A stretch of DNA of 64,000 nucleotides from positions 1 to 64,000 of the forward strand of contig JBMORE010000022.1 in assembly GCA_049322255.1 (NCBI GenBank), in the 5' to 3' direction. Positions 1 through 64,000 of the stretch are shown here, piece after piece. The translations under genes and the position numbers were made by a program. Under the pieces are notes generated by a model. That model was given only the letters and a program-made list of their open reading frames with translations. It was not told the DNA's origin and did not search any database. Numbering within the stretch: position 1 is the first letter of the stretch; each line of letters opens with the position of its first letter. This stretch comes from Myxococcota bacterium (lineage in GTDB: Bacteria; Myxococcota; Myxococcia; Myxococcales; Myxococcaceae).

Positions 1-41
1 TCCCATATCACTGCCCCTCGCCCGCAAAGGAGCCCGCCTTC

Positions 42-959
42 ATGAAGCGCTACCTAGGCATCATCGTCGCCATCGCCTTCGTCGTGGTCAGCGTGGTGTT
101 CGCCTACAACAAGTACAAGAACAAGTCAGTCGAGGCAGATCGCGAGGCAAACGCTTCCCGCATTCGCGTCGAGTACATGGAGCGCGTGGGGTGGATTCGT
201 GCCAACCCCGAGCCCAAGGCGTACCAGGACGAGGTGGGCACCTTCTTTCGCTGGTACTTCAACCAGGTGAACGATCACCTCAATCGCTACGCCGGCAACC
301 GCGACTTCGACGACTACTTGAAGGAGCTGGACAAACGCTCGGAGAAGGGCGGCAAAGAACAGCAGCTGGCGGACAAGAAGGCGTACTACGACTACGTACG
401 GAAAATTTTCGACCAAATGAAGGCGGGCAGCTACGCGCCGGTTTGGTCGGGCACCGACAAGGGCATGCGGCTCGACGTGCTCTCCACCGAGGCGGTGACG
501 GTGGCTGGGCAGCCTCAGGTTCGGTACCAGCTGGTGGTGTGGGGCGCGCAGCGCGAGATGCGTGAGGAGGGGAAGATCAAGAAGATGCACACCAGCGCAT
601 CCTTCAGCGCGCTGTGGAAGCTCTTCGACGAGAAGGGCAAGCTCGTCGGTGAGATGAACGCCCCCGGCGATCCCTCGATGAAGATCGACTTCCCCGAGCG
701 GTTCATCGCGCAGTTCCCTCCGCAGATGGTGATTGGCCACTATGACATCGACCTGCTCCCCGCCGAGGTGAAGGCGATGGAAATCACCTTCAACGTGAAT
801 TCCCGCTCGCAGTCCGGAGGCGACATTCTCGCCAGCTACACCTGGAAGCTCGACGCCCCCGCGGAATGGAAGCTTCGGCCCGGCGAGGAGTGGAAGGGTG
901 CCCAGGAATCGGTTCGACCGGAGGATGAGATCGACCCCAGCAAGCGGGCGATGAAGTAG
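42..959 (+). CDS. Hypothetical membrane-anchored protein
   Basis: 305-aa ORF, AAGGAG RBS upstream, N-terminal hydrophobic helix, strong GC3 bias; no family recognised. Confidence 0.8.
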   Translation: MKRYLGIIVAIAFVVVSVVFAYNKYKNKSVEADREANASRIRVEYMERVGWIRANPEPKAYQDEVGTFFRWYFNQVNDHLNRYAGNRDFDDYLKELDKRSEKGGKEQQLADKKAYYDYVRKIFDQMKAGSYAPVWSGTDKGMRLDVLSTEAVTVAGQPQVRYQLVVWGAQREMREEGKIKKMHTSASFSALWKLFDEKGKLVGEMNAPGDPSMKIDFPERFIAQFPPQMVIGHYDIDLLPAEVKAMEITFNVNSRSQSGGDILASYTWKLDAPAEWKLRPGEEWKGAQESVRPEDEIDPSKRAMK

Positions 960-981
960 CAGGGCAACTTGAAATTTTCTC

Positions 982-1013
982 GACGTATCGAACAGGTTGG
1001 GGTTGGATACGTC
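982..1013. promoter_or_regulatory. Imperfect inverted repeat (operator or terminator) upstream of the porin gene
   Basis: GACGTATCGAAC-N8-GTTGGATACGTC (11 of 12 bp paired), followed by TGGCTTTGTTT. Confidence 0.35.
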
Positions 1014-1037
1014 TGGCTTTGTTTCCGGAGGGGGAAC

Positions 1038-2225
1038 ATGAAAAATGCAATGTTGTTGGTGTTTTTGATGACTGGGCTTGCGTCGGCCCAGGAGACTCCG
1101 ACGACTTCCGCGCCGGCTGAAGCGAAGCCGGCGGAGTCGATGAAACCCGTCGAGGAACTTTCGCTCGACTACCTCTTGAACGTCGCCGTCGCGCAGGGAG
1201 AAGCGGGGTCGTTCGGGACGCGGCTCGAGAAGCTCGATACCAGCGTGTTCCTCCACGCGTACCTCACGCTCGACTACTACAACCAGAACTCGCAGCACTC
1301 CTTCGACGCCCACTATTTCAACGTCTTCGTGGGTGGAAACGTGGCCGACCGTCTCTTCCCCGAAGTACAGGTCGAGCTGGAGCACGGCAACGAGTTCGCC
1401 GTCCGCTTCGCGCAGCTCGACGTGAAGCTGCACGAAGCCTTCATCGTTCGCAGCGGGCTCTTTCTGGTTCCGTTCGGGCTCTACAACGAGTTCCTCTACC
1501 CCGAGTACCTCACCAAGCTTCCCCGGAGCCCGCTGGTGCTGTTTTACCGGGACATCATTCCTGTCGCCTGGAACGACACCGGCGTGCAGGTGCGCGGCAA
1601 GACCAACCTCTCGTCGGCCCTTGGCTTGAGCTACGCCGCTTACCTGGTCAACGGCCTGGAGCAGAAAGACGCGGCGCCCAAGGACGGTGTCATCGTGGAG
1701 GGTGGGGGCATTCGCGGCATGCGTGGAAACTTCCGCGACCTCAACAACGCCAACAAGGCTTTCGGCGGGCGCCTCAGCCTCGACTTGTGGGATGAGACGC
1801 TCCTCTTCGGCGTGTCCGGCTACAGGGGGATGTACACCGCCGAGGGAAGGCGCTTTCTCACGCTCCTTGGCTCGGAGGTGTTGTTCAAGAAGAACAAGTT
1901 CTACTTCCGGGTCGAAGGCGCGGTGGCGCTGCAAGACGTCAGCGACGCGGCGGAGCCCGACGGCCTCCGCCAGCTCACCAAGCAGGGCGTGTACGCGCTC
2001 GCCGCATACTCGGTGATTCCTCAAATCGAGCCTGCGGTGGCCTTCGACCGCATCGTCCTGGGGGGCAGGGTTTCGGACAACGTCAGTCGATTCACCCTGG
2101 GGGTGAACTACCGCCCCTTTGGCCAATCGAATTTCGTCACCCGCGCCTCCTACACCTTCAGCCGTCCCGATGGCTCTACGACGCGTGACGACATCTTCAT
2201 GATTCAAGCGTCTATGGGCATTTAG
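1038..2225 (+). CDS. Outer-membrane porin-like beta-barrel protein
   Basis: ATG at 1038 after GGAGGGGG; signal peptide MKNAMLLVFLMTGLASA; alternating beta-strand pattern; porin-like motifs EVQVELEHG, GLFLVPFGLYNE, DLNNANKAFGGR. Confidence 0.75.
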   Translation: MKNAMLLVFLMTGLASAQETPTTSAPAEAKPAESMKPVEELSLDYLLNVAVAQGEAGSFGTRLEKLDTSVFLHAYLTLDYYNQNSQHSFDAHYFNVFVGGNVADRLFPEVQVELEHGNEFAVRFAQLDVKLHEAFIVRSGLFLVPFGLYNEFLYPEYLTKLPRSPLVLFYRDIIPVAWNDTGVQVRGKTNLSSALGLSYAAYLVNGLEQKDAAPKDGVIVEGGGIRGMRGNFRDLNNANKAFGGRLSLDLWDETLLFGVSGYRGMYTAEGRRFLTLLGSEVLFKKNKFYFRVEGAVALQDVSDAAEPDGLRQLTKQGVYALAAYSVIPQIEPAVAFDRIVLGGRVSDNVSRFTLGVNYRPFGQSNFVTRASYTFSRPDGSTTRDDIFMIQASMGI

Positions 2226-2339
2226 CCGCCGTGCCGGCTATTGGGGCCCGGCTTGGACTTCAGCCTTTGAATTTCCTCCTTCCCCAGGCATCCTTGGGGG
2301 CAACGGTCCTTTTGGGTCCATCTGAGTGCGAGGCGAATC

Positions 2340-2918
2340 ATGAAGCGGGTGCTGCGCACCTTGTGTGCGATGTCGGTTGGAATGACTCTTCTGGGCGCTC
2401 CTTCGGGCGCGCGGGCGGAGTCTGCTGGTGCCGTGAGGGCGGCGTTGGTCTTGCGCATTTTGGCCTTTGACCGCAACCTGGCCGCTCGGACACAGCCCTC
2501 CGTTACCGTGGCGGTCATCTTCAAGGCGGGTGTCGCCGAGTCGGAAGCGGCCCAGAAAGAAATGGTCGCAGATCTGTCCATGCTGACGAAAAAGGTGACG
2601 GTCGCCGGCAAGCCAGTTCGGATTGTCAGCCTCCCCTACACCCAGGGCCAGCTCGATGCCGCTCTCGCCAAGGTAGATGCGTCGGCGATCTACGTCTGCC
2701 CGGGGCTGGAGGACGAGGTGGCGGCCATCTCCAAGACGACCCGTGGCCGTAGCACGCTGTCATTGACGTCGGTGGAGCAGGCAGTCAAGCAAGGCCTCGC
2801 CGTCGGGGTCGTTCGCCGCGACAACAAGTCCGGCATCCTCGTCAACCTCCCCGCGTCGCGCGCTGAGGGAGCAGATCTCGACTCGGGGTTGCTCCGAGTC
2901 GCCGAGGTTCTTCGCTGA
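2340..2918 (+). CDS. YfiR/HmsC (DUF4154)-like periplasmic protein
   Basis: Signal peptide; family-like segments [12 protein letters not shown] and [26 protein letters not shown]. Confidence 0.8.
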
Positions 2919-2940
2919 AATCCAAAAAGAGGCTCGACAC

Positions 2941-4479
2941 GTGAGCATATTCAATCGCGCGGACGACCAGTCTGGTGCATCCGTTCGCCTCCGTACCTTT
3001 TTGTTGGTAGCGGTTCCCCTGGTCCTCCCCATCATTTTCAACGTCTGGTACGTCCCGGGCGAGCATGGCGATGCGCTTACCGGCACGGTGAGGGAGAAGG
3101 CGAAGGTGCTCACGCGCCTGTACGCCGACAACGCCGCAGCCCCGATCAGCTTCGATGACAGCAAGGGGTTGGATCTGCTTCTCAAGACGGCGCAGGCTGA
3201 CTCCGACATCAAGTACATGGTCGTCACCTCCGCCGACGGGAAGGAGCTCGGCGTTTATGGCGACCGAAGCAAGGCAACCAAGCGGTGGAAGCCGAGCGAG
3301 CTGGAGGCCGACACGGTCCAGATTTGGGAGGCCGAGGGACAACAGCTGCTGCACGCCGCTTTCCCCGTGGTGCCCAGCAGAGAGCTCATCGGCGCCAAGG
3401 GAGAGCAGGAGCTCTTGGGGGTCGTCCAGGCTGGCTTCGACACTGCGCCGATGACCGAGCAGGCATCGAAGTTTCGTAACACCGCCATCGGCATCTTCGT
3501 CGTCGTTTTGCTGATTGCGGCCGCCATGGCTTTCCTCCTGGGGCGCAGCTTCGCCGAGCTGTTCGAGAGGCTGAGGCAGTCCATGCTCCAGACGGCATCG
3601 CGGGTGGACGACGTCGTCAACCAGCTCGCGGCGGTGACCGCTGAGCAGACCTCGGCGGCCTCTGAAGAGTCGGCCGCGCTCAACGAGTCGAGCGCGACCG
3701 CCAGCGACCTCGCCCACGCCGCGACGGCTGCGGCACAGCGGGCAGGTGGGCTCATCGAGGGAGGGTCTCGGGCCGAAAAGAGCGCGGCCGATGGGTTGAA
3801 GGCGGTGGACACCGCCATCGGGGCGCTGCGCAACGTTCGTGAGCAGATGAATACCTTGGGGTCCACGGTGGGGGCGCTCTCCGAGCGTGCCGCGGCCATC
3901 GGCGAAATTGCCAGCACCGTGGCGCTGCTTGCCGAACGTTCCAACCTCTTGGCGCTCAACGCCGCCATCGAAGCGGCCCGCGCGGGAACGCAGGGTCGCG
4001 GGTTTTCCGTCGTCGCTCAGGAGATGCGCAGCTTGGCCGACGGGTCCAACCGGTCGGCGGGTCAAGTGAAGGCGATCATCGGTGAGATTCAGGCTTCCAT
4101 CGCCCGGGCGGTGAACGACTCGCGGGAAGGCGAGCGACGCGTCGGGCACGCCGAACAACTCGCCGAGCAGGCAGGCGACAGCATCAAGCGGTTCGCGGAG
4201 GTGACGCGAGAGTTCGCCCTGGTCGGCAAGGAGATCGCCGCCTCCTCCAACCAGCAAAGCGTGGCCATCGAGCAGATGGTGGAGTCCATCTCCCATGCCG
4301 CGCAGGCAGGAAACAGCCAGCTCACCACCACCAAGCAGGTGGAAGAAACGTCACGCCAGCTCCGCGAGCTTTCCCGCGCGATGCTCAAGACGGTGATTGG
4401 GGAGCACACCGACAATCGCCTACAGGGCTCCGCGGGGTTGGGGGAGCGGCCGGTGCCCCCGGACGCCCGGCCCCGGTAG
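2941..4479 (+). CDS. Methyl-accepting chemotaxis protein with CHASE8-like periplasmic sensor (WspA-like position)
   Basis: Two TM helices; MCP tip [37 protein letters not shown]. Confidence 0.95.
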
Positions 4480-4513
4480 ACTCAAGACTCCGTCGATTCG
4501 CGCAGGAGTGGAG

Positions 4514-4987
4514 ATGGAGCCGTCGCAGGACCTGGTGGTGGTTCAAATCAGCGGCAAGGCGTTTGGGTTGGCGACCTCGGTGGTCAGCGAGGTGCTCCCC
4601 ATGGTCGAGCCGACGCCGATGCCCGGCTGGTCCGCGAACGCTCTGGGGTTCATCAACGTGCGTGGAGAAATCATTCCCTTGGTGGACATCGCCCCGGTCA
4701 TCGGTCTTCCGAGCTCGCCCGTCTCGCGAAGCCAGTTCATCGTTCTTCTTTCCGCCTTGCGCCGAAAGTGGGGGGTCATCGTCGACCAAGTGGAAGGGGT
4801 GCGGAACGCGCAGGTGCTTCAAAACAAGGGACTGGCACCTTTGGAAGTGGTCGACGCCTCGGACCTGTGCTTGGGGCTGGCCGTCGAGCCGACTGGCCCA
4901 GTGGTCGTGTTGGACCCGGAAGGGATCATTCGCCGCATCAAGCTACCTTGGGGTGAGGCGGAGTCGTCTCGGAGTGTGAGCGAGTGA
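4514..4987 (+). CDS. cheW: CheW-like adaptor
   Basis: VSEVLPMVEPTPMPG..LGFINVRGEIIPLVDI, GVIVDQVEGV; start moved to ATG after AGGAG. Confidence 0.9.
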   Translation: MEPSQDLVVVQISGKAFGLATSVVSEVLPMVEPTPMPGWSANALGFINVRGEIIPLVDIAPVIGLPSSPVSRSQFIVLLSALRRKWGVIVDQVEGVRNAQVLQNKGLAPLEVVDASDLCLGLAVEPTGPVVVLDPEGIIRRIKLPWGEAESSRSVSE

Positions 4988-6369
4988 ACCGAGTCGAGCC
5001 CAGTGTGAATCGGATCAACTCCGAGAGCGTGCTGGACCTTTTGGTTCGCATGGTTGAACGTCGGTTCGGGCTTCGCGTTCAGGACAGCCTGAAGGGGGCG
5101 ATCGCGAGCGCTGCGCAGCGGCTGGTGATCGAGGGCACGGTCCAAAATCTCTCTGAGGTGCTTCACCGCTTGGTGACCGGCCCGGCAGAAGATGTCGCCG
5201 TGGTGGAGCTCAAGCAGGCGGTCACCATCAGCGAAACCTACTTCTTCCGCACCCCGGAGCAGCTGGCGTCTCTTCGCAGTCAAGTCGAGCAGCTCATCGT
5301 CCTTCCCAAACGCTCGCGCGGCACCAAGTACCTGCGCGCCTGGTCTGCCGGATGTGCCACCGGGGAGGAGGCCTACACGCTGGCGGTCATTCTCCGCGAG
5401 CTCGCTCCCGACTTCTCCGTGCAGGTCATCGGCTCAGACATGAACGCCGGTTCGCTTCGCGTGGCCAAGGCTGGTGTCTACTACCAGCGCTCCCTGCGCG
5501 GGCTGAACCCCGAGCAGCAAAGTTGGCTTCGACGGCATGGAGAGGGTTGGGAAGTCGTTCCGGCGATTCGCCAACTCGTCACTTTCGTCGAGCACAACCT
5601 CATCACCGACCCGGCTCCGTCGCCGGAAAGAGGGCTGCTCTCCTTCGATGTGGTGTTTTGCCGCAACGTTCTCATCTACATCGACGAGTCGAAGATACCG
5701 AATCTGATGAAGCGGTTGACGGCGACGGCTGCTCCGGTCAGCGTCTTGGGCCTGTCGCCGGCGGAATACATGGCTGCTCCCTACGCCGTCGGGTTCTCCA
5801 GCGTCGCGCATGGTCTCTTCGTTCGACGTGGGCCCCCGGCTCAGGCTGCTCCCTTGGCACCCGTGGCGCCGGCGCCTCTCCCTGCCACCCTTCTGGAGCC
5901 TCGCCGCCCGTCGGCTTTCGACGCGCCACGCCCGCAGGCGCAGCCCACACCTTCGGCGTCTGCGAGCCCGGAGCAAATGCTCCAGCGGGCCCGTGAGGCG
6001 GCCGATCGAGGAAACCTCGTCGAGGCCAGAGAGCTCGCCGAGATGGTGTTGGCGCACCAGGCAGACCGCGCGTACGCGTGGTACTTGCTGGCGTTGGTTC
6101 ACTCAGCGTCGGGACAGCTCGCCCAGGCCATCGATGCGTTCACCCGGGCCCTGTTCCTCGATCGTGACATGGTGGGTGCGGAACTGGGCCTAGCGCAAGT
6201 GCTTGCCCGCGAGCGTGGTCCTCGGCATGCGCGCAAACACTTCGAGCGCGCGTTGCGGTTGCTTTCCGAGCGGCCTTCGGAGGCGACGGTCGAGGAGCTG
6301 GGTGTGACGGTGGCGACGGCCAAAGCCGTGGCGGCGGGGGCGCTGGAAGACGAGGGGGTAGGCCGGTGA
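4984..6369 (+). CDS. cheR: CheR methyltransferase with C-terminal TPR (WspC-like)
   Basis: [26 protein letters not shown]; Pro/Ala linker followed by TPR-like helices. Confidence 0.93.
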   Translation: MNRVEPSVNRINSESVLDLLVRMVERRFGLRVQDSLKGAIASAAQRLVIEGTVQNLSEVLHRLVTGPAEDVAVVELKQAVTISETYFFRTPEQLASLRSQVEQLIVLPKRSRGTKYLRAWSAGCATGEEAYTLAVILRELAPDFSVQVIGSDMNAGSLRVAKAGVYYQRSLRGLNPEQQSWLRRHGEGWEVVPAIRQLVTFVEHNLITDPAPSPERGLLSFDVVFCRNVLIYIDESKIPNLMKRLTATAAPVSVLGLSPAEYMAAPYAVGFSSVAHGLFVRRGPPAQAAPLAPVAPAPLPATLLEPRRPSAFDAPRPQAQPTPSASASPEQMLQRAREAADRGNLVEARELAEMVLAHQADRAYAWYLLALVHSASGQLAQAIDAFTRALFLDRDMVGAELGLAQVLARERGPRHARKHFERALRLLSERPSEATVEELGVTVATAKAVAAGALEDEGVGR

Positions 6370-6905
6370 CCCAGCCTCATGGCCCCGATCGCTTTTTGGG
6401 CTTGCCGGCCGAGGAGCGCGAGGTCTTGCGCGCGCGGGCCAAGGAGGTGGCGCGCACCCCCGAGGCGGTTTCTGACGGGGAGCTCTTGAGCGTCCTCGAG
6501 CTGCACAGCCGTGGCCAGACCCTCGCGCTGCCGCTGTCTTTCGTCGAGGGCGTCACCGAGTTGGTGTCCCTGGCCGCCGTGCCCCGCGCTCCGCCGCTGG
6601 TGAGAGGGCTGGTGGCCTTTCGCGGAGAGGTGTTGATTGGGCTGGAGCTGTCTGCCCTGATTGGCGGAATCGATGCGGGCTTCGCCGACCTCAGGAAGGT
6701 GATTGCAGTGGCGGCGGGGGCAACGAAGATCGGCATCTTGGCGGAGAAAGTAATCTCCGTGCGACAGGTGGCGGCTGCCGGCTTCAAGCCCGACCCGGTC
6801 AGCACCCTTCCCTTCGTGGTGGGGACGGACGAGAACCTCCTCTCGCTGTTGGATCCGGCAGAGCTCGTCGGTTACGTGGTTCGCTCTCTAGCGGGAGAAG
6901 CTTAG
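6366..6905 (+). CDS. cheW: CheW-like adaptor (WspD-like position)
   Basis: VPRAPPLVRGLVAFRGEVL; N-terminal LRARAKEVAR. Confidence 0.85.
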   Translation: MTQPHGPDRFLGLPAEEREVLRARAKEVARTPEAVSDGELLSVLELHSRGQTLALPLSFVEGVTELVSLAAVPRAPPLVRGLVAFRGEVLIGLELSALIGGIDAGFADLRKVIAVAAGATKIGILAEKVISVRQVAAAGFKPDPVSTLPFVVGTDENLLSLLDPAELVGYVVRSLAGEA

Positions 6906-9389
6906 GTGAGCGACAACGAGCTGTTGGCGGTGTTCGTCCAAGAGGCCACCGAGGTGCTCGCGTTGCTCGGGCGCCGTCTCATCGAGCTGGAGACGAGCCC
7001 GCAAGAGGGAAATCAAGCAGAACGGGTCCGAGAGATATTTCGCCTGGCGCACACGCTCAAAGGCTCTGCCGCCACCGTGGGTCGCAGCGACTTTGCCGAG
7101 CTGGTGCACCACCTCGAATCTTGCCTCGACGCCGTACGCAAAGGAGCCCTTCGCCCCGACAAGCGGCTCATCGACGCGTCCTTGAACGCGGTCGATTTCC
7201 TCCAGGGTGGGCTCCAACGGCAACTGACCAAGGAGGAGATCGCCAAGGCCGCCGCACCGTTGGAAGCGGTGAGACAGCCCGACCGGCCGGCATCGCCGGC
7301 GCGAAAGCGCAAGGCGGAGCCCAAAGTCACCAAGGGCCTCGTCGACCAGGCGCTGCAGTTGTTGGCAGCGGCCGGACGGGGTCAAGCACCCAACGCTACG
7401 GTCGAGCTCAAGGCGGCCCTGGAAAAGCTCGAACGCACGCAAGAGGCCAGCGCCTCGGCCCGCTTCACCAGGCTGCTACGCGAGGTGGCGCGCGCGCTGG
7501 CCCAACAAGGCGACGCGCTGGAGTCTGGCTTCGTCGCGCGGGCGCTGCAGACGGTGGACTACTTCCGGCTCGAGCTCGAAGGGGCCGGCTCTGACGAGGA
7601 AGCCGAAGCGCTGATTTCTCTTTTCGCCGCGCCGGCGCCTCGTTCGGAAAAGCTCAAAGAGCCGCCGCAGAGCTCGCCGGCCGCCGAGCCCTCCGGGTCG
7701 GCGCCTCCCACCGCGGAGACGTCGGTGCGCATTCCGGTGGCGCTGCTCGACGCGATGCTGTTTCGCCTCGACGAGCTGGTCGCGGCTCGGCTGCGGGTGG
7801 ACCACAACTGCCGCCAGGTCGAAGAGGCGCAGGCGGCGGTGGACTTCATCCTGGCCAAGGCGCGCGGGCTGGGAAACGAGTTGCCGGAGTGGCTCGAGGG
7901 GCTCAAGCGGAGGCTGGAGGTCGTTCGCGCGGGGATGGCGAACGAGGGTCACTCCCTCGGCATTCTCACCCAGGCCCTGCAGGACGATGTGAAGGAAGTG
8001 CGGATGGTGCCGGTGGGCCCGCACCTCGACCCCATGCGGCGAATGGTGCGCGACCTCGCCCACACCTTGGGAAAGGAGGCGTCGCTCGAGATCACCGGTG
8101 AGGAGGTACGAGTCGACAAGCGGCTGCTCGAGTTGATGAGAGACCCGCTGATGCACCTTCTGCGCAACGCAGTAGACCACGGGCTCGAGCCCCCCGAAGA
8201 GCGCCGCGACGCGGGAAAGCCGCCTCGGGGCCAAGTTCGCATCGCCGCCGAGGCGCGTGAGTCACAGGTGTGGATCGAGATTCGCGACGACGGGCGGGGC
8301 ATCGACCCCCAACAGGTGCGCTCGAGCGCGGTGAAAAAGGGCCTGGTAGACGCGGACCGCGCACGGCAGCTGACCGACAGGGAAGCGCTCAACCTCATCT
8401 TCCTTCCCGGGTTCAGCACCGCCGACCAGGTGTCTGAAACCTCGGGGAGGGGAGTGGGGTTGGACGTGGTGCGCGAGAACGTGGCGCGGCTGGGAGGGCG
8501 AATCGAGTTCTACAGCGAGCTGGGAAAGAGCACCCAGTTCATCGTTTGCTTGCCCCTGACGCTCGCTGCCTCCCGGGGCCTGCTCGTGGTCGCCGGCCGG
8601 CAGGCGTACTGTCTGCCTTTGACCGCGGTGGAAGAGGTGGTGGCGATAGAGCCGGGAGAGCTCGGCGTCGCCCAGGGGCACTTCGCCTTTCAGCGCCGTC
8701 GCCAGGCGATTCCCTTTCTTCCGCTTGCCGAGCTGCTCGCCGGCCAGCCGGCATCACGGCCGACGAGCCGGGTCTTCGCGGTTGTTCTCGCCCTCTCCGA
8801 TCGCCGGCTCGCGGTGGGAGTGGACGAGCTCATGGGTCAGGAAGAGGTGGTGGTCAAAGGGCTGGCCCCAGGCACTCCCCGCCTGCCGTTCGTCTCCGGG
8901 GCCACCGCGCTCGCCGACGGGAGGCTGGTGACGGTGCTCGAGCCCAGCGCTCTGGTGGCGACGGGGTCAAAAGTACACCAGGTGGCTTCTTCCGCCCGAA
9001 ACGAGGCGGTGACCGTGTTGGTCGCCGACGACGCTTTGACCTCGCGGACGATGGTGTCCTCCATCCTCGAGCGGGCCGGCTACCGGACGATTCTCGCTCC
9101 CGATGGTGAGGCCGCGTGGAGGCTCTTGGCCAAGGAAAAGGTCGATCTCGTGGTGAGCGACGTGGAGATGCCGGGGCTGGATGGGCTGGGCCTGACCCGG
9201 CGAATCCGCGCCAGCGCGAGCGGTTCGGACCTGCCCGTCATTCTCATCACCTCGCTCGACGGGCCGGAGGACCGCGCGCGGGGTGCAGCGGCAGGCGCCA
9301 ACGGCTACCTGGTGAAGAAAGATTTTCAGCCGGGCGCCTTGCTGGGAATGGTGCGTGACTTTCTCGGGTCGCAGGGAGGGCGAAAGTGA
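6906..9389 (+). CDS. cheA: Hybrid CheA kinase with C-terminal receiver (WspE-like)
   Basis: Hpt AHTLKGSA, HLLRNAVDHG, DDGRG, GFST..SGRGVGLDVV, CheW domain, receiver VSDVEMP. Confidence 0.96.
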   Translation: MSDNELLAVFVQEATEVLALLGRRLIELETSPQEGNQAERVREIFRLAHTLKGSAATVGRSDFAELVHHLESCLDAVRKGALRPDKRLIDASLNAVDFLQGGLQRQLTKEEIAKAAAPLEAVRQPDRPASPARKRKAEPKVTKGLVDQALQLLAAAGRGQAPNATVELKAALEKLERTQEASASARFTRLLREVARALAQQGDALESGFVARALQTVDYFRLELEGAGSDEEAEALISLFAAPAPRSEKLKEPPQSSPAAEPSGSAPPTAETSVRIPVALLDAMLFRLDELVAARLRVDHNCRQVEEAQAAVDFILAKARGLGNELPEWLEGLKRRLEVVRAGMANEGHSLGILTQALQDDVKEVRMVPVGPHLDPMRRMVRDLAHTLGKEASLEITGEEVRVDKRLLELMRDPLMHLLRNAVDHGLEPPEERRDAGKPPRGQVRIAAEARESQVWIEIRDDGRGIDPQQVRSSAVKKGLVDADRARQLTDREALNLIFLPGFSTADQVSETSGRGVGLDVVRENVARLGGRIEFYSELGKSTQFIVCLPLTLAASRGLLVVAGRQAYCLPLTAVEEVVAIEPGELGVAQGHFAFQRRRQAIPFLPLAELLAGQPASRPTSRVFAVVLALSDRRLAVGVDELMGQEEVVVKGLAPGTPRLPFVSGATALADGRLVTVLEPSALVATGSKVHQVASSARNEAVTVLVADDALTSRTMVSSILERAGYRTILAPDGEAAWRLLAKEKVDLVVSDVEMPGLDGLGLTRRIRASASGSDLPVILITSLDGPEDRARGAAAGANGYLVKKDFQPGALLGMVRDFLGSQGGRK

Positions 9390-10393
9390 TTCGCCTGCTC
9401 ATCGCCGAGGACAGCGCCACCGTGCGCAAGCACCTGACGTCTCTTTTTTCCAGGGAGCCGGACTTCGAGGTGGTGGGAACCGTCGGCTCGGCCGACGAGG
9501 TGGCCAGCGCGGTCGAACGGTATCAGCCTGACGCGCTGAGCCTGGATGTCTACATGCCCGGGAGGGCTGCGGTGGAGGTGGTGCGCGAGGTTCTCTCCAC
9601 GCGCCCGCTGCCCATCATCTTGGTCAGCGACGCGCCGCGCCATGACGCCGAGGTGTTCGAGGCGTTGTCAGCGGGGGCGCTCGATTTCGTCGGCAAGCCA
9701 TTGGCCTCCGACGACGAGGCTTGCCGAGAGCTCGTTCACCTGTTTCGGGCGCTCAGCCGGGTGAGGGTGCGGGTGCGTCGGCGCAAGGCAGCCCAGCCCG
9801 CGCCACCAAGGCCAAGCGAGATTCGGCTCGTGACGATCGTGTCCTCCACGGGAGGGCCGACCGCTTTGCGGGAGCTGCTTGCCAGCCTGGGGAGCGGCTT
9901 TTCGGTACCGGTGGTGGTGGCGCAGCATCTGGCCGTGGGCTTCGAAGAGGGTTTGGCGCGCTGGCTGGCGCAGGCCACCTCGCTGCGCATTCGGGTGGCC
10001 CAGAGCGGCGACTCGCTCGAGCCCGGAGAAGTGCTCTTGGGTCAGGCGGGCAACGACTTGGTCATCGAACCCACAGGCCGCGTGCGCATCGCGCGGCCGG
10101 AGGAGCGCGGCTACCACCCCTCGGGTGACGTGCTCTTCAGCTCCGCAGCGAGCGCCTACGGGAGTGGGGTGCTCGGAGCCGTCCTGAGCGGCATCGGCTC
10201 CGACGGCGCGAAAGGGGCGGCGAGCATCGCCGCGGCAGGAGGTATTTTGATGGCGCAGGACGACCAATCGAGCGCCGTTTACGGCATGCCGAAGGCGGTG
10301 GCGCATCTGGCCCTCTTCATCGGCTCCCCTGCGAAGATGGCGGCGTCCATCGTGGAAGCCGTCTCCAGCCGGGGTGCCCCGCGCGCCCGTTAG
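9386..10393 (+). CDS. cheB: CheB methylesterase with receiver
   Basis: Receiver (LDVYMP) plus SSTGGP, AQHL, GIGSDGA catalytic motifs. Confidence 0.93.
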   Translation: MIRLLIAEDSATVRKHLTSLFSREPDFEVVGTVGSADEVASAVERYQPDALSLDVYMPGRAAVEVVREVLSTRPLPIILVSDAPRHDAEVFEALSAGALDFVGKPLASDDEACRELVHLFRALSRVRVRVRRRKAAQPAPPRPSEIRLVTIVSSTGGPTALRELLASLGSGFSVPVVVAQHLAVGFEEGLARWLAQATSLRIRVAQSGDSLEPGEVLLGQAGNDLVIEPTGRVRIARPEERGYHPSGDVLFSSAASAYGSGVLGAVLSGIGSDGAKGAASIAAAGGILMAQDDQSSAVYGMPKAVAHLALFIGSPAKMAASIVEAVSSRGAPRAR

Positions 10394-11592
10394 GTTTCCA
10401 AAGCCCGGGAGGGTTCGAGCGTGCGACGGGCGAGCGGAACCTCGAGGGTGAAGGTGGCGCCCTGCCCAGGAGGCGAGATGGCCTCGATCTTTCCCCCCAG
10501 GCTCTGGAGAATTCCGTAGGAGACGCTCAGGCCGAGTCCCGTTCCGGTGCCGGGACGCTTGGTGGTGAAGAAGGGGTCGAAGATCCGGCTGAGAATCTCC
10601 GGGGGAATACCGGGCCCCGAGTCGGTGATGGCAATGAGGGCGTTGTTCCCCACCGGTCGTGCCGTCACCGTGATGGCTCCTGACGAGTTGCCGATGGCTT
10701 GAACGGCGTTGATGAAGATGTTGACCAGCACCTGGCCGAACCGGTGACGAACCGTGCTCAGCCAGAGCGTTCCCTCCAGCTGCGCTTGAAATTCGACATG
10801 GTGGGCCTTCAAACGGGCGAGCTTCCAGGCGCGATCGATCTCTTCGGCCAGGTTCACCTCTTCGAGGTTTTCTTTGCGTTCCGACGCGAAGTCTCCCAGA
10901 TCCCTGACGATACGCTCGATTCGCTGAACGCCATCCGAGACCTCAGCGCCGATTTGACGCATCTCCGCGATGGTGTGATGCGGCGGCGCCGGCCCCATCG
11001 AAGCCTCGAGCTCATCGACCAGCCCCAGAATCGCGCCAACCCCTGCCTTCATGTATGCCAGCGGGTTGTTGATCTCGTGCGCCACGCCCGACGCCAGCGT
11101 TCCAATCGTGGCGAGCTTCTCGGTTCGGGTGAGCGCGGTCTGGGCTTCCTGCAGCTCCCGGTTCGATCGTTCCAGCTGACGCGTACGCTCTTCGAGGCTC
11201 ACCGTTGCATGACGGAGGCGAAGGAGCGAGTGGACCCGCGCCAACAGCTCTCTGGAGCGAATGGGCTTGCAAAGGAAATCATCGGCGCCCAGCTCGAGGC
11301 CCTTCATCCGCTCCTCCTCGCCCACCTGAGACGTGAGCAAGACGAGCGGAATGGTCGCCAGCTCGGGGCGCTCCCTCAGCTTCTGGCACAGCTCGTAGCC
11401 GTTCATTCCATCCATGACGATGTCGGTGATGATCAGATCTGGATGAAACGTGTCGACCACCGACAGCGCTTCTTCGGCGCTGGTCACACAGAGGCAAGAA
11501 TGCAGTGGCTGCAGCAGGGTTTCGATGAAATGCCGAATGGTCGCTGAGTCGTCGCAGGCGAGGATTCGCCCTGCAAGAGTCTTGGTGGCCAT
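10390..11592 (-). CDS. Receiver-histidine kinase hybrid (cytoplasmic)
   Basis: Receiver (CDDS, TDIVM, KP), H-box [34 protein letters not shown] overlaps upstream TGA. Confidence 0.95.
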
Positions 11593-12338
11593 CAAGCCGC
11601 CCCCGCGTGGTGCTCCCCTACCAACCGTAGCACGCCCATCAGCGGGAGCATGGTGATCGGCTTTCTGAAGAACATGGTGTCTTTCTGAAAAAGGTCGCCG
11701 TGCGGCGGGCTTCCCGAGCCGAGCAGGATGACCGGTGTGCGGGCGTGGCGAGAGTCGCTGCGCACCACGTTGAGAAGCTGGCGCACGTGCTCTACCGTCT
11801 CATGGTCGAGATCGACGATGGCGAGGTCGATTCGGCGGTCGCGAATCGTTTTTCGTACCTCAGGCAGGTCGTCTGCACCTATGAGGTCGACTTGCCAGCC
11901 GGTGCTCTTCGAGAGCCTGGCGAAATGGCCAAGGAAGACCGCGCGCATGATGGGTTGGCGCTCGAGCAGAAGAAGGCGCATCGTCCACCGGGGCTGAGGA
12001 CGCGCCGGCGTCGAGGGGCCGGGCTTGAGCTTGACGAGAACGTCTTTCAGGCGGGCTTCGTTCTTCGGGGTGACGCGTTGAAAGGCGAGGCCGACCCCGG
12101 GGTAGGGCGCTTGGAGCTCCGTCGCGCTCCACCGTACCTCTGCGTCCACTTCGAGAGGCTCTGGATCTCCGGGAATCTCGAGCATCAGGCGAAGGTGGGT
12201 ACCTACGGGAGGAGGTGACTCGGTGCGCAAGAAAACCCCGCCGGCGCTCAGGTTCATGACGAGCGAGCTTTCCAGCGGCCCCAAAGCCGCCACGCCCGCT
12301 TTGAGCAACACGTCCATTCTTTCGCTGCGTGGGAGCAT
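11592..12338 (-). CDS. PilZ-domain + atypical receiver protein, copy 1
   Basis: NLSAGGVFL, AEVRW, GVGLAF; receiver-like IDLAIVDLD..FFRKPI; start aligned to copy 2. Confidence 0.88.
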   Translation of the reverse strand: MLPRSERMDVLLKAGVAALGPLESSLVMNLSAGGVFLRTESPPPVGTHLRLMLEIPGDPEPLEVDAEVRWSATELQAPYPGVGLAFQRVTPKNEARLKDVLVKLKPGPSTPARPQPRWTMRLLLLERQPIMRAVFLGHFARLSKSTGWQVDLIGADDLPEVRKTIRDRRIDLAIVDLDHETVEHVRQLLNVVRSDSRHARTPVILLGSGSPPHGDLFQKDTMFFRKPITMLPLMGVLRLVGEHHAGAA

Positions 12339-12469
12339 TGCGGCCGATTCACTGGGCATTCACGGCGCATGCCGAAGAAGGGCTCCCCCAAATGTGAAGC
12401 AAGAATCGTGGGATGGGCAGAAACGGCGTGGGCGAAACGTCGCCGATGGGTCGTTCACGACCTGGCGGT

Positions 12470-12850
12470 TCACCCTGCCGCGGCGGCGCGGGCCAACACC
12501 TGGCGGAGCTTGACTTTGAGGTAGTCCACTTGAACAGGTTTGAGCACAAACCCAGCGCAGCCTAGAGAGCGGCATTCATTGACTTGGTCCACCGCCGTCA
12601 CCGTGGTGACCACCAGAACGGGAATCTTCTTGGTCCGCTCATCGCCTTTGATGGATCGCAGAAGGTCGAGCCCGTCCATCACCGGCATTTCCAGGTCCAC
12701 CACCATCGCATCGGGTGATTGGTCGAACGCCAGCTGGAGCCCTTCTTGACCATTGGAGGCGGCGAGACACTCGAAGTCGCTGCTGAGCTCGCCGACCAGC
12801 TGGGTGCGAATGGTCGTCGAATCGTCCACGATGAGAATCCGCTTTTTCAT
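12470..12850 (-). CDS. Single-domain response regulator (CheY-like)
   Basis: ILIVDDS, VVDLEMPVMDG, LKP. Confidence 0.93.
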   Translation of the reverse strand: MKKRILIVDDSTTIRTQLVGELSSDFECLAASNGQEGLQLAFDQSPDAMVVDLEMPVMDGLDLLRSIKGDERTKKIPVLVVTTVTAVDQVNECRSLGCAGFVLKPVQVDYLKVKLRQVLARAAAAG

Positions 12851-12859
12851 GCGTGCCGC

Positions 12860-13234
12860 CTAGCTTACCTGGGCCAAATGCTTTTGCACCTCAGTGATGA
12901 GCAGATCGGCCAGGTTGGAGCCCTTACTGAATGCGCCTGTTGCCCCACAAGCCTTGGCGCGCTCCTGAAGCTTGGCCGGGCTCATCGTCGAGGCCAGGAG
13001 AATGGGGGGATGCGGCTTGATCGCCTCCGCCAGGTACTCGACCAAGTCGTGCCCCATCAGCTCGGGCATGACTTCGTCGACGATCACCAGGTCGATGCTC
13101 TTGCCTTGCAGGTGGGCGGAGAGCTCGGAAAGGTCCTTGGCCCCGAGGAATATGTACCCGGCCTTCTCTAGACACGCGCGCGCGACATTCAGCACCGTTT
13201 CGCTGTCATCGATGAAGAGGATGGTCTTCGCCAT
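12860..13234 (-). CDS. Single-domain response regulator
   Basis: ILFIDDS, IVDEVMPELMG, FSK. Confidence 0.9.
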   Translation of the reverse strand: MAKTILFIDDSETVLNVARACLEKAGYIFLGAKDLSELSAHLQGKSIDLVIVDEVMPELMGHDLVEYLAEAIKPHPPILLASTMSPAKLQERAKACGATGAFSKGSNLADLLITEVQKHLAQVS

Positions 13235-13980
13235 CAGCTGCCCCCCGCATGGTGCTCCCCCACCAGGCGGAGCACGCCCATCAGCGGGAGCATGGTGATG
13301 GGCTTTCTGAAGAACATGGTGTCTTTCTGAAAAACGTCGCCGCGCGGCGGGTCTCCCGAGCCGAGCAGGATGACCGGGGTGCGGGCGTGGCGAGAGTCGC
13401 TGCGCACCACGTTGAGAAGCTGGCGCACGTGCTCTGCCGTCTCATGGTCGAGATCGACGATGGCGAGGTCGATTCGGCGGTCGCGAATCGTTTTTCGTAC
13501 CTCGGACAGGTCGTCTGCGCCCATGAGGTCGACTTGCCAGCCGGTGCTCTTCGAGAGCCTGGTGAAATGGTTGAGGAAGACCGCGCGCATGATGGGTTGG
13601 CGCTCGAGCAGAAGTAGGCGCATCGTCCACCGGGGCTGAGGACGCGCCGGCGTCGAGGGGCCGGGCTCGAGCTTGACGAGAATGTCTTTTAGGCGCGCTT
13701 CGTTCTTCGGGGTGACGCGTTGAAAGGCGAGGCCGACCCCGGAGTAGGGCGCTTGGAGCTCCGTCGCGCTCCACCGTACCTCGGCGTCCACCTCGAGAGG
13801 CTCCGGATCGCCGGGAATCTCGAGCATCAGGCGAAGCAGGGTACCCACGGGAGGAGGTGACTCCGTGCGCAAGAAAACCCCGCCGGCGCTCAGGTTCATG
13901 ACGAGCGAGCTCTTCAGCGGCCCCAAAGCTGCCTCGCAGGCTTTGAGCAAGACTTCCGTTCTTTCACTGGTTCGGAGCAT
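13234..13980 (-). CDS. PilZ-domain + atypical receiver protein, copy 2
   Basis: RTSER (RxxxR) and NLSAGG (NxSxxG) PilZ motifs; receiver-like C-terminus. Confidence 0.88.
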   Translation of the reverse strand: MLRTSERTEVLLKACEAALGPLKSSLVMNLSAGGVFLRTESPPPVGTLLRLMLEIPGDPEPLEVDAEVRWSATELQAPYSGVGLAFQRVTPKNEARLKDILVKLEPGPSTPARPQPRWTMRLLLLERQPIMRAVFLNHFTRLSKSTGWQVDLMGADDLSEVRKTIRDRRIDLAIVDLDHETAEHVRQLLNVVRSDSRHARTPVILLGSGDPPRGDVFQKDTMFFRKPITMLPLMGVLRLVGEHHAGGS

Positions 13981-14104
13981 TGCGGCTATTCCTCTGCAAA
14001 CCCATTCAACGAAAACCCAGTGTTTTCATTGAATTATCGACTCGAGTCGAGGTGCGCCGATTCGCAGGTGAGCTGCAAACTTACAATGAAACCTGGCTCT
14101 CAGG

Positions 14105-16249
14105 TCAAACCACCGCGAAGTGCGAGCCGAGGCGAAGGGCCGTCAGCGTGCCCGCCTCGTCGAGCAGGTAGAGGTTGAGCTTTCCATCCACCGCGAGGTC
14201 GCAAAGCCCCGAGCCGGCGCGCACCTGGGCGAGCACACGGCCACTTCCAGGCTCCACCGCGCGCACCGTTTCCCCGGCGACCAGAAGCACTCCGCGCGCC
14301 AGCTTTGGGGCCACGGTCGCGCTCAACGCCTCGCCCGCCGCGCCCAGCCGCCATTCGATGCGGCCGTCGCTTTCCACCGCCACCGCTGCTCCCTGCCCGT
14401 CCTGTACCAGCACCGTCGAGCGTGACAGCGCCCAGAGGGAAAGCGGACCTTCCGAGAGGGGCAAGGGCCTGACCCAGACCCCGGTGCCCTTGGCGCTGAG
14501 GCAGACCAACGTCGGCGAAGCATCGACCCGGCCGGCGATCAGCACCCGGCTGGGCATCACCAGCGGGACCGAGGGGGACGACAGCTGAAGCTCCTTCGTC
14601 CAGGCGATGTGGCCAACGTGGGCGTCGGCAACGAACACGGCGGTGCGCTCCCCGCGCGACATCACCGCCACCAACTTCTTGCCCCAGGAGATGGGTGGCG
14701 CAGCGAACGGCAGCGCGCCTTTCATGCGAAAGCGCACCTGCCCATCGCCCACGTCCAGCCCGTAGAGGTAGCCGGAGTCGGTCGACAAGAGGAGCCGGCG
14801 CGCATGCAAGGCCAGGTATCCCCGCTGGGTGCGAGGAGGTACCAGCCGCCACAGCTCGCGGCCGGTGAGCTCGCAAAAGGCGATGACGCCCTGGTGGTTG
14901 GCCGATGCCAAGAGCACCCCGTCTTGGCGGAAAAGCTCGGGCCCCAGCGGCAGGCCGTCGTGGTCTTTGAGCCAGCGGGCGCTCCCTCCCCCTCCGAAGA
15001 AGGCCAGCACCCGGGTCAAGGTGGCGGTGAGCACCTGCCCTGATGTGGCCGCGGCCACCCCGTGGGTCGCCACCCGGCGAAAAGAAAGCTGGCCCTCGGG
15101 GGTGAAGCCACACGCCAGCTGCGGCGAGCTGAAGATCGGCCCGCGAGGCGACAGGAGCAACCTTCCCGGGCCCTCGCCCCCCAAGCTCGATTTCTGCCAC
15201 TTGGGCTCGAAGCGAAGACGGCGCAGCTTGCCCGCGCTCTTCAGCGGACGGCGGTCGACGTTTTTTTTGCGCCTGGCGGGCTGCTCCCCTGCCGCCGGCT
15301 GCACCGCCCCCTTGAGGTGCAACAGCCCCTCGCGGCAGCGCTTGACCAGCTCCACCCAGTAGGGGTTCTTCCGCTGCGCCCGGTTGCGGGTACAGACGGC
15401 GAGGGCGAGCGTTTGGGGCAGCGTCCACATCGCACGGATGAGGGGCTCGAAGTCCGCCTGCTCCACGGTGAGTGAGACGGGGGAGCCCGCGAGGTGGAGT
15501 GTCAAGCGTGCCTCGCCTGCTTCCAGCGCCGCCGCCAGCTCTGCTGCCTGCCGCGACAGCTCGAGCGCGAACAAGAACGGGGGACCGTGCGAGCGCCACA
15601 CCTCCTGCCCTCGAAGCGACAGCCAAAGCTCCCCGTCGAACAACAGGGAGGGCAACGGCCAGTCGGTTTTCGACGTGTAGGCGAGCAAGAGCCCGTCGGA
15701 GTCGTTCAGCTCCAAGCCGAAGGCGGTGGGAAGGGTGGGAGCCAAGCGATGACTCCAACCCTCGCGTGCATCGCCCACGTCGACATGGGCGAAGCGGCCT
15801 CGCTCGAGGCTGACGAGGCGACGCATGAGTGCGCGGTGCCGGCTGTCCTGGAGCAGCTTGGGCGCCACCTCGCAAAGGTCGTTCACATAGCCGCGCGCGC
15901 ACCGTGCCGCCGCGGCAGCCAGCTCGCCCAGCTCCAAACGCAAGGGGGGACGCAGAAGGCGCGCCGGCCGCGTCAGGCTCACCACCCGTACCACCACCTC
16001 CTCGCCCTGCCGGTGCAGCGCCACCTCGAGGTACGCCTCGGTGAGGGAAAGCGCCGCGGTGGGGCGGCCCTCGACCGCCAAAGCGTGCAGCGCCGCCACC
16101 AGCTCGGGCACCACTTTGCCGAGCGGCTCTTCGTTGGCCCCGGGGAAGAGCTCGATTCCGTCGAGCTCCAGACCCAGCGAATCCACTGGCGCTGCCGCCC
16201 GTTCTCGCTTCCAGCTCTGCCCGATGCGAAAGCGAATCATGGTCGCCAA
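14105..16249 (-). CDS. PQQ-like beta-propeller repeat protein
   Basis: C-terminal repeats such as TGRELWR, LYGLDVGDGQVRFR, DGRIEWR. Confidence 0.8.
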   Translation of the reverse strand: MATMIRFRIGQSWKRERAAAPVDSLGLELDGIELFPGANEEPLGKVVPELVAALHALAVEGRPTAALSLTEAYLEVALHRQGEEVVVRVVSLTRPARLLRPPLRLELGELAAAAARCARGYVNDLCEVAPKLLQDSRHRALMRRLVSLERGRFAHVDVGDAREGWSHRLAPTLPTAFGLELNDSDGLLLAYTSKTDWPLPSLLFDGELWLSLRGQEVWRSHGPPFLFALELSRQAAELAAALEAGEARLTLHLAGSPVSLTVEQADFEPLIRAMWTLPQTLALAVCTRNRAQRKNPYWVELVKRCREGLLHLKGAVQPAAGEQPARRKKNVDRRPLKSAGKLRRLRFEPKWQKSSLGGEGPGRLLLSPRGPIFSSPQLACGFTPEGQLSFRRVATHGVAAATSGQVLTATLTRVLAFFGGGGSARWLKDHDGLPLGPELFRQDGVLLASANHQGVIAFCELTGRELWRLVPPRTQRGYLALHARRLLLSTDSGYLYGLDVGDGQVRFRMKGALPFAAPPISWGKKLVAVMSRGERTAVFVADAHVGHIAWTKELQLSSPSVPLVMPSRVLIAGRVDASPTLVCLSAKGTGVWVRPLPLSEGPLSLWALSRSTVLVQDGQGAAVAVESDGRIEWRLGAAGEALSATVAPKLARGVLLVAGETVRAVEPGSGRVLAQVRAGSGLCDLAVDGKLNLYLLDEAGTLTALRLGSHFAVV

Positions 16250-16267
16250 GGCCTTATAGAACCTTCG

Positions 16268-16297
16268 TTGACAAGGCAGTTGGGCGATCGCTATGGT
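16268..16297 (+). promoter_or_regulatory. Sigma70-like promoter for the operon starting at 16353
   Basis: TTGACA-N18-TATGGT. Confidence 0.55.
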
Positions 16298-16352
16298 CCG
16301 CGTCCCGTTGCGACATTTCTTCGCAACCTTTTGGATTCACTAGGAATTTCCT

Positions 16353-17999
16353 ATGACCTTTTATGAAGCCGCGCTCCGCGTGCTGCAGAGCGCCGGCCAC
16401 CCTCTCCATGTGGGGGAGATCACCGAGCGGTCGATCAAAGAAAACCTCCTCTCCCACGTGGGGAAGACCCCCGAGCAGACGATGCTTTCCCGGTTGGCGG
16501 CGATGGCCAAGCGCCCGCGCGATCGACGGGTCATCGTCACCGCCAAAGACACCTTCGCTCTCTCCGACTGGCAGCTGCCTGAAGACCCGGCGGCGCTGGC
16601 CCAGACCGGGGTTCTCGAGCCGCACCCGGAGGAGGAGCTGCCCCCCTTGCGCCCGGTGGAACGCCACCCGGAGCCCCGCGGGGACAACGTGCGCTCGGCC
16701 GGCCGCGGGGAGAAGCGGCGCCGGGACGAGGAGGAGCGTGGCCGGCGCCGGCGCTTCCCGCCCATCTCCGAGGTGGTGTTCGAGGTCTTGAGCGAAGCGG
16801 GCGAGGGTTTGCGGCCCGAGGAGATCGCCGAGCGGGCCCGCCGCCGCGAACTGGCCAGCGACGAGCTTTCCAACGAGCAGATTCTCACCGCGCTGCTCGA
16901 GGACAACCAGCGGCGCATCGATGTGGGGCGGCGGCCGCAGTTTTTGCTCGACAAAGAAAACGGCCGAATCTCCCTGGAACGCGCGGGGCAGCCCTCGGAG
17001 GCGCCTCCGCTGGAGCTGCAGGCGGCGTTCGCTGCCGCGCTGGGCATTCCGCTCGAGGGTGGGCGGCCGGTGCTGCCGCGGCGCGAGGAGCGGCTCGCCG
17101 ACGGCGGCTACCCGGAGAAGCTCTCGGCGGCCAAGGCCGCGGTCAAGGAGGCGCGCCGCGCGATGGCGTCGGCCCTGCGCCGGCGATTGGCCGACCTCGA
17201 CGGGGGCACCTTCGAAAAGTCGGTGGTGCGGGTGATGCAGGCGCTCTCTTTCAGGGAAATCAAGGTCGCCAAGCGCACCAAGGACGGCCCCCTGCTCACC
17301 GCCCGCCGCAAGGAGGGCAGTGTGGAGCTGCGCTACGCGGTGCGCACCCACAAAGGCGCAGGCGCCGTCGACCGCCGCATGGTGCAGGAGCTGCGGCGCG
17401 ACCTGGGCCACTACTCGGCCCAGCTGGGTCTTTTGTGCTGCCCCGGCGACGTACGGGGCGACGCCAAGAGCGAGGCGGTGGGCGGCGGGTCGCTGGTGTT
17501 CTTGTGGTGCGGCGACGCGCTGGGCGAGAAGTTCCTCGAGGCGGGCTGCGGGGTGAGTCGCCAAGAGGTGGCACTGTTCGAGATGGACGAGCGCTTCTTC
17601 GAGCAGGCGCGCATCGATGCCGAGGAGGCACGCGCTCGCCGCGAAGAACGCCATCGCGAGCGGGAGCAAGGCCGCCTCGAGACCGCCGGGGGAGCGCCGA
17701 TGTCCCCCGAGGGTGCACCGACGGCGCCCGCACCGGTCGAGGAGGAGGGGGCTGGTGGAGAAGAGGGCGAGGAGGGTGACGAGGATCTGGAGGCCGCCAG
17801 CGCGTTCGTGAACGAGCGTGCTCCACACACCGGTGAAGGGGCTTTGCAGCCGGGTGGGCGTCGCCGCCGTCGACGTCGCCGGGGCCGCCGCGGGCGTCGT
17901 CCGCTCGAGGGGGGCGTGCCTGGGCAGGCGGAACCGGTGGCGGCTCCGATGGAAGGTGGCGCCGCGCCACCCGCGTCACCCCCGGAGCCGACGGAGTGA
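16353..17999 (+). CDS. HARE-HTH (HB1/ASXL) domain protein with degenerate Mrr-like nuclease fold
   Basis: MTFYEAALRVL..PLHVGEI..GKTPEQTM; second wHTH-like segment; FEKSVVRVMQALSF Mrr-like start; acidic and poly-Arg tail. Confidence 0.75.
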   Translation: MTFYEAALRVLQSAGHPLHVGEITERSIKENLLSHVGKTPEQTMLSRLAAMAKRPRDRRVIVTAKDTFALSDWQLPEDPAALAQTGVLEPHPEEELPPLRPVERHPEPRGDNVRSAGRGEKRRRDEEERGRRRRFPPISEVVFEVLSEAGEGLRPEEIAERARRRELASDELSNEQILTALLEDNQRRIDVGRRPQFLLDKENGRISLERAGQPSEAPPLELQAAFAAALGIPLEGGRPVLPRREERLADGGYPEKLSAAKAAVKEARRAMASALRRRLADLDGGTFEKSVVRVMQALSFREIKVAKRTKDGPLLTARRKEGSVELRYAVRTHKGAGAVDRRMVQELRRDLGHYSAQLGLLCCPGDVRGDAKSEAVGGGSLVFLWCGDALGEKFLEAGCGVSRQEVALFEMDERFFEQARIDAEEARARREERHREREQGRLETAGGAPMSPEGAPTAPAPVEEEGAGGEEGEEGDEDLEAASAFVNERAPHTGEGALQPGGRRRRRRRRGRRGRRPLEGGVPGQAEPVAAPMEGGAAPPASPPEPTE

Positions 18000-18859
18000 G
18001 GTGGCTGGTCGGCGCGCTGATGCTCGCCGGGTGCAGCCAAGCCGGTTCCAAGCACTACCTCGAGCGCATCGAGGTCGAGCGTCAAGCCGCGGACGAGCAG
18101 GGCGTGGCAACGCTCGACCCTGCGGAGGTGAAGGCCCAGCTCGTCGGGCGCTTTCGCGCGCACGGCCGCTTCGTGGTGCTCGAGCCGAAGCAGAAGGCGC
18201 CGCGGGAGGTGGCGCTCGCCCGGGTGAGCCTGTCGCTGGACTTCGTTCGCGAAGTTCCCAGGGAAGACAATGATGGCAGCGACGCCGAAGTGGGAGGCAC
18301 GTTGGTCGTGCGCCCGCGTGGAGAGAGCCTGGCGCGGTATGAAGTCTCCGGGCGGGGAACAGCGCGCGTCTTGGGCGAGGGGACGAAGGAGCAAAAGAAG
18401 GCGCGGCGGGTCGCGCTGGAGCGCGCCCTCACGCAGATCGTGGAGGCGACGCACCTGTTGCTGATGGCGACGCAGAAGAAGGACCAAGAGCTGGTGAAAG
18501 ACCTCGAGGCGAACGACGCGCGGGTGCGCGCGGTTTCCTTGCGGGTGCTGACGGAGCGGAAAAACCCCGCAGCGGCGGCCGCGCTTCGAGAAAAACTGAC
18601 CAGCTCCGACGGTGAGGAAGTGCGAGCGGCGATCGGCGGGTTGGTGGAGCTGCGGGCGACCGAGGCGGTACCGGAGATGATCGACCTGGCGCGCAACAAG
18701 GACCCGATGTTCCTTCAGGAGATTATTTTCGCCCTCGCGGCGATCGGCGGCGACGAGGCGCAAGCTTACCTGTATACGGTGGCCCAGGGACACGACCAAC
18801 CTTCGGTGCAGGCGGCGGCGAAGCAGGCGCTGGAGGAGCTCTCCCGGAGCGGGAAATGA
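17996..18859 (+). CDS. HEAT-repeat lipoprotein
   Basis: Lipobox LAGC; HEAT-like repeats (DARVRAVSL, EEVRAAIGGL, VQAAAKQAL). Confidence 0.8.
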   Translation: MRWLVGALMLAGCSQAGSKHYLERIEVERQAADEQGVATLDPAEVKAQLVGRFRAHGRFVVLEPKQKAPREVALARVSLSLDFVREVPREDNDGSDAEVGGTLVVRPRGESLARYEVSGRGTARVLGEGTKEQKKARRVALERALTQIVEATHLLLMATQKKDQELVKDLEANDARVRAVSLRVLTERKNPAAAAALREKLTSSDGEEVRAAIGGLVELRATEAVPEMIDLARNKDPMFLQEIIFALAAIGGDEAQAYLYTVAQGHDQPSVQAAAKQALEELSRSGK

Positions 18860-19422
18860 CGATGCGAAAGCTGATGGTGGCGGCAGTCTTCGCGGGACTC
18901 GCGGTGGGTTGTGCCAAGCGGGTGGCGGCGCAAGGGACCTCCCCACACGACGCGGCCGCCTACTTCCCGCTGGCGGTGGGTAACCGCTGGACCTATGCGA
19001 CCCAGTTCTTGGGACAGCAAGTGGAAGAGAAGGTCGAGATCGTCCAAAAAGACGGCGGGTACTACGTCGACAACCAAGGGAATCGGATCACCGTCGACGC
19101 ATATGGAGTGCGCGACGAGAAGCGCTATTTGCTTCGCGAGCCGGTCGAGGTGGGCCGCGCCTGGAGCAACGTGGTTTCGGTGCAGTCAGCCGAGCACTAC
19201 CGGGTGCTCCAAGTCGGTCAGGAGTGTGCTTCCCCCGCGGGCAAGTTCGTCGGCTGCGTGAGAGTGGAGGGGCGCAACCGCGTCAAGGAGGGCACGACGC
19301 TGGTGAACGAGCTCACCTTCGCTCCCAAAGTCGGGCTGGTGAGCATGGTGGTCGTCCTCGAAGAGAACGGCAAGCGCGTACCGCAGACCCGGCGCGAGCT
19401 GACCCGGTTCGAGCTCAAGTGA
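18856..19422 (+). CDS. Hypothetical lipoprotein
   Basis: Lipobox LAVGC; YFPLAVGNRWTY, PAGKF..C, FAPKVGLV. Confidence 0.8.
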   Translation: MTMRKLMVAAVFAGLAVGCAKRVAAQGTSPHDAAAYFPLAVGNRWTYATQFLGQQVEEKVEIVQKDGGYYVDNQGNRITVDAYGVRDEKRYLLREPVEVGRAWSNVVSVQSAEHYRVLQVGQECASPAGKFVGCVRVEGRNRVKEGTTLVNELTFAPKVGLVSMVVVLEENGKRVPQTRRELTRFELK

Positions 19423-20738
19423 GCCCGCCGAAGGAAATCGGCATCGCCCTTCTCGGGCTGGGCAACGTCGGACGGGGGAGCTTTCGCATCCTCCAGGAGC
19501 ACGCCCAGGACATCGAGCGAAGGCTCGGCGCGCGGGTACGGGTGCGGCACATTTTGGTCAAAGAGCGCGGCAAGCCACGGCCCGACGGCGCCCACGAGCT
19601 GCTCACCACCGACCCGGAGCGGGTCTTCTCCGACCCCGACGTCTCGGTGGTGGTGGAGCTCCTCGGAGGGCTTTCACCCGCGCGCGAGCTGCTCTTGCGG
19701 GCCATCGACTCCGGCCGCCACGTGGTGACCGCCAACAAGGCGCTGCTCGCCGCGCACGGAGAGGAGCTCTTCTCTTTGGCGCTGGCCAAGGGCGTCGACT
19801 TGCACTTCGAGGGCGCGGTGTGCGGCGGCATTCCCATCATTCGCACCCTGCGCGAGGCGCTCGCCTCCGACCGCATCGACGCGCTCTTCGGCATCGTCAA
19901 CGGCACCACCAACTTCATCCTCTCGGCGATGGCTGAAGAGGGAAGGAGCTATGAAGAGGCGCTCGGCCAGGCCCAGGAGCTGGGCTTCGCCGAGGCCGAC
20001 CCCACTCTCGACGTGAACGGGATGGATGCCGCGCAGAAGCTCCTCCTGCTCAGTCAGCTGGCCTTCTCGGCCCGCCTCCGCCTGGAGCAGCTCTCGGTGG
20101 AGGGCATCGAAGGCCTGCGGCCGATCGACTTCGCCTTGGCCAAGGAGTTCGGCTACGCGCTCAAGCTGCTCGCGGTCGCCTCCCGCACCGAAGGCGGCAT
20201 CGAGGCGCGGGTGCACCCGGCCTTTCTTCCATTGAAAAGCCCGCTCGCCGAGGTGCGAGGAGCTTTCAACGCGGTGTTGGTGCAGTCGGTCGCGTTGGGG
20301 CCCTCGCTCTTCTACGGCCAAGGCGCAGGAGCGATGCCGACCGGAAGCGCGGTGGTGGCCGACGTCATCGACATTTGCCGAAACCGGCTTGCCGGTGTCT
20401 CGGGGCGCCTGCCGATGTTGTGCCCGCCCCATCTCTCTGACGTTCCTTTGCGCTCCGCTTCCGAGCGAGAAGGGCCCTGCTATTTGCGCTTCACGGTGAT
20501 CGACGAGCCGGGTGTGCTCGGACGCATCGCCACCGTTCTGGGCGAGAAGCGGGTATCGATCGCCTCGATCATCCAGCGCGAGCCGAAAGAAGGGGAGAGC
20601 GCCGCCACCATCGTGGTTTTCACCCACCGAGCTCGCGAGGCCGACGTGCTGGCCGCAGTGCACTGGATCGATCAGCTCAAGACCACCTGCGCCCGTACTC
20701 GCATCATTCGCATCGAGGAACGGGTACCGCTGGCATGA
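19419..20738 (+). CDS. hom: Homoserine dehydrogenase with ACT domain
   Basis: GLGNVG, VVTANKA, GIVNGTTNFIL, GFAEADPTLDV, GAGAMPT; GTG start overlapping upstream stop. Confidence 0.95.
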   Translation: MSPPKEIGIALLGLGNVGRGSFRILQEHAQDIERRLGARVRVRHILVKERGKPRPDGAHELLTTDPERVFSDPDVSVVVELLGGLSPARELLLRAIDSGRHVVTANKALLAAHGEELFSLALAKGVDLHFEGAVCGGIPIIRTLREALASDRIDALFGIVNGTTNFILSAMAEEGRSYEEALGQAQELGFAEADPTLDVNGMDAAQKLLLLSQLAFSARLRLEQLSVEGIEGLRPIDFALAKEFGYALKLLAVASRTEGGIEARVHPAFLPLKSPLAEVRGAFNAVLVQSVALGPSLFYGQGAGAMPTGSAVVADVIDICRNRLAGVSGRLPMLCPPHLSDVPLRSASEREGPCYLRFTVIDEPGVLGRIATVLGEKRVSIASIIQREPKEGESAATIVVFTHRAREADVLAAVHWIDQLKTTCARTRIIRIEERVPLA

Positions 20739-20826
20739 GCAGGTGTGGGCCAGGCGCGCACACCTGCGCGTTGACCGCGTCTGGGGTGGTAATTACCCTT
20801 GAGCGCTCACGAAATCCGAGGCGGCG

Positions 20827-21834
20827 GTGATTGAAGCGCAGGAACAGACCAACGAGGAGCTGATTCTCTCCTTCCTTGCCGACAGCGGCGAGGAGTTCAC
20901 CTCGGGCGAGGCGCTCTCGGACAAGCTCGGTCTGTCGCGGGCGGCGGTGTGGAAGGTGGTGGAAGGCCTGCGCAAGATGGGCTACCGCATCGACGCGGCT
21001 CCTTCGCGTGGCTATCGACTGGTGGAGGTGCCCGACCGGCTCACCTCGCTGGAGCTGGCGCCCTTGCTTGCCACCCACGACCTGGGGCGCACCATTCACT
21101 TCTTCGAGAGCTTGCCCTCGACCAACGAGTGGGCGCTCCGCCTGGCTGCCGAGGGAGCGTTCCACGGGGAGGTGGTGATCTGCGAGGAGCAGACCCAAGG
21201 GCGCGGGCGTCGCGGGCGCGGGTGGGTGTCGCCCAAAGGGCTCAACCTCTACTTCTCGGCCATCTTGAAGCCCGAGCTGCCGCCCCAGCGCGCCCCTGAG
21301 CTCACCCTGGTCGCCGCAGTCGCTGTGGCCGAAACCCTGCGTGAAGCTGGCGGCGAAGCCTTCATCAAGTGGCCCAACGACGTGCACATCGAAGGGCGCA
21401 AGGTCGCCGGCGTCTTGACCGAGCTGGCGGCGGACCAAGACCGGGTGCACCACGTGGTGGTGGGGGTGGGGGTCAACCTGAACGCCGAAGGGAAGGACTT
21501 TCCCCCCGAGCTGACCGAAGTGGCCACCTCGCTGGCGACGGTGCGCGGCCAGAAGGTTCCGCGCGCGCTCTTCGCCGCCGCGCTGTGGACCAAGCTGGAG
21601 GAGTGGCTCGACCGTCACGCGGAAGAGGGCTTTGCGCCCGTGCGGAAGGCCTGGCGCGACTTGAGCTGCACCTTGGGTCACGAGGTGCTGGTGAAGGAAG
21701 AGCGCCGCGAGCTCCGCGGGGTGGCCGAGGACATCGACGAGCAGGGGGCGCTTTTGGTGCGCACCGACGAGGGGACCATGGAGCGGATTTTGGCCGGCGA
21801 TGTCGAGCAGGTGCGATCCAAGAAGGCGGAGTAG
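20827..21834 (+). CDS. birA: Bifunctional biotin ligase/repressor
   Basis: N-terminal HTH (SGEALS..LGLSRAAVWK), QTQGRGRRGRGW, KWPND, KVAGVL. Confidence 0.96.
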   Translation: MIEAQEQTNEELILSFLADSGEEFTSGEALSDKLGLSRAAVWKVVEGLRKMGYRIDAAPSRGYRLVEVPDRLTSLELAPLLATHDLGRTIHFFESLPSTNEWALRLAAEGAFHGEVVICEEQTQGRGRRGRGWVSPKGLNLYFSAILKPELPPQRAPELTLVAAVAVAETLREAGGEAFIKWPNDVHIEGRKVAGVLTELAADQDRVHHVVVGVGVNLNAEGKDFPPELTEVATSLATVRGQKVPRALFAAALWTKLEEWLDRHAEEGFAPVRKAWRDLSCTLGHEVLVKEERRELRGVAEDIDEQGALLVRTDEGTMERILAGDVEQVRSKKAE

Positions 21835-21846
21835 AGTCTTTCTCGC

Positions 21847-22617
21847 ATGCTGCTGGTCATCGACGTCGGCAACACCAACACCGTGCTCGGGGTGTACGAG
21901 GGCGATCGCCTTTCGGCGCACTGGCGGCTGGAGACCAACGCCCGCCGCACCTACGACGAGTACGGCATGGTGGTGCGCCAGCTCTTCGCCCACGCGAACA
22001 TCGACCCCACGAAAGTGACGGCGGTGGCGGTGTCGAGCGTGGTGCCGCCGCTGCAGTTCAACCTGGAGCGCATGGCCGAGCGGTACTTTGGGCAAAAGCC
22101 GATGTTCGTCGGGCCCGGCGTCAAGACGGGCATGCCCATTCTCTACGACAACCCGCGCGAGGTAGGTGCCGACCGCATCGTCAACGCGGTGGCGGCCTAC
22201 GAGAAATTCAAGAGCGGCCTGTTGGTGGTGGACTTCGGCACCGCCACCACCTTCGACGCGGTTTCCCCCAGAGGCGAGTATTTGGGCGGGGCCATCTGTC
22301 CCGGGGTGACCATCTCCATGGAGGCGCTGTTCAAGAACGCTTCCAAGCTGCCGCGGGTGGAGTTCGCCCGGCCGCCGCAGGTGGTGGGGAAGAACACCGT
22401 GCACTCGATGCAGTCGGGCCTGGTGTTCGGCTACGTGGGGTTGGTCGACGGCCTCTGCGCGCGGATGCAGGCCGAGCTGGGGTTTTCGGTGAAGGTGGTG
22501 GCCACCGGCGGGCTGGCCCCGCTCATCGCCGCCGAGTCACGCGCCATTGCGGAAGTCGACGAATTTCTCACCCTCGAGGGTCTGCGCATCATCTACGGGA
22601 GGAACCACCCGTCATGA
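21847..22617 (+). CDS. coaX: Type III pantothenate kinase
   Basis: DVGNTN, GADRI, DFGTATT, GGAICPG, ATGG. Confidence 0.96.
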
Positions 22618-23774
22618 GTGAAGAGCTACCCGATTCGGCTCCAGCGGTGGCGCCTTTGCCCAACGTGGTCGAAGGCCAGTGTCCGATTTCCGCCGACTTC
22701 TTGCCGCCCAACATGCGCAAGCACGTGGACGTCAAGGCGCCGGTGCCGCTGCGGGCGATGGCCGCCAAGGGGCTGGTGCCGCTGGCGCCCTCGGACATGG
22801 TGGGAGCGCTGTTCATGCTCACCTTCGATCCCGATGCCGGCGTACGGGAGACGGCGGCGAAGACTGCGGGAGGCTTGCCTGACCGCATTCTGGGCACGGC
22901 GCTGCGGGACGAAGCGGTGCCGCCGCCGGTGTTGGCCTACTTCCTCGTCCACGTGGGCGACAAAGAAGCGTACGCCGAGATGCTCATCTTGAACGCGTCG
23001 ACCCCCGACGCCGCCGTCGCTCAGACGGCCCTGACCTGCTCGGCACGCATCCTCGAAATCATCGGTCAGAACCAGCTGCGCATCCTGCGGCACGACGACA
23101 TCATTCGTTCGCTGTGCCAAAACCCCAACGCCTCGAAGGCGCTCATCGACGGCGTCTGCGACTTCGCGGTGCGCAGCGGCATGAGCCTCGCCGACGTGCC
23201 GGCGATGAAGGAAGCGCGCGTTCGCCTCTTCGGTCCAGAGGCGGCCGCCGCTCCGGTGGAGCAGGGGCCCACCGCCGATGCCCTCCTGCAGGAGTACCAA
23301 GAGCTTTCCGACGAGGCGGCCAGCCCGATGGAGGAGGGCAAGCGGCTCAACCTCACCCAGCGGGTGATGAAGATGAGCATCTCGGAGAAGATCAAGCTCG
23401 CCACCCTAGGCAACAAAGAGGCGCGCACGCTGCTCATTCGCGACTCCAACAAGCTGGTGGCGACAGCGGTCATCCGCTCACCACGCATCACCATCGGTGA
23501 AATCCGCACCACCGCTCACAGCCGCGCGGTCTCCGACGACGTCTTGCGGGTCATCTACATGAACAAGGAGTGGACCAAGGACTACCCGGTCAAGCTCGCC
23601 TTGGTGAAGAACCCCAAGGTGCCGCAGGCGATCAGCATGCGGTGGATGGCCACTTTGCGCGAGAGCGACGTAAAGAACCTCGCCAACGACCGCAACGTAC
23701 CCTCCAACGTGCGCATGCACGCCAAGAAGATGATGACCAAGAAGAACGCACCCGCGAAGGCGGAAGGTCACTAG
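22614..23774 (+). CDS. Conserved helical-repeat hypothetical protein
   Basis: ATG overlaps coaX stop; [30 protein letters not shown] motifs. Confidence 0.75.
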
Positions 23775-25447
23775 GCGGCGACTTCCTCGTCGTCGCCTGC
23801 CTCTTCCACCGCCGGCTGCTCGTCAAGCAGCTGAAGCGCGATGGAGAGCGCCTTCTTGGTCTTCTCGCGCAGCTTCTCGTCGCCCTTGATGCGCGCGTAG
23901 AGCTTGGCCACCCGCTCCTCGTTCTTCTGGCTGGCCTCCTCCAGCTCCGCGACGCGCTTGCGCATGGAGGCAGCTTCCTCCGCGAACGCGGTGGCCTGGG
24001 TGGTGAGCTGGTTCTTCGCCGAGTCGAGGTCGATCTGTGTGGTTTCGAGCTGGGTCCGGCTCTCGTCCGCCTCGTTTCGGGCCGCCTCCAGCTCGCGTTG
24101 AGCCCGCTCCAGCTCGGCGCGTCGTTCCTCGGCCTCCTCGGTGGCCAGGTTGGCGCGCGCCTCGAGCTCGTCCCTGCCTGCGCGTAAGGACTCCAGCTCG
24201 GCCTCGGCGGCTCGCACTTGATCTTGCAGTGCGTCGGCGTCGGCCTGCAGGGTGGTCAGCTTCGCGGTGGCGCTGCGCGCTTCCTCCTTGGCGGCCATGA
24301 GCTGCTGATCGAACCGCTTGCGCTCCGCGGTGAGCTGCTCGGTCTTGGTGGTGAGCGTCTTGAGCTGCGCTTCACGCCGAGCCAGCTCTCCGGAAGACTC
24401 GGAGAGCTGCTGCTCGAAAGTGGTCTCCCGCTCGCGCAACTCGAGCAGCTCCTGCTCCTTCTCGTTGAGCTCGCTCTTGAGCTTAAGCAGCTCCTTGTCC
24501 TTCTTGTTCGCCGCTTCCTTGAGAGCGAAATAGTCTTTGTCGTGCTTGCCTCCCGAGGAACGCGCGGCTTCGGCCTCGGCGGCCTTCCCCTCGAGGTCGG
24601 TTTCGAGCTCGCGAATGCGCGCGCTCTGCTCGCTCAGTTGGGCGGTGGCGTCGTCGAGGGCGGCCGAAAGCTCGGCGACCTTGGCCTTGAGCTGGCGAAG
24701 CTCGCTGGAGTCTGCGGGGGAGGCCGGCGGGGAGGGACGGGCGACGGGTCGCGGGGGAGGGGCCGGGTCTTCGCCCAGGCCGTCCAACGCCGAAGAAGCG
24801 TCGTCGCCCTCCTCGGTGACGCTGAGATGGACCTCTCCCGCGTCCTCATGGAGGGCGGCGGGTTCTACCTCGGCGGAGGCCTCGACGGACCCGCCCGACT
24901 CGGTGGAGATGTCGTCGAAGGCGGCATCGAGCATGTCGAGCTCGGGGTCGGCGGAGGCCACCGTCTCTTCCTCGGCTTCGACCGCAATCTCCTCGGCGTA
25001 GACCTCGCTGGTGGTGCTCTCCTCCTCGACCAAGTCGGAGAGAGAAAAGCCGTCGTCCACCTCGTCGGCCGGCGGCTCGGGAAAGCCAATCAACCCGCCG
25101 ATGCGCTGAATCAGAATGCCCAGGTCGACCGGTTTGGCCACGTACTCGTCGGCTCTCGTCTTGAGCGCCTTGTGCTTCGCAAAGCCGTCGGGGTTGCCGA
25201 TGATCACCACCGGAATGCCCTTGAGCTCGTCGTCCTTCTTGAGCTTGCCGCAGATGATGTAGCCGTTCTGGCCGGCGGAGAGGTCGACCGCGAGCACCAC
25301 CAGGTCGGGCTTCTTTTGGCGAATCAGCTCCTGGCTACCCTTGCCGTCCGAGGTTTCTTCGATAGAGAAGCCCCTGCCTTCCAGCTTGCCGCGGATGCTC
25401 TGCGACAGGGCAGCGTCACTTTCGACGATCAAAATGTTCTTGGCCAT
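23771..25447 (-). CDS. frzS: FrzS: pseudo-receiver plus long coiled coil (social motility)
   Basis: ILIVESD..DLVVLAVDLSAGQNGY..GNPDGF..ADEYVAKP matches my recollection of M. xanthus FrzS; acidic linker; coiled coil; syntenic with ECF sigma, ald and frz. Confidence 0.9.
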   Translation of the reverse strand: MAKNILIVESDAALSQSIRGKLEGRGFSIEETSDGKGSQELIRQKKPDLVVLAVDLSAGQNGYIICGKLKKDDELKGIPVVIIGNPDGFAKHKALKTRADEYVAKPVDLGILIQRIGGLIGFPEPPADEVDDGFSLSDLVEEESTTSEVYAEEIAVEAEEETVASADPELDMLDAAFDDISTESGGSVEASAEVEPAALHEDAGEVHLSVTEEGDDASSALDGLGEDPAPPPRPVARPSPPASPADSSELRQLKAKVAELSAALDDATAQLSEQSARIRELETDLEGKAAEAEAARSSGGKHDKDYFALKEAANKKDKELLKLKSELNEKEQELLELRERETTFEQQLSESSGELARREAQLKTLTTKTEQLTAERKRFDQQLMAAKEEARSATAKLTTLQADADALQDQVRAAEAELESLRAGRDELEARANLATEEAEERRAELERAQRELEAARNEADESRTQLETTQIDLDSAKNQLTTQATAFAEEAASMRKRVAELEEASQKNEERVAKLYARIKGDEKLREKTKKALSIALQLLDEQPAVEEAGDDEEVAA

Positions 25448-25537
25448 GGCGGGTTGCAACGAAGCCTTGAATCGAGGCTATCGAGGGGGCATGGGTCCGT
25501 CAACGTTACGATCGCGGGGAGATGTTTCGACCGGCGC

Positions 25538-26341
25538 TCACCGCTGAAGCGACGCGGGCTGTAACGGCAGTGAAGGTCGCGCACCTGATGGCGCCGGCTG
25601 AAAGAGCATGCGGCGGATGTCGGCCTCGTCGAGATCGGTGACCAGGGTGTAACCCACCTCGCCGTCGCGCCAGCTCACCACGTTGTAGCCCAAGCTCTTG
25701 GCCACCTCGGCGTCGGAGAGGGTCGCGTTGGCGCCTCCGCGGTCGTCGTAGACGAACAGCCCGATGCGCCCCGGCGCTGCTCCCGCGGGCGTGTCGGCGT
25801 CGTAGCTGATGTACGCGGCCTGGCGCTCCTGCACGTTGAGAAGCCGCGCCCCCGCCGGCACCGCATTGGGAAAGGCCGGCACCGCGACCCGGTGAGGGAA
25901 TTTACCCGCGAACCAGGCCTCGATCTGCTGTCCCGAGCGCTGATGAATCTCCAAAGGGAAGCGCTTGGCGTGGCGCGCCGCGGCGTCCGCCATCAGCTTT
26001 TGCCGCGACGATTCTTGTAGGTACACGTAGCTGCCACCGCTCACCACCACCACCGCCGCTGCCGCCGCCGTCAGCTGGAACCAGCGCTGGCTCGCCGCCC
26101 CCCGTTGTTCCCGGGCGAGGCCACCCCGGACTTTCGCCCACAGCGCCTCGGGAGCGGGGGGCACGTTGGCCAGCCCGCGGGTCTTGGCGCGCAAGCCCTC
26201 CATGAAACGCTTCTCGGAGTGAACGCGGGTGGCGCACTCGGCGCAGCCGGCCAAGTGGGTCTCGATCTCCACGCATTCGGCGGCGTCGAGCTCGCCGTCG
26301 AGGTAGGGGTAGAGAAACTGTTCGAGCTCGGTGCAGGTCAC
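25538..26341 (-). CDS. Zinc-binding (ZAS, zf-HC2) transmembrane anti-sigma factor
   Basis: YLDGEL..HLAGCAEC, one TM helix, directly downstream of the sigma gene. Confidence 0.9.
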   Translation of the reverse strand: MTCTELEQFLYPYLDGELDAAECVEIETHLAGCAECATRVHSEKRFMEGLRAKTRGLANVPPAPEALWAKVRGGLAREQRGAASQRWFQLTAAAAAVVVVSGGSYVYLQESSRQKLMADAAARHAKRFPLEIHQRSGQQIEAWFAGKFPHRVAVPAFPNAVPAGARLLNVQERQAAYISYDADTPAGAAPGRIGLFVYDDRGGANATLSDAEVAKSLGYNVVSWRDGEVGYTLVTDLDEADIRRMLFQPAPSGARPSLPLQPASLQR

Positions 26342-26349
26342 GCCTCGAC

Positions 26350-26985
26350 CTATCCTACTTTCTTCCGCGACCGGTACTCATTGAGGTCGGTGAGGTCCGA
26401 GCGGCTTTCGGGGGAGAGCACCCCGTGGCCTTGCGCGTACTCCCGCAAGGTCTTCTGCAACAGCTTGCGCCCCCGAAACAGCCGGCTCATCACCGTGCCC
26501 ACCGGACACTCGAGGATCTCGGCGATCTCCTTGTAGGAGAACTCCTGCAGGTCGGCGAGGATGACCACCAGGCGAAAGTCGATCGGCAGGGCGTCGATCG
26601 CCCGCAGGACGTCGTCGGAGAGCAGCCGGTCGAAGAAGTACTGCTCGGGGTTGGCGGCGAAGTCGGTGGCGTCGCGGGAGATGAAACGCTCGTGCACCGC
26701 TTCGCGCTCGCTGCCCTCCACCACGCTGCGCTCCTTCACCTTGCGGCGGTAGCGGTTGATGAAGGTGTTGGTGAGAATTTTGAACAACCAGGCTTTGATG
26801 TTGGTGCCCCGCTCGAACTTGTCGAAGAAGCGGTAGGCCCGCATGCAGGTGTCCTGAACCAAGTCTTCGGCGTCGCGCTCGTTCTTGGTCAGCCGCAGGG
26901 CAGCCGAGTAGAGCGGGTCGAGGTGGGCCAGCGCCAGCGCCTCGAATTCCTGCTTGGTGCGGTTGGTTTGCCGGACGTCCAACAT
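26350..26985 (-). CDS. rpoE1: ECF sigma factor (SigH/SigR-like; RpoE1 position)
   Basis: [44 protein letters not shown]; name assigned from synteny with frzS and ald. Confidence 0.85.
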
Positions 26986-27092
26986 CGTTCCCCTTCAAGC
27001 CATTGAAATTACGTCGGTTTGTACTGCGGGTCGCGACTCAATGTATGCATGATGACATTCACTGCCCACCGCCGCCGCCAAACGTACAGGCA

Positions 27093-27117
27093 TACGCTTA
27101 ACGCACGGGGTTATTCC
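27093..27117 (-). promoter_or_regulatory. Candidate ECF-type (autoregulatory) promoter
   Basis: Minus strand GGAAT-N16-CGTA about 110 bp upstream of the sigma start. Confidence 0.35.
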
Positions 27118-27159
27118 CGCAAGCGCAAAGGGGCGAGCGGTGCGCGGGCTGGTGGCCCT

Positions 27160-28272
27160 TCAAAGCGCGTCGAAAATGGGGACGTAGTCGTAGCCCAAGT
27201 CCCTGGCCACCGCTTCGTAGGTCACCCGGCCGCCATGGGTGTTGAGCCCGCGGGACAGCGCTTTGTCTTGACGGACGGCGGCCGCCAGCCCCAGGTCAGC
27301 GATCTTTCTTCCGTAGGGGCGAGTGGTGTTGGTGAGAGCGAAGGTCGAAGTCTGCGGCACCGCCCCTGGCATGTTGGCCACGCAGTAGTGAATCACCCCG
27401 TGCACCTCGTAGGTGGGTTGGTCGTGGGTGGTGGGCTTGCAGGTCGCGATGCAGCCTCCCTGGTCCACCGCTACGTCGACCACCACCGAGCCTGGCGACA
27501 TCTGGGCGATGAGCTCCTCGGAGACCAGCCTGGGCGCCTTGCCGCCGGGGATGAGCACCGCGCCGACGACCAAGTCGGCCTCCCGCACTGTGCGGGCGAT
27601 GCTCTCCGAGTCGGAGGCCAAGGTCGCCACCCGCCCGAGGAAGACGTCGTCGAGGTAAGTGAGCTGGTTCAAGTTGAGGTCGAGAATGGTCACCTCGGCG
27701 CCCATGCCCACGGCGATCTTCGCCGCGTTGGTGCCCACCACGCCGCCGCCGATGATCGCCACCCGCCCGCGCCGCACGCCGGGTACGCCACCGAGCAAAA
27801 TTCCCTTGCCGCCGTGCTCCTTCTCCAGGCACGCCGCTCCCACCTGAATGGACATCTTTCCGGCGATTTCGCTCATCGGCTTGAGCAAGGGCAGCGAGCC
27901 GTCTTCGAGCTGAATGGTTTCGTAGGCCACCGCGGAGACGTTCTTCTTCACCAGCACCTTGGCCAGCTCGGGCACCGCGGCGAGGTGGAAGTAGGTGTAG
28001 ATGATCTGCCCGTCCTGGATGAGGTCGTACTCGCTGGGAATCGGCTCCTTCACCTTGATGACCAGCTCCGAACGCTTCCACACCGTGTGGGCGTCATCGA
28101 CGATCTCGGCGCCCGCACGTGCGTACTCCTCGTCGTGAATGCGCGAGCCCTCGCCGGCACCCTTTTGCACCAAGACGCGATGGCCCGCCTGCACGTGAGA
28201 ACGCACGCCCGCAGGCACCATGCCCACGCGGTACTCCCGGGTCTTGATCTCTTTGGGTACGCCGATGATCAC
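27160..28272 (-). CDS. ald: Alanine dehydrogenase
   Basis: [47 protein letters not shown] start after AAGGAGG. Confidence 0.96.
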
Positions 28273-28345
28273 CACCGCCTCCTTTAAGAGGCGGCGGAAC
28301 TTAAAAGGCCGAAGGGGAGCGAGCAAGCGCCTTACCCAAGCGCCG

Positions 28346-31300
28346 TCAGGGAGGAAAGAGCTCCACCACGTAGCTTGCCCAGTCGGAGGTTCCCGAGCCG
28401 AACCCGCGCTCCACCCTCAGCGTGGTCGCATTGGTGAGAAGGTGCCGACCGAGCATCGGCCCCAGCCGCTCGGGAGCGCCGCTGTGGGTCCCCTTTCCGG
28501 CGGCGGTCCCCCCCGTCACCATTCCACCGGCGAAGACCACCGAGCGGGTGGTGTCCACCGTGCTCAAGCTCGCGGTGTTGGACAGGCCGGAGGAGATCTG
28601 CACCGCGACCTGCTGGACGAGGTTGAAGTTGGGTAGCCCCACGCGCTCGTAAGCGATGGCGTCGATCTGATCGGAGCTGCAGCCACGCTCAAAGCTCAGC
28701 GTGGTGCCGGAAGGGACGCTGCCCTGGAGCATGCGCTCGCAGGTTTCGTCTCCCCCCGCGCCGGTGCGCCAGCTGTAGAGCAGGAAGGTACGGGTGGGGT
28801 CGGCGGCGCTCAGGCCCGTGGCGCTGGCGGTGAGGGCGTTGTTCTGGATCGCCGGCGGGCTGGGGCCGATGAGCCCGCGCGTCACCGAGGCTCCAGTCCA
28901 CTCGACGACCTGTAGGTTGTAGACGGCGGTGAAGGTGCACCCGCCGCCAGCATGGGTTATCTCGACGTTGGTCGGGCTGGTGAGCTGAACGGTGTTGAAG
29001 TCCTCGTTGTTGGCGGTGACCCCTCCGGCCTCGGCGCTGAACAAGACGAAGGTTTCGCTCATGTTCACCGCGCTGGGGAGCGTGACGTTGGTGGTGTCAC
29101 CGGCGCAGTTTTGCTGCAGGTGCTGAACGCGGACTCCGGTGGGGAAGTACGCCGCCTGCCAGTCGATGGAGATCGCGAGTGTCCCAAAGGATGAGCGCCG
29201 CGAGCAGGCGAGGGTGCTGGCATCTTGCAGGTGGCAGCGCACGTAGCTCGCTCCCGGGCCAGTCCCGTCGCCGGCGGCCTGGAAGAAGACAATCGTTTTG
29301 TTGACGTCAGGGAGCGCGGGGCTGACGGTGCAGCTGACGCTCGCAGCTCCGGCGGCGATGAAGCAGGAGCCAGCGTTCACCGCGTTGCGGATCGTCTCCG
29401 TCTGGTTGGCGCTGGTCAGCCCGGTCGCGCTCGCCGTGACGCCGAAGGAGCCGCCGGTGAGGCCCTTGAAGTAGAAGCTCGCCTGCGTCCCCAGGGCGGG
29501 GATGGAGACGTTCGTCACCGGCGTCGTGCAACCGGCATCGGAGTAAAAAGCGAAGTTGGTCGCCGGGGCGGCGACGAGGTTCACCGTGGTGGCAGACCCC
29601 ACGGGTGCGGGAGAGCCTCCCATGTCTTGGCTCTCGATCTGCACCACTGCCGAGCACTCTCCCGCGGCCCGGCTCTGGGCCGCCGTGAGGAAGGCCAGTC
29701 GCTGCGCCGCGCTGGAGAGTGTTTGGGTCTGTACTGCGCTCGACATGCCGGACGCTGACGCGGTGACGGTGACGCTCCCCGGCAGGGTGCCCATGAACCA
29801 GAAGCTCGCCGAGCTCGTGGAGGCAGCGATGGTCGTCGTGAGGGTCGACGTTAGACACGACGGGTCTGAATAAAAGGTGAAGCCGGCGCTGGGGGAGGCT
29901 AGGAGAGTGACGGAGGTGGCCGCCGTCACCGCCGAGACGTTGCCGAAGCCGTCGCGGCTCTCGAGGTTGCTCGCACTGGAGCACTGCCCTGCGGTGACCG
30001 TCTGAGGGGCGCTGGTGAAGGCGAGGACGGTGGGCGGAGCGGGGGTGATGGTCTCGGCCTGAGCCGCGTTGCTCAGACCCGAAGCGCTGGCGGTGACGGT
30101 GACGCTCCCAGCGACGTTTCCGAGGAAGCGAAAGCTCGTGCCGGTGGAGCCGGCGTTGATGGTGACGGAAGTGAACGGCCCGTCGCTGCACGACCCGTTT
30201 CGATGGAAGGTGAACCCGGCCGAGGGAGCGGCCAGAAGGCTCACGGTGAGGGTGCCTCCCAGCGTGGTCGGGTTGCCGAAGGAGTCTTGCCGCTGCACGG
30301 TGACGTTGCCCGAACAGGTGCCGGCGCTCAGTGTCTGGGCAGCCGTGGTGAACACCAGAGCCGCCGCGTTGCCCGCCGCCACCGTTTCGAGCTGCGATGC
30401 GCTTCCCACCGTCGAGCTGGCCGTGATGTTGACCGACCCCGCGGTGGTGCCACGAAAGTAGAAGCTCACCGACGAGGTGCCCACGCCGAGGGTGACGCTG
30501 GAGACGGGGGCGGTACAGCCCGCATCGGCGAAGAAGGCAAAGCCTGAGGCGGCCGTGCTCGTCAGGGCAACGGAGGTGCTTGTCGTGACAGGTGAGGGGT
30601 TGTTGAACGCGTCGGTGCTTCTCACGGTGGCGATGCCCGAGCAGTTACCGGCGGCGACGGTCTGGGAAGGGGTGGCGAACACCAGGGCCACCGGCGGCCC
30701 GGCCTGAATCGTCTCGGTCTGGTTGGCTGGGGAAAGCCCCCCGCCGCTCACCGTCACCCCCACCGCACCCGGTTGGGTACCGCGGACATAGAACCCAGCA
30801 CTGGCGCTGCCGGAAGAGAGGGTGATGCCGGTGACGGAGGTGGTGCAGCTGGCGTCCGAGAAGAAGCCGAAGTTGGCCGCGGGTGACGCACCGAGGGTCA
30901 GCGGGGTAGGCGCGGCGACGTTCGAGGGGTTGCCTCCGGCGTCCTGCGTCTGCACGGTGAGCACGGTGGAGCACGCGCCGGCGACGAGCGTCTTGGGCCC
31001 GGTGACGAACGCGAGGCGGGTGGGGGGGCCGAGCACGATGGTGTGTTGCTGGGTGGCAAAGCCGAGCGCGACGGTCTGCGCGGTGACGTTGACCGGGCCT
31101 GTGTTGAACCCGCGGAAGTAAAAGTTGACGCTGGCAGCGCCGGCCAAAATCGTCACGTTCATCGTCGGGGTGGTGCAGCCAGGGTCTGTGAAAAAAGCGA
31201 AGTTGGTCGACGGGTTGGCGGACAAAGCCACCATGCTCCCCGTGGCCAGGTTGGAGCGGTTTCCCGCGGCGTCCTGAGCCTCGATGGTCACCACCCCCGA

Positions 31301-32902
31301 ACAGACGTTGGACTGCACTCCCTGCGAGGGTGTGGCGAAACCGATCTTGGCAGGTGGGCCGGGCAGAATGGTCACCGGCTGCGTCGCGCCGGTCAGCCCT
31401 GGGGCGCTGGTGGCCAGATTGCCTGCTCCGGCGGTGGTGGCCCGGAAGTGAAAGCTTCCCTGGCTCTGCCCAGCGGAGAGGGTCACCGCGGCGATGCCCA
31501 CGGTGCAGGCGGCGTCTAAGAAGAAGGAAAAGGATCCGGTGGGGGTTGCGCTCAAGGCGATGGAGGTGTTGGCCGTCACCGGCGCAACGTTGTTCACCAG
31601 GTCGCGCGTCTCCACCGTGACGACGGGCGAGCAGGCTCCGGAGACGGCCGTGCGTTGCGGGGTGACGAAGACGATGGCGGCCGGCGCTCCCGTGGTGACC
31701 GTTTGCACCTGGGAGACAGTTCCCAGCCCCGCGACGCTGGAGGCCACTTCCACGGCGCCGGGGGTGGTGGCTCGGAAATGGAAAGTCGCGCGCGTTTGCC
31801 CCGCGGGAATGGCAAGGCCGGCGGCGGGGAGGCCGCACGTCGCGTCAGCGAAGAAGGACACTCCTCCAGGCGGGTTGGCGGTGAGGGTGAGCGGAGCATC
31901 GGCGCCCACCGGCGAGGGGTTGCCCGAGCTATCGCGCGCCTCGAGGGTGAGCGCCTCAGAGCAGGCACCCGCCGCCACGGTTCGCGCAGGGGTGACGAAG
32001 GCGAGCGCAGAAGCGGAGCCTGCGCGCACGGTGGCGTTCTGTGTCGCGCTGCCCAGTGCGGCGGTGGTGGCGGTCAGCGGGTGCGTTCCAGGAACGGTGG
32101 CGCGAAAGCGAAAGACGGCGCGGCTGCCGTTCAAAGGCAAGTTGACTGACGTAGTGGGGAACGCGCAGGAAGGGTCGGAGTAGAAGGTGAAGCCACCGGG
32201 GGCGCTCAAGGCGACCGGGGTGACCGCCGTCACCGGGGTGACGGTGCCGGAAGGGTCGCGGCTCTCCACGGCCACCTCGTTCGAGCATGCGCCTGCGGCG
32301 ACCGTCTGGGCCGTCGTGGCGAAGGCGATCTGCGAAGCCGGCTGTACGCACGGCTGGTTCTGACAAGTTGGATCAGCGCAACCGGCCTTCCCATCGCAGT
32401 TGAGGTCGGTGACGCCTTGGCAGTACTCACGCACGCTGGGGTTGACTTGGCTGCTTTGGTCGTCGCAGTCGGGTCCTCCAGCGCCGGCGCTGATGAAGCC
32501 GTCGCGATCGACGTCGAAGGTCGCATCGGGAGCGGCGAGGGTCAGCGTCACTGTGACCGGGTCGCCCACCGGGAAGGTGCTTCTTTGCGTCGTGCTCGAG
32601 CCGTTCGACAGGAGAGGCTCGGCGCACCCTTCACCCCACATCGCCAGCGCCCGAATACCAATCTGGTGCGGCAATTCACCTTGGTAGATGGCGACCTTGT
32701 ACTCCTCCTTGTCGAACGGTTCGAAATCCACCGTGGACAACACGGTGCCCCGTTCGTCGAGCGCCTCCACCCGCAGACAGCTGGCTTTCACGCCCGTCTC
32801 CACCCGTACCGCCGCCACGATGGGGCTCCCTTGGGGAGAGCGATCGCAGGCGGCGACGAAAAGCGCGGTCAGCGCGGCCCAGCGTCCCACAGTCATCGGC
32901 AC
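28346..32902 (-). CDS. Large surface lipoprotein / adhesin-like protein with Ig-like repeats
   Basis: Lipobox VAAC; DVDRDGF..DCDD..NP..E.C..DLNCDG motif; nine ~110-aa repeats; four ~85-aa C-terminal repeats. Confidence 0.85.
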   Translation of the reverse strand: MPMTVGRWAALTALFVAACDRSPQGSPIVAAVRVETGVKASCLRVEALDERGTVLSTVDFEPFDKEEYKVAIYQGELPHQIGIRALAMWGEGCAEPLLSNGSSTTQRSTFPVGDPVTVTLTLAAPDATFDVDRDGFISAGAGGPDCDDQSSQVNPSVREYCQGVTDLNCDGKAGCADPTCQNQPCVQPASQIAFATTAQTVAAGACSNEVAVESRDPSGTVTPVTAVTPVALSAPGGFTFYSDPSCAFPTTSVNLPLNGSRAVFRFRATVPGTHPLTATTAALGSATQNATVRAGSASALAFVTPARTVAAGACSEALTLEARDSSGNPSPVGADAPLTLTANPPGGVSFFADATCGLPAAGLAIPAGQTRATFHFRATTPGAVEVASSVAGLGTVSQVQTVTTGAPAAIVFVTPQRTAVSGACSPVVTVETRDLVNNVAPVTANTSIALSATPTGSFSFFLDAACTVGIAAVTLSAGQSQGSFHFRATTAGAGNLATSAPGLTGATQPVTILPGPPAKIGFATPSQGVQSNVCSGVVTIEAQDAAGNRSNLATGSMVALSANPSTNFAFFTDPGCTTPTMNVTILAGAASVNFYFRGFNTGPVNVTAQTVALGFATQQHTIVLGPPTRLAFVTGPKTLVAGACSTVLTVQTQDAGGNPSNVAAPTPLTLGASPAANFGFFSDASCTTSVTGITLSSGSASAGFYVRGTQPGAVGVTVSGGGLSPANQTETIQAGPPVALVFATPSQTVAAGNCSGIATVRSTDAFNNPSPVTTSTSVALTSTAASGFAFFADAGCTAPVSSVTLGVGTSSVSFYFRGTTAGSVNITASSTVGSASQLETVAAGNAAALVFTTAAQTLSAGTCSGNVTVQRQDSFGNPTTLGGTLTVSLLAAPSAGFTFHRNGSCSDGPFTSVTINAGSTGTSFRFLGNVAGSVTVTASASGLSNAAQAETITPAPPTVLAFTSAPQTVTAGQCSSASNLESRDGFGNVSAVTAATSVTLLASPSAGFTFYSDPSCLTSTLTTTIAASTSSASFWFMGTLPGSVTVTASASGMSSAVQTQTLSSAAQRLAFLTAAQSRAAGECSAVVQIESQDMGGSPAPVGSATTVNLVAAPATNFAFYSDAGCTTPVTNVSIPALGTQASFYFKGLTGGSFGVTASATGLTSANQTETIRNAVNAGSCFIAAGAASVSCTVSPALPDVNKTIVFFQAAGDGTGPGASYVRCHLQDASTLACSRRSSFGTLAISIDWQAAYFPTGVRVQHLQQNCAGDTTNVTLPSAVNMSETFVLFSAEAGGVTANNEDFNTVQLTSPTNVEITHAGGGCTFTAVYNLQVVEWTGASVTRGLIGPSPPAIQNNALTASATGLSAADPTRTFLLYSWRTGAGGDETCERMLQGSVPSGTTLSFERGCSSDQIDAIAYERVGLPNFNLVQQVAVQISSGLSNTASLSTVDTTRSVVFAGGMVTGGTAAGKGTHSGAPERLGPMLGRHLLTNATTLRVERGFGSGTSDWASYVVELFPP

Positions 32903-32971
32903 CTCCCGGGACTTCGAAGGCTACCAAAGCTTGCCGGTTCGAAGGAGGGGAAGGCGTGTTAGAGGGAGGGG

Positions 32972-34234
32972 GTGACCGCTCCGAAGCTCTTGTTCGCCGA
33001 TCCGCGAGGAAGGGTGCTCGAGCATCCCAAGCTCCTTGCCACCCTGCGAAGCGGTGAGGCGCTGCTCGGTCCAATCGACGCGCCCATCGCTTTGCCCCAA
33101 GGCGGCCGACTGGTGCATCTACCGGGCAGGTTGCCGGTAGGCATCGACCCGGACACCGGCGCGCTGACGCTTCTGGAGGGGGTGACGGCCGTGGGGGCCC
33201 TATTGCCTCCCGGCTACACGCGGACCTATCTGCCCGGCGAGGTGAAGGGGGAGGGACCGGTGCTGCCCCAGTGGGCCTACACCGCCGCTGCGTGGACGAA
33301 GAGGGGCCCGGTGGCGTGGGCGCTGCGCACCGACCGGCGCACCCACTGGAACCCTGAGCGCTACTCCACCCGCGAGCTGCAGGGGTACATCGACGCGCAC
33401 CAGGCGAGGTTCCCCAACAACCGCGTGCTTGTGCAGCTCACCACCTGCGCGCTGGTCTACCGTTGCTTCACCAGCCAGAACGTTTTCTACGTGCGGGACG
33501 AGGCGGCGCTCCCCGCTTCGGTCGCCTGCAACGCGCGCTGCGTGGGCTGCATCTCCGAGCAGCCCAAGGGTGGTCCCCCTGCCTCTCATGAGCGGATGGA
33601 AGAGGGCCCTTTGGCCGAGGAGCTGGGCCTCATCGGCGTCCACCACCTGCAACACGCCTCCGGCCGGGTGATGGTCAGCTTCGGCCAGGGTTGCGAGGGC
33701 GAGCCGCTCACGCGCTGGAGGGTCATCGCCGCCGCCATTCGCTTCATGCGCGCACGCACGTCACGCGGGTCGATCAACCTCAACACCAACGGCAGCCTCC
33801 CGGGCGCGATGGAGCCCCTCTTCGACGCCGGCCTCGACGCGGTGCGCATCTCCCTCAACTCGGCGGTGAAGGACCTCTACGAGGCCTACTACCTGCCCCG
33901 CGGCTACGGCTGGGAGCAGGTGGAGGCGACCATCGCGCTGGCCCGCAAGCGCCACGCGTACCTGGCGCTCAACCTGCTCACCTTTCCGGGCGTCAACGAT
34001 CGCGCCGGCGAGGTCGATGCCTTGGCCGAGCTCATCGTGCGTCATCGGATCGACCAAGTGCAGACGCGCTCCTTGTGCATCGACCCCGCTCAATACGTCG
34101 AGGTCGCCCGCGGCCGCGGCGGTGGCGGAGAGCCCATCGGCGTGCGGGCAATGCTCCAAAAGCTTCGCCGCCGCGCCCCCTGGCTCGTCATCGGCAACTT
34201 CGCTCGTGCACGTTTCGAGCGGCGTGGTCTATAG
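32972..34234 (+). CDS. Radical SAM protein
   Basis: CNARCVGC (CxxxCxxC), SFGQGCEGEP, NTNGS, RISLNS. Confidence 0.9.
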   Translation: MTAPKLLFADPRGRVLEHPKLLATLRSGEALLGPIDAPIALPQGGRLVHLPGRLPVGIDPDTGALTLLEGVTAVGALLPPGYTRTYLPGEVKGEGPVLPQWAYTAAAWTKRGPVAWALRTDRRTHWNPERYSTRELQGYIDAHQARFPNNRVLVQLTTCALVYRCFTSQNVFYVRDEAALPASVACNARCVGCISEQPKGGPPASHERMEEGPLAEELGLIGVHHLQHASGRVMVSFGQGCEGEPLTRWRVIAAAIRFMRARTSRGSINLNTNGSLPGAMEPLFDAGLDAVRISLNSAVKDLYEAYYLPRGYGWEQVEATIALARKRHAYLALNLLTFPGVNDRAGEVDALAELIVRHRIDQVQTRSLCIDPAQYVEVARGRGGGGEPIGVRAMLQKLRRRAPWLVIGNFARARFERRGL

Positions 34235-34243
34235 AAGGGCGCC

Positions 34244-34420
34244 ATGGCCAAGCGTTTCGAAAGCTTTCCTCCCTGCTGCCAAAAAATTCTCGAGCAGCTC
34301 GACCGCGAGAAGCGGCGGGGCGCGCGCAACTGCGAAAAGGGACACCTGGTGTCGCTCGAGTACGCTCTGCAGCTTTCGGCGAAAAAAGAAACGGGACTTC
34401 AGCCAAAGGGGGAAAGCTGA
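34244..34420 (+). CDS. Small 58-aa Cys/His protein (not in ORF track)
   Basis: ATG 9 bp after radical SAM stop with AAGGG upstream; MAKRFESFPPCCQKILEQLDREKRRGARNCEKGHLVSLEYALQLSAKKETGLQPKGES. Confidence 0.5.
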   Translation: MAKRFESFPPCCQKILEQLDREKRRGARNCEKGHLVSLEYALQLSAKKETGLQPKGES

Positions 34421-34429
34421 AGTCCCGTT
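34382..34429 (-). terminator. Intrinsic terminator
   Basis: AACGGGACTTCAGC/GCTGAAGTCCCGTT 14-bp stem followed on the minus strand by TCTTTTTT. Confidence 0.8.
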
Positions 34430-34481
34430 CGAGGCTGAACCCGTTTCAGCCTCTGACCATGTTCGGCCGCTTCGGCCTGAC
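34382..34481 (-). ncRNA. Candidate ~100-nt small RNA with three hairpins
   Basis: Stems of 5, 9 and 14 bp; last has a UUUCCCCCUUU loop and U tail; sigma54-like motif correctly spaced upstream. Confidence 0.5.
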
Positions 34482-34492
34482 GGTGCGCCATT

Positions 34493-34507
34493 ACAAAGGG
34501 CGAGCCA
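34493..34507 (-). promoter_or_regulatory. Candidate sigma54 promoter
   Basis: Minus strand TGGC-N7-TTGT (consensus TGGC-N7-TTGC). Confidence 0.4.
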
Positions 34508-34591
34508 ATGTTTGGGGGCGGGGAAGAGCCCGTCGCCACTGGGGGAAGGTCTCCCCCGTGAGCGTCAAGAGTCTTGGCAATGGCGCGCGGG

Positions 34592-35362
34592 TTACGCGTC
34601 GTCGTCCGAGGTTCGGACAGTCTCGGTGATTTTGGAGAGCACCGAGTCCTTGGTGACGTAGCCGTCGGCGCCCGCCTCGCGGCAGATGCGTTTGAGCTCG
34701 GCCTCGTCTTCGCCCGAGCACAACAGCACCTTGATGCCGCGAAAGAGGGTGTTGCCCTTGATGAAGCGGCAGAACTGCTCCCCGTTGACGTTGGGCATGC
34801 GGACGTCCAATAGGACGAGGTCGGGGCGGGTCTGCTTCTTGAGGATGATTTTGGTCGCCTTGTCGGCGGTGTCGGCAGTGAAGACCTCCAAGCCCTTGGC
34901 GCTCAGCTCCGATTGGAGAAGCAGCGCCACCGTCTCGCTGTCGTCGACGATGAGCACCCGTTTCTTGCGCGTGGTGGGTGTCTGGGCGCTCTCGCCGGCC
35001 GGGGCGGTGAGCTTGCCGACGTTGGCGACCGCCGACTCCAGCCCCTTCGACTTGCAGATGTAGCCGTCGGCGCCGACGGCCTTGGCCTTGGCCGCCAGCT
35101 CGGTCTCGGCGATGTCCGAATAGAGCACCAGCTTGGAGGAGAGCTTTCGTTGGGTGCGCAAAAACTCCACCACGTCGTCGCCGTACATCTCGGGCATGTT
35201 GACGTCGACCAGCACCAAGTCGAACTTCGTCTTGGCCAGCGCGGCGTCGAGGCTGGCGAGGTCCGCCGCTCCCTCGGTGGTGTAGCCGGCAGAGCGCAAG
35301 GCACGAACCACCAGGTCCAGGGTCATCTGGCTGTCGTCGATGACGAGCACGTGAGCGGACAT
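34592..35362 (-). CDS. frzZ: FrzZ dual-receiver response regulator
   Basis: Two receiver domains (VDVNMP, LDVRMP); divergent from the frz operon. Confidence 0.9.
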   Translation of the reverse strand: MSAHVLVIDDSQMTLDLVVRALRSAGYTTEGAADLASLDAALAKTKFDLVLVDVNMPEMYGDDVVEFLRTQRKLSSKLVLYSDIAETELAAKAKAVGADGYICKSKGLESAVANVGKLTAPAGESAQTPTTRKKRVLIVDDSETVALLLQSELSAKGLEVFTADTADKATKIILKKQTRPDLVLLDVRMPNVNGEQFCRFIKGNTLFRGIKVLLCSGEDEAELKRICREAGADGYVTKDSVLSKITETVRTSDDDA

Positions 35363-35415
35363 TCAAGGGCTCTTTTTAGCGGGCCGCTGGGCCAAATCCA
35401 ATCCCGGTGCACTTC

Positions 35416-35444
35416 TTGACCCGTCTTCCGCAGGTTTCGATACT
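35416..35444 (+). promoter_or_regulatory. Sigma70-like promoter of the frz operon
   Basis: TTGACC-N17-GATACT. Confidence 0.4.
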
Positions 35445-35454
35445 GTAGCGCCCT

Positions 35455-35970
35455 TTGGAGCCGACATCCCTACAGCGTGCGCTGGCCTCCGCTCCCCAGC
35501 GGCCGGTCGTCAACACGGAACGCCCGGAGCAGGAGCTCTTTTGCTTTCGCCTGGGCGAGATGGATTTCGGTGTGCCCTCGGGCAACGTTCGTGAAGTCAC
35601 TCGGCTCGGCCCGATGACGCCCCTGCCCCGCACCGCCTCCTTCGTGCTGGGGGTGGCCGGTCACCGGGGTGAGGTTTTACCGGTGGTCGACCTGTTGCGC
35701 TTTCTGGGCAAGGGAGAAGCCAAGGTCGGGCCGCGGACGCGGCTGCTCGTGGGCATGTCCGGCACACTCACCGCCGCGGTGGTGGCTGACGCGGTGATCG
35801 GCCTCAAGCGTATTCCGGTGGCCGACATCCTCCCTCCGCCACTGAGCGGCGACGCCGCCTCCGAGCACTTGGTGGGGGTGGTCAACCCCACCGACGGCCA
35901 AGACGCGCTCTCGGTGCTCGACTTCGCCAAGCTCCTGCAAGGCGCGCGGCAGCGGGTGGTGGCACGATGA
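35455..35970 (+). CDS. frzA: FrzA CheW adaptor
   Basis: ELFCFRLG, TPLPRT..FVLGVAGHRGEVLPVVDLL; start codon uncertain. Confidence 0.88.
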   Translation: MEPTSLQRALASAPQRPVVNTERPEQELFCFRLGEMDFGVPSGNVREVTRLGPMTPLPRTASFVLGVAGHRGEVLPVVDLLRFLGKGEAKVGPRTRLLVGMSGTLTAAVVADAVIGLKRIPVADILPPPLSGDAASEHLVGVVNPTDGQDALSVLDFAKLLQGARQRVVAR

Positions 35971-36293
35971 GCCAAGAGGCGCCGACGGTGGACCTGCTTC
36001 TTTTCGAGGTGGGGGGGACGGTGATGGGTGCAGACGCCTCCCAGGTGTTGCGCATCGACGCGGTCGCGCCTGACAAGAAACGGGCGGCCGGGGCGCGGGC
36101 ACTGGTCTTCCAAGCGGAGGACGGCGAGCGTTTCGTGGCCGTCGACGAGGTGCGCGAGGTGAAGACGGTGAACGTGACCGACCTGCGTCGAATGCCCGAG
36201 GCGACGGGCGCGCCGCCGTATGCGATCGGAGTTTGGCTCGACGGCGCTCGGCCTGTGCCGCTGGTGGATCTCGTCGAATTTTCGAAGTCCTAG
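35967..36293 (+). CDS. frzB: FrzB short CheW-like protein
   Basis: VDLLLFEVG..GADASQVLRID; lies between frzA and frzCD. Confidence 0.85.
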   Translation: MSQEAPTVDLLLFEVGGTVMGADASQVLRIDAVAPDKKRAAGARALVFQAEDGERFVAVDEVREVKTVNVTDLRRMPEATGAPPYAIGVWLDGARPVPLVDLVEFSKS

Positions 36294-36303
36294 GAGGAAA
36301 AAC

Positions 36304-37548
36304 GTGGCGACGGAACCCGATATGGAGAAGACCGGCACCCGAAGACGGCCCACTCCCGCGAAGAAGGAGATGGCCAACGAGGTGAAGCTTCGGCCTCTGA
36401 CCGAGACGCTGGCGGCGGCGCTCGCCGGTGATTTGAACGTGCGGGTGGCCACCACGGGCCTCACGGGAGACCTCGGGCGGGCCGGTCACCTGCTCAACGA
36501 GCTGCTCGAGAAGCTCGCCCGGCAAATCGAGGAGGCCGAGCGGCGAAAGCAGCTGACCACTCAGGAGATTGACCAGGCGCTCGACGCGCTCATCGCCCTG
36601 GTGCGGCAGGGAGACCTCTCCCGCTGGAGCTCGAACACCGACGACCCGCAGCTGGGGCCTTTGCTCGAGGGCTTCGGGAAGGTGATCGAGACGTTGCGCA
36701 CCTTCGTGCGCGAGATCAACGAGGCGGCGTTGCGCCTGTCGTCCTCGGCCAACGAGGTCTTGGCTGCCTCTACCCAGCACGAGTCCTCCTCCACCGAGCA
36801 AGCGGCGGCCATCCACGAGACCACCGCCACCATGGAAGAGCTCAAGCACGCCTCGGCGCAGATCGCCGAGAACGCAGGGGCAGTGGCGCGGGTGGCGGAG
36901 GAGACGCTGGGAGCGGCGCGCTCAGGAAGGGGAGCGATCGGCGAGTTCATCGAGGCGATGCAGAAGATTCGCGCCGACGGGGTGGCGGTGGCCGAGTCGA
37001 TCGCCAAGCTCTCCAAACGGGTGGAACGCATCGGCACGGTGGTCGAGGTGATCGACGAGATCGCCGATCGTTCCGATCTGCTCGCGCTCAACGCCGCGCT
37101 GGAGGGCTCGCGCGCGGGAGAGGCGGGCAAGGGCTTCTCGATCGTCGCCGCGGAGATGCGGCGGCTGGCGGAAAACGTGTTCGGGTCGACCAAAGAGATC
37201 AAGAACCTGATCACCGAGATTCGGGAGGCGACGGCGGCGGCGGCAGGAGCGGCCGACGCCTCGCAGAGCGCGACGGAAGCGGGGGAGAAGCTGGGCTCGG
37301 TGGCGGCCACCGCGGTGGAGGGCATTCTCGCCGGGGTGCAGGAGACCTCCGACGCGGCGCGGGTGATCAACCTCGCCACCCAGCAGCAGCGCACCGCCAC
37401 CGAGCAGGTGGTGGCGTCGATGGCCGAGATCGAGGAGGTCACCCGCCAGACCACCTCCGCCTCGAAGCAGGCCACGGGCGCGGCGGCCGAGCTCACTCAG
37501 CTCGCCGGCCGCCTGGCAGAGCTGATCAAACGGTTCAAGGCCGACTAG
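36304..37548 (+). CDS. frzCD: FrzCD cytoplasmic chemoreceptor
   Basis: No TM helix; basic N-terminus; IADRSDLLALNAALEGSRAGEAGKGF; GTG start after AGGAGG. Confidence 0.93.
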   Translation: MATEPDMEKTGTRRRPTPAKKEMANEVKLRPLTETLAAALAGDLNVRVATTGLTGDLGRAGHLLNELLEKLARQIEEAERRKQLTTQEIDQALDALIALVRQGDLSRWSSNTDDPQLGPLLEGFGKVIETLRTFVREINEAALRLSSSANEVLAASTQHESSSTEQAAAIHETTATMEELKHASAQIAENAGAVARVAEETLGAARSGRGAIGEFIEAMQKIRADGVAVAESIAKLSKRVERIGTVVEVIDEIADRSDLLALNAALEGSRAGEAGKGFSIVAAEMRRLAENVFGSTKEIKNLITEIREATAAAAGAADASQSATEAGEKLGSVAATAVEGILAGVQETSDAARVINLATQQQRTATEQVVASMAEIEEVTRQTTSASKQATGAAAELTQLAGRLAELIKRFKAD

Positions 37549-37579
37549 GAGGTAAAAAAGGGCGAGCGCCCCTGCCTCG

Positions 37580-39769
37580 ATGGACACGGAGAGCCTCAAG
37601 AAGTCCCTCGTCAAGAAGTTCGTCGAGGTGACCGGGGATCGACTCCAGAAGATTCAGCTGGGGGCGATCGATCTCGAGAAGCCGGAGGCGGCCAAGGCCG
37701 CCGAAGACGTCGCGCGCGAGCTGCACACGATGAAGGGCGAGGCGCGCATGTTGGGGCTGTCGGCCATCGGTCAGCTCGCCCACGCCGCCGAAGATCTGCT
37801 CAAGAGCCACAAAGAGGGTAAGGCCAGCGCGCGGATCGCCACCGACCTGCTCTTGCGTGCCTGTGACGCGGTGAGCGACCTGCTGGAGGACCCCGCGGCG
37901 GGAATCACGGGCAACGCCGTGTCGGAGGCGATGGTCAAGACGCTCGCCCAAGCCTCGGGACACGCGCCGCCGGCGCTGGGCGTGTCGGTGCCACGGCCTT
38001 CGGTCGAACGGCCGAAGGCGGGGGCCAAGGCACCAGGCGAGGAGGAGGCGCCCGTCGAGCGCCGCGCCGGCGCCGATCGCAGCATTCGGGTGAACGTGGA
38101 GATTCTCGACACGCTCGGCCTGCTCGCGGGAGATCTCTTGGTCGAGAGCGCGCGCTCCAAGCTGCGCTCGGGGGAGCTGGAGGAGCTTCTGCAGCGGTAT
38201 TCGCGCATGGGCGATCGCCTCTTGCGGCTGGGTCACGCCCTGCCCCACGACGACCAGACGCACCAGCAGCTCGATCGCCTGGAGAACGACCTGCACCTTT
38301 TGCGCGACGACTCGTTTCGCTACGTGCGCCGTCACGTCGACGGGCTCAACACCTTGCAGGGGAGCCTTTCGTACCTGGCCGACAACGTGGCGCAAGCGCG
38401 CCTGGTGCCGCTGGCCACGGTGTTCGAGGCTTTCCCCCGCGCGGTGCGCGACATCGCCCAGCAGCAGGACAAGCGCGTCGATCTGAAGATCGACAATCCT
38501 GGGGTGGGGGTGGACCGCTCCATGGTGAACGACGTGCGTGACGCGCTCATTCACCTGGTGCGCAACGCGGTCGATCACGGCTTGGAGGCACCCGACTTCC
38601 GCTCGGCGCTGGGGAAGCCACCGGTGGGCAGGCTGTCGATTCGTGTGCGCGCCGACGGTGACATGCTGCACGTGGAGATCGAGGACGATGGCCGCGGCAT
38701 GGACCCCGAGCGCCTGAGGGCCTCGGCGGTGTCCAAGCGCATTCTCTCGCAACAGCAGGCAGCGGTGCTGTCCGACCGCGACGCGATCGAGCTCATCTTC
38801 TTGCCCGGATTTTCCACCCGCGACGAGGTGAGCGAGCTGTCCGGCCGCGGGGTGGGCATGGACGTGGTCAAGCGCAAGGTCGAGGCGCTCGGCGGCTCGG
38901 TGGCGGTGAGCAGCAAGGTGGGTTTGGGCACCACCTTCCACCTGCGCCTTCCGCAGTCGCTCGCCCTGATGAGGGTGCTCCTGGTTCGCCTGGGCGACGA
39001 CATCTACGGCATGCCCGCCGCCGACGTGGAGGCGGTGACCCGGGTCAGACCCGAGGACCGTTCCGAAATCTTCGGGACGGTAGCGCTCCAGCATCGGGCC
39101 CAACCCGTGTCGCTGGTGGCGCTGGGCCCATTGCTCGCGCTCAACGGAGGCCCGGGTCACGACCGGCCGCCGGCGGTGATCGTCCGCCACGGCTCGGACC
39201 GGGCGGCGCTGGTGGTCGATGGGCTGGTCGACGAGCGCGAGGTGGCGGTGAAGCCTTGCGGCGGCGACTTCCTCAAGGGGGCGCCCTTCATCGGCGGCAC
39301 CGCCGCTCTCGAGGACGGGCGCATCGCGGTGCTCCTGCACGTGCCTGATCTGATGACCGAGGTGCGCCGCATGGCCAAGCCGGTGGGTGAGGCCCAGGCC
39401 GCCAAGCGCCTCAAGGTGCTCTTGGTCGACGATTCGCCGATTGCCCGGGCCACCGAGAGCGCCCTGGTCCGCGCCCTGGGGCACAGCGTCGACGAGGCGC
39501 AAGACGGCGAGGAGGGCTACGCCAAGGTGCTGGCGCAGAGCTACGACCTCATCCTCTCCGACGTGCAGATGCCGAGGCTCGATGGCTTTTCCTTCACCCG
39601 CCGGATCAAGGGCAACCCCAGCTACGCGAAGATTCCGGTGATCATTCTTTCCTCGCTCGCCTCGCCCGAGGACCGCCGCCGCGGCCTCGACGCGGGAGCC
39701 GACGCCTACCTCATCAAGGGCGAGCTGGGCGTCGAAATTCTCGCTCAGACGATTGACCGGCTCACGTGA
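37580..39769 (+). CDS. frzE: FrzE CheA-CheY hybrid kinase
   Basis: LHTMKGEARM, HLVRNAVDHG, SGRGVGMDVV, receiver SDVQMP. Confidence 0.93.
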   Translation: MDTESLKKSLVKKFVEVTGDRLQKIQLGAIDLEKPEAAKAAEDVARELHTMKGEARMLGLSAIGQLAHAAEDLLKSHKEGKASARIATDLLLRACDAVSDLLEDPAAGITGNAVSEAMVKTLAQASGHAPPALGVSVPRPSVERPKAGAKAPGEEEAPVERRAGADRSIRVNVEILDTLGLLAGDLLVESARSKLRSGELEELLQRYSRMGDRLLRLGHALPHDDQTHQQLDRLENDLHLLRDDSFRYVRRHVDGLNTLQGSLSYLADNVAQARLVPLATVFEAFPRAVRDIAQQQDKRVDLKIDNPGVGVDRSMVNDVRDALIHLVRNAVDHGLEAPDFRSALGKPPVGRLSIRVRADGDMLHVEIEDDGRGMDPERLRASAVSKRILSQQQAAVLSDRDAIELIFLPGFSTRDEVSELSGRGVGMDVVKRKVEALGGSVAVSSKVGLGTTFHLRLPQSLALMRVLLVRLGDDIYGMPAADVEAVTRVRPEDRSEIFGTVALQHRAQPVSLVALGPLLALNGGPGHDRPPAVIVRHGSDRAALVVDGLVDEREVAVKPCGGDFLKGAPFIGGTAALEDGRIAVLLHVPDLMTEVRRMAKPVGEAQAAKRLKVLLVDDSPIARATESALVRALGHSVDEAQDGEEGYAKVLAQSYDLILSDVQMPRLDGFSFTRRIKGNPSYAKIPVIILSSLASPEDRRRGLDAGADAYLIKGELGVEILAQTIDRLT

Positions 39770-39795
39770 TGTCGTGCTCCGCCGAGGGTGGGTGA

Positions 39796-41358
39796 ATGCT
39801 CAACGACTCGGCCGCCCCCGTTCTTGCCATCAAGCAGTCGGCCTTGGAGGCGCTGGCGGCGCTCCTCCTCGAGCGCGCGGGGTTGAAGATTACGCCCGAC
39901 GGGTACTACGGCCTGCGGCTGGCGTTGTCGGCCCGCATGCCAGCGCTGGGCATCGCCGACGCCGACGAGTACGTGCAAAGGCTCAAACAGATCGCCGGCG
40001 AGCACGAGCTGCGCTCCTTGCTCCCGCTGGTCACGGTGGGCCACACCGAGTTTTTTCGCGACGCTCGGCAGTTCAACGCGCTGCAAGGTCGCATTCTGCC
40101 CGCGCTGGTCCAGCGGGCCCGGCGCGAGGGCCGCAAGGCGATGTTGTGGTCGGCCGGTTGCGCCACCGGGGAGGAACCCTACAGTCTGGCGATGGCCGCC
40201 GCCGAGCTGGGCGCCTCGCCTGAATGGGTGGACATCTGGGCCACCGACTTGAACCAGGCGGCGGTCGCCACGGCGCGGCTGGGCCGTTTCAGCCCACGAC
40301 GGCTGGCCGGCGTCTCCGGAGCGCGCTTGAAGCGCTTCTTCCGATTCGCCGAGGACAGCTACGAGGTGGTACCGCTGTTGCGCGAATACATTCGCTTCGA
40401 GGGGCTCAACCTCGCTGCGCCGGTGTTCCCCCACGTGCCTCGCGGCGGGCTCGACCTCATCCTCTGCCGGAACGTGATCATCTATTTCGACCTGTCCACC
40501 ATTCGCGCCCTGATGGGGCGCTTCTTCGAGGCGTTGCAGCCGGGAGGGGTGCTGCTCTTGGGCTACTCGGAGAGCCTCTTCAAGGTCTACGACGCCTTCG
40601 AGATGTTCGAGGTGGAGGGGACGTTCGCCTACCGGCGGCCCGGTGACGCCGAGGTGGTGCCCGGCGCCCGCATCGTGAAAATGCGGACCGGCGCAACCGA
40701 GCGCAAGAGCGGGTCGTTGGCGACGCCCTCCGGTTCTGGCGTGGAACGTCCGCGAGCTCGCCCCGCCGAGGTCCGGGCGGCGCCGGCCCGACCCGCGTCA
40801 CTTGCCCCACCTGTGCCGGAAGCGCATGCGGCGATGCTCAAGGAGGACTCCCCGGGAGATCGTCTGAGCGTCGCCGTGGAGAAGATGCACCACGGCGACT
40901 TCGAGGGCGCGCTGGCCACCGTAGAGAAGCTGTGCGCCGACCACCCCACCGATCTCAACGCGACCCTCACCCTGGGCAACCTGCACTCGCTGATGGGGCA
41001 GAACGCGCGGGCCCGCGCGGCCTTCGAGGCGGCGCTGGCGCTCGAGCCGTTGTGCGTCGAGGCACGCATCTTCTCCGGGCTGGCGGCGCTTCAGGTGGGC
41101 GCGCTGGAGGAGGCACGCTCCGAGCTCTCCAAGGCGCTCTTTCTCGAACCGGGGCTGGCGGTGGGACATTACCTGCTGGCCGAGGTGCTCGAGCGGCAAG
41201 GCGTGCAAGACGCCGCGCGCCGCTCGTACCGCAATGCCCTGGCGCAGCTGCGCTTCCCGCAGCGTCAGTTGGCGGGCCACTACCCAGAGCTGCCCGAATC
41301 GGCCGAGGCCATCGCGCGGGCCGCTCGGTATGCGCTGGCCTTGCTCTCGGAGGTTTGA
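39796..41358 (+). CDS. frzF: FrzF CheR methyltransferase with TPRs
   Basis: [35 protein letters not shown]-like C-terminus. Confidence 0.92.
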
Positions 41359-41363
41359 AGAGG

Positions 41364-41681
41364 TCAGGCGAGCCCTTCGACGTCGGCGAGGCTCTTTTGG
41401 GGGTCGAGGTAGTCGCCGAACTTCCGGGTCAGGTACTTCTGTGCCTGTCCGCGAAGGAGCATGCCCGGGTCGGTCGCTTCGCCTCCGACCTTACCCTCCA
41501 ACACCTCGAGGTGGCCGTCGATCGACACCCCCATGGCCTTGCCCGCCAAGGTGGCGCGGTCGCCGGCCCACTGCGCCTTCACGCCGTACTTGGTGCCCCA
41601 ATGGCGCAGGAGTGCCTCCACCCGCTTCTTCGCCTCGTCTTTCGAGAGGGTGTGCGGCACCTCGAACTTGAGCATTCCCAT
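41364..41681 (-). CDS. Putative polyhydroxyalkanoic acid system family small protein
   Basis: VPHTLSKDEAKKRV..KYGVKAQWAGD; ATG after AAGGGAG. Confidence 0.7.
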   Translation of the reverse strand: MGMLKFEVPHTLSKDEAKKRVEALLRHWGTKYGVKAQWAGDRATLAGKAMGVSIDGHLEVLEGKVGGEATDPGMLLRGQAQKYLTRKFGDYLDPQKSLADVEGLA

Positions 41682-41777
41682 CGTTGTCGTCGCTCCCTTC
41701 ACGTCGGTGAACGTTTCGATTGGCACTGCTTGCCCCCGGTGTAGCTTCGCGCGGCATCATACGACCGGGGTGGTGGC

Positions 41778-42977
41778 ATGCGCGTGCTCGTCGCTGACGA
41801 ATTTTCCAAGAGGCACCTCGATGCTCTCAAAGGGTTGGGGCTCACCGTCGACTTTGCGCCGAAGCTCGAGGCCGACCAACTGCCCGAGGCAGCCAAGGAC
41901 GCCTCGATCTTGATCGTCCGCAGCACCGAGGTGAGAAGGCAGGTGTTCGAGAACGCCAAGGCACTCTCGCTGGTGATCCGGGCGGGGGCGGGGGTGAATA
42001 CCATCGACGTCGCCGCTGCTTCGCAAGGAGGCGTCTACGTCGCCAACTGCCCCGGCCAGAACGCCGCCGCGGTGGCCGAGTTGACGATGGGGCTCATCCT
42101 CGCGGTGGATCGGCGCATTCCCGACGAGGTGGCCGACCTGCACCGGGGCAAGTGGAACAAGAAGAAGTACTCACAGGCCAAAGGGCTTTGGGGCCGAACG
42201 CTGTCGATCATCGGGATGGGGTCGATCGGCAGCGCGGTGGGTCAACGCGCCAAGGCCTTCGGTATGCGGGTGGTGGGGTATTCGCGCAGCTTCGACGCCA
42301 CACGGGCGCAAGGAGTGGGTTTTGGGCGCGCCGACAGCCTGATCGCCGCCGCGCGCGAGGCCGACGTCCTCTCGGTACACACGCCGGCCAGCCAACAGAC
42401 CAAAGGGCTCATCTCCCGCGAGGTGCTCGCCGCGCTCAAGACGGGTGCGCTCTTCGTCAACACCTCCCGGGCCGAGGTGGTGGACCAAGCAGCCCTCTTC
42501 GAGGAGGCGAAATCGGGCCGACTGTGGGTCGCCACCGACGTCTTCGCAAAGGAGCCTCCAGCAGGGGAGGCCGACTTTCGAAGCGAGCTGGCGCAGCTTC
42601 CCAACGTCTACGGCACCCACCACATCGGGGCCTCCACCGAGCAGGCGCAAAGCGCGATCGCCGACGAGGCGGTGCGCATCGTCGCCAGCTACCTCACCCA
42701 AGGAGTGGTGCCCAACTGCGTCAACGTGGCCGAAAAGACCCCGGCGCGCTTCCAGCTCATCGTGCGCCACTACGACCGGGTGGGTGTGCTCGCCAACGTG
42801 CTGGCCGAGGTGCGCAACGCCGGCATCAACGCGCAAGAAGTCGAGAACACCGTCTTCGAGGGCGCCGCCGCCGCCTGCTGCAAGATTCAGCTCGACTCCC
42901 GTCCGAGCGAGGAAGCCCTGGCTCGCATCCGTGGCCGAACGGACGAGGTGATTTTTGCCGAGCTCATCGAGCTGTAG
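41778..42977 (+). CDS. serA: D-3-phosphoglycerate dehydrogenase-like protein with ACT domain
   Basis: RAGAGVNTID, GMGSIG, NTSR, HIGASTEQAQ, H.DRVGVLA. Confidence 0.85.
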   Translation: MRVLVADEFSKRHLDALKGLGLTVDFAPKLEADQLPEAAKDASILIVRSTEVRRQVFENAKALSLVIRAGAGVNTIDVAAASQGGVYVANCPGQNAAAVAELTMGLILAVDRRIPDEVADLHRGKWNKKKYSQAKGLWGRTLSIIGMGSIGSAVGQRAKAFGMRVVGYSRSFDATRAQGVGFGRADSLIAAAREADVLSVHTPASQQTKGLISREVLAALKTGALFVNTSRAEVVDQAALFEEAKSGRLWVATDVFAKEPPAGEADFRSELAQLPNVYGTHHIGASTEQAQSAIADEAVRIVASYLTQGVVPNCVNVAEKTPARFQLIVRHYDRVGVLANVLAEVRNAGINAQEVENTVFEGAAAACCKIQLDSRPSEEALARIRGRTDEVIFAELIEL

Positions 42978-43052
42978 CCTTCGGAGAGGGGATCGTCAGC
43001 GATTGACCGCTCCTTGGCATCGGCGAAGATACGCCACGAAAGGAACGACCCC

Positions 43053-44234
43053 GTGACGCTTCGCTTCGTGCTCACCGCCGCGCTGCTCTACCCCGTGCTC
43101 GCCGCTGCACAGGACACGCCGCCCATCGACACCCTGCCGCCCCCCAAGAAGACGATTGTCGTTCCGGTACCCGCGGTGAGCGCTGACGAGGAAGAGGCGG
43201 CGCGAAAGAAGAAGGAGGCCGAGGCCAAGCAGGCCGCTCCGCTCGGGGTGCCGCTGCCCGCGGAGAGCTCTGCCCCGCAAGCGGAAGCGCCAGCGCCGCC
43301 TTCGTTGCCTCCGGCGCCGGAGGCTGCTCCGCTCGAGGAGGTCCCCTCACTGCCGCTGACGCCGAGCGAGCCTCCCTCCGCGGCCGAGGCCGCCCCTGAG
43401 GTGCCCACCGGAGCGATGCTCGACGGTCATCCGCGCGAAGGGGCTTTCCTCGCCGGTCCGGGGAGTCTGACCTTCGTCCTCCACCACACCATTTTGCTGG
43501 GCGCCGGCGGTCTGGCCACCCAGATCGCCAACCGCGGGTTTCAGCTCGATCTTGCCAGCCGCGAGGCGATGCTGGCGGGAACGTTGATTGGTGCAGGCCT
43601 CGGCTTCGGTGTTTCGGCGTGGTGGCAGTTCAACCACTGGATCGACCACCCCGCGGCGACCTTTGGAATCGTGAACTCGGTGACGAGCGCCATGTTCTTC
43701 ACCGGGCTGGTCGACCTCTTCTCCAACGACCCCACGCTGCTCACCTGGACCGCGCTGCTCGGCGCCGAGCTGGGGGCATGGTTGACGGCGACCATCGGCG
43801 GCGGGGAGATGCCGCTTCACCACGGCTTGCTCATCGCCTCGGGTGGCGCGTGGGCGCTTTTGTACGCGTCCTTGCTCTTGGCGATCATCGGCACCAGCTC
43901 GACCACACCCGACCCCACCGGGGTGGTGAACACACTGCTCATCGCTCCAGGAATAGGTGCGGGGGCGATGGCGCTGGCCACCATGCGCTACAGCCCAACC
44001 ACGGCGCAAATTCTTCGGGCCGACGTCTTCGGTGCCGGCGTGGGTGGTGCGGTGCTGCTGCTCTCGGCGCTCGTCTTGGGGAACTTCAAGATCCCCACTC
44101 CTTACGTGCTGTCGCTTTTGTCTTCGGCGGGCGCGATCGCCGCCGTCAGCTTGCTCTGGGAGGAGTCCGCAGAGCGCCCGGCCCTCTACCGCGACCCCGA
44201 GAAAGACCGCCCGTACCGCACCGTCTGGTGGTGA
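43053..44234 (+). CDS. Signal-peptide, Pro-rich linker, multi-helix Gly-rich membrane protein
   Basis: GTG after AAGGA; signal peptide; many Gly-rich hydrophobic segments. Confidence 0.75.
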   Translation: MTLRFVLTAALLYPVLAAAQDTPPIDTLPPPKKTIVVPVPAVSADEEEAARKKKEAEAKQAAPLGVPLPAESSAPQAEAPAPPSLPPAPEAAPLEEVPSLPLTPSEPPSAAEAAPEVPTGAMLDGHPREGAFLAGPGSLTFVLHHTILLGAGGLATQIANRGFQLDLASREAMLAGTLIGAGLGFGVSAWWQFNHWIDHPAATFGIVNSVTSAMFFTGLVDLFSNDPTLLTWTALLGAELGAWLTATIGGGEMPLHHGLLIASGGAWALLYASLLLAIIGTSSTTPDPTGVVNTLLIAPGIGAGAMALATMRYSPTTAQILRADVFGAGVGGAVLLLSALVLGNFKIPTPYVLSLLSSAGAIAAVSLLWEESAERPALYRDPEKDRPYRTVWW

Positions 44235-44289
44235 GCGCTGCCCTCTCACGGGCTGGCCGCGCGCGCTCTCGGCCCCCACCTTTGCGCGC

Positions 44290-45384
44290 ATGGCGACCAT
44301 TCACCCGTTCGTGGCGCACCGCTACTCGAACATGGCGGAATTGGGCACGCGCCTGCTCGCCCGGTCGGTCGGCCTCGAAGAGACGCGCACCGCTCCTGGC
44401 GGACTCGTGGTCGACGGGCCCAAGGGGTATTACCTGCTCGAGCTGCTCTCCACAGCCGGCGCCGATGCGAGGCGTCCTTTCGCGCGCTTCGTCTTGTGCG
44501 CGCTGTCCGACGGAGACGGGGCGCTCGAGCTGGAGGAGACGGACTCTCGGCCGGAGCGTGCTGGGAGCGACCCGGTCGTCGCGCTCGCTGCTGACGATCG
44601 TCAGGTGTTGTACCGGTGGCTGGGGGAGGTCCCCCAAGAGCGCCCACCCGACTGGGAGGCGCGCGCCATGGGGCAGACGGTGCACCTGTGGCGATTGGGC
44701 ACCACGAGCCTGACCCGGCGCATCGCGGCGCACCTCTCGGAGACCCAACTGCGGACTTTGCGCCCGGTGCCTCGGAGAGGCCCGTGCTTGGCAGCGGTGG
44801 CCTCGCTCGCCGACCCCGGGCTCGCCCTGCTGCCGATTCACCGCGGCATCCGCGAGGTTCCCACCTTCCATCCCGAGCGCTTCTTGACCGTGGTGGGCGG
44901 CTACGCCCGGGTGCACGACCTCGAAGAGCGGATCGACACGCCCCAAGGCCTGCGCGCGGCCCAAGAACACTTGGCGTCGATGGCCGCCGGGACGCACGCG
45001 GTGCTCTTGGTGCTCCCGGGCGGGGAGGGGAAGGTTTTACGCTTTCGCCAGCGGCTCGACGAAGCCCAGATCAAGGCCGCTCCGAAAAACCCCACGCTGC
45101 GCGCGCTGGATTTGGCGCTGCTCAACTCGATGGTGCTGCGCACGGTGCTCGGGGTGGTCAAGCCCGAAGCGCTCGACCAGCGGCAGGTGTTCGCCGTGCC
45201 CACGCTGCCCTCGTTGGTGAAGTCGGTGGAGGAGGGCTGGTTCCAGGCCGGGTTCGCGCTCAACCCGCCTCCGCTCTGGGAGATTCGCGCGGTGATGGAG
45301 GCGGGGGCGAAGCTGCCCAGGCTCACTCTCACCGTCGACCCCGAGCCGCCCGGAGGCTTGCTCTTCTTGGGCCCGGAGGGCTGA
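44290..45384 (+). CDS. DUF1015-like protein (divergent)
   Basis: MATIHPF start, DPGLALLPIHR, FALNP..VMEAGAKLP; near serA. Confidence 0.65.
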   Translation: MATIHPFVAHRYSNMAELGTRLLARSVGLEETRTAPGGLVVDGPKGYYLLELLSTAGADARRPFARFVLCALSDGDGALELEETDSRPERAGSDPVVALAADDRQVLYRWLGEVPQERPPDWEARAMGQTVHLWRLGTTSLTRRIAAHLSETQLRTLRPVPRRGPCLAAVASLADPGLALLPIHRGIREVPTFHPERFLTVVGGYARVHDLEERIDTPQGLRAAQEHLASMAAGTHAVLLVLPGGEGKVLRFRQRLDEAQIKAAPKNPTLRALDLALLNSMVLRTVLGVVKPEALDQRQVFAVPTLPSLVKSVEEGWFQAGFALNPPPLWEIRAVMEAGAKLPRLTLTVDPEPPGGLLFLGPEG

Positions 45385-46124
45385 TGTGGACCACGCCTCC
45401 CTTGGGTCCCGGGCCCGACGAGACGTGTGACTCCATCTGCGGCGTGCGGGTGTTACAGCGCGCGCAAGGTTACCGGGTGAGCCTCGACCCGATTCTCCTC
45501 GCCCAGTTCGCTGCGCGAAAAAGGCCAAAGGGAGCGGTCATCGATCTGGGCGCCGGCTCGGGGGTGATTTCGCTGCTCTTGGCGGCGCGCTTCAGGTGGA
45601 AGAGCGTCACCGCGCTCGAGCTTCAGCCATCGCTCTACGAGCTGGCCACGCGCAACGTGCGGCTCAATCACCTGGAGGGTGACGTGCACGTGGTGCTCGG
45701 CGACTTACGCGACGTGCGGCTGAGCTTTCCCGGGGGAGCGTTTGCCCATGCGGTGTGCAACCCTCCGTTCGGCGCGCGAGAGAGCGGCTGGACGAACCCA
45801 GAGGCGGAAAGGGCGATCGCCCGCCACGAGCTCACCTGTGACGTGGGCGATGTCGTTGCTGCCGCCGCCTACCTGCTTGCCAGCCGTGGCAAGTTGTTCG
45901 TGGTGCACCCGGCCAGCCGTTTGGCGAGCCTCATCCAGACGTTGCGCCAGCACCGCCTCGAGCCGCGCCGCCTGCGGCTGGTGTACCCGCGCGCACGTTC
46001 GAGCGCCCACCGTGTGCTGGTGGAGGCGGTGAAGGAGGCGCGCGAAGGGCTCGAGCTGCTTCCCCCGCTGGTCGTCCACCGTGACGACGGACACTTCACC
46101 GACGAGCTGCGCACGATGCTTTAG
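45384..46124 (+). CDS. tRNA1(Val) A37 N6-methyltransferase family protein
   Basis: GYRVSLDPILLAQF, DLGAGSG, CNPPF, ARHE. Confidence 0.85.
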   Translation: MWTTPPLGPGPDETCDSICGVRVLQRAQGYRVSLDPILLAQFAARKRPKGAVIDLGAGSGVISLLLAARFRWKSVTALELQPSLYELATRNVRLNHLEGDVHVVLGDLRDVRLSFPGGAFAHAVCNPPFGARESGWTNPEAERAIARHELTCDVGDVVAAAAYLLASRGKLFVVHPASRLASLIQTLRQHRLEPRRLRLVYPRARSSAHRVLVEAVKEAREGLELLPPLVVHRDDGHFTDELRTML

Positions 46125-46174
46125 AGCCACCCCTTTTTGCGCCGCCCCCTCTCGTTGATTAGGCTTTCCCGGCG

Positions 46175-47143
46175 TTGAGCTACCCCCTGCATCGCCCCCG
46201 GCGGCTGCGCCGCTCCGAGCCCCTTCGCCGCATGGTGCGGGAGACGTCGCTCTCCCCCGACGACTTCATCTACCCGCTCTTCGTGGTCGAGGGGCGCGGG
46301 GTGAAAAGGCCGATTGCCTCGATGCCCGGTGTGTTCAACCTCTCGACCGAGCTTGCGGTGGAGGAGGCCCGCCAGGCCGCCTCGCTGGGCGTGCCCTCGG
46401 TCATTCTCTTCGGAATTCCCGACCACAAAGACGCTCAGGGCAGCGGCGCTTACGCGAAAGACGGCGTGGTGCAGAAGGCGATCGCCGAGCTCAAGGCCGC
46501 TCTGCCGGCGCTGCAAGTCATCGCCGACGTGTGCTTGTGCGAGTACACCGACCACGGCCACTGCGGGGTGGTGGCCCGCCAGGAGGTGCAAAACGACCCC
46601 ACCTTGCCCTTGCTGGCGAAGATGGCGGTGAGCTGCGCCGAGGCGGGGGCTGACGTCATCGCCCCCTCGGACATGATGGACGGGCGGGTGGGGGTCATTC
46701 GCCGCGCGCTCGACGAGGGAGGGTTTTCGGGAGTGCCGATCATGAGCTACGCGGCGAAGTACGCCTCGGGCTTCTATGGGCCGTTTCGCGACGCCGCGCA
46801 GAGCGCTCCGCAGTTCGGTGATCGCCGCGGCTACCAGATGGACCCGGCCAACGCTCGCGAGGCCCTCAAGGAAGTCGCGCTCGATCTGGAGGAAGGCGCC
46901 GACATCGTCATGGTCAAACCGGCGCTGGCCTACCTCGACGTCATCGCAAAGGTGAAGGCGCGCTTCGACGTCCCGGTGGCCGCCTACAACGTCTCGGGCG
47001 AGTTTGCGATGCTCAAGGCCGGCGCCCAGCTGGGGTGGATCGACCATGACCGGGTGATGATGGAGGTGCTCACCTCGATCAAGCGCGCGGGGGCCGACCT
47101 CATTCTCACCTACCACGCGGTGGAGGCGGCGAAGCTCCTTTGA
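46175..47143 (+). CDS. hemB: Porphobilinogen synthase
   Basis: [39 protein letters not shown]. Confidence 0.97.
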
Positions 47144-47147
47144 AGCG

Positions 47148-47354
47148 CTATTCGGACCTGGCGCCCTTTTGGTTGCGTCGAACCAGCTCGCGGCGCAGCG
47201 CCCGCGCCGCCCGGAGCTGAGCGGCAATCGCCTTCTTCAGCTCTTCGTTCACCCTTCGGCCGAGCTCCCGCTGGTACGCCGCCGTCTCCCGCCGCGCGCG
47301 TCGGGCCCCGGTCGCTGGCGCCGGGCCTTGCTTCACGCTCTTGCGCGCTGCCAT
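47148..47354 (-). CDS. Small basic hypothetical protein (68 aa)
   Basis: AAAGGAG RBS before ATG at 47354; Arg/Lys/Ala-rich helical sequence. Confidence 0.6.
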   Translation of the reverse strand: MAARKSVKQGPAPATGARRARRETAAYQRELGRRVNEELKKAIAAQLRAARALRRELVRRNQKGARSE

Positions 47355-47531
47355 CGAAAGCTCTCCTTTCGTCAAGAAGCTGGGGCCGCCGGGGGCGCTC
47401 CCGCAACCACAGTGTCATCGGCCCGCCTGCTCGACGGCCGAGCACCTTGACATCGGCGAACGCCCGTCGCGTGTTGACGGACTCGAGGACTTCGCGAGGC
47501 TTGAACCACGGCGGAGGATCGGGCGAAATGG

Positions 47532-47795
47532 ATGATGCGCATGAAAAAGCAGTCACGACGTGAGCGCTCCGGCGTCGGTCCGCTCCTCTACAAGGTCGTC
47601 GAGCTCTCCACCGTCGACGAAGGCTCGCTCGAGCACACGGTGAACGAGTGGTCTGGCCAGGGTTGGAATTTGGAGAACGTGCAGTTCGCCATGCGCGAGT
47701 CCTCGAAACGGCCATCGATGGCTTTCGTCTTCTTCACCCGCCAGGGGCAACCCGAAAAAGAGGCTGCCGGCGAGGTCGATGGGCCGGAGCTCTAA
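47532..47795 (+). CDS. DUF4177-like small protein
   Basis: YKVVEL..LEHTVNEWSGQGW. Confidence 0.65.
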   Translation: MMRMKKQSRRERSGVGPLLYKVVELSTVDEGSLEHTVNEWSGQGWNLENVQFAMRESSKRPSMAFVFFTRQGQPEKEAAGEVDGPEL

Positions 47796-47797
47796 GA

Positions 47798-48424
47798 GTG
47801 GGCCAGAACGATCCAACGCGTGCCCCCGAGCGCCGCGGCCTGCGCGTGGTCAGCGAGGAGGAGGGTTCTCCGTACCCCAAGGCTTCGCTTTTGTTGCGCG
47901 GGGCTGCCCGCCTCATCGACCTCGCCGTCGCCTACGGCCTGTACCGAATCGCCGGCCCGGCGGGGGTGGTGACGGCGCTGCTCTACCTGCTTTTCGCCGA
48001 TGGAATGTTTCAGGGCCAGAGCGTGGGGAAGCGGCTGTGTGGAGTGAAGGTCATCTACCTGCCTACCCGAGCGGCGGCCCGCTACCGGGACAGTGTGCTG
48101 CGCAACGCTCCGTTCGGGCTGGTGATGATTTTGGGGATGATGCCCGACTTGGGCGACAAGGCCTTCGTCGCGGGGACGCTGGTGATCGGCGGCGTCGAAG
48201 CCTTCAAAGTGGTGCGTGACGCCCTGGGTATTCGCCTCGGCGACGTTTGGGCGCAGACGCAGGTGATCGACGGCAAGGTGGTGGCGGGTCACGGAATTCT
48301 CAGCGCTCCCGACAGCACCCGCGCGGCGGGAAGAGTGATGAGAGGGGGCAACGGGCTGTCGTCGGCCCCGCGCGACAAAAGCGGGTGTCAGGGGCCCGCG
48401 GCGATGGGCGAATTCGTTTCGTAA
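47798..48424 (+). CDS. RDD family membrane protein
   Basis: RGAARLID, GQSVGKRLCGVKV, RLGDVWAQTQV. Confidence 0.85.
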   Translation: MGQNDPTRAPERRGLRVVSEEEGSPYPKASLLLRGAARLIDLAVAYGLYRIAGPAGVVTALLYLLFADGMFQGQSVGKRLCGVKVIYLPTRAAARYRDSVLRNAPFGLVMILGMMPDLGDKAFVAGTLVIGGVEAFKVVRDALGIRLGDVWAQTQVIDGKVVAGHGILSAPDSTRAAGRVMRGGNGLSSAPRDKSGCQGPAAMGEFVS

Positions 48425-48447
48425 CAAGCAGTAGGGAGGAGGACTTT

Positions 48448-50586
48448 TTGCGCATCGCGCTCACCCACAACCTGCGCCTCTCCGACTCGGAGGAAGAGGC
48501 CGAGTTCGATACAGAGGAGACGGTCAACGCGTTGGCGGCGGCGATCGAACGCTTGGGCCACCGGCTGGAGCGCTTCGAGGTGAGTGGCCCCGCCTCCCGC
48601 CTGGTGTCGCGCTTGGAGGCCTACAGCCCCGAGCTCATCTTCAACACCGCCGAGGGCCGCCGGGGCCGCCTGCGCGAGGCGTTCTATCCCGCGCTCTTCG
48701 AGGAGCTGGGCTTTGCCTACACCGGCAGCGACGCCTATGCGCTCGCCGTCACCTTGGACAAGCAGCTCTCCAAGCTCCTCCTGGCGCCCAAAGGGGTGCG
48801 CACCCCGGGCTGGCAGTTCGTGGAGAACCTCGAGGAGCTCGACCCGGAAGCGCTGCGCTACCCGGTGATCGTCAAGCCGAACTTCGAGGGTTCCTCCAAG
48901 GGCATCACCCAGGAGTCGATCGCCGAGAACGTGACGGAGGCAAAAGCAAAGGTAGCGCAGGCGCTCGGGCGCTACCCAGCCGGAGTGCTGGTGGAGGAGT
49001 TCATCGCCGGGCGTGACTTGACGGTGCCCTTCCTCGCAGCGGTGAGCAACGACTTCGGCGGCGTGTTGGCGCCGGTCGAGTACGTCATCGACGAGAAGCT
49101 CGCCAGCCAACGCCGCTACGCCATTTACGACTACGAGCTGAAGACCAAGCAGGACAAGGCGGTCTCCGTTCGTGCCCCCGCCCAGATCCCCGAGGAGACC
49201 GCCGAAGAGATGCGCAGGACGGCAAAAAAAATCTTCCAGGCGCTCGATTGCCGCGACCTGGGGCGCATCGATTTTCGGCTCTCGGACGCCGGGGTGCCGT
49301 ACTTCTTGGAGATCAACGCGCTGCCCTCGCTGGAAGAGGGCGCGGGCATCTACGTCGCCGCCGAGCTGGAGGGGCTGCACTTCGACGCGGTGATCGACTC
49401 GGTGATCTCCAGCGCCGCCAAGCGCTACAAGATCAAGGACTCCAAGCGCGCCTCCAGCAGGCCGGCGCGCAAGGTGGGGCCGCTCAAGGTCGGGTTCACC
49501 TTCAACGTCAAGCGCATCAAGCCCACCGCCGACGCCTCGGAAGATCGCGAGGCGGAGTACGACTCGCCCTCCACGTTGCAGAAGATTCGCGAGGCGATCG
49601 CCTCCTGGGGGCACGAGGTGATCGATCTCGAGGCCACCCCCGAGCTACCCAATGTGCTCGCCTCCACCCCGGTGGACATCGTGTTCAACATCGCCGAAGG
49701 CTTTCGTGGGCGAAACCGCGAGGCGCAGGTGCCGGCGCTGCTCGAGCTGCTCGACATTCCTTACACCGGCTCCGACCCCGCCACCCTCTCGCTCGCGCTG
49801 GACAAGGCGTTGGCCAAGAAGGTGGTGCGCCAGGCGGGCATCGACACTCCCGCGTTCCAGCTGATGGTCACCGGGAAGGAACGGCTCTCCAAGGAGCTCA
49901 CCCGCTATCCGCTGATGGTCAAGCCGGTGGCCGAGGGATCGTCCAAGGGCGTGGTGAAGAAGAGCGTGTGCGGCTCGGAGAACGAGGTGCGCGAGGTGGT
50001 GAGGGAGATGGTCCTGCGCTACCAGCAGCCGGCGCTGGTCGAGGAGTACATCGGCGGGCGCGAGTTCACTGTCGGCTTACTCGGCGAGCGGCGGCCCAAG
50101 GTGCTGCCGCCGATGGAAATCGTTTTCCTCGACAAGAACGACAAGACGCCGGTGTACCGCTTCGAGGACAAGCTCGACGTCAACGATCGCATTCGCTACG
50201 ACGTGCCGGCCAAGCTCGATGCGGGGCAATGGGAGCGGCTGAAGACGGCCGCGCGTGGCGCCTTCATGACCCTGGGCTGCCGTGACGTGGCGCGCCTGGA
50301 CTTTCGTATGGACGAGAAGGGCCGCTTCTATTTCCTCGAGTGCAACCCCCTGCCGGGCCTCACTCCGGGCTGGAGCGACCTGGTGCTCATCGCCCAAGGC
50401 GCAGGTATGGACTACCGCTCGCTCATCGAAGAAATCATGAGCGGTGCGGTGCGCCGGTACAAAGAACGCGAGCAGCGCCGGGCTGCGCGGGACGCGGCGC
50501 CCTTGGCCGGCGCCTCCCCCAGCGGCAACGGCAATGGCTACGGTGCGTCTGTCCCCGAGCGGTTCGAGGCCAAGGGAGGGACGTGA
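48448..50586 (+). CDS. Tandem D-Ala-D-Ala-ligase-like ATP-grasp protein
   Basis: Two modules each with FNxAEG, YTGS, VKPxxEGSSKG, VEEF/YI, RI/LDFR, ExNxLP; TTG start after GGAGGAGG. Confidence 0.9.
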   Translation: MRIALTHNLRLSDSEEEAEFDTEETVNALAAAIERLGHRLERFEVSGPASRLVSRLEAYSPELIFNTAEGRRGRLREAFYPALFEELGFAYTGSDAYALAVTLDKQLSKLLLAPKGVRTPGWQFVENLEELDPEALRYPVIVKPNFEGSSKGITQESIAENVTEAKAKVAQALGRYPAGVLVEEFIAGRDLTVPFLAAVSNDFGGVLAPVEYVIDEKLASQRRYAIYDYELKTKQDKAVSVRAPAQIPEETAEEMRRTAKKIFQALDCRDLGRIDFRLSDAGVPYFLEINALPSLEEGAGIYVAAELEGLHFDAVIDSVISSAAKRYKIKDSKRASSRPARKVGPLKVGFTFNVKRIKPTADASEDREAEYDSPSTLQKIREAIASWGHEVIDLEATPELPNVLASTPVDIVFNIAEGFRGRNREAQVPALLELLDIPYTGSDPATLSLALDKALAKKVVRQAGIDTPAFQLMVTGKERLSKELTRYPLMVKPVAEGSSKGVVKKSVCGSENEVREVVREMVLRYQQPALVEEYIGGREFTVGLLGERRPKVLPPMEIVFLDKNDKTPVYRFEDKLDVNDRIRYDVPAKLDAGQWERLKTAARGAFMTLGCRDVARLDFRMDEKGRFYFLECNPLPGLTPGWSDLVLIAQGAGMDYRSLIEEIMSGAVRRYKEREQRRAARDAAPLAGASPSGNGNGYGASVPERFEAKGGT

Positions 50587-50626
50587 GCGCAAAGAAGGCG
50601 CGGCAACGTGCGCGGCGTTCGGCGTC

Positions 50627-51019
50627 TCACTCTTTGTGGTGCCGCTTCAGCGCTGCCTTGACCAGGCCGGTGGGGTAGGTGTCCGGGCCGTAGCGGCCGA
50701 GAATGGTGGCGGTCTTCTCGCCTGGCTCGGGGGCCTGGAGCAGGAAGGGCCCGTGGTTGCCTACTCGGAGCGCGTAGTCTCCCGCGGGCTTGATGACTTC
50801 GATGGTCGCGCCGGGTTTGACCAGCGAGCCGAAGAGGACTTCTTTCACGGTCAGCTCGACCACCTGCCGCGCTGCCTTTCCGGGCAGGTCGGTGGCTCCA
50901 AACTCGGCCGGGGGCGGCGCAGTCTTCTTGTCCTGCAGGACGATTCGGGACACCTCGGCGAGCACCGCCGCGCTCGCCTTGGGTAGCACTTCGTCGATGG
51001 GTTCTGGAGGAATGGCCAT
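50627..51019 (-). CDS. Hypothetical beta-rich protein (130 aa)
   Basis: ATG 5 bp after calpain stop with GGAG upstream. Confidence 0.7.
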   Translation of the reverse strand: MAIPPEPIDEVLPKASAAVLAEVSRIVLQDKKTAPPPAEFGATDLPGKAARQVVELTVKEVLFGSLVKPGATIEVIKPAGDYALRVGNHGPFLLQAPEPGEKTATILGRYGPDTYPTGLVKAALKRHHKE

Positions 51020-51024
51020 GCGAG

Positions 51025-52749
51025 CTATTTCTCCACCACCGCGAAGTTGCTGTAGAGCTGGGCGAACTTGTCGAGCTCGAGCCGGAAATAGCCGTCGTTG
51101 TTGCCGTCCCACCCGGGCTCGCTCTGTCCCCAGGGGTTGCGTAGCTTGACGTACTTGACCCCGTTCTCCTCCTCGACCCCCAGCACCGAGTAGGCGTGGT
51201 TCGCATAGACGCCGGTGTTGGTGTAGCGCTCCGCCTCGTCTTTTCCGTAGGTGCCCGCGGTCATCGGGTACCGGCTTTGCTCAGCGGCCTTGATGCGCTC
51301 CCAGAGGCTTTCCTTGTTGTGAGGGCCGATCGACTCGTAGCGGTAGTCCTCCCCCAGCACGGTAGCCATCACCGAGCCCGACATCCCGCCGTTGCCAATC
51401 GCTTCGTAGCCGCCCTTCATTTGGGCGTAGGCCTTCTCTACCAGTGGGAACCAAAGCTCCATCTTGTCCGCGTCGGTGCTCCCGCCCAGGCTGCTTCCGT
51501 AGACCGGGCCGCCCCACGAGCGGGCATAAAGATCGCCATCGACCTTGATCTCCACCGGCTCGCTGGGCCCGTAGAACGAGTGCGGTTTGAAGGTGACGGT
51601 GTAGGTGCCGTCACCGTTGTCTTTGATGAGCTCGCGGATCACCTCGGGCTTCATGTGGGCGACCGCCGCCATCGCCGCCGGAAAGTAACAATCACCGATC
51701 GCGCCCTGGCGAACGTCGGCGGAAGACGGGTTGTCCTTGAACAGCGGGCCGGTGAAGCGGGTGAGCTTGTAGCGCGAGGCGCCGTCGGGGCTCTGGTCGT
51801 CTTTGAGCGGTTTGGGGTCGGGCAAGTCGACGCCGCCGGGGCCGGTATCGCCGCCGGGCACGCGCAAGGTGCCGGCCGCGGTGGCAAAGGTGACGTTGTT
51901 GGTGCCGTCGGTCGCCGCCACCAAGAAGCTGTCACCCGCTTTGCCGTCCAGCTGAAGCCCAGCCGGAATCGAGCCGTTCTCGTTCACCTGGACGTCCTGG
52001 TGCGCTCCGGTGCGGGTGTTGGTGAAGCGCAACCGCGCTCCAGGCTCGGACAGGGGGCGGGCGGTGTTGTGGGTGACCGAAACCTTTCCGTCACCCGTGG
52101 CGGCGAGGTCGATGCGCTCCAGGTTGACCTCGGCATTGCGGCCATCGACGGCGGCGAGGCCCTTGGCCTTGATCGTCACCCAGTCGCTCGTGCTGCCGTC
52201 GGTGGAGCGGGTGCGCAGGCGGACGATGTCGCCTTCTTTCAGATCGGGCAGGTTGCCGGAGAACTTCCCGTGCTGGTCTGCCCGCCCGATCTCCATCGTG
52301 TCGGCCAGATGGAGCCGGCCCGAGGGCGCCGACGAGAGGTTGATCGCCTCGATTTTGTCCCCGGGCTTGGCGGTGCCGAAGATGCCGTCGCGCTGGTCGC
52401 CGGTGATGGTCAGCGCGCCGAACGAGCTCTGCAAGGGCGCGCGTCCCACCAGCGCCTCGAGAAAGTTCTTCGCTCCGGGAGTCATCTCCAGGCTGCTCTG
52501 GTCGAGCAGGTCGGCGATGTCCATACGCTCGTTCGCCGACAAGCCCCGCTTGGCGAGGTCGAGCTGTTCTTGCCGGCTGATGCCGCCGCGGGTGAGCTCG
52601 GACAGCAAGCGCGTCCCGTTCCAGCGCACCCCGTCACCCACCGCGGCGAGCAGCCGCAGCACGTTGGTGTCGTCTATCTTCGGCGAGGGGGAGTTGCGCA
52701 GGTCGCTGGTGAAACTGCGGATCTGTGAGTCACGAATTCGAGAGGGCAC
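51025..52749 (-). CDS. Calpain-like (C2) cysteine protease
   Basis: QGAIGDCYF, LVEKAYA, NHAYSV, LRNPWG. Confidence 0.92.
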   Translation of the reverse strand: MPSRIRDSQIRSFTSDLRNSPSPKIDDTNVLRLLAAVGDGVRWNGTRLLSELTRGGISRQEQLDLAKRGLSANERMDIADLLDQSSLEMTPGAKNFLEALVGRAPLQSSFGALTITGDQRDGIFGTAKPGDKIEAINLSSAPSGRLHLADTMEIGRADQHGKFSGNLPDLKEGDIVRLRTRSTDGSTSDWVTIKAKGLAAVDGRNAEVNLERIDLAATGDGKVSVTHNTARPLSEPGARLRFTNTRTGAHQDVQVNENGSIPAGLQLDGKAGDSFLVAATDGTNNVTFATAAGTLRVPGGDTGPGGVDLPDPKPLKDDQSPDGASRYKLTRFTGPLFKDNPSSADVRQGAIGDCYFPAAMAAVAHMKPEVIRELIKDNGDGTYTVTFKPHSFYGPSEPVEIKVDGDLYARSWGGPVYGSSLGGSTDADKMELWFPLVEKAYAQMKGGYEAIGNGGMSGSVMATVLGEDYRYESIGPHNKESLWERIKAAEQSRYPMTAGTYGKDEAERYTNTGVYANHAYSVLGVEEENGVKYVKLRNPWGQSEPGWDGNNDGYFRLELDKFAQLYSNFAVVEK

Positions 52750-52871
52750 GGGTACCTCTTTGGGCTATCGACGCGCGGGAGATTGTCGCATGAACGGAGC
52801 CGAAGGTTGCGTTCACGGCGCGAAAAGTTCCAGGACTTGGGCGGTGGCGAGAAAGGTATGGTGCGCAAGCG

Positions 52872-54023
52872 ATGCAGGAGACCTTCGAGCTCAAAGAGCC
52901 GCGCACCCGGGCAAGGGACCTGGGGGTACCCTTAGGCCGGTTCAAGCCGGGGAAATTCAACGCGATCACCGACGTGGAGGGGGTGTTGGTGGGGCACTCC
53001 ACCATCGTTCGCGGCAAAGGACCGCTCAAGGTGGGGGAGGGCCCAGTGCGCACCGGAGTGACCGCCATTCTCCCCAATCGGGGCAACATCTTCATGGACC
53101 GGCTGGCGGGGGGCGGCTTCGTGCTCAACGGGGCGGGGGAGGTGTCGGGCCTCACCCAAGTGATTGAATGGGGGCTCATCGAGACGCCCATCTTGCTCAC
53201 CAACACCATGTCGGTGGGGGCGGTGAGCGACGCGGTGGCGCGTTACATGGTCGAACGCTACCCGGGCATCGGCGACGAGCACGACGTCATCATTCCCGTG
53301 GTGGGGGAGTGCGACGACAGCTGGCTCAACGACATCTCCGGCCGCCACGTGAAAGACACCCACGTGCGGGAGGCGATCCACTCCGCGAGCGCCGGGCCGG
53401 TGGTCGAGGGCGGCGTCGGCGGAGGCACCGGGATGATCACCTGCGACTTCAAGGCAGGCATCGGCACCTCCTCGCGCAAGCTCCCCGAGGTCTTCGGCGG
53501 CTACACCCTGGGCGTGCTGGTGATGTCCAACTTCGGAAAGATGCACAACCTGCGCGTGGGGGGCCTGCCGGTGGGTGAGGTGCTCGCCACGAAGCTCAAG
53601 CGCCTGCCCCGACGCACCCACTCGTACGGGTCGATCATCGCCGTGGTGGCCACTGACGCGCCGCTTCTGTCCCACCAAATCAACCGTCTGTGCAAACGGG
53701 TGGCGCTGGGCATCGGGCGGGTGGGCAGCTACGCGGCGCACGGTTCGGGGGAAATCGTGGTCGGCTTCTCCACCGCCAACGTCATCCCCCGGCGCACGCG
53801 GAAGATGGTCTACAAGATGAAGATTCTTCTCGATCAGCGCCTCGACCCGCTCTACGAGGCGGTGATGGAGGCCACCGAAGAAGCCATTCTCAACGCGATG
53901 TGCATGGCCGAGCCGATGACCGGCATCAACGACAACTACTGCCCAGCGCTGCCCTTGGGAGAGGTGCGCCGCTTCATCAACGCCACGCGTCTCTACCCGG
54001 CGAAAGACAAACCTGCTAGGTAG
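52872..54023 (+). CDS. DmpA-like (P1/S58) aminopeptidase
   Basis: NAITDVEGVLVGH, RTGVTAILP, GGGTGM, GSIIAVVATDAP, HGSG. Confidence 0.92.
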   Translation: MQETFELKEPRTRARDLGVPLGRFKPGKFNAITDVEGVLVGHSTIVRGKGPLKVGEGPVRTGVTAILPNRGNIFMDRLAGGGFVLNGAGEVSGLTQVIEWGLIETPILLTNTMSVGAVSDAVARYMVERYPGIGDEHDVIIPVVGECDDSWLNDISGRHVKDTHVREAIHSASAGPVVEGGVGGGTGMITCDFKAGIGTSSRKLPEVFGGYTLGVLVMSNFGKMHNLRVGGLPVGEVLATKLKRLPRRTHSYGSIIAVVATDAPLLSHQINRLCKRVALGIGRVGSYAAHGSGEIVVGFSTANVIPRRTRKMVYKMKILLDQRLDPLYEAVMEATEEAILNAMCMAEPMTGINDNYCPALPLGEVRRFINATRLYPAKDKPAR

Positions 54024-54048
54024 CGCGGCCTGATTCAGGGAGGCATCG

Positions 54049-54168
54049 ATGGCCCGCAGCAAGAGCAAGCACCGGCGCGTGAGAATGAAGATTCGGCAGG
54101 CATGGAAGAAGCGCGCCGGCAAGAAGAAAGCCGCCGCCAAGGCCGCCGCCGCGAAGAAGAAGTCGTAG
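54049..54168 (+). CDS. 39-aa highly basic protein (not in ORF track)
   Basis: GGGAGG RBS; MARSKSKHRRVRMKIRQAWKKRAGKKKAAAKAAAAKKKS; fills the gap between convergent genes. Confidence 0.7.
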   Translation: MARSKSKHRRVRMKIRQAWKKRAGKKKAAAKAAAAKKKS

Positions 54169-54618
54169 CTACTGCTTCTCGCCCAAAAACGAGTGCTGGC
54201 GGGTGCAGCTCTGGCTCCCTCCCGGGCCGGGCCGCGTCTGTTGCGTCGCGTATTGGCCTCGAATCCAAGTGCCTCCGTCGGTGACCGCCGAGGGGGGGAT
54301 GAACGCTCCGCGCACGTCGATGGCGTCGTTGCCTCCGTCCCTTTGCGCCTGGATTCCCCCCAAGGTGAAGTCGAAGGTGTCGAACACCGTGCCCACCAAG
54401 TCGACGCGGCCGGCCTGTGAACGAAGCGTCGAGCCGATGCGGGTGAAGACCAACTCGGGCGGCGGCGGTCCCGGCTCGAGCGAGGGGCAGCCGGAGGAGA
54501 GCTGCGCTGCTTCGTAGCGCATCTGGTACCGGCCCTCGATGGGTGGACAGCTGGAGCAGGGGCGAGCCTCGTCACAGGCGGACAAGAAGAAGGAAGTGAG
54601 GATGGGCCAAGGACGCAT
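54169..54618 (-). CDS. Hypothetical lipoprotein
   Basis: Lipobox LSAC. Confidence 0.75.
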   Translation of the reverse strand: MRPWPILTSFFLSACDEARPCSSCPPIEGRYQMRYEAAQLSSGCPSLEPGPPPPELVFTRIGSTLRSQAGRVDLVGTVFDTFDFTLGGIQAQRDGGNDAIDVRGAFIPPSAVTDGGTWIRGQYATQQTRPGPGGSQSCTRQHSFLGEKQ

Positions 54619-54633
54619 CGGCTTTCAGCCTAG

Positions 54634-55535
54634 AACGCGTCCGGTAATTCAGCGAGCGCCGCCCGGCTTCCGGCGCGCCGCCGTCGCGAGCTGGCGCTTT
54701 GTCTCGCCGCCGTGAGCGAGCGGCTGATTCGGGCGGTCGGGTACCCGTATCATCCAACCAGCACCTCGCCGTTCCGCTTCACCATCTCTCGGGCCAGCTT
54801 GTTGAGGTTGAAGCCCAGCACCGCCATCTGGCCGCACGTACCCATCTTGCGCGCCGAACGGGCTGGCGGCCGGTGGAATCCGTACCGGCTGCTCTTCACC
54901 GCTCCGATGCCTGCCTCCACCTGCGCCCTCTCTTTGACCAACTCGTCCTTCTTCCTCCCTCGCACTGCCCAGCTCGCCTGGCCCAGGGGGCCAGTCCCAC
55001 ATGCTTCACGCCCTTCCGCTTCAGCTCGGTGACATTCGCCCCCACCAGGGCACGAAGATGCGGCGGCCGACCAGCGGCGTTCTTCACCTTCGTCAGGCGA
55101 ATCCTCTCGACGAAATCCAACAGGTCCGTCCAGTCGATCTCGTCCGCGAGCACCACCACCCGGTGGTTCTCGTCGAGCGGGATGGTCGGTCGCTTCGAAT
55201 ACGGAATGAGCTCCCGCTGGCGGCTGCCGCCGCTGTTGCGTTTGGCCATGTGTGACCTCCAGAGCCACCTGACGGCGACTGGCTATCCAACTTGGGGGCC
55301 CGTCCTCGGGCTTCCCTTGCTGGGCGTTTGTTTTTGATGCGCGTTCCGTACGCATTTGTGCCGGTTTTTGTGCCCAGTTATAACGCGTCGAGAGCAAGAG
55401 CCGCTCTTCCCCTTCTCCACCAGGTCGCCCGGTTCTTGGGGGCGGCACTCCAGCGGGGCGGGGCGGCACGGGCCTCCGACTCTCCAACTCCACGCCCGTC
55501 ACGCTCTCGGAGGTCGCTGAATTACCGGACGCGTT
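54634..55535 (-). mobile_element. Internally deleted IS5-family element
   Basis: Perfect 22-bp terminal inverted repeats (54634-54655, 55514-55535); AGCCTAG direct repeat at 54627-54633 and 55537-55543; transposase fragments inside. Confidence 0.88.
54750..55249 (-). pseudogene. IS5-like transposase remnant
   Basis: N-terminus (HRVVVLADEIDW..GRPP) joined to C-terminus (RAQVEAGIGAVK..GFNLNKL) with a frameshift near 54985; central catalytic region missing. Confidence 0.8.
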
Positions 55536-55553
55536 TAGCCTAGCAGTCGGCGG

Positions 55554-56663
55554 TTGAACCAAAGAGCTCTGGCGCACCTTGGCGCTCAGGCCGCACCATC
55601 GCCACCTTCATCGGCGGTGTCCGAGCGGCGCGGAAAGAGGCGATCGAACCTGGTCTTCGGAGCGCTCTTCGCGCTCTCCTGCGTGCTCTTTGGCCGCGTC
55701 GTCTGGCCGTTCTTGATGCCGGTGCTTTTGGGCGGCTTCCTTGCGGTGCTTTTCATGCCTGCGCACGACCTCTTGCGCCGCGTGCTATGCCGCCACCGCG
55801 CCCTTTGTGCGGGCCTCGCCACCGTCAGCGTGTTCTTGCTCATCTGCGTGCCGGTGGTGGTGATTTCCTACCTGGTGCTGCGTGAGCTGCTCGGCGTGGC
55901 GGACGCGGTTCAAAAACTCCTCGCCCACGTCGACGTGCGCGAGGAGCTCTCGCGCCTGCTCCCCGCAGGGGTAGGCCGCCACCTCCTCTTCACCGCTGCC
56001 TCGGCCGAGGGGGCTGTGTTGACCGCGTTGAGCAACGGCGCCGAGCTGGCCAGGCAACTGTTGGGGGCGGGCACCGAGCTGGGGGTCGACCTGTTCTTGA
56101 TGACCATCGCGCTCTACTACTTTTTTCTCGACGGGCGCCGGCTCGTGTCGACGATGGCGAGGCTTTTGCCGTTGGAGCAGCGCTACTTCGACGCCTTCGC
56201 CCAGGAGTTCAAGGACGTCACCTTCGCCATCATGTACGGCAACACCCTCACCGCGATGGTGCAGGGAGCCTTCGGTTTCGTGGGCCTCTTCGTGGCCGGG
56301 GTGCCGCACCCGGTTCTGTGGGCGGTGGCGATGGCTGCCTTCGCCCTCATTCCGCTGGGTGGCACCGCGCTGGTGTGGGCTCCGATGGGGGTGGTGCTCT
56401 GGGTGACTGGGAGTGTCTGGCAAGGGGTTTTCTTGCTCGTGTTTGGCGCGCTCGTGGTGAGCACGGTGGACAACCTGATTCGACCTCGCCTGTGCGGCAT
56501 GCGCATGACACTGCACCCCTTGATGGTGTTCCTTTCCATCTTCGGAGGGCTGGCCGTGTTCGGGCTGATGGGGCTCTTGGTGGGGCCGCTCATCGCCGCC
56601 CTGTTCATGACGACGGTGCGAATTTACCGGCGTGACTTCTTGAGGCGACCTGCCTCCGCCTGA
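55554..56663 (+). CDS. AI-2E family transporter
   Basis: Multiple TM helices; YFFLDG, IPLGGTALVW, VDNLIRP, GGLAVFGLMGLLVGP. Confidence 0.9.
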   Translation: MNQRALAHLGAQAAPSPPSSAVSERRGKRRSNLVFGALFALSCVLFGRVVWPFLMPVLLGGFLAVLFMPAHDLLRRVLCRHRALCAGLATVSVFLLICVPVVVISYLVLRELLGVADAVQKLLAHVDVREELSRLLPAGVGRHLLFTAASAEGAVLTALSNGAELARQLLGAGTELGVDLFLMTIALYYFFLDGRRLVSTMARLLPLEQRYFDAFAQEFKDVTFAIMYGNTLTAMVQGAFGFVGLFVAGVPHPVLWAVAMAAFALIPLGGTALVWAPMGVVLWVTGSVWQGVFLLVFGALVVSTVDNLIRPRLCGMRMTLHPLMVFLSIFGGLAVFGLMGLLVGPLIAALFMTTVRIYRRDFLRRPASA

Positions 56664-56757
56664 GCGTCGAGGCCGTTCCCCTCCATCGGTTGTACGCGCT
56701 CGTGCGAGGGCGAGGTAACATCGCGCCATCCGAGGGCTGCCAGGGAGTGTTTTCACG

Positions 56758-58317
56758 GTGAATGCATCGAGGTTGGACAGGTCCAGGAGCGGAAGCGTCT
56801 TTTGCTTGATGGCGTTGGGGTGGGTGCTCGCCGGCCAAGCGGCGTACGCCCAGCGGGTGGTGGTGCTCGAGCTGAGCGGTGACCGCGGTGACCGGCTGCG
56901 CTCGCAAATCGAAGGGGCGCTCAAGAAGGCCGGGCAGGTCGAGCTGGTCTCCATCAAGTCCTACAAGAACACGGCGGCGAAGCGGAAGCTGCGGGGCGCC
57001 CAGGCAATGACTCCGGCCGGGGTGAGCCGGGTTGGTCCCGTGCTCGGGCTGGACGCTGCCATCGAAGGGGCGCTGGGGGACACTTTCTTCGTGCGCATCC
57101 TCGATGGGACCGGAGCCGAGCTGTGGTCGAAGGATTTGCCGATCAAGGGAGGTCTCGTCTCCCCCGACCATGCGCGCAAGCTGGCCAAAGCGATTTACGC
57201 CGCCGCCAAGTCCGGGATGGGCAAATCCAAACCGGCGCTCTCCAAGGTTGAGGAGGAAGCCCAGGAGGAAGAGGCTCCGGTGGTCGAGGCACCCGCGGAG
57301 GACGAGCCCAAGAAAGAAGAAAAGGAAGAGACCGAGACCTCGAACAAGGAGGAGCTCACCCTCCCCACCATCGATCTGACGGAGAACCTCACCGAGGAGC
57401 AGCGTGAGCGGCGTCGGCGCGACGAGGTGGTCGAGGCTCATACCGCGGTGACGATCAATCAGGAGTTCGAGCGCGATCCCGATCTCGACGCGGAGAGCCG
57501 TACCACCAAGCCCCGTATCGGGCCCAAGCTCCTCACCCTGTCCCTGACCGGCACCACCACCTGGCGCGCCTACTGCTCGCGGGAGGGACTGGATTCGTGC
57601 GCGGCGTTCCAGGGAGATCGGAACCTCGGAGACGCCGATTTTTCCTCGGGTGCACCCTACGCAGGCGTCGGGGTGACGGTCGAGCTCTTCCCCATGGCTT
57701 CGTTCGATGGACCCTTGCGGGGCGTGGGGTTGGTTGCCGGCTACGGCCGCGGCTTCTCGCTCATCAACTTCGACGATGGCGGCGGAGCGCCTGAGGGTAG
57801 GCAAGTCCTCGCGATCGACGAGTCGGTCGTCGCCATGGCCGCCTATCGCTTCTTCTTCAGCTTTGGGCACGGGGGCGATCCTGTCAGCTTCGTGGGCGGA
57901 CGCTTGGGAATGATGGTGCGCAACTTCGAGATCGACCCTGCGGCCCAGGTACCGCTGCCCGGCTCGCACCGGCTCTACCCCGCGTTGGGCGTCGACGCGG
58001 CCGTGCCTCTGTTCAAGAAGATGGTGCGGGCGGAAGGAAGCGGGCTGGTCTTCTTGAACCCTCGCGCGGGCCCCGACGAGATCGCCGGCTATGGTGACCT
58101 CAACGATCCGAGCGGCGGTGCCTCCGGATCGGGCTGGGCAGTGGAGCTCGGTTTGGGTGGCGAGGTGTGGGGGCCGTTGGGCTACACCTTCAAGTACCGT
58201 CTGACCCATTACGCCGACCGCTTCGTGGGCCGGGGGCAAAAGTGGTTGAGTGGCAGCGGTGGCGTGGCGAGGGAGAGCTACTCCTCGCTCTACTGGGGCA
58301 TCACCGCTACCTTCTGA
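56758..58317 (+). CDS. Putative outer-membrane beta-barrel protein with N-terminal alpha/beta domain
   Basis: Signal peptide, acidic linker, amphipathic strands, C-terminal GITATF; start uncertain. Confidence 0.7.
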   Translation: MNASRLDRSRSGSVFCLMALGWVLAGQAAYAQRVVVLELSGDRGDRLRSQIEGALKKAGQVELVSIKSYKNTAAKRKLRGAQAMTPAGVSRVGPVLGLDAAIEGALGDTFFVRILDGTGAELWSKDLPIKGGLVSPDHARKLAKAIYAAAKSGMGKSKPALSKVEEEAQEEEAPVVEAPAEDEPKKEEKEETETSNKEELTLPTIDLTENLTEEQRERRRRDEVVEAHTAVTINQEFERDPDLDAESRTTKPRIGPKLLTLSLTGTTTWRAYCSREGLDSCAAFQGDRNLGDADFSSGAPYAGVGVTVELFPMASFDGPLRGVGLVAGYGRGFSLINFDDGGGAPEGRQVLAIDESVVAMAAYRFFFSFGHGGDPVSFVGGRLGMMVRNFEIDPAAQVPLPGSHRLYPALGVDAAVPLFKKMVRAEGSGLVFLNPRAGPDEIAGYGDLNDPSGGASGSGWAVELGLGGEVWGPLGYTFKYRLTHYADRFVGRGQKWLSGSGGVARESYSSLYWGITATF

Positions 58318-58409
58318 GCCAACGTCGCTGAACGTTGACACCTGGGGGGCCAGCCCCTAGTGTCCGCGCCCCTCGTAGGGCCGACAACCTCATCGCCAAG
58401 AAACTCGAC

Positions 58410-59888
58410 ATGACTCTTCGAATCGCCGCGTTCGTGGGTGCGCTCAGCTTCCTCTTCACCGCCTGCCCCCCTGAAAACAACAGCTCCGACGGAGGCGATG
58501 ACGGCAACGGCATCGTCGTCGGCCAAGGAGAATGCACCGGCGGGTGCGGCGAGCTACAAATATGCGACACGCAGCGGCGAATCTGCGTCGACGGCTGCGG
58601 CGGCTGCGATGGTGGGGTGTGCACCAAGAACGCGGCGGGACAGTTTCAGTGCGTGGCGCAGGTCACCGCCTGTAACGGGGCCACCTGCTCCCAGGGCCAG
58701 GCGGCGTGCGTGGCTGGAAGCTGCAGCTGCCTGCCGTTCAGCCGCGCATCGAGCGACACCTGTTTCTCCGAGGGTCAGCAGTGCAGCGGCTACTACAACC
58801 CCGTCACCCTGACCGGGGGCACCTGCACCTCGCCCAAGACCTATCAGTCGTGCAAGACCGAAGGCTGCCCCTCGGGCAACTGCGCCAGCTGCCCCGCGGG
58901 CAACATCTGTGAGGGAGTCTTCACCGGTCTGGAAAACCTGTGTCTGCGCACCTGCCAGTCGAACGCCGAGTGCCACTCCGGCGAGATGTGCGCCGGTCTC
59001 ACCGACACCACTGCCGGGTGTCTGCCCTCGGGCGTGTTCTCCCAGGGTGACTGCTGGGACTATGGCGCGCTGCCCGATGGTGGTCGAGAGCTCGTCTCCC
59101 GGCCGGTGGGCAACCGCTGCCTGTTGGGCACCATCTCGCAGTCCAACGGCGCCTCGGTGTTCACGCCACAGGAAACGACCCCCAGCGCCAACTGCCAGTA
59201 CGAATTCTTCCGCTTCTCCAATCAGCTCTTGGCGGTCGCCACCTGCCGTCCGGCCGGTACGGCCGCCGAAGGTCAACCCTGTCGGCGTGACTACGCTCCG
59301 GGGACCACCGCGTTGCAGTGCGGCACCGGCTTGGAGTGCGCACAAATCAACGGTGAAGACGGCGTGTGCATGCGCATGTGCAACGCCACCCCGCCGCGTG
59401 GGGGCATCAGGCCTCAGCCGGCCTGTGGCGCCGACGAGGCCTGCGTGAACATCTTCCGGCAGGAGAGCCCCAACTCGGTGGCGGGCGTGTGCATGAAGAG
59501 CTGCGACGTCTTCAGCGCCACCCGCGGCACCTGCGCCGCGGTGGGCACCACCCCGGCCAGCTGCGTCCCCACCGACCCGCTGGGCTTCGTGCCGGTCTCC
59601 ACCGATGGCAGCGGCATTTGTGTGCCCCAGAGAGCCGGGAGCGTCGCCGGCGTCGGCCAACCTTGCGCCGAGACGGACTCCCTCAAGGGGGCCACCTGCG
59701 CCAGCGGCCTCCTCTGTCTGGGCGCCAATAACTCCGCCCCGGTGTGCGAGCAGCCCTGCGACTTGTCATGCAAGGGAGCAACTCCGCCCGGTCGCTGCGC
59801 CACCCAGCCCAACGCCCACTGCCCCACGGGCAAGACGTGCAGCCAGATCACTGTCGGCACCGGGGTGACGCTGGGCGTTTGCCGCTGA
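58410..59888 (+). CDS. Cysteine-rich lipoprotein
   Basis: Lipobox FTAC; dense Cys repeats throughout. Confidence 0.85.
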   Translation: MTLRIAAFVGALSFLFTACPPENNSSDGGDDGNGIVVGQGECTGGCGELQICDTQRRICVDGCGGCDGGVCTKNAAGQFQCVAQVTACNGATCSQGQAACVAGSCSCLPFSRASSDTCFSEGQQCSGYYNPVTLTGGTCTSPKTYQSCKTEGCPSGNCASCPAGNICEGVFTGLENLCLRTCQSNAECHSGEMCAGLTDTTAGCLPSGVFSQGDCWDYGALPDGGRELVSRPVGNRCLLGTISQSNGASVFTPQETTPSANCQYEFFRFSNQLLAVATCRPAGTAAEGQPCRRDYAPGTTALQCGTGLECAQINGEDGVCMRMCNATPPRGGIRPQPACGADEACVNIFRQESPNSVAGVCMKSCDVFSATRGTCAAVGTTPASCVPTDPLGFVPVSTDGSGICVPQRAGSVAGVGQPCAETDSLKGATCASGLLCLGANNSAPVCEQPCDLSCKGATPPGRCATQPNAHCPTGKTCSQITVGTGVTLGVCR

Positions 59889-59934
59889 CCTCGGGAGAGG
59901 GCCCACGAAGTTTCGGGGAAGGCAGCCAGTGAGA

Positions 59935-60081
59935 AGCCGGGAGCGGGAGCGGGAGCGTTTGCGGGCAGCGGGGACGCGGACGGCTCACGGTACCCGGTCG
60001 CGTGCCCGGGTCACGTGCGACGTGCCCGATTTCCCGTCCCCGTCCCCGCAAACGCTCCCGCTCCCGATCCCGCTCCCGGCT
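59935..60081. repeat. Intergenic inverted repeat built from CGGGAG hexamers
   Basis: AGCCGGGAGCGGGAGCGGGAGCGTTTGCGGG (59935-59965) mirrored by CCCGCAAACGCTCCCGCTCCCGATCCCGCTCCCGGCT (60045-60081). Confidence 0.8.
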
Positions 60082-60091
60082 GTTCCATCTC

Positions 60092-60739
60092 TCACACCGA
60101 AATAATCCCCTTCCGTATTCCCTCCGTCACCGCTTCGACGCGGTTGGTGACCTCCAGCTTGCGGTAAATGTGCTCGAGGTGCGTACGGATGGTCGCCTTG
60201 GAGAGGTTGAGCATTCGCGCTGCCTCGCTGTTGGAGACGCCCTTGGCGATGAGCTGGAGAATCTCCTTCTCCCGCTCGGAGAGGGGCTTAGGCGGTGGCT
60301 CGGGCTCGTCGACGCGGAAGTGGCGAAGCAGGCTGCGCGCCAAGTTGGGCTGAATCACCGTACCCCCCGCCTTCACTTCTTTGATCGCCTCGATCAGCCT
60401 GTCCGCGGGGGTGCCCTTGAGCAGGTAGCCCGAGGCGCCGGCCTTCACCGCCTCGAGCACTTTGTCCTCCTCTTCGAAGATGGTGAAGATGAGAATCTCC
60501 ACCTCGGGGCAGACGGCCTTGAGGTGGCGGGTCACCTCGATGCCGCTCATACGCGGCAGCCCCAGGTCGAGCAGGAGGACCTCGGGCGCAAGCTTCGGCA
60601 CCTCGTCGATGGCGCTTTCGCCGGAGAGCGCGGTGCCGACGATCTGAACCTCCAGACTGCCCTCGAGCAGCTTGAGCTGGTTTTTGAGAATGGTCGTCTG
60701 ATCCTCGACCACGAAGACACGGATGGGGGCAGTTTCCAC
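60092..60739 (-). CDS. NarL/LuxR-family response regulator
   Basis: VVED, LDLGLP, GASGYLLK, LSEREKEILQLIAKG..HIYRKL. Confidence 0.95.
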   Translation of the reverse strand: METAPIRVFVVEDQTTILKNQLKLLEGSLEVQIVGTALSGESAIDEVPKLAPEVLLLDLGLPRMSGIEVTRHLKAVCPEVEILIFTIFEEEDKVLEAVKAGASGYLLKGTPADRLIEAIKEVKAGGTVIQPNLARSLLRHFRVDEPEPPPKPLSEREKEILQLIAKGVSNSEAARMLNLSKATIRTHLEHIYRKLEVTNRVEAVTEGIRKGIISV

Positions 60740-60755
60740 GGTGGGAGGGACCTTG

Positions 60756-62042
60756 TCAGGTAGACAGCGGGACGGAGAAAGACACCTGCGCCCCTTTGCC
60801 GGGCGCGGAATCGATGATCAGCTGGGCGCCGACCTTCAGCGCGCGCTCCTTCATGTGGATGAGCCCGTAGTGCCCCGGCCGGGCGCCGTCGGCTTGAAAC
60901 CCCCGGCCGTCGTCGGACACGCACAGATGTACCTGCTCGGGGGAGAAGTCCAGCCGCACGTCCACGCGGGAAGCGCCGGCGTGCTTGGCGGCGTTGGAGA
61001 GGGACTCTTGCAGCACGCGGAAGAGGGCCAGCTGCACGTCGGGAGCGAGCCTTAGGTGCTGCCCCGTTTTGTGGAAGCGTACGTCGAGCTGGGTGCGCTC
61101 GCGGAAGGTCTTCACGTAGTCCTCCAGCCCTGCGCCCAGATCGAAGTCCTCACGCATCATGCGCAGGTTTCGCCGCAGCTCTTCGATCGACTCTTCGGCC
61201 GAAGCCTTGAGCTCGCGAATCTCCCCCTTGAGCTTCTCGTCCTGCGTCAGCTGCAAGAGGTACTCGCTTTGAATGATGAGCGAGGAGAGCGAGGCACCCA
61301 GGCCGTCGTGAATCTCGCGAGCCAGACGGTTTCTTTCCTCCAGCACCGCGAGCTCCTTCAAGTCGCCTTGCAGCTCGAGCACTTCCCGGTGTGCGGCGAC
61401 CTCGCGCTCGTTCAGGTACACCACCACGTAGATGATGATGAAGTTGAGCGCCGAGTACCACAGCAAGGTGAGCAGCTCCACCGCCGTGGGGGTGCGGTTG
61501 AGCAGCTGATCGAGCCGGGTGGTGATGGGCAGCGCGAGCAAGGGAGGGATGATCGCCAGCGGCTTGGGGAAGAGGATGGCGAAGAGGGTGGTGAAGAGCA
61601 GCTGGGTGGCCAGGAGCGGGCTTTGCAGGCCGCCGCCGGTCTGGGGCTTGGCGATGAGGATGACGGTGATGAAGAGGTCGAAACAGAGTGTGACGTAGGT
61701 CGTCACCCGGCCCGCCTGGGGGTGGTCGATGACCATGTAGTTGGCGACGCTGTAGAGCAGCATCGCGAAGTATCCAGCGAAGGCGATCGGGCCGCCCAGA
61801 CCGAAGTAGTGCGACCACTCGGGCACCGAGAGAATGAAAAGGCCCAAGGTGAGGAACGTCATCCGTGCGTAGAAGAGCGAGCGGGCGCGGGCGACGAAGC
61901 GCTCTTGCTCCCACGATGCAGCGGTCTCGATGGGCGAGGCCCCCGGCGTCAAGTGCCGCTTCTGCAGCACCGCTTGCACGCGCGCACGCCGGTCGTACGC
62001 TGGCAATGCAGAATCAGCGAGGGCCGCCTCAGGCTCCGACAT
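60756..62042 (-). CDS. Membrane sensor histidine kinase (HisKA_3)
   Basis: TM region; ERNRLAREIHDGLG, QESLSNAAKHA, DDGRGF, GLIHMKER; start moved to MSEPE. Confidence 0.93.
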   Translation of the reverse strand: MSEPEAALADSALPAYDRRARVQAVLQKRHLTPGASPIETAASWEQERFVARARSLFYARMTFLTLGLFILSVPEWSHYFGLGGPIAFAGYFAMLLYSVANYMVIDHPQAGRVTTYVTLCFDLFITVILIAKPQTGGGLQSPLLATQLLFTTLFAILFPKPLAIIPPLLALPITTRLDQLLNRTPTAVELLTLLWYSALNFIIIYVVVYLNEREVAAHREVLELQGDLKELAVLEERNRLAREIHDGLGASLSSLIIQSEYLLQLTQDEKLKGEIRELKASAEESIEELRRNLRMMREDFDLGAGLEDYVKTFRERTQLDVRFHKTGQHLRLAPDVQLALFRVLQESLSNAAKHAGASRVDVRLDFSPEQVHLCVSDDGRGFQADGARPGHYGLIHMKERALKVGAQLIIDSAPGKGAQVSFSVPLST

Positions 62043-62057
62043 TACGTTGGAGCATAT

Positions 62058-62092
62058 CCCCTCTCCCCCTGGGAGAGGGTCAGGGTGAGGGG
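62058..62092. repeat. REP-like palindromic element, copy 1
   Basis: CCCCTCTCCCCCTGGGAGAGGGTCAGGGTGAGGGG. Confidence 0.75.
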
Positions 62093-62358
62093 CGCATTTC
62101 CCCACAAGCACTCTTCGCTTCCGGATGCTTGCCGTAGACCAGCTCCAGCCGGTCTTTGGTCTCCCCCGTCTTTTCGTCGAAGAGCGGTGTTCCTCCGGCG
62201 TACATCGTCCCTTGCGGGTTGCCGAACGGGTCGAGCCCCCGCGCGGCGAGGTAGGCATCGACGCACGCCTCCTCGGTCTGGGGGCTGGCCGGGGCCGGCT
62301 TCTTCTGGCAGGCGAAGAGCGCGAGCAAAAACAGGAGCAGCCGGGGGCCGATTTTCAT
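62080..62358 (-). CDS. Small lipoprotein
   Basis: MKIGPRLLLFLLALFAC lipobox; GTMYAGGTPLFDE. Confidence 0.75.
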   Translation of the reverse strand: MKIGPRLLLFLLALFACQKKPAPASPQTEEACVDAYLAARGLDPFGNPQGTMYAGGTPLFDEKTGETKDRLELVYGKHPEAKSACGEMRPSP

Positions 62359-62385
62359 AATGATGCAGCCTACCCGAGGAACGCT

Positions 62386-63273
62386 CTGACGCCTGCCGCT
62401 TCCATCCTCGACACCATTGGGGCCACGCCGGTGGTGCGCCTGTTGCGCGTGGTGCCCGCGGGCTCGGCCGAGGTGCTCGTCAAGCTCGAGCAGCTGGGCC
62501 CCAACGGTTGCGCGCAAGACCGCGTCGCCCTGGCGCTGCTGGAAGGAGCGCCGCCGAAGGCGCCGGTGGTGGAGGCGTCGAGCGGTAACACCGGCATCGC
62601 GCTGGCGATGGTGTGTGCGATGCGCGCTCATCCGCTCACCGTGGTGATGCCCGAGCACGTCAGCCTCGAGCGGCGGCAGCTGCTTTCGGCCTACGGGGCC
62701 AAGGTCGAGCTGACACCCGCTCAGGAGGGCATGCGTGGCGCGATCGAGCGGGCGCGCGCGCTGGCCGCGCAGACGGGCGCATACTTCCCCAACCAGTTCG
62801 AAAGTCTCGCCGCCGTCGACGTGCACCAGGCCACCACGGCTCAGGAGCTCTTGGCGACCATCCGCGCCGACGGGGGCCGCATCGATGCTTTCGTGTGCGG
62901 CGCCGGCACTGGCGCCTTGCTGACGGCGGTGGGCCGCGCGCTGAAGGCGGCCTTCCCCGGGGTGCGGGTGGTGCGGGTTCTTCCCGAAGCGACCGGTGAG
63001 CCTCACCGCCTTTTGGGGATCGATGCTCACCTCGATCTGCCGTTGATCGACCGTGCGGTGGTGGACGAAACGCTGAAGGTGAGCGACCGCGAGGCGTGGC
63101 AGATGAAGCTCCGCCTGGGCAAGGAAGAGGGGCTGCTCGTCGGCATCTCCACCGGAGCCCACCTCGTCGCCGCCAGCGTGCTCGCCCAGCGGCTGGGCGT
63201 GGGCAAGCGCGTCTACACCCTCGCCTGCGACACCGGCGAGCGCTATTTCAGCCTGGCGGAGCAGTTTTCATGA
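62386..63273 (+). CDS. Cysteine synthase-like protein lacking the PLP lysine
   Basis: IGATPVV, EASSGNTGIALA, YGA, NQF, EGLLVGISTGA, DTGERYFS; CAQDR in place of SVKDR; start uncertain (CTG after GAGG). Confidence 0.85.
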   Translation: MTPAASILDTIGATPVVRLLRVVPAGSAEVLVKLEQLGPNGCAQDRVALALLEGAPPKAPVVEASSGNTGIALAMVCAMRAHPLTVVMPEHVSLERRQLLSAYGAKVELTPAQEGMRGAIERARALAAQTGAYFPNQFESLAAVDVHQATTAQELLATIRADGGRIDAFVCGAGTGALLTAVGRALKAAFPGVRVVRVLPEATGEPHRLLGIDAHLDLPLIDRAVVDETLKVSDREAWQMKLRLGKEEGLLVGISTGAHLVAASVLAQRLGVGKRVYTLACDTGERYFSLAEQFS

Positions 63274-63956
63274 CGCGGGCGGTGGTGATTGGCGCCGGAG
63301 GCCTGGGGTGCGCGGCGGCGCTGGCGCTGGCGAAGGTGGGGGCGGAGCTGACCCTGGTCGACCCCGATCGTGTCGACGCCACCAACCTGCACCGCCAGCT
63401 GCTTCACCGCGTGTCGGACGTCGGCCGGCTCAAGGTGGAGAGCGCGGCGGATCGGCTGCGAGAGGCCTTCCCCTCGCTGGTTCTTCACACGCAGGCGGCG
63501 GCCGTGGGGGCGGCGAACGCAGAAAGGCTCTTTTCCAGCCACGACGTGGTCATCGATGGTACCGACGGGGTGGCGACGAAGTTTTTGCTCTCGGACGCGG
63601 CGGTGCTCACCGGGGTGCCGCTGGTGTACGGGGGGGTGGTGCAGTGGCGAGGGCAGGCGATGCGCATCGCTCCCGGCGGCCCGTGCCTGCGTTGTCTGTT
63701 CGAGGCGCCGCCTCCTCCTGACGCCGTGCCCACCTGCGCGCAGGCGGGGGTGTTGGGGTCGATGGCCGGGGTGGTGGGAGGCCTCCAGGCTCACCTCGCG
63801 CTGGAGGGTGAACCCGGAGGGCTGTATGTCGTAGAAGGGCACAGCCTCTGTGCACGGGTGGTGACCGTGCGCAGGGCCGAAGACTGCCGCTCGTGTGCTC
63901 CTTCGGCGCGGGCGGGCTTGAGGCTTTTGGACGAGGAGGATCGGTGCGCGCGCTGA
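63270..63956 (+). CDS. HesA/MoeB/ThiF family adenylyltransferase
   Basis: GAGGLG, D.VDATNLHRQ, DGTD, PCLRC, CAQAGVLG, CRSC. Confidence 0.92.
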   Translation: MTRAVVIGAGGLGCAAALALAKVGAELTLVDPDRVDATNLHRQLLHRVSDVGRLKVESAADRLREAFPSLVLHTQAAAVGAANAERLFSSHDVVIDGTDGVATKFLLSDAAVLTGVPLVYGGVVQWRGQAMRIAPGGPCLRCLFEAPPPPDAVPTCAQAGVLGSMAGVVGGLQAHLALEGEPGGLYVVEGHSLCARVVTVRRAEDCRSCAPSARAGLRLLDEEDRCAR

Positions 63957-63965
63957 GAGACAACG

Positions 63966-64000
63966 CCCCTCACCCCCACCCTCTCCCAGAGGGAGAGGGG
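63966..64000. repeat. REP-like palindromic element, copy 2 (opposite orientation)
   Basis: CCCCTCACCCCCACCCTCTCCCAGAGGGAGAGGGG, near reverse complement of 62058-62092. Confidence 0.75.

Follow-up and report, generated by a model that had tools for sequence, protein, structure and literature searches.

An outer-membrane (OM) barrel, a YfiR-like periplasmic protein and a chemoreceptor with a CHASE8-type sensor are encoded in one co-oriented run with chemosensory genes in a member of the Myxococcota, and we think it a somewhat better than even bet that together they form a partner-switch relay across the envelope into an ACF-class chemosensory pathway. The run occupies 1038-10393 on the plus strand of the window, meaning the whole 64,000-nucleotide stretch of DNA that was analyzed. 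Our reading starts from observed gene content, domain identities, motif sharing, and neighborhood statistics. In the proposed relay, the barrel would display a short acidic-leucine helix at its periplasmic N terminus, and YfiR would bind either this tag at the OM or the receptor's CHASE8-type PAS domain at the inner membrane (IM), through overlapping surfaces. The cue would act at the barrel: a pore solute, or else a change in how much barrel there is or how it is assembled, would alter the availability of the tag. YfiR would thereby engage or leave the receptor, setting the activity of CheA-REC. Adaptation would be carried out by CheR-TPR and CheB. Phosphate would pass to CheB and to a single-domain regulator, with PilZ proteins as candidate effectors. 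An earlier note on this DNA had the array reading the state of the OM; this is one option only, and a solute entering the pore is an equally likely trigger.

The eight open reading frames lie where that note had placed them, all on the plus strand. From the barrel to cheB, the junctions measure 114, 22, 34, -4, -4, 0, and -4 bp. The longest gap separates the barrel gene from yfiR, which counts against our preferred explanation; a promoter and terminator scan gave counts at chance level, with no terminator-like site in this gap. After the barrel, yfiR, and receptor genes come those for CheW (4514-4987; PF01584, E = 3.1e-22), a CheR-TPR methyltransferase (4984-6369; PF01739, E = 3.3e-38, plus TPR, SAM-binding motifs present), a second CheW (6366-6905; PF01584, E = 1.1e-12), a CheA-REC hybrid kinase (6906-9389; Hpt, HATPase_c, CheW, and REC, with motifs at His49 and Asp752), and CheB (9386-10393; PF01339, E = 4.1e-48, with REC Asp54 and the Ser-His-Asp triad motifs present). 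The order mcp-cheW-cheR(TPR)-cheW-cheA(REC)-cheB is that of the wsp genes, so the label of a Wsp-type array is apt as far as gene order goes. It does not extend to Wsp proper: no GGDEF gene that could be WspR is found in or beside the run, nor 3' of cheB in the orthologous loci L300 and L301. The set is ACF/Wsp-like. The run has a 40-heptad (40H) receptor, CheR-TPR, and CheA-REC, and is without flagellar CheY or CheZ; these are ACF-class features according to the cited part of PMC5907407.

What might the output be? The earlier note overlooked a set of minus-strand genes, at 11592-13980, that converge on the run and likely provide it. The gene at 12470-12850 encodes a single-domain response regulator, the probable cognate CheY-like output; its orthologues (53-56% identity) sit directly 3' of cheB in L300 and L301 and before yfiR in L032. 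A second single-domain regulator (12860-13234) is the best match in this genome (32%) of an L032 REC gene belonging to the yfiR-mcp run there. The neighboring gene at 13234-13980 encodes a PilZ protein (PF07238) with a degenerate receiver-like domain, a candidate output whose 38% orthologue lies in that same L032 run, in the PilZ-REC-REC order seen in the window. A recent duplicate of this PilZ gene (93.4% DNA identity over 758 bp) occupies 11592-12359. The REC-histidine kinase gene at 10390-11595, also on the minus strand and convergent on cheB, may or may not belong to the system; a clear orthologue was absent from the fetched loci. PilZ-REC genes in the yfiR-che operons L097, L131, and L143 were considered as orthologues of the window PilZ genes and rejected, their best match in this genome being on contig C31.

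The identity of YfiR (2340-2918; 192 amino acids) is borne out by a PF13689 match of 48.9 bits (E = 9.4e-13) over a cutoff of 24.9, and this is the sole copy found in the genome. The mature protein has one Cys and therefore no YfiR-type disulfides; in Pseudomonas aeruginosa YfiR the cysteine pairs are 71-110 and 145-152, according to the cited part of PMC4655355. Scoring 8,000 candidates between 411 and 2,000 amino acids long turned up no longer YfiR fusion, which is weak evidence.

The receptor (2941-4479) is built as TM1, CHASE8-type PAS sensor, TM2, and a 40-heptad signaling domain whose hairpin tip is T350. It matches MCPsignal and neither HAMP nor GGDEF; a 20-heptad arm begins at residue 210, immediately after TM2, leaving no room for a HAMP domain. 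Malone 2012 (PMC3375315) counted HAMP in the core module, and its absence speaks against the relay. The periplasmic segment quoted for this protein in the earlier note is present in the translation. The sensor is a CHASE8-type PAS domain, as had been suspected: although the CHASE8 profile stays under its cutoff of 27 bits for this protein alone (19.5 bits, E = 0.0012, on the whole receptor; 23.4 bits, and the sole family match, on the excised domain), it matches 57 of 65 aligned sensor members (best E = 5.4e-14), compared with three for sCache_3_2 and one for dCache_1. The AlphaFold model (pLDDT 89.4) is a single extracytoplasmic PAS-type domain, with the nearest folds being WalK (Z 13.1, rmsd 2.7, 126 aligned), CitA (Z 12.8, rmsd 3.2, 117 aligned), and the LapD output domain (Z 11.7, rmsd 3.3, 116 aligned). 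The dCache and 4HB sensors that could have spoken against a YfiR-responsive receptor are excluded by length, profile, and fold. An A-P-I-S-F motif (residues 67-71; 3139-3153, plus strand) appears, by eye and without alignment to YfiN, to occupy the position of YfiN AAVVF, the predicted YfiR-binding site (PMC3375315); its Phe is the one column conserved at 90% or more in the sensor alignment.

Do these genes belong together? Among 401 genomes sampled in Myxococcota, 124 carry yfiR-like genes. The neighborhood statistics come from 93 yfiR loci flanked by at least 5 kb in each direction. A TonB receptor or window-type porin lies within four genes of yfiR in 63 of the 93, and a CHASE8-type sensor within six genes in 53; beyond six genes, CHASE8-type proteins number 0 of 509. 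The association of barrel and sensor with yfiR thus exceeds chance. Counting against the relay, a barrel is missing within four genes in 30 of the 93 loci, and a CHASE8 sensor within six in 40. Porin-yfiR pairs precede CHASE8-MCPs in L035, L040, L058, and L190/L192, and CHASE8-kinases in L051, L053, L056, and L166. The bond to this particular receptor is looser than the earlier note's expectation of a barrel and yfiR conserved with the mcp: among orthologous receptor loci, none of the seven with a visible upstream gene has a barrel in cis, and yfiR is adjacent in four of nine and not adjacent in five. In one such genome, G392, the porin alignment gives no match. All 10 close barrel homologues adjoin yfiR, but only that of G221 is new, and the figure is mostly circular because most joined the query alignment for being beside yfiR.

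These loci bear on a rather improbable alternative, in which YfiR is paired with the barrel only, and the receptor, a PAS sensor of small molecules, belongs to an independent che cluster that has ended up next to them. Both yfiR and barrel are missing upstream of the complete orthologous che clusters of L300, L301, and L304, the L304 motif is degenerate, and the subthreshold CHASE8 score of the window sensor, together with the closeness of its fold to that of CitA, a citrate sensor, points the same way. Yet yfiR stands immediately before the receptor in four orthologous loci as well as in the window, genomes without a yfiR in cis each encode one elsewhere (a YfiR-like protein is encoded in 5/5 genomes with the orthologous receptor), and the only CHASE8-type protein and only yfiR found in this genome are the two in the window. 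The absence of CHASE8-type proteins from the 509 distant genes also argues against a chance neighbor.

The barrel (1038-2225, plus strand) has 395 amino acids, a signal peptide, and a Pro/Ala-rich N-terminal tail. It has zero matches in Pfam, NCBIfam, or the PDB, its sequence scores none above the cutoff for PF07396 (Porin_O_P), and its family is unnamed. In the ESM Atlas it groups with Porin_O_P-like and Porin_4 clusters (features 0.96-0.97; TM 0.75-0.80, model to model), and its alignment ends in a C-terminal aromatic/G-F pattern, suggesting an OprO/OprP-like porin. A search with that alignment for a solved relative gave only an unrelated best hit (E = 0.12), and a single-sequence AlphaFold model (pLDDT 33.6) was set aside. 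A TonB-dependent receptor, with its plug and about 700 amino acids, was ruled out: the protein is too short and falls outside the genome's eight Plug matches. None of 146 new representatives among its homologues carries a fused YfiR or CHASE8 domain.

What this porin does share with TonB receptors is, judging by sequence, an N-terminal acidic-leucine motif, a likeness that is new here. The motif core is V38, L41, L43, L46, and L47, inside a predicted YfiR-docking tag at residues 35-54 (1140-1199, plus strand). Against a profile for which 20 foreign TonB receptors were the entire training set, the window barrel, not being among them, scores 20.5 bits and ranks second among the genome's 4,410 proteins. 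TonB receptors within two genes of yfiR reach at least 7.4 bits in 61 of 81 cases (leave-one-out; near-duplicates remain), and seven of the genome's eight own TonB receptors score at most 2.1. The motif is found in 8/10 close and 0/3 distant barrel homologues, in 21/46, 4/24, and 2/32 new representatives by falling similarity bin, and in none of 20 distant porin relatives (maximum 4.3 bits), which have no yfiR within 1.5 kb. Two findings count against it: the 7.4-bit level is attained by only 6 of the 11 porins that neighbor yfiR, and scores of 11.8 and 9.9 come from two unrelated porins of this genome. A possible third scaffold, a Phenol_MetA_deg barrel beside yfiR in L167, looks motif-like by eye but was left uncounted because it scores only 2.9 bits.

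In TonB receptors, the tag lies just before the plug at a fixed distance (a spread of four residues); in the porin it lies on the flexible tail, before a conserved helix, and there is no plug to hide it. The constant spacing and the conserved helix together suggest regulated exposure. This speaks against the least probable reading that we weighed, in which YfiR gates the receptor and the tag, whether as a fixed sink or as an aid to assembly, only sets the level of free YfiR; the real cue, envelope stress, would act in the periplasm on either YfiR or the sensor. This YfiR also lacks the redox-sensing cysteines, a poor fit with envelope stress as the cue. In favor of a sink are the 30 loci without a barrel in cis, the flexible, unconcealed porin tail, and the commonness of YfiNR pairs without YfiB.

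Could YfiR bind the tag? A complex model of the barrel peptide with YfiR scored 0.87, against 0.39 for the best control; 116 of 157 solved pairs pass the mark used, as do 2 of 215 mismatched ones, rates only roughly valid with our own alignments. The runs share at least 81% of their contacts, with partner pLDDT of at least 62. The YfiR groove is sticky, since the unrelated 37-mer that scored 0.39 still made 46 confident contacts. The modeled interface includes YfiR S164, I166, and V187, which by gapless register are P. aeruginosa YfiR 160, 162, and 183, the patch proposed for YfiN binding (PMC3375315). Basic interface residues are conserved (R39 is R/K in 57/57, K163 kept in 55/57), and the interface as a whole shows no enrichment over the rest of YfiR (0.54 vs 0.54). 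The tag is thus predicted to bind YfiR and would cover the patch implicated in YfiN binding. Given the shared motif and this model, the idea that the barrel is the OM partner of YfiR is plausible.

Binding-protein chemoreception, as in the logic of LamB, MalE, and Tar, offers another way to read such docking. Here the barrel would import a solute, and tag-docked YfiR would take it and present it to the receptor, the signal being loaded YfiR with no titration. The docking model is compatible with this, and most YfiR-associated barrels are ligand-gated TonB receptors. The YfiR fold resembles half a type I binding protein, as the cited part of PMC4655355 has it, and the YfiR profile matches single-domain "SBP" structures of Rhodothermus (E = 0.006), whose genes are said in the cited part of PMC10805632 to be near MCP genes. 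That same part states that the function of RmSBP has not been elucidated. We nevertheless consider hand-over unlikely: the tag masks the YfiR surface implicated in sensor binding, so exclusion fits better, and one YfiR type serves unrelated barrels. For the partner-switch relay, binding of YfiR to the sensor and its competition with the tag would follow from the analogy with Pseudomonas genetics.

How new is this? The earlier note called the locus the best candidate for a new system, a claim that goes too far. As a concept, an MCP output for YfiR has precedents in the YfiN-MCP listed by Malone 2012 (PMC3375315), a trio catalogued in NCBIfam, and the chemotaxis report on OmpS; a porin in place of the TonB receptor is new. 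Most divergent systems lack YfiB, which since 2012 has raised the question of their OM input. The tag is a concrete candidate for it, and the parts are small: 37 residues for the peptide, 165 for the soluble protein, and 140 for the sensor domain. We suggest tentatively, at a little less than even chances, that YfiR docking is encoded in the acidic-leucine tag as a portable signal, grafted onto unrelated barrels (TonB receptors and OprO/P-like porins), and that tag, YfiR, and CHASE8 sensor make up a general class of trans-envelope signaling that needs no sigma/anti-sigma factor and feeds kinases, CheA-like fusions, and chemoreceptors. Inputs from several barrels could, in trans, converge on a single YfiR: a second tagged receptor is encoded on contig C181, and its 61% orthologue adjoins yfiR in L172. 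If true, this would (i) explain catalogued, unstudied receptor/YfiR/sensor cassettes, (ii) provide a route from receptors such as OmpS to chemoreceptors, and (iii) make a plug-less porin a source of signal. It suggests how a widespread family of envelope sensors might relay signals between both membranes.

Several known systems resemble parts of this one. The Rhodothermus single-domain SBP (PDB 5Z6V and relatives) shares the weak YfiR-profile match and is read as a transporter-type binding protein in the cited part of PMC10805632, where YfiR has no occurrences. Myxococcus xanthus Che3/CrdB is a proposed reader of envelope status through a periplasmic protein (PMC3147164, cited part); unlike the window, it is described there with an OmpA-domain lipoprotein, CrdB, no YfiR or barrel, and an NtrC-type output, CrdA. 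Wsp/ACF systems are alike in gene order, 40H receptor, and CheR-TPR, and differ in the WspR cyclase, missing from the run here, in the sensor domain, and in output, here probably a single-domain regulator plus PilZ. In YfiBNR, YfiR has been proposed to switch between OM and IM partners through overlapping surfaces (PMC3375315; PMC4655355, cited part), and the window shares the YfiR-family periplasmic protein and a PAS sensor of CHASE8 type that carries an AAVVF-like motif. YfiBNR differs in that its OM partner is the OmpA-domain lipoprotein YfiB, a type absent from the 18 scanned proteins at window 42-20735, rather than a porin-like barrel with a short tag. Its output is the HAMP-GGDEF protein YfiN rather than an MCP and CheA without HAMP, and its YfiR has the cysteine pairs. 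The divergent YfiNR pairs of Malone 2012, such as a Polaromonas "YfiN" with an MCP output domain (Table S4), share YfiR beside a YfiN-type sensor, MCP output, and the lack of YfiB; they were described in silico only, and neither barrel partner nor docking motif is described in PMC3375315, whose main text has no occurrence of "TonB" or "porin." OmpS of Alcanivorax dieselolei, an OM receptor whose similarity to TOL_0244 is 40.3%, is reported to detect alkanes and trigger chemotaxis (cited in PMC6304351); it is a TonB receptor, not a porin, and YfiR has no occurrences in the cited passages. Lastly, the NCBIfam trio NF053590, NF053591, and NF053592 comprises the TOL_0244 TonB receptor, the TOL_0243 YfiR-like protein, and an associated histidine kinase. 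In the receptors tested, the start of the NF053590 model coincides with the motif. The window proteins fall outside the trio (YfiR scores 31.5 bits against a cutoff of 125, relatives are also under the cutoff, and barrel and sensor are unmatched). Both nevertheless join an OM barrel, a YfiR-like protein, and an IM sensor, the window differing in having a porin-type barrel and a chemosensory output.

By ORF calling, 1038-10393 on the plus strand holds the eight co-oriented ORFs that the earlier note had read there. The second (2340-2918) matches PF13689, the YfiR/HmsC-like family, above cut-off in Pfam, which bears out its naming as YfiR, and the third (2941-4479) is a chemoreceptor with an MCPsignal domain. 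The che genes that follow encode, by Pfam, two CheW proteins, CheR-TPR, CheA (Hpt, HATPase, CheW, and REC), and CheB. Gaps are at most 34 bp at every junction from mcp onward, and the sequences retain the His of the kinase, the Asp of both receivers, the triad motifs of CheB, and the SAM motifs of CheR. The genome (4.85 Mb, rated 99.6% complete, with the window at the start of contig C22) yielded a single yfiR and a single CHASE8-type protein; the named relatives belong to Myxococcaceae, Archangiaceae, and Anaeromyxobacteraceae. Also co-oriented, 78 bp before the barrel gene, is 42-959, encoding a 305-aa membrane-anchored protein of no family and with no homologue among the fetched loci. Elsewhere in the window, 16353-17999 encodes a protein with HARE-HTH and Mrr-type restriction endonuclease domains, and 34592-41358 is a second, presumably Frz-like chemosensory cluster (CheW, a small CheW-like protein, a 408-aa MCP, CheA-REC, and CheR, with a divergent receiver gene) whose run lacks CheB.

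What does the receptor sense with? Its periplasmic part, bounded by two hydrophobic segments, spans about 140 residues, too short for dCache, which is thus ruled out. The sensor is modelled as a single extracytoplasmic PAS domain (pLDDT 89.4, pTM 0.82), its closest structural neighbours being WalK, CitA, and the LapD output domain. Similar segments collected from the fetched loci numbered 88 without duplicates, the window's included, and thinning at 70% reduced them to 68; the four weakest were dropped, leaving 64 aligned with the window's own. The proposal of a CHASE8-like sensor held up: 57 of the 65 match CHASE8 when scanned singly (E up to 0.001), others matching sCache_3_2 (three), dCache_1 (one), and SMP_2 (one). 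The window's sensor itself scores 23.4 bits, under the cut-off of 27. The family consensus is A-L-x-F-D-D, with Phe the sole column at least 90% conserved. In the accessible text of Malone et al. (PMC3375315), the YfiN sensor is modelled on CitA and "AAVVF" is the place where YfiR is predicted to bind. On the cytoplasmic side, T350 marks the tip of the hairpin, and an arm of 20 heptads begins at residue 210; the receptor is therefore 40H without HAMP, a domain matched in five of eight related CHASE8-type MCPs scanned and absent in three. In L099 (1649-3775) and L080, two fetched loci, a CHASE8-type sensor is joined via HAMP to Hpt and HATPase as a CheA-like membrane kinase, and these fusions adjoin a TonB receptor and yfiR.

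The barrel (1038-2225) has no match in Pfam, NCBIfam, or PDB, and in the ESM Atlas it falls among OprO/OprP-like porins; a TonB-receptor identity was rejected, as it is not among the plug matches of its genome. In its N-terminal part, residues 38-51 carry an acidic-leucine motif, here called the tag, whose pattern matched 43 of 673 genes within two of yfiR versus 4 of 1,344 farther off (duplicates included). A 14-column profile was trained on 20 nonredundant TonB receptors, all from other genomes, with its threshold (7.4 bits) at the 99th percentile of the window's genome. That threshold is reached by 61 of 81 yfiR-adjacent TonB receptors, while seven of the genome's own eight score at most 2.1 bits. 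The window barrel, at 20.5 bits, ranks second among 4,410 own proteins, where two unrelated porins score 11.8 and 9.9 bits; of the 11 porins next to yfiR, 5 fall short of the threshold. Ranking first is a TonB receptor on contig C181 (9717-11852) with no yfiR nearby. Its 61% orthologue in L172 adjoins yfiR, with a degenerate motif (-0.8 bits), and the orphan is a candidate second input in trans. Two genes from it lies 5343-8492 (minus), encoding a 1,050-aa protein that joins an MCP signalling domain to an SBP_bac_5 domain.

In TonB receptors the motif sits at a fixed distance ahead of the plug, the usual place of the TonB box and signalling extensions. Among barrel homologues it fades with distance: it occurs in 8 of 10 close homologues, in none of 3 distant ones, and, with falling similarity, in 21/46, 4/24, and 2/32 of the new representatives (102 of 146 had a scorable N terminus). 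Twenty distant porin relatives have neither the motif nor a yfiR within 1.5 kb. Five homologues (P0103, P0104, P0113, P0121, and P0141) carry 250 to 330 extra N-terminal residues that match no Pfam family, and their tag is weak or absent. A Phenol_MetA_deg-type barrel directly upstream of a classical yfiR (L167, 4742-5887) has a stretch that is tag-like by eye, at only 2.9 bits, and is a possible third scaffold.

Does YfiR dock on the tag? Modelled together, both with alignments, YfiR 26-192 and barrel 30-66 score 0.87 (runs 0.83 to 0.88), against controls of 0.02, 0.39, and 0.00; 116 of 157 solved pairs attain the mark applied, as do 2 of 215 mismatched pairs, and both counts are only roughly valid when alignments are used. 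Runs share at least 81% of contacts, with partner pLDDT of at least 62. Because YfiB-YfiR complexes are solved, the predictor may have learned a liking for this YfiR surface; the YfiB fold, unrelated to the tag, counts against such bias. In the model, the tag contacts YfiR through L46, L47, L43, and V38, which lie against helix 1, strand 84-90, and residues 162-166, 184, and 187. In a gapless register obtained via an intermediate homologue, S164, I166, and V187 are Pseudomonas aeruginosa residues 160, 162, and 183, a patch that the accessible part of PMC3375315 proposes to bind YfiN, and L184 is Val180, which belongs, in the portion available of PMC4655355, to the pocket taking YfiB Met59. The R39 and K163 positions, complementary to the acidic tag, are nearly always basic; the interface overall is no more conserved than the rest of YfiR. 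The model thus supports binding of the tag by YfiR. As a fixed sink for YfiR, the tag would be a quite improbable device. We lean toward a switch, by analogy with that proposed for YfiB and YfiN, in which YfiR would alternate between the barrel tag and the receptor sensor.

How general is the arrangement? Searched with a 58-row YfiR alignment, 124 of the 401 genomes in the phylum gave a match, one of them (G231) unpublished and used for no other claim. Sequence was retrieved for 120 regions (117 from the 150 phylum matches listed, plus 3 others), 21 named genome loci, and 64 metagenome loci; 8 of 206 sequences, in which the gene caller missed yfiR, were dropped. Removing identical yfiR genes left 181 loci, of which 93 are flanked by 5 kb or more on each side. 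In these 93, whose counts are descriptive since related genomes are not independent, a TonB receptor (54), a window-type porin (9), or neither (30) lies within four genes of yfiR, and a CHASE8 kinase (32), CHASE8 MCP (16), both (1), a CHASE8-Hpt-HATPase fusion (2), a gene cut short (2), or none (40) within six. None of the 509 genes more than six away belongs to these classes. The gene after the porin-yfiR pair encodes an MCP in L035, L040, L058, and L190/L192, and in L051, L053, L056, and L166 it encodes a kinase: input and output are both swappable. A protein of about 460 aa between TonB receptor and yfiR (L181, 8499-9896, with an ANF_receptor match; also L030, L085, L096, L102, and L162) recurs as a fourth component. 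Possible assembly artefacts are a 1,344-aa frame uniting CHASE8 kinase and TonB receptor (L084, 13068-17099) and a yfiR divided into two ORFs (L050/L133).

True orthologues of the receptor occur in nine loci (56 to 62% identity over the whole protein; 43 to 45% over the partial L174 and L296). Directly upstream stands yfiR in four (L032, L171, L174, and L176) and not in five (L296, L300, L301, L303, and L304), and none of the seven with a visible upstream gene has the barrel in cis. The predicted co-conservation of barrel and yfiR with mcp therefore fails among orthologues and holds at the family level, in the yfiR neighbourhoods. L300 and L301 keep the entire six-gene che cluster, and L304 the same up to cheA, without input genes; an independent small-molecule receptor, one acting apart from YfiR, is an improbable reading, and all five genomes concerned encode YfiR-like proteins elsewhere. 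Genome G392 has 2 tagged TonB receptors out of 19 and no match to the porin alignment. The arrangement seen in the window is thus a single combination of loosely joined parts.

The che run lacks WspR, and the best output candidates are convergent REC/PilZ genes beyond the run. The single-domain regulator at 12470-12850 (minus) has orthologues at 53 to 56% identity: those in L300 and L301 directly follow cheB, and the one in L032 precedes yfiR, in a locus that also keeps the PilZ-REC-REC order of 13980-12470. Two PilZ plus degenerate-receiver genes (11592-12359 and 13234-13980, minus) flank two single-domain regulators; their 93.4% identity over 758 bp points to recent duplication, and just one, in the part scanned, has an RxxxR-type motif, so that c-di-GMP binding is no more than possible.

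What is new here? Accessible parts of PMC3375315, including Table S4, state that MCP domains can stand in for the YfiN cyclase and list Polaromonas; its main text, as available, mentions neither TonB nor porin. The YfiB-YfiR structure is reported in PMC4655355, and excerpts of two further papers describe single-domain binding proteins near MCP genes (PMC10805632) and link TOL_0244 to OmpS (PMC6304351). That YfiR shuttles a ligand is unlikely. Four Rhodothermus "single-domain substrate-binding protein" structures (PDB 5Z6V, 6K1W, 8WGK, and 8WXM) weakly match the YfiR profile (E 0.006), and the papers found on them do not mention YfiR. In the literature covered, which excludes subscription journals and bioRxiv supplements, neither a porin partner nor the tag was found described. 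A portable tag defining a general class of trans-envelope signalling is possible, at slightly under even chances. An NCBIfam receptor/YfiR-like/kinase trio is the same kind of gene set as the window's, whose proteins fall below or outside its models. With that trio and the MCP output in PMC3375315, the YfiR-gated kind is already known, and the "new system" of the earlier note is not a new category. It is a real and coherent variant of that kind, in which the exchange of TonB receptor for porin and the docking tag common to both are new; with them, a gene trio known from a catalogue becomes a mechanism that can be tested.
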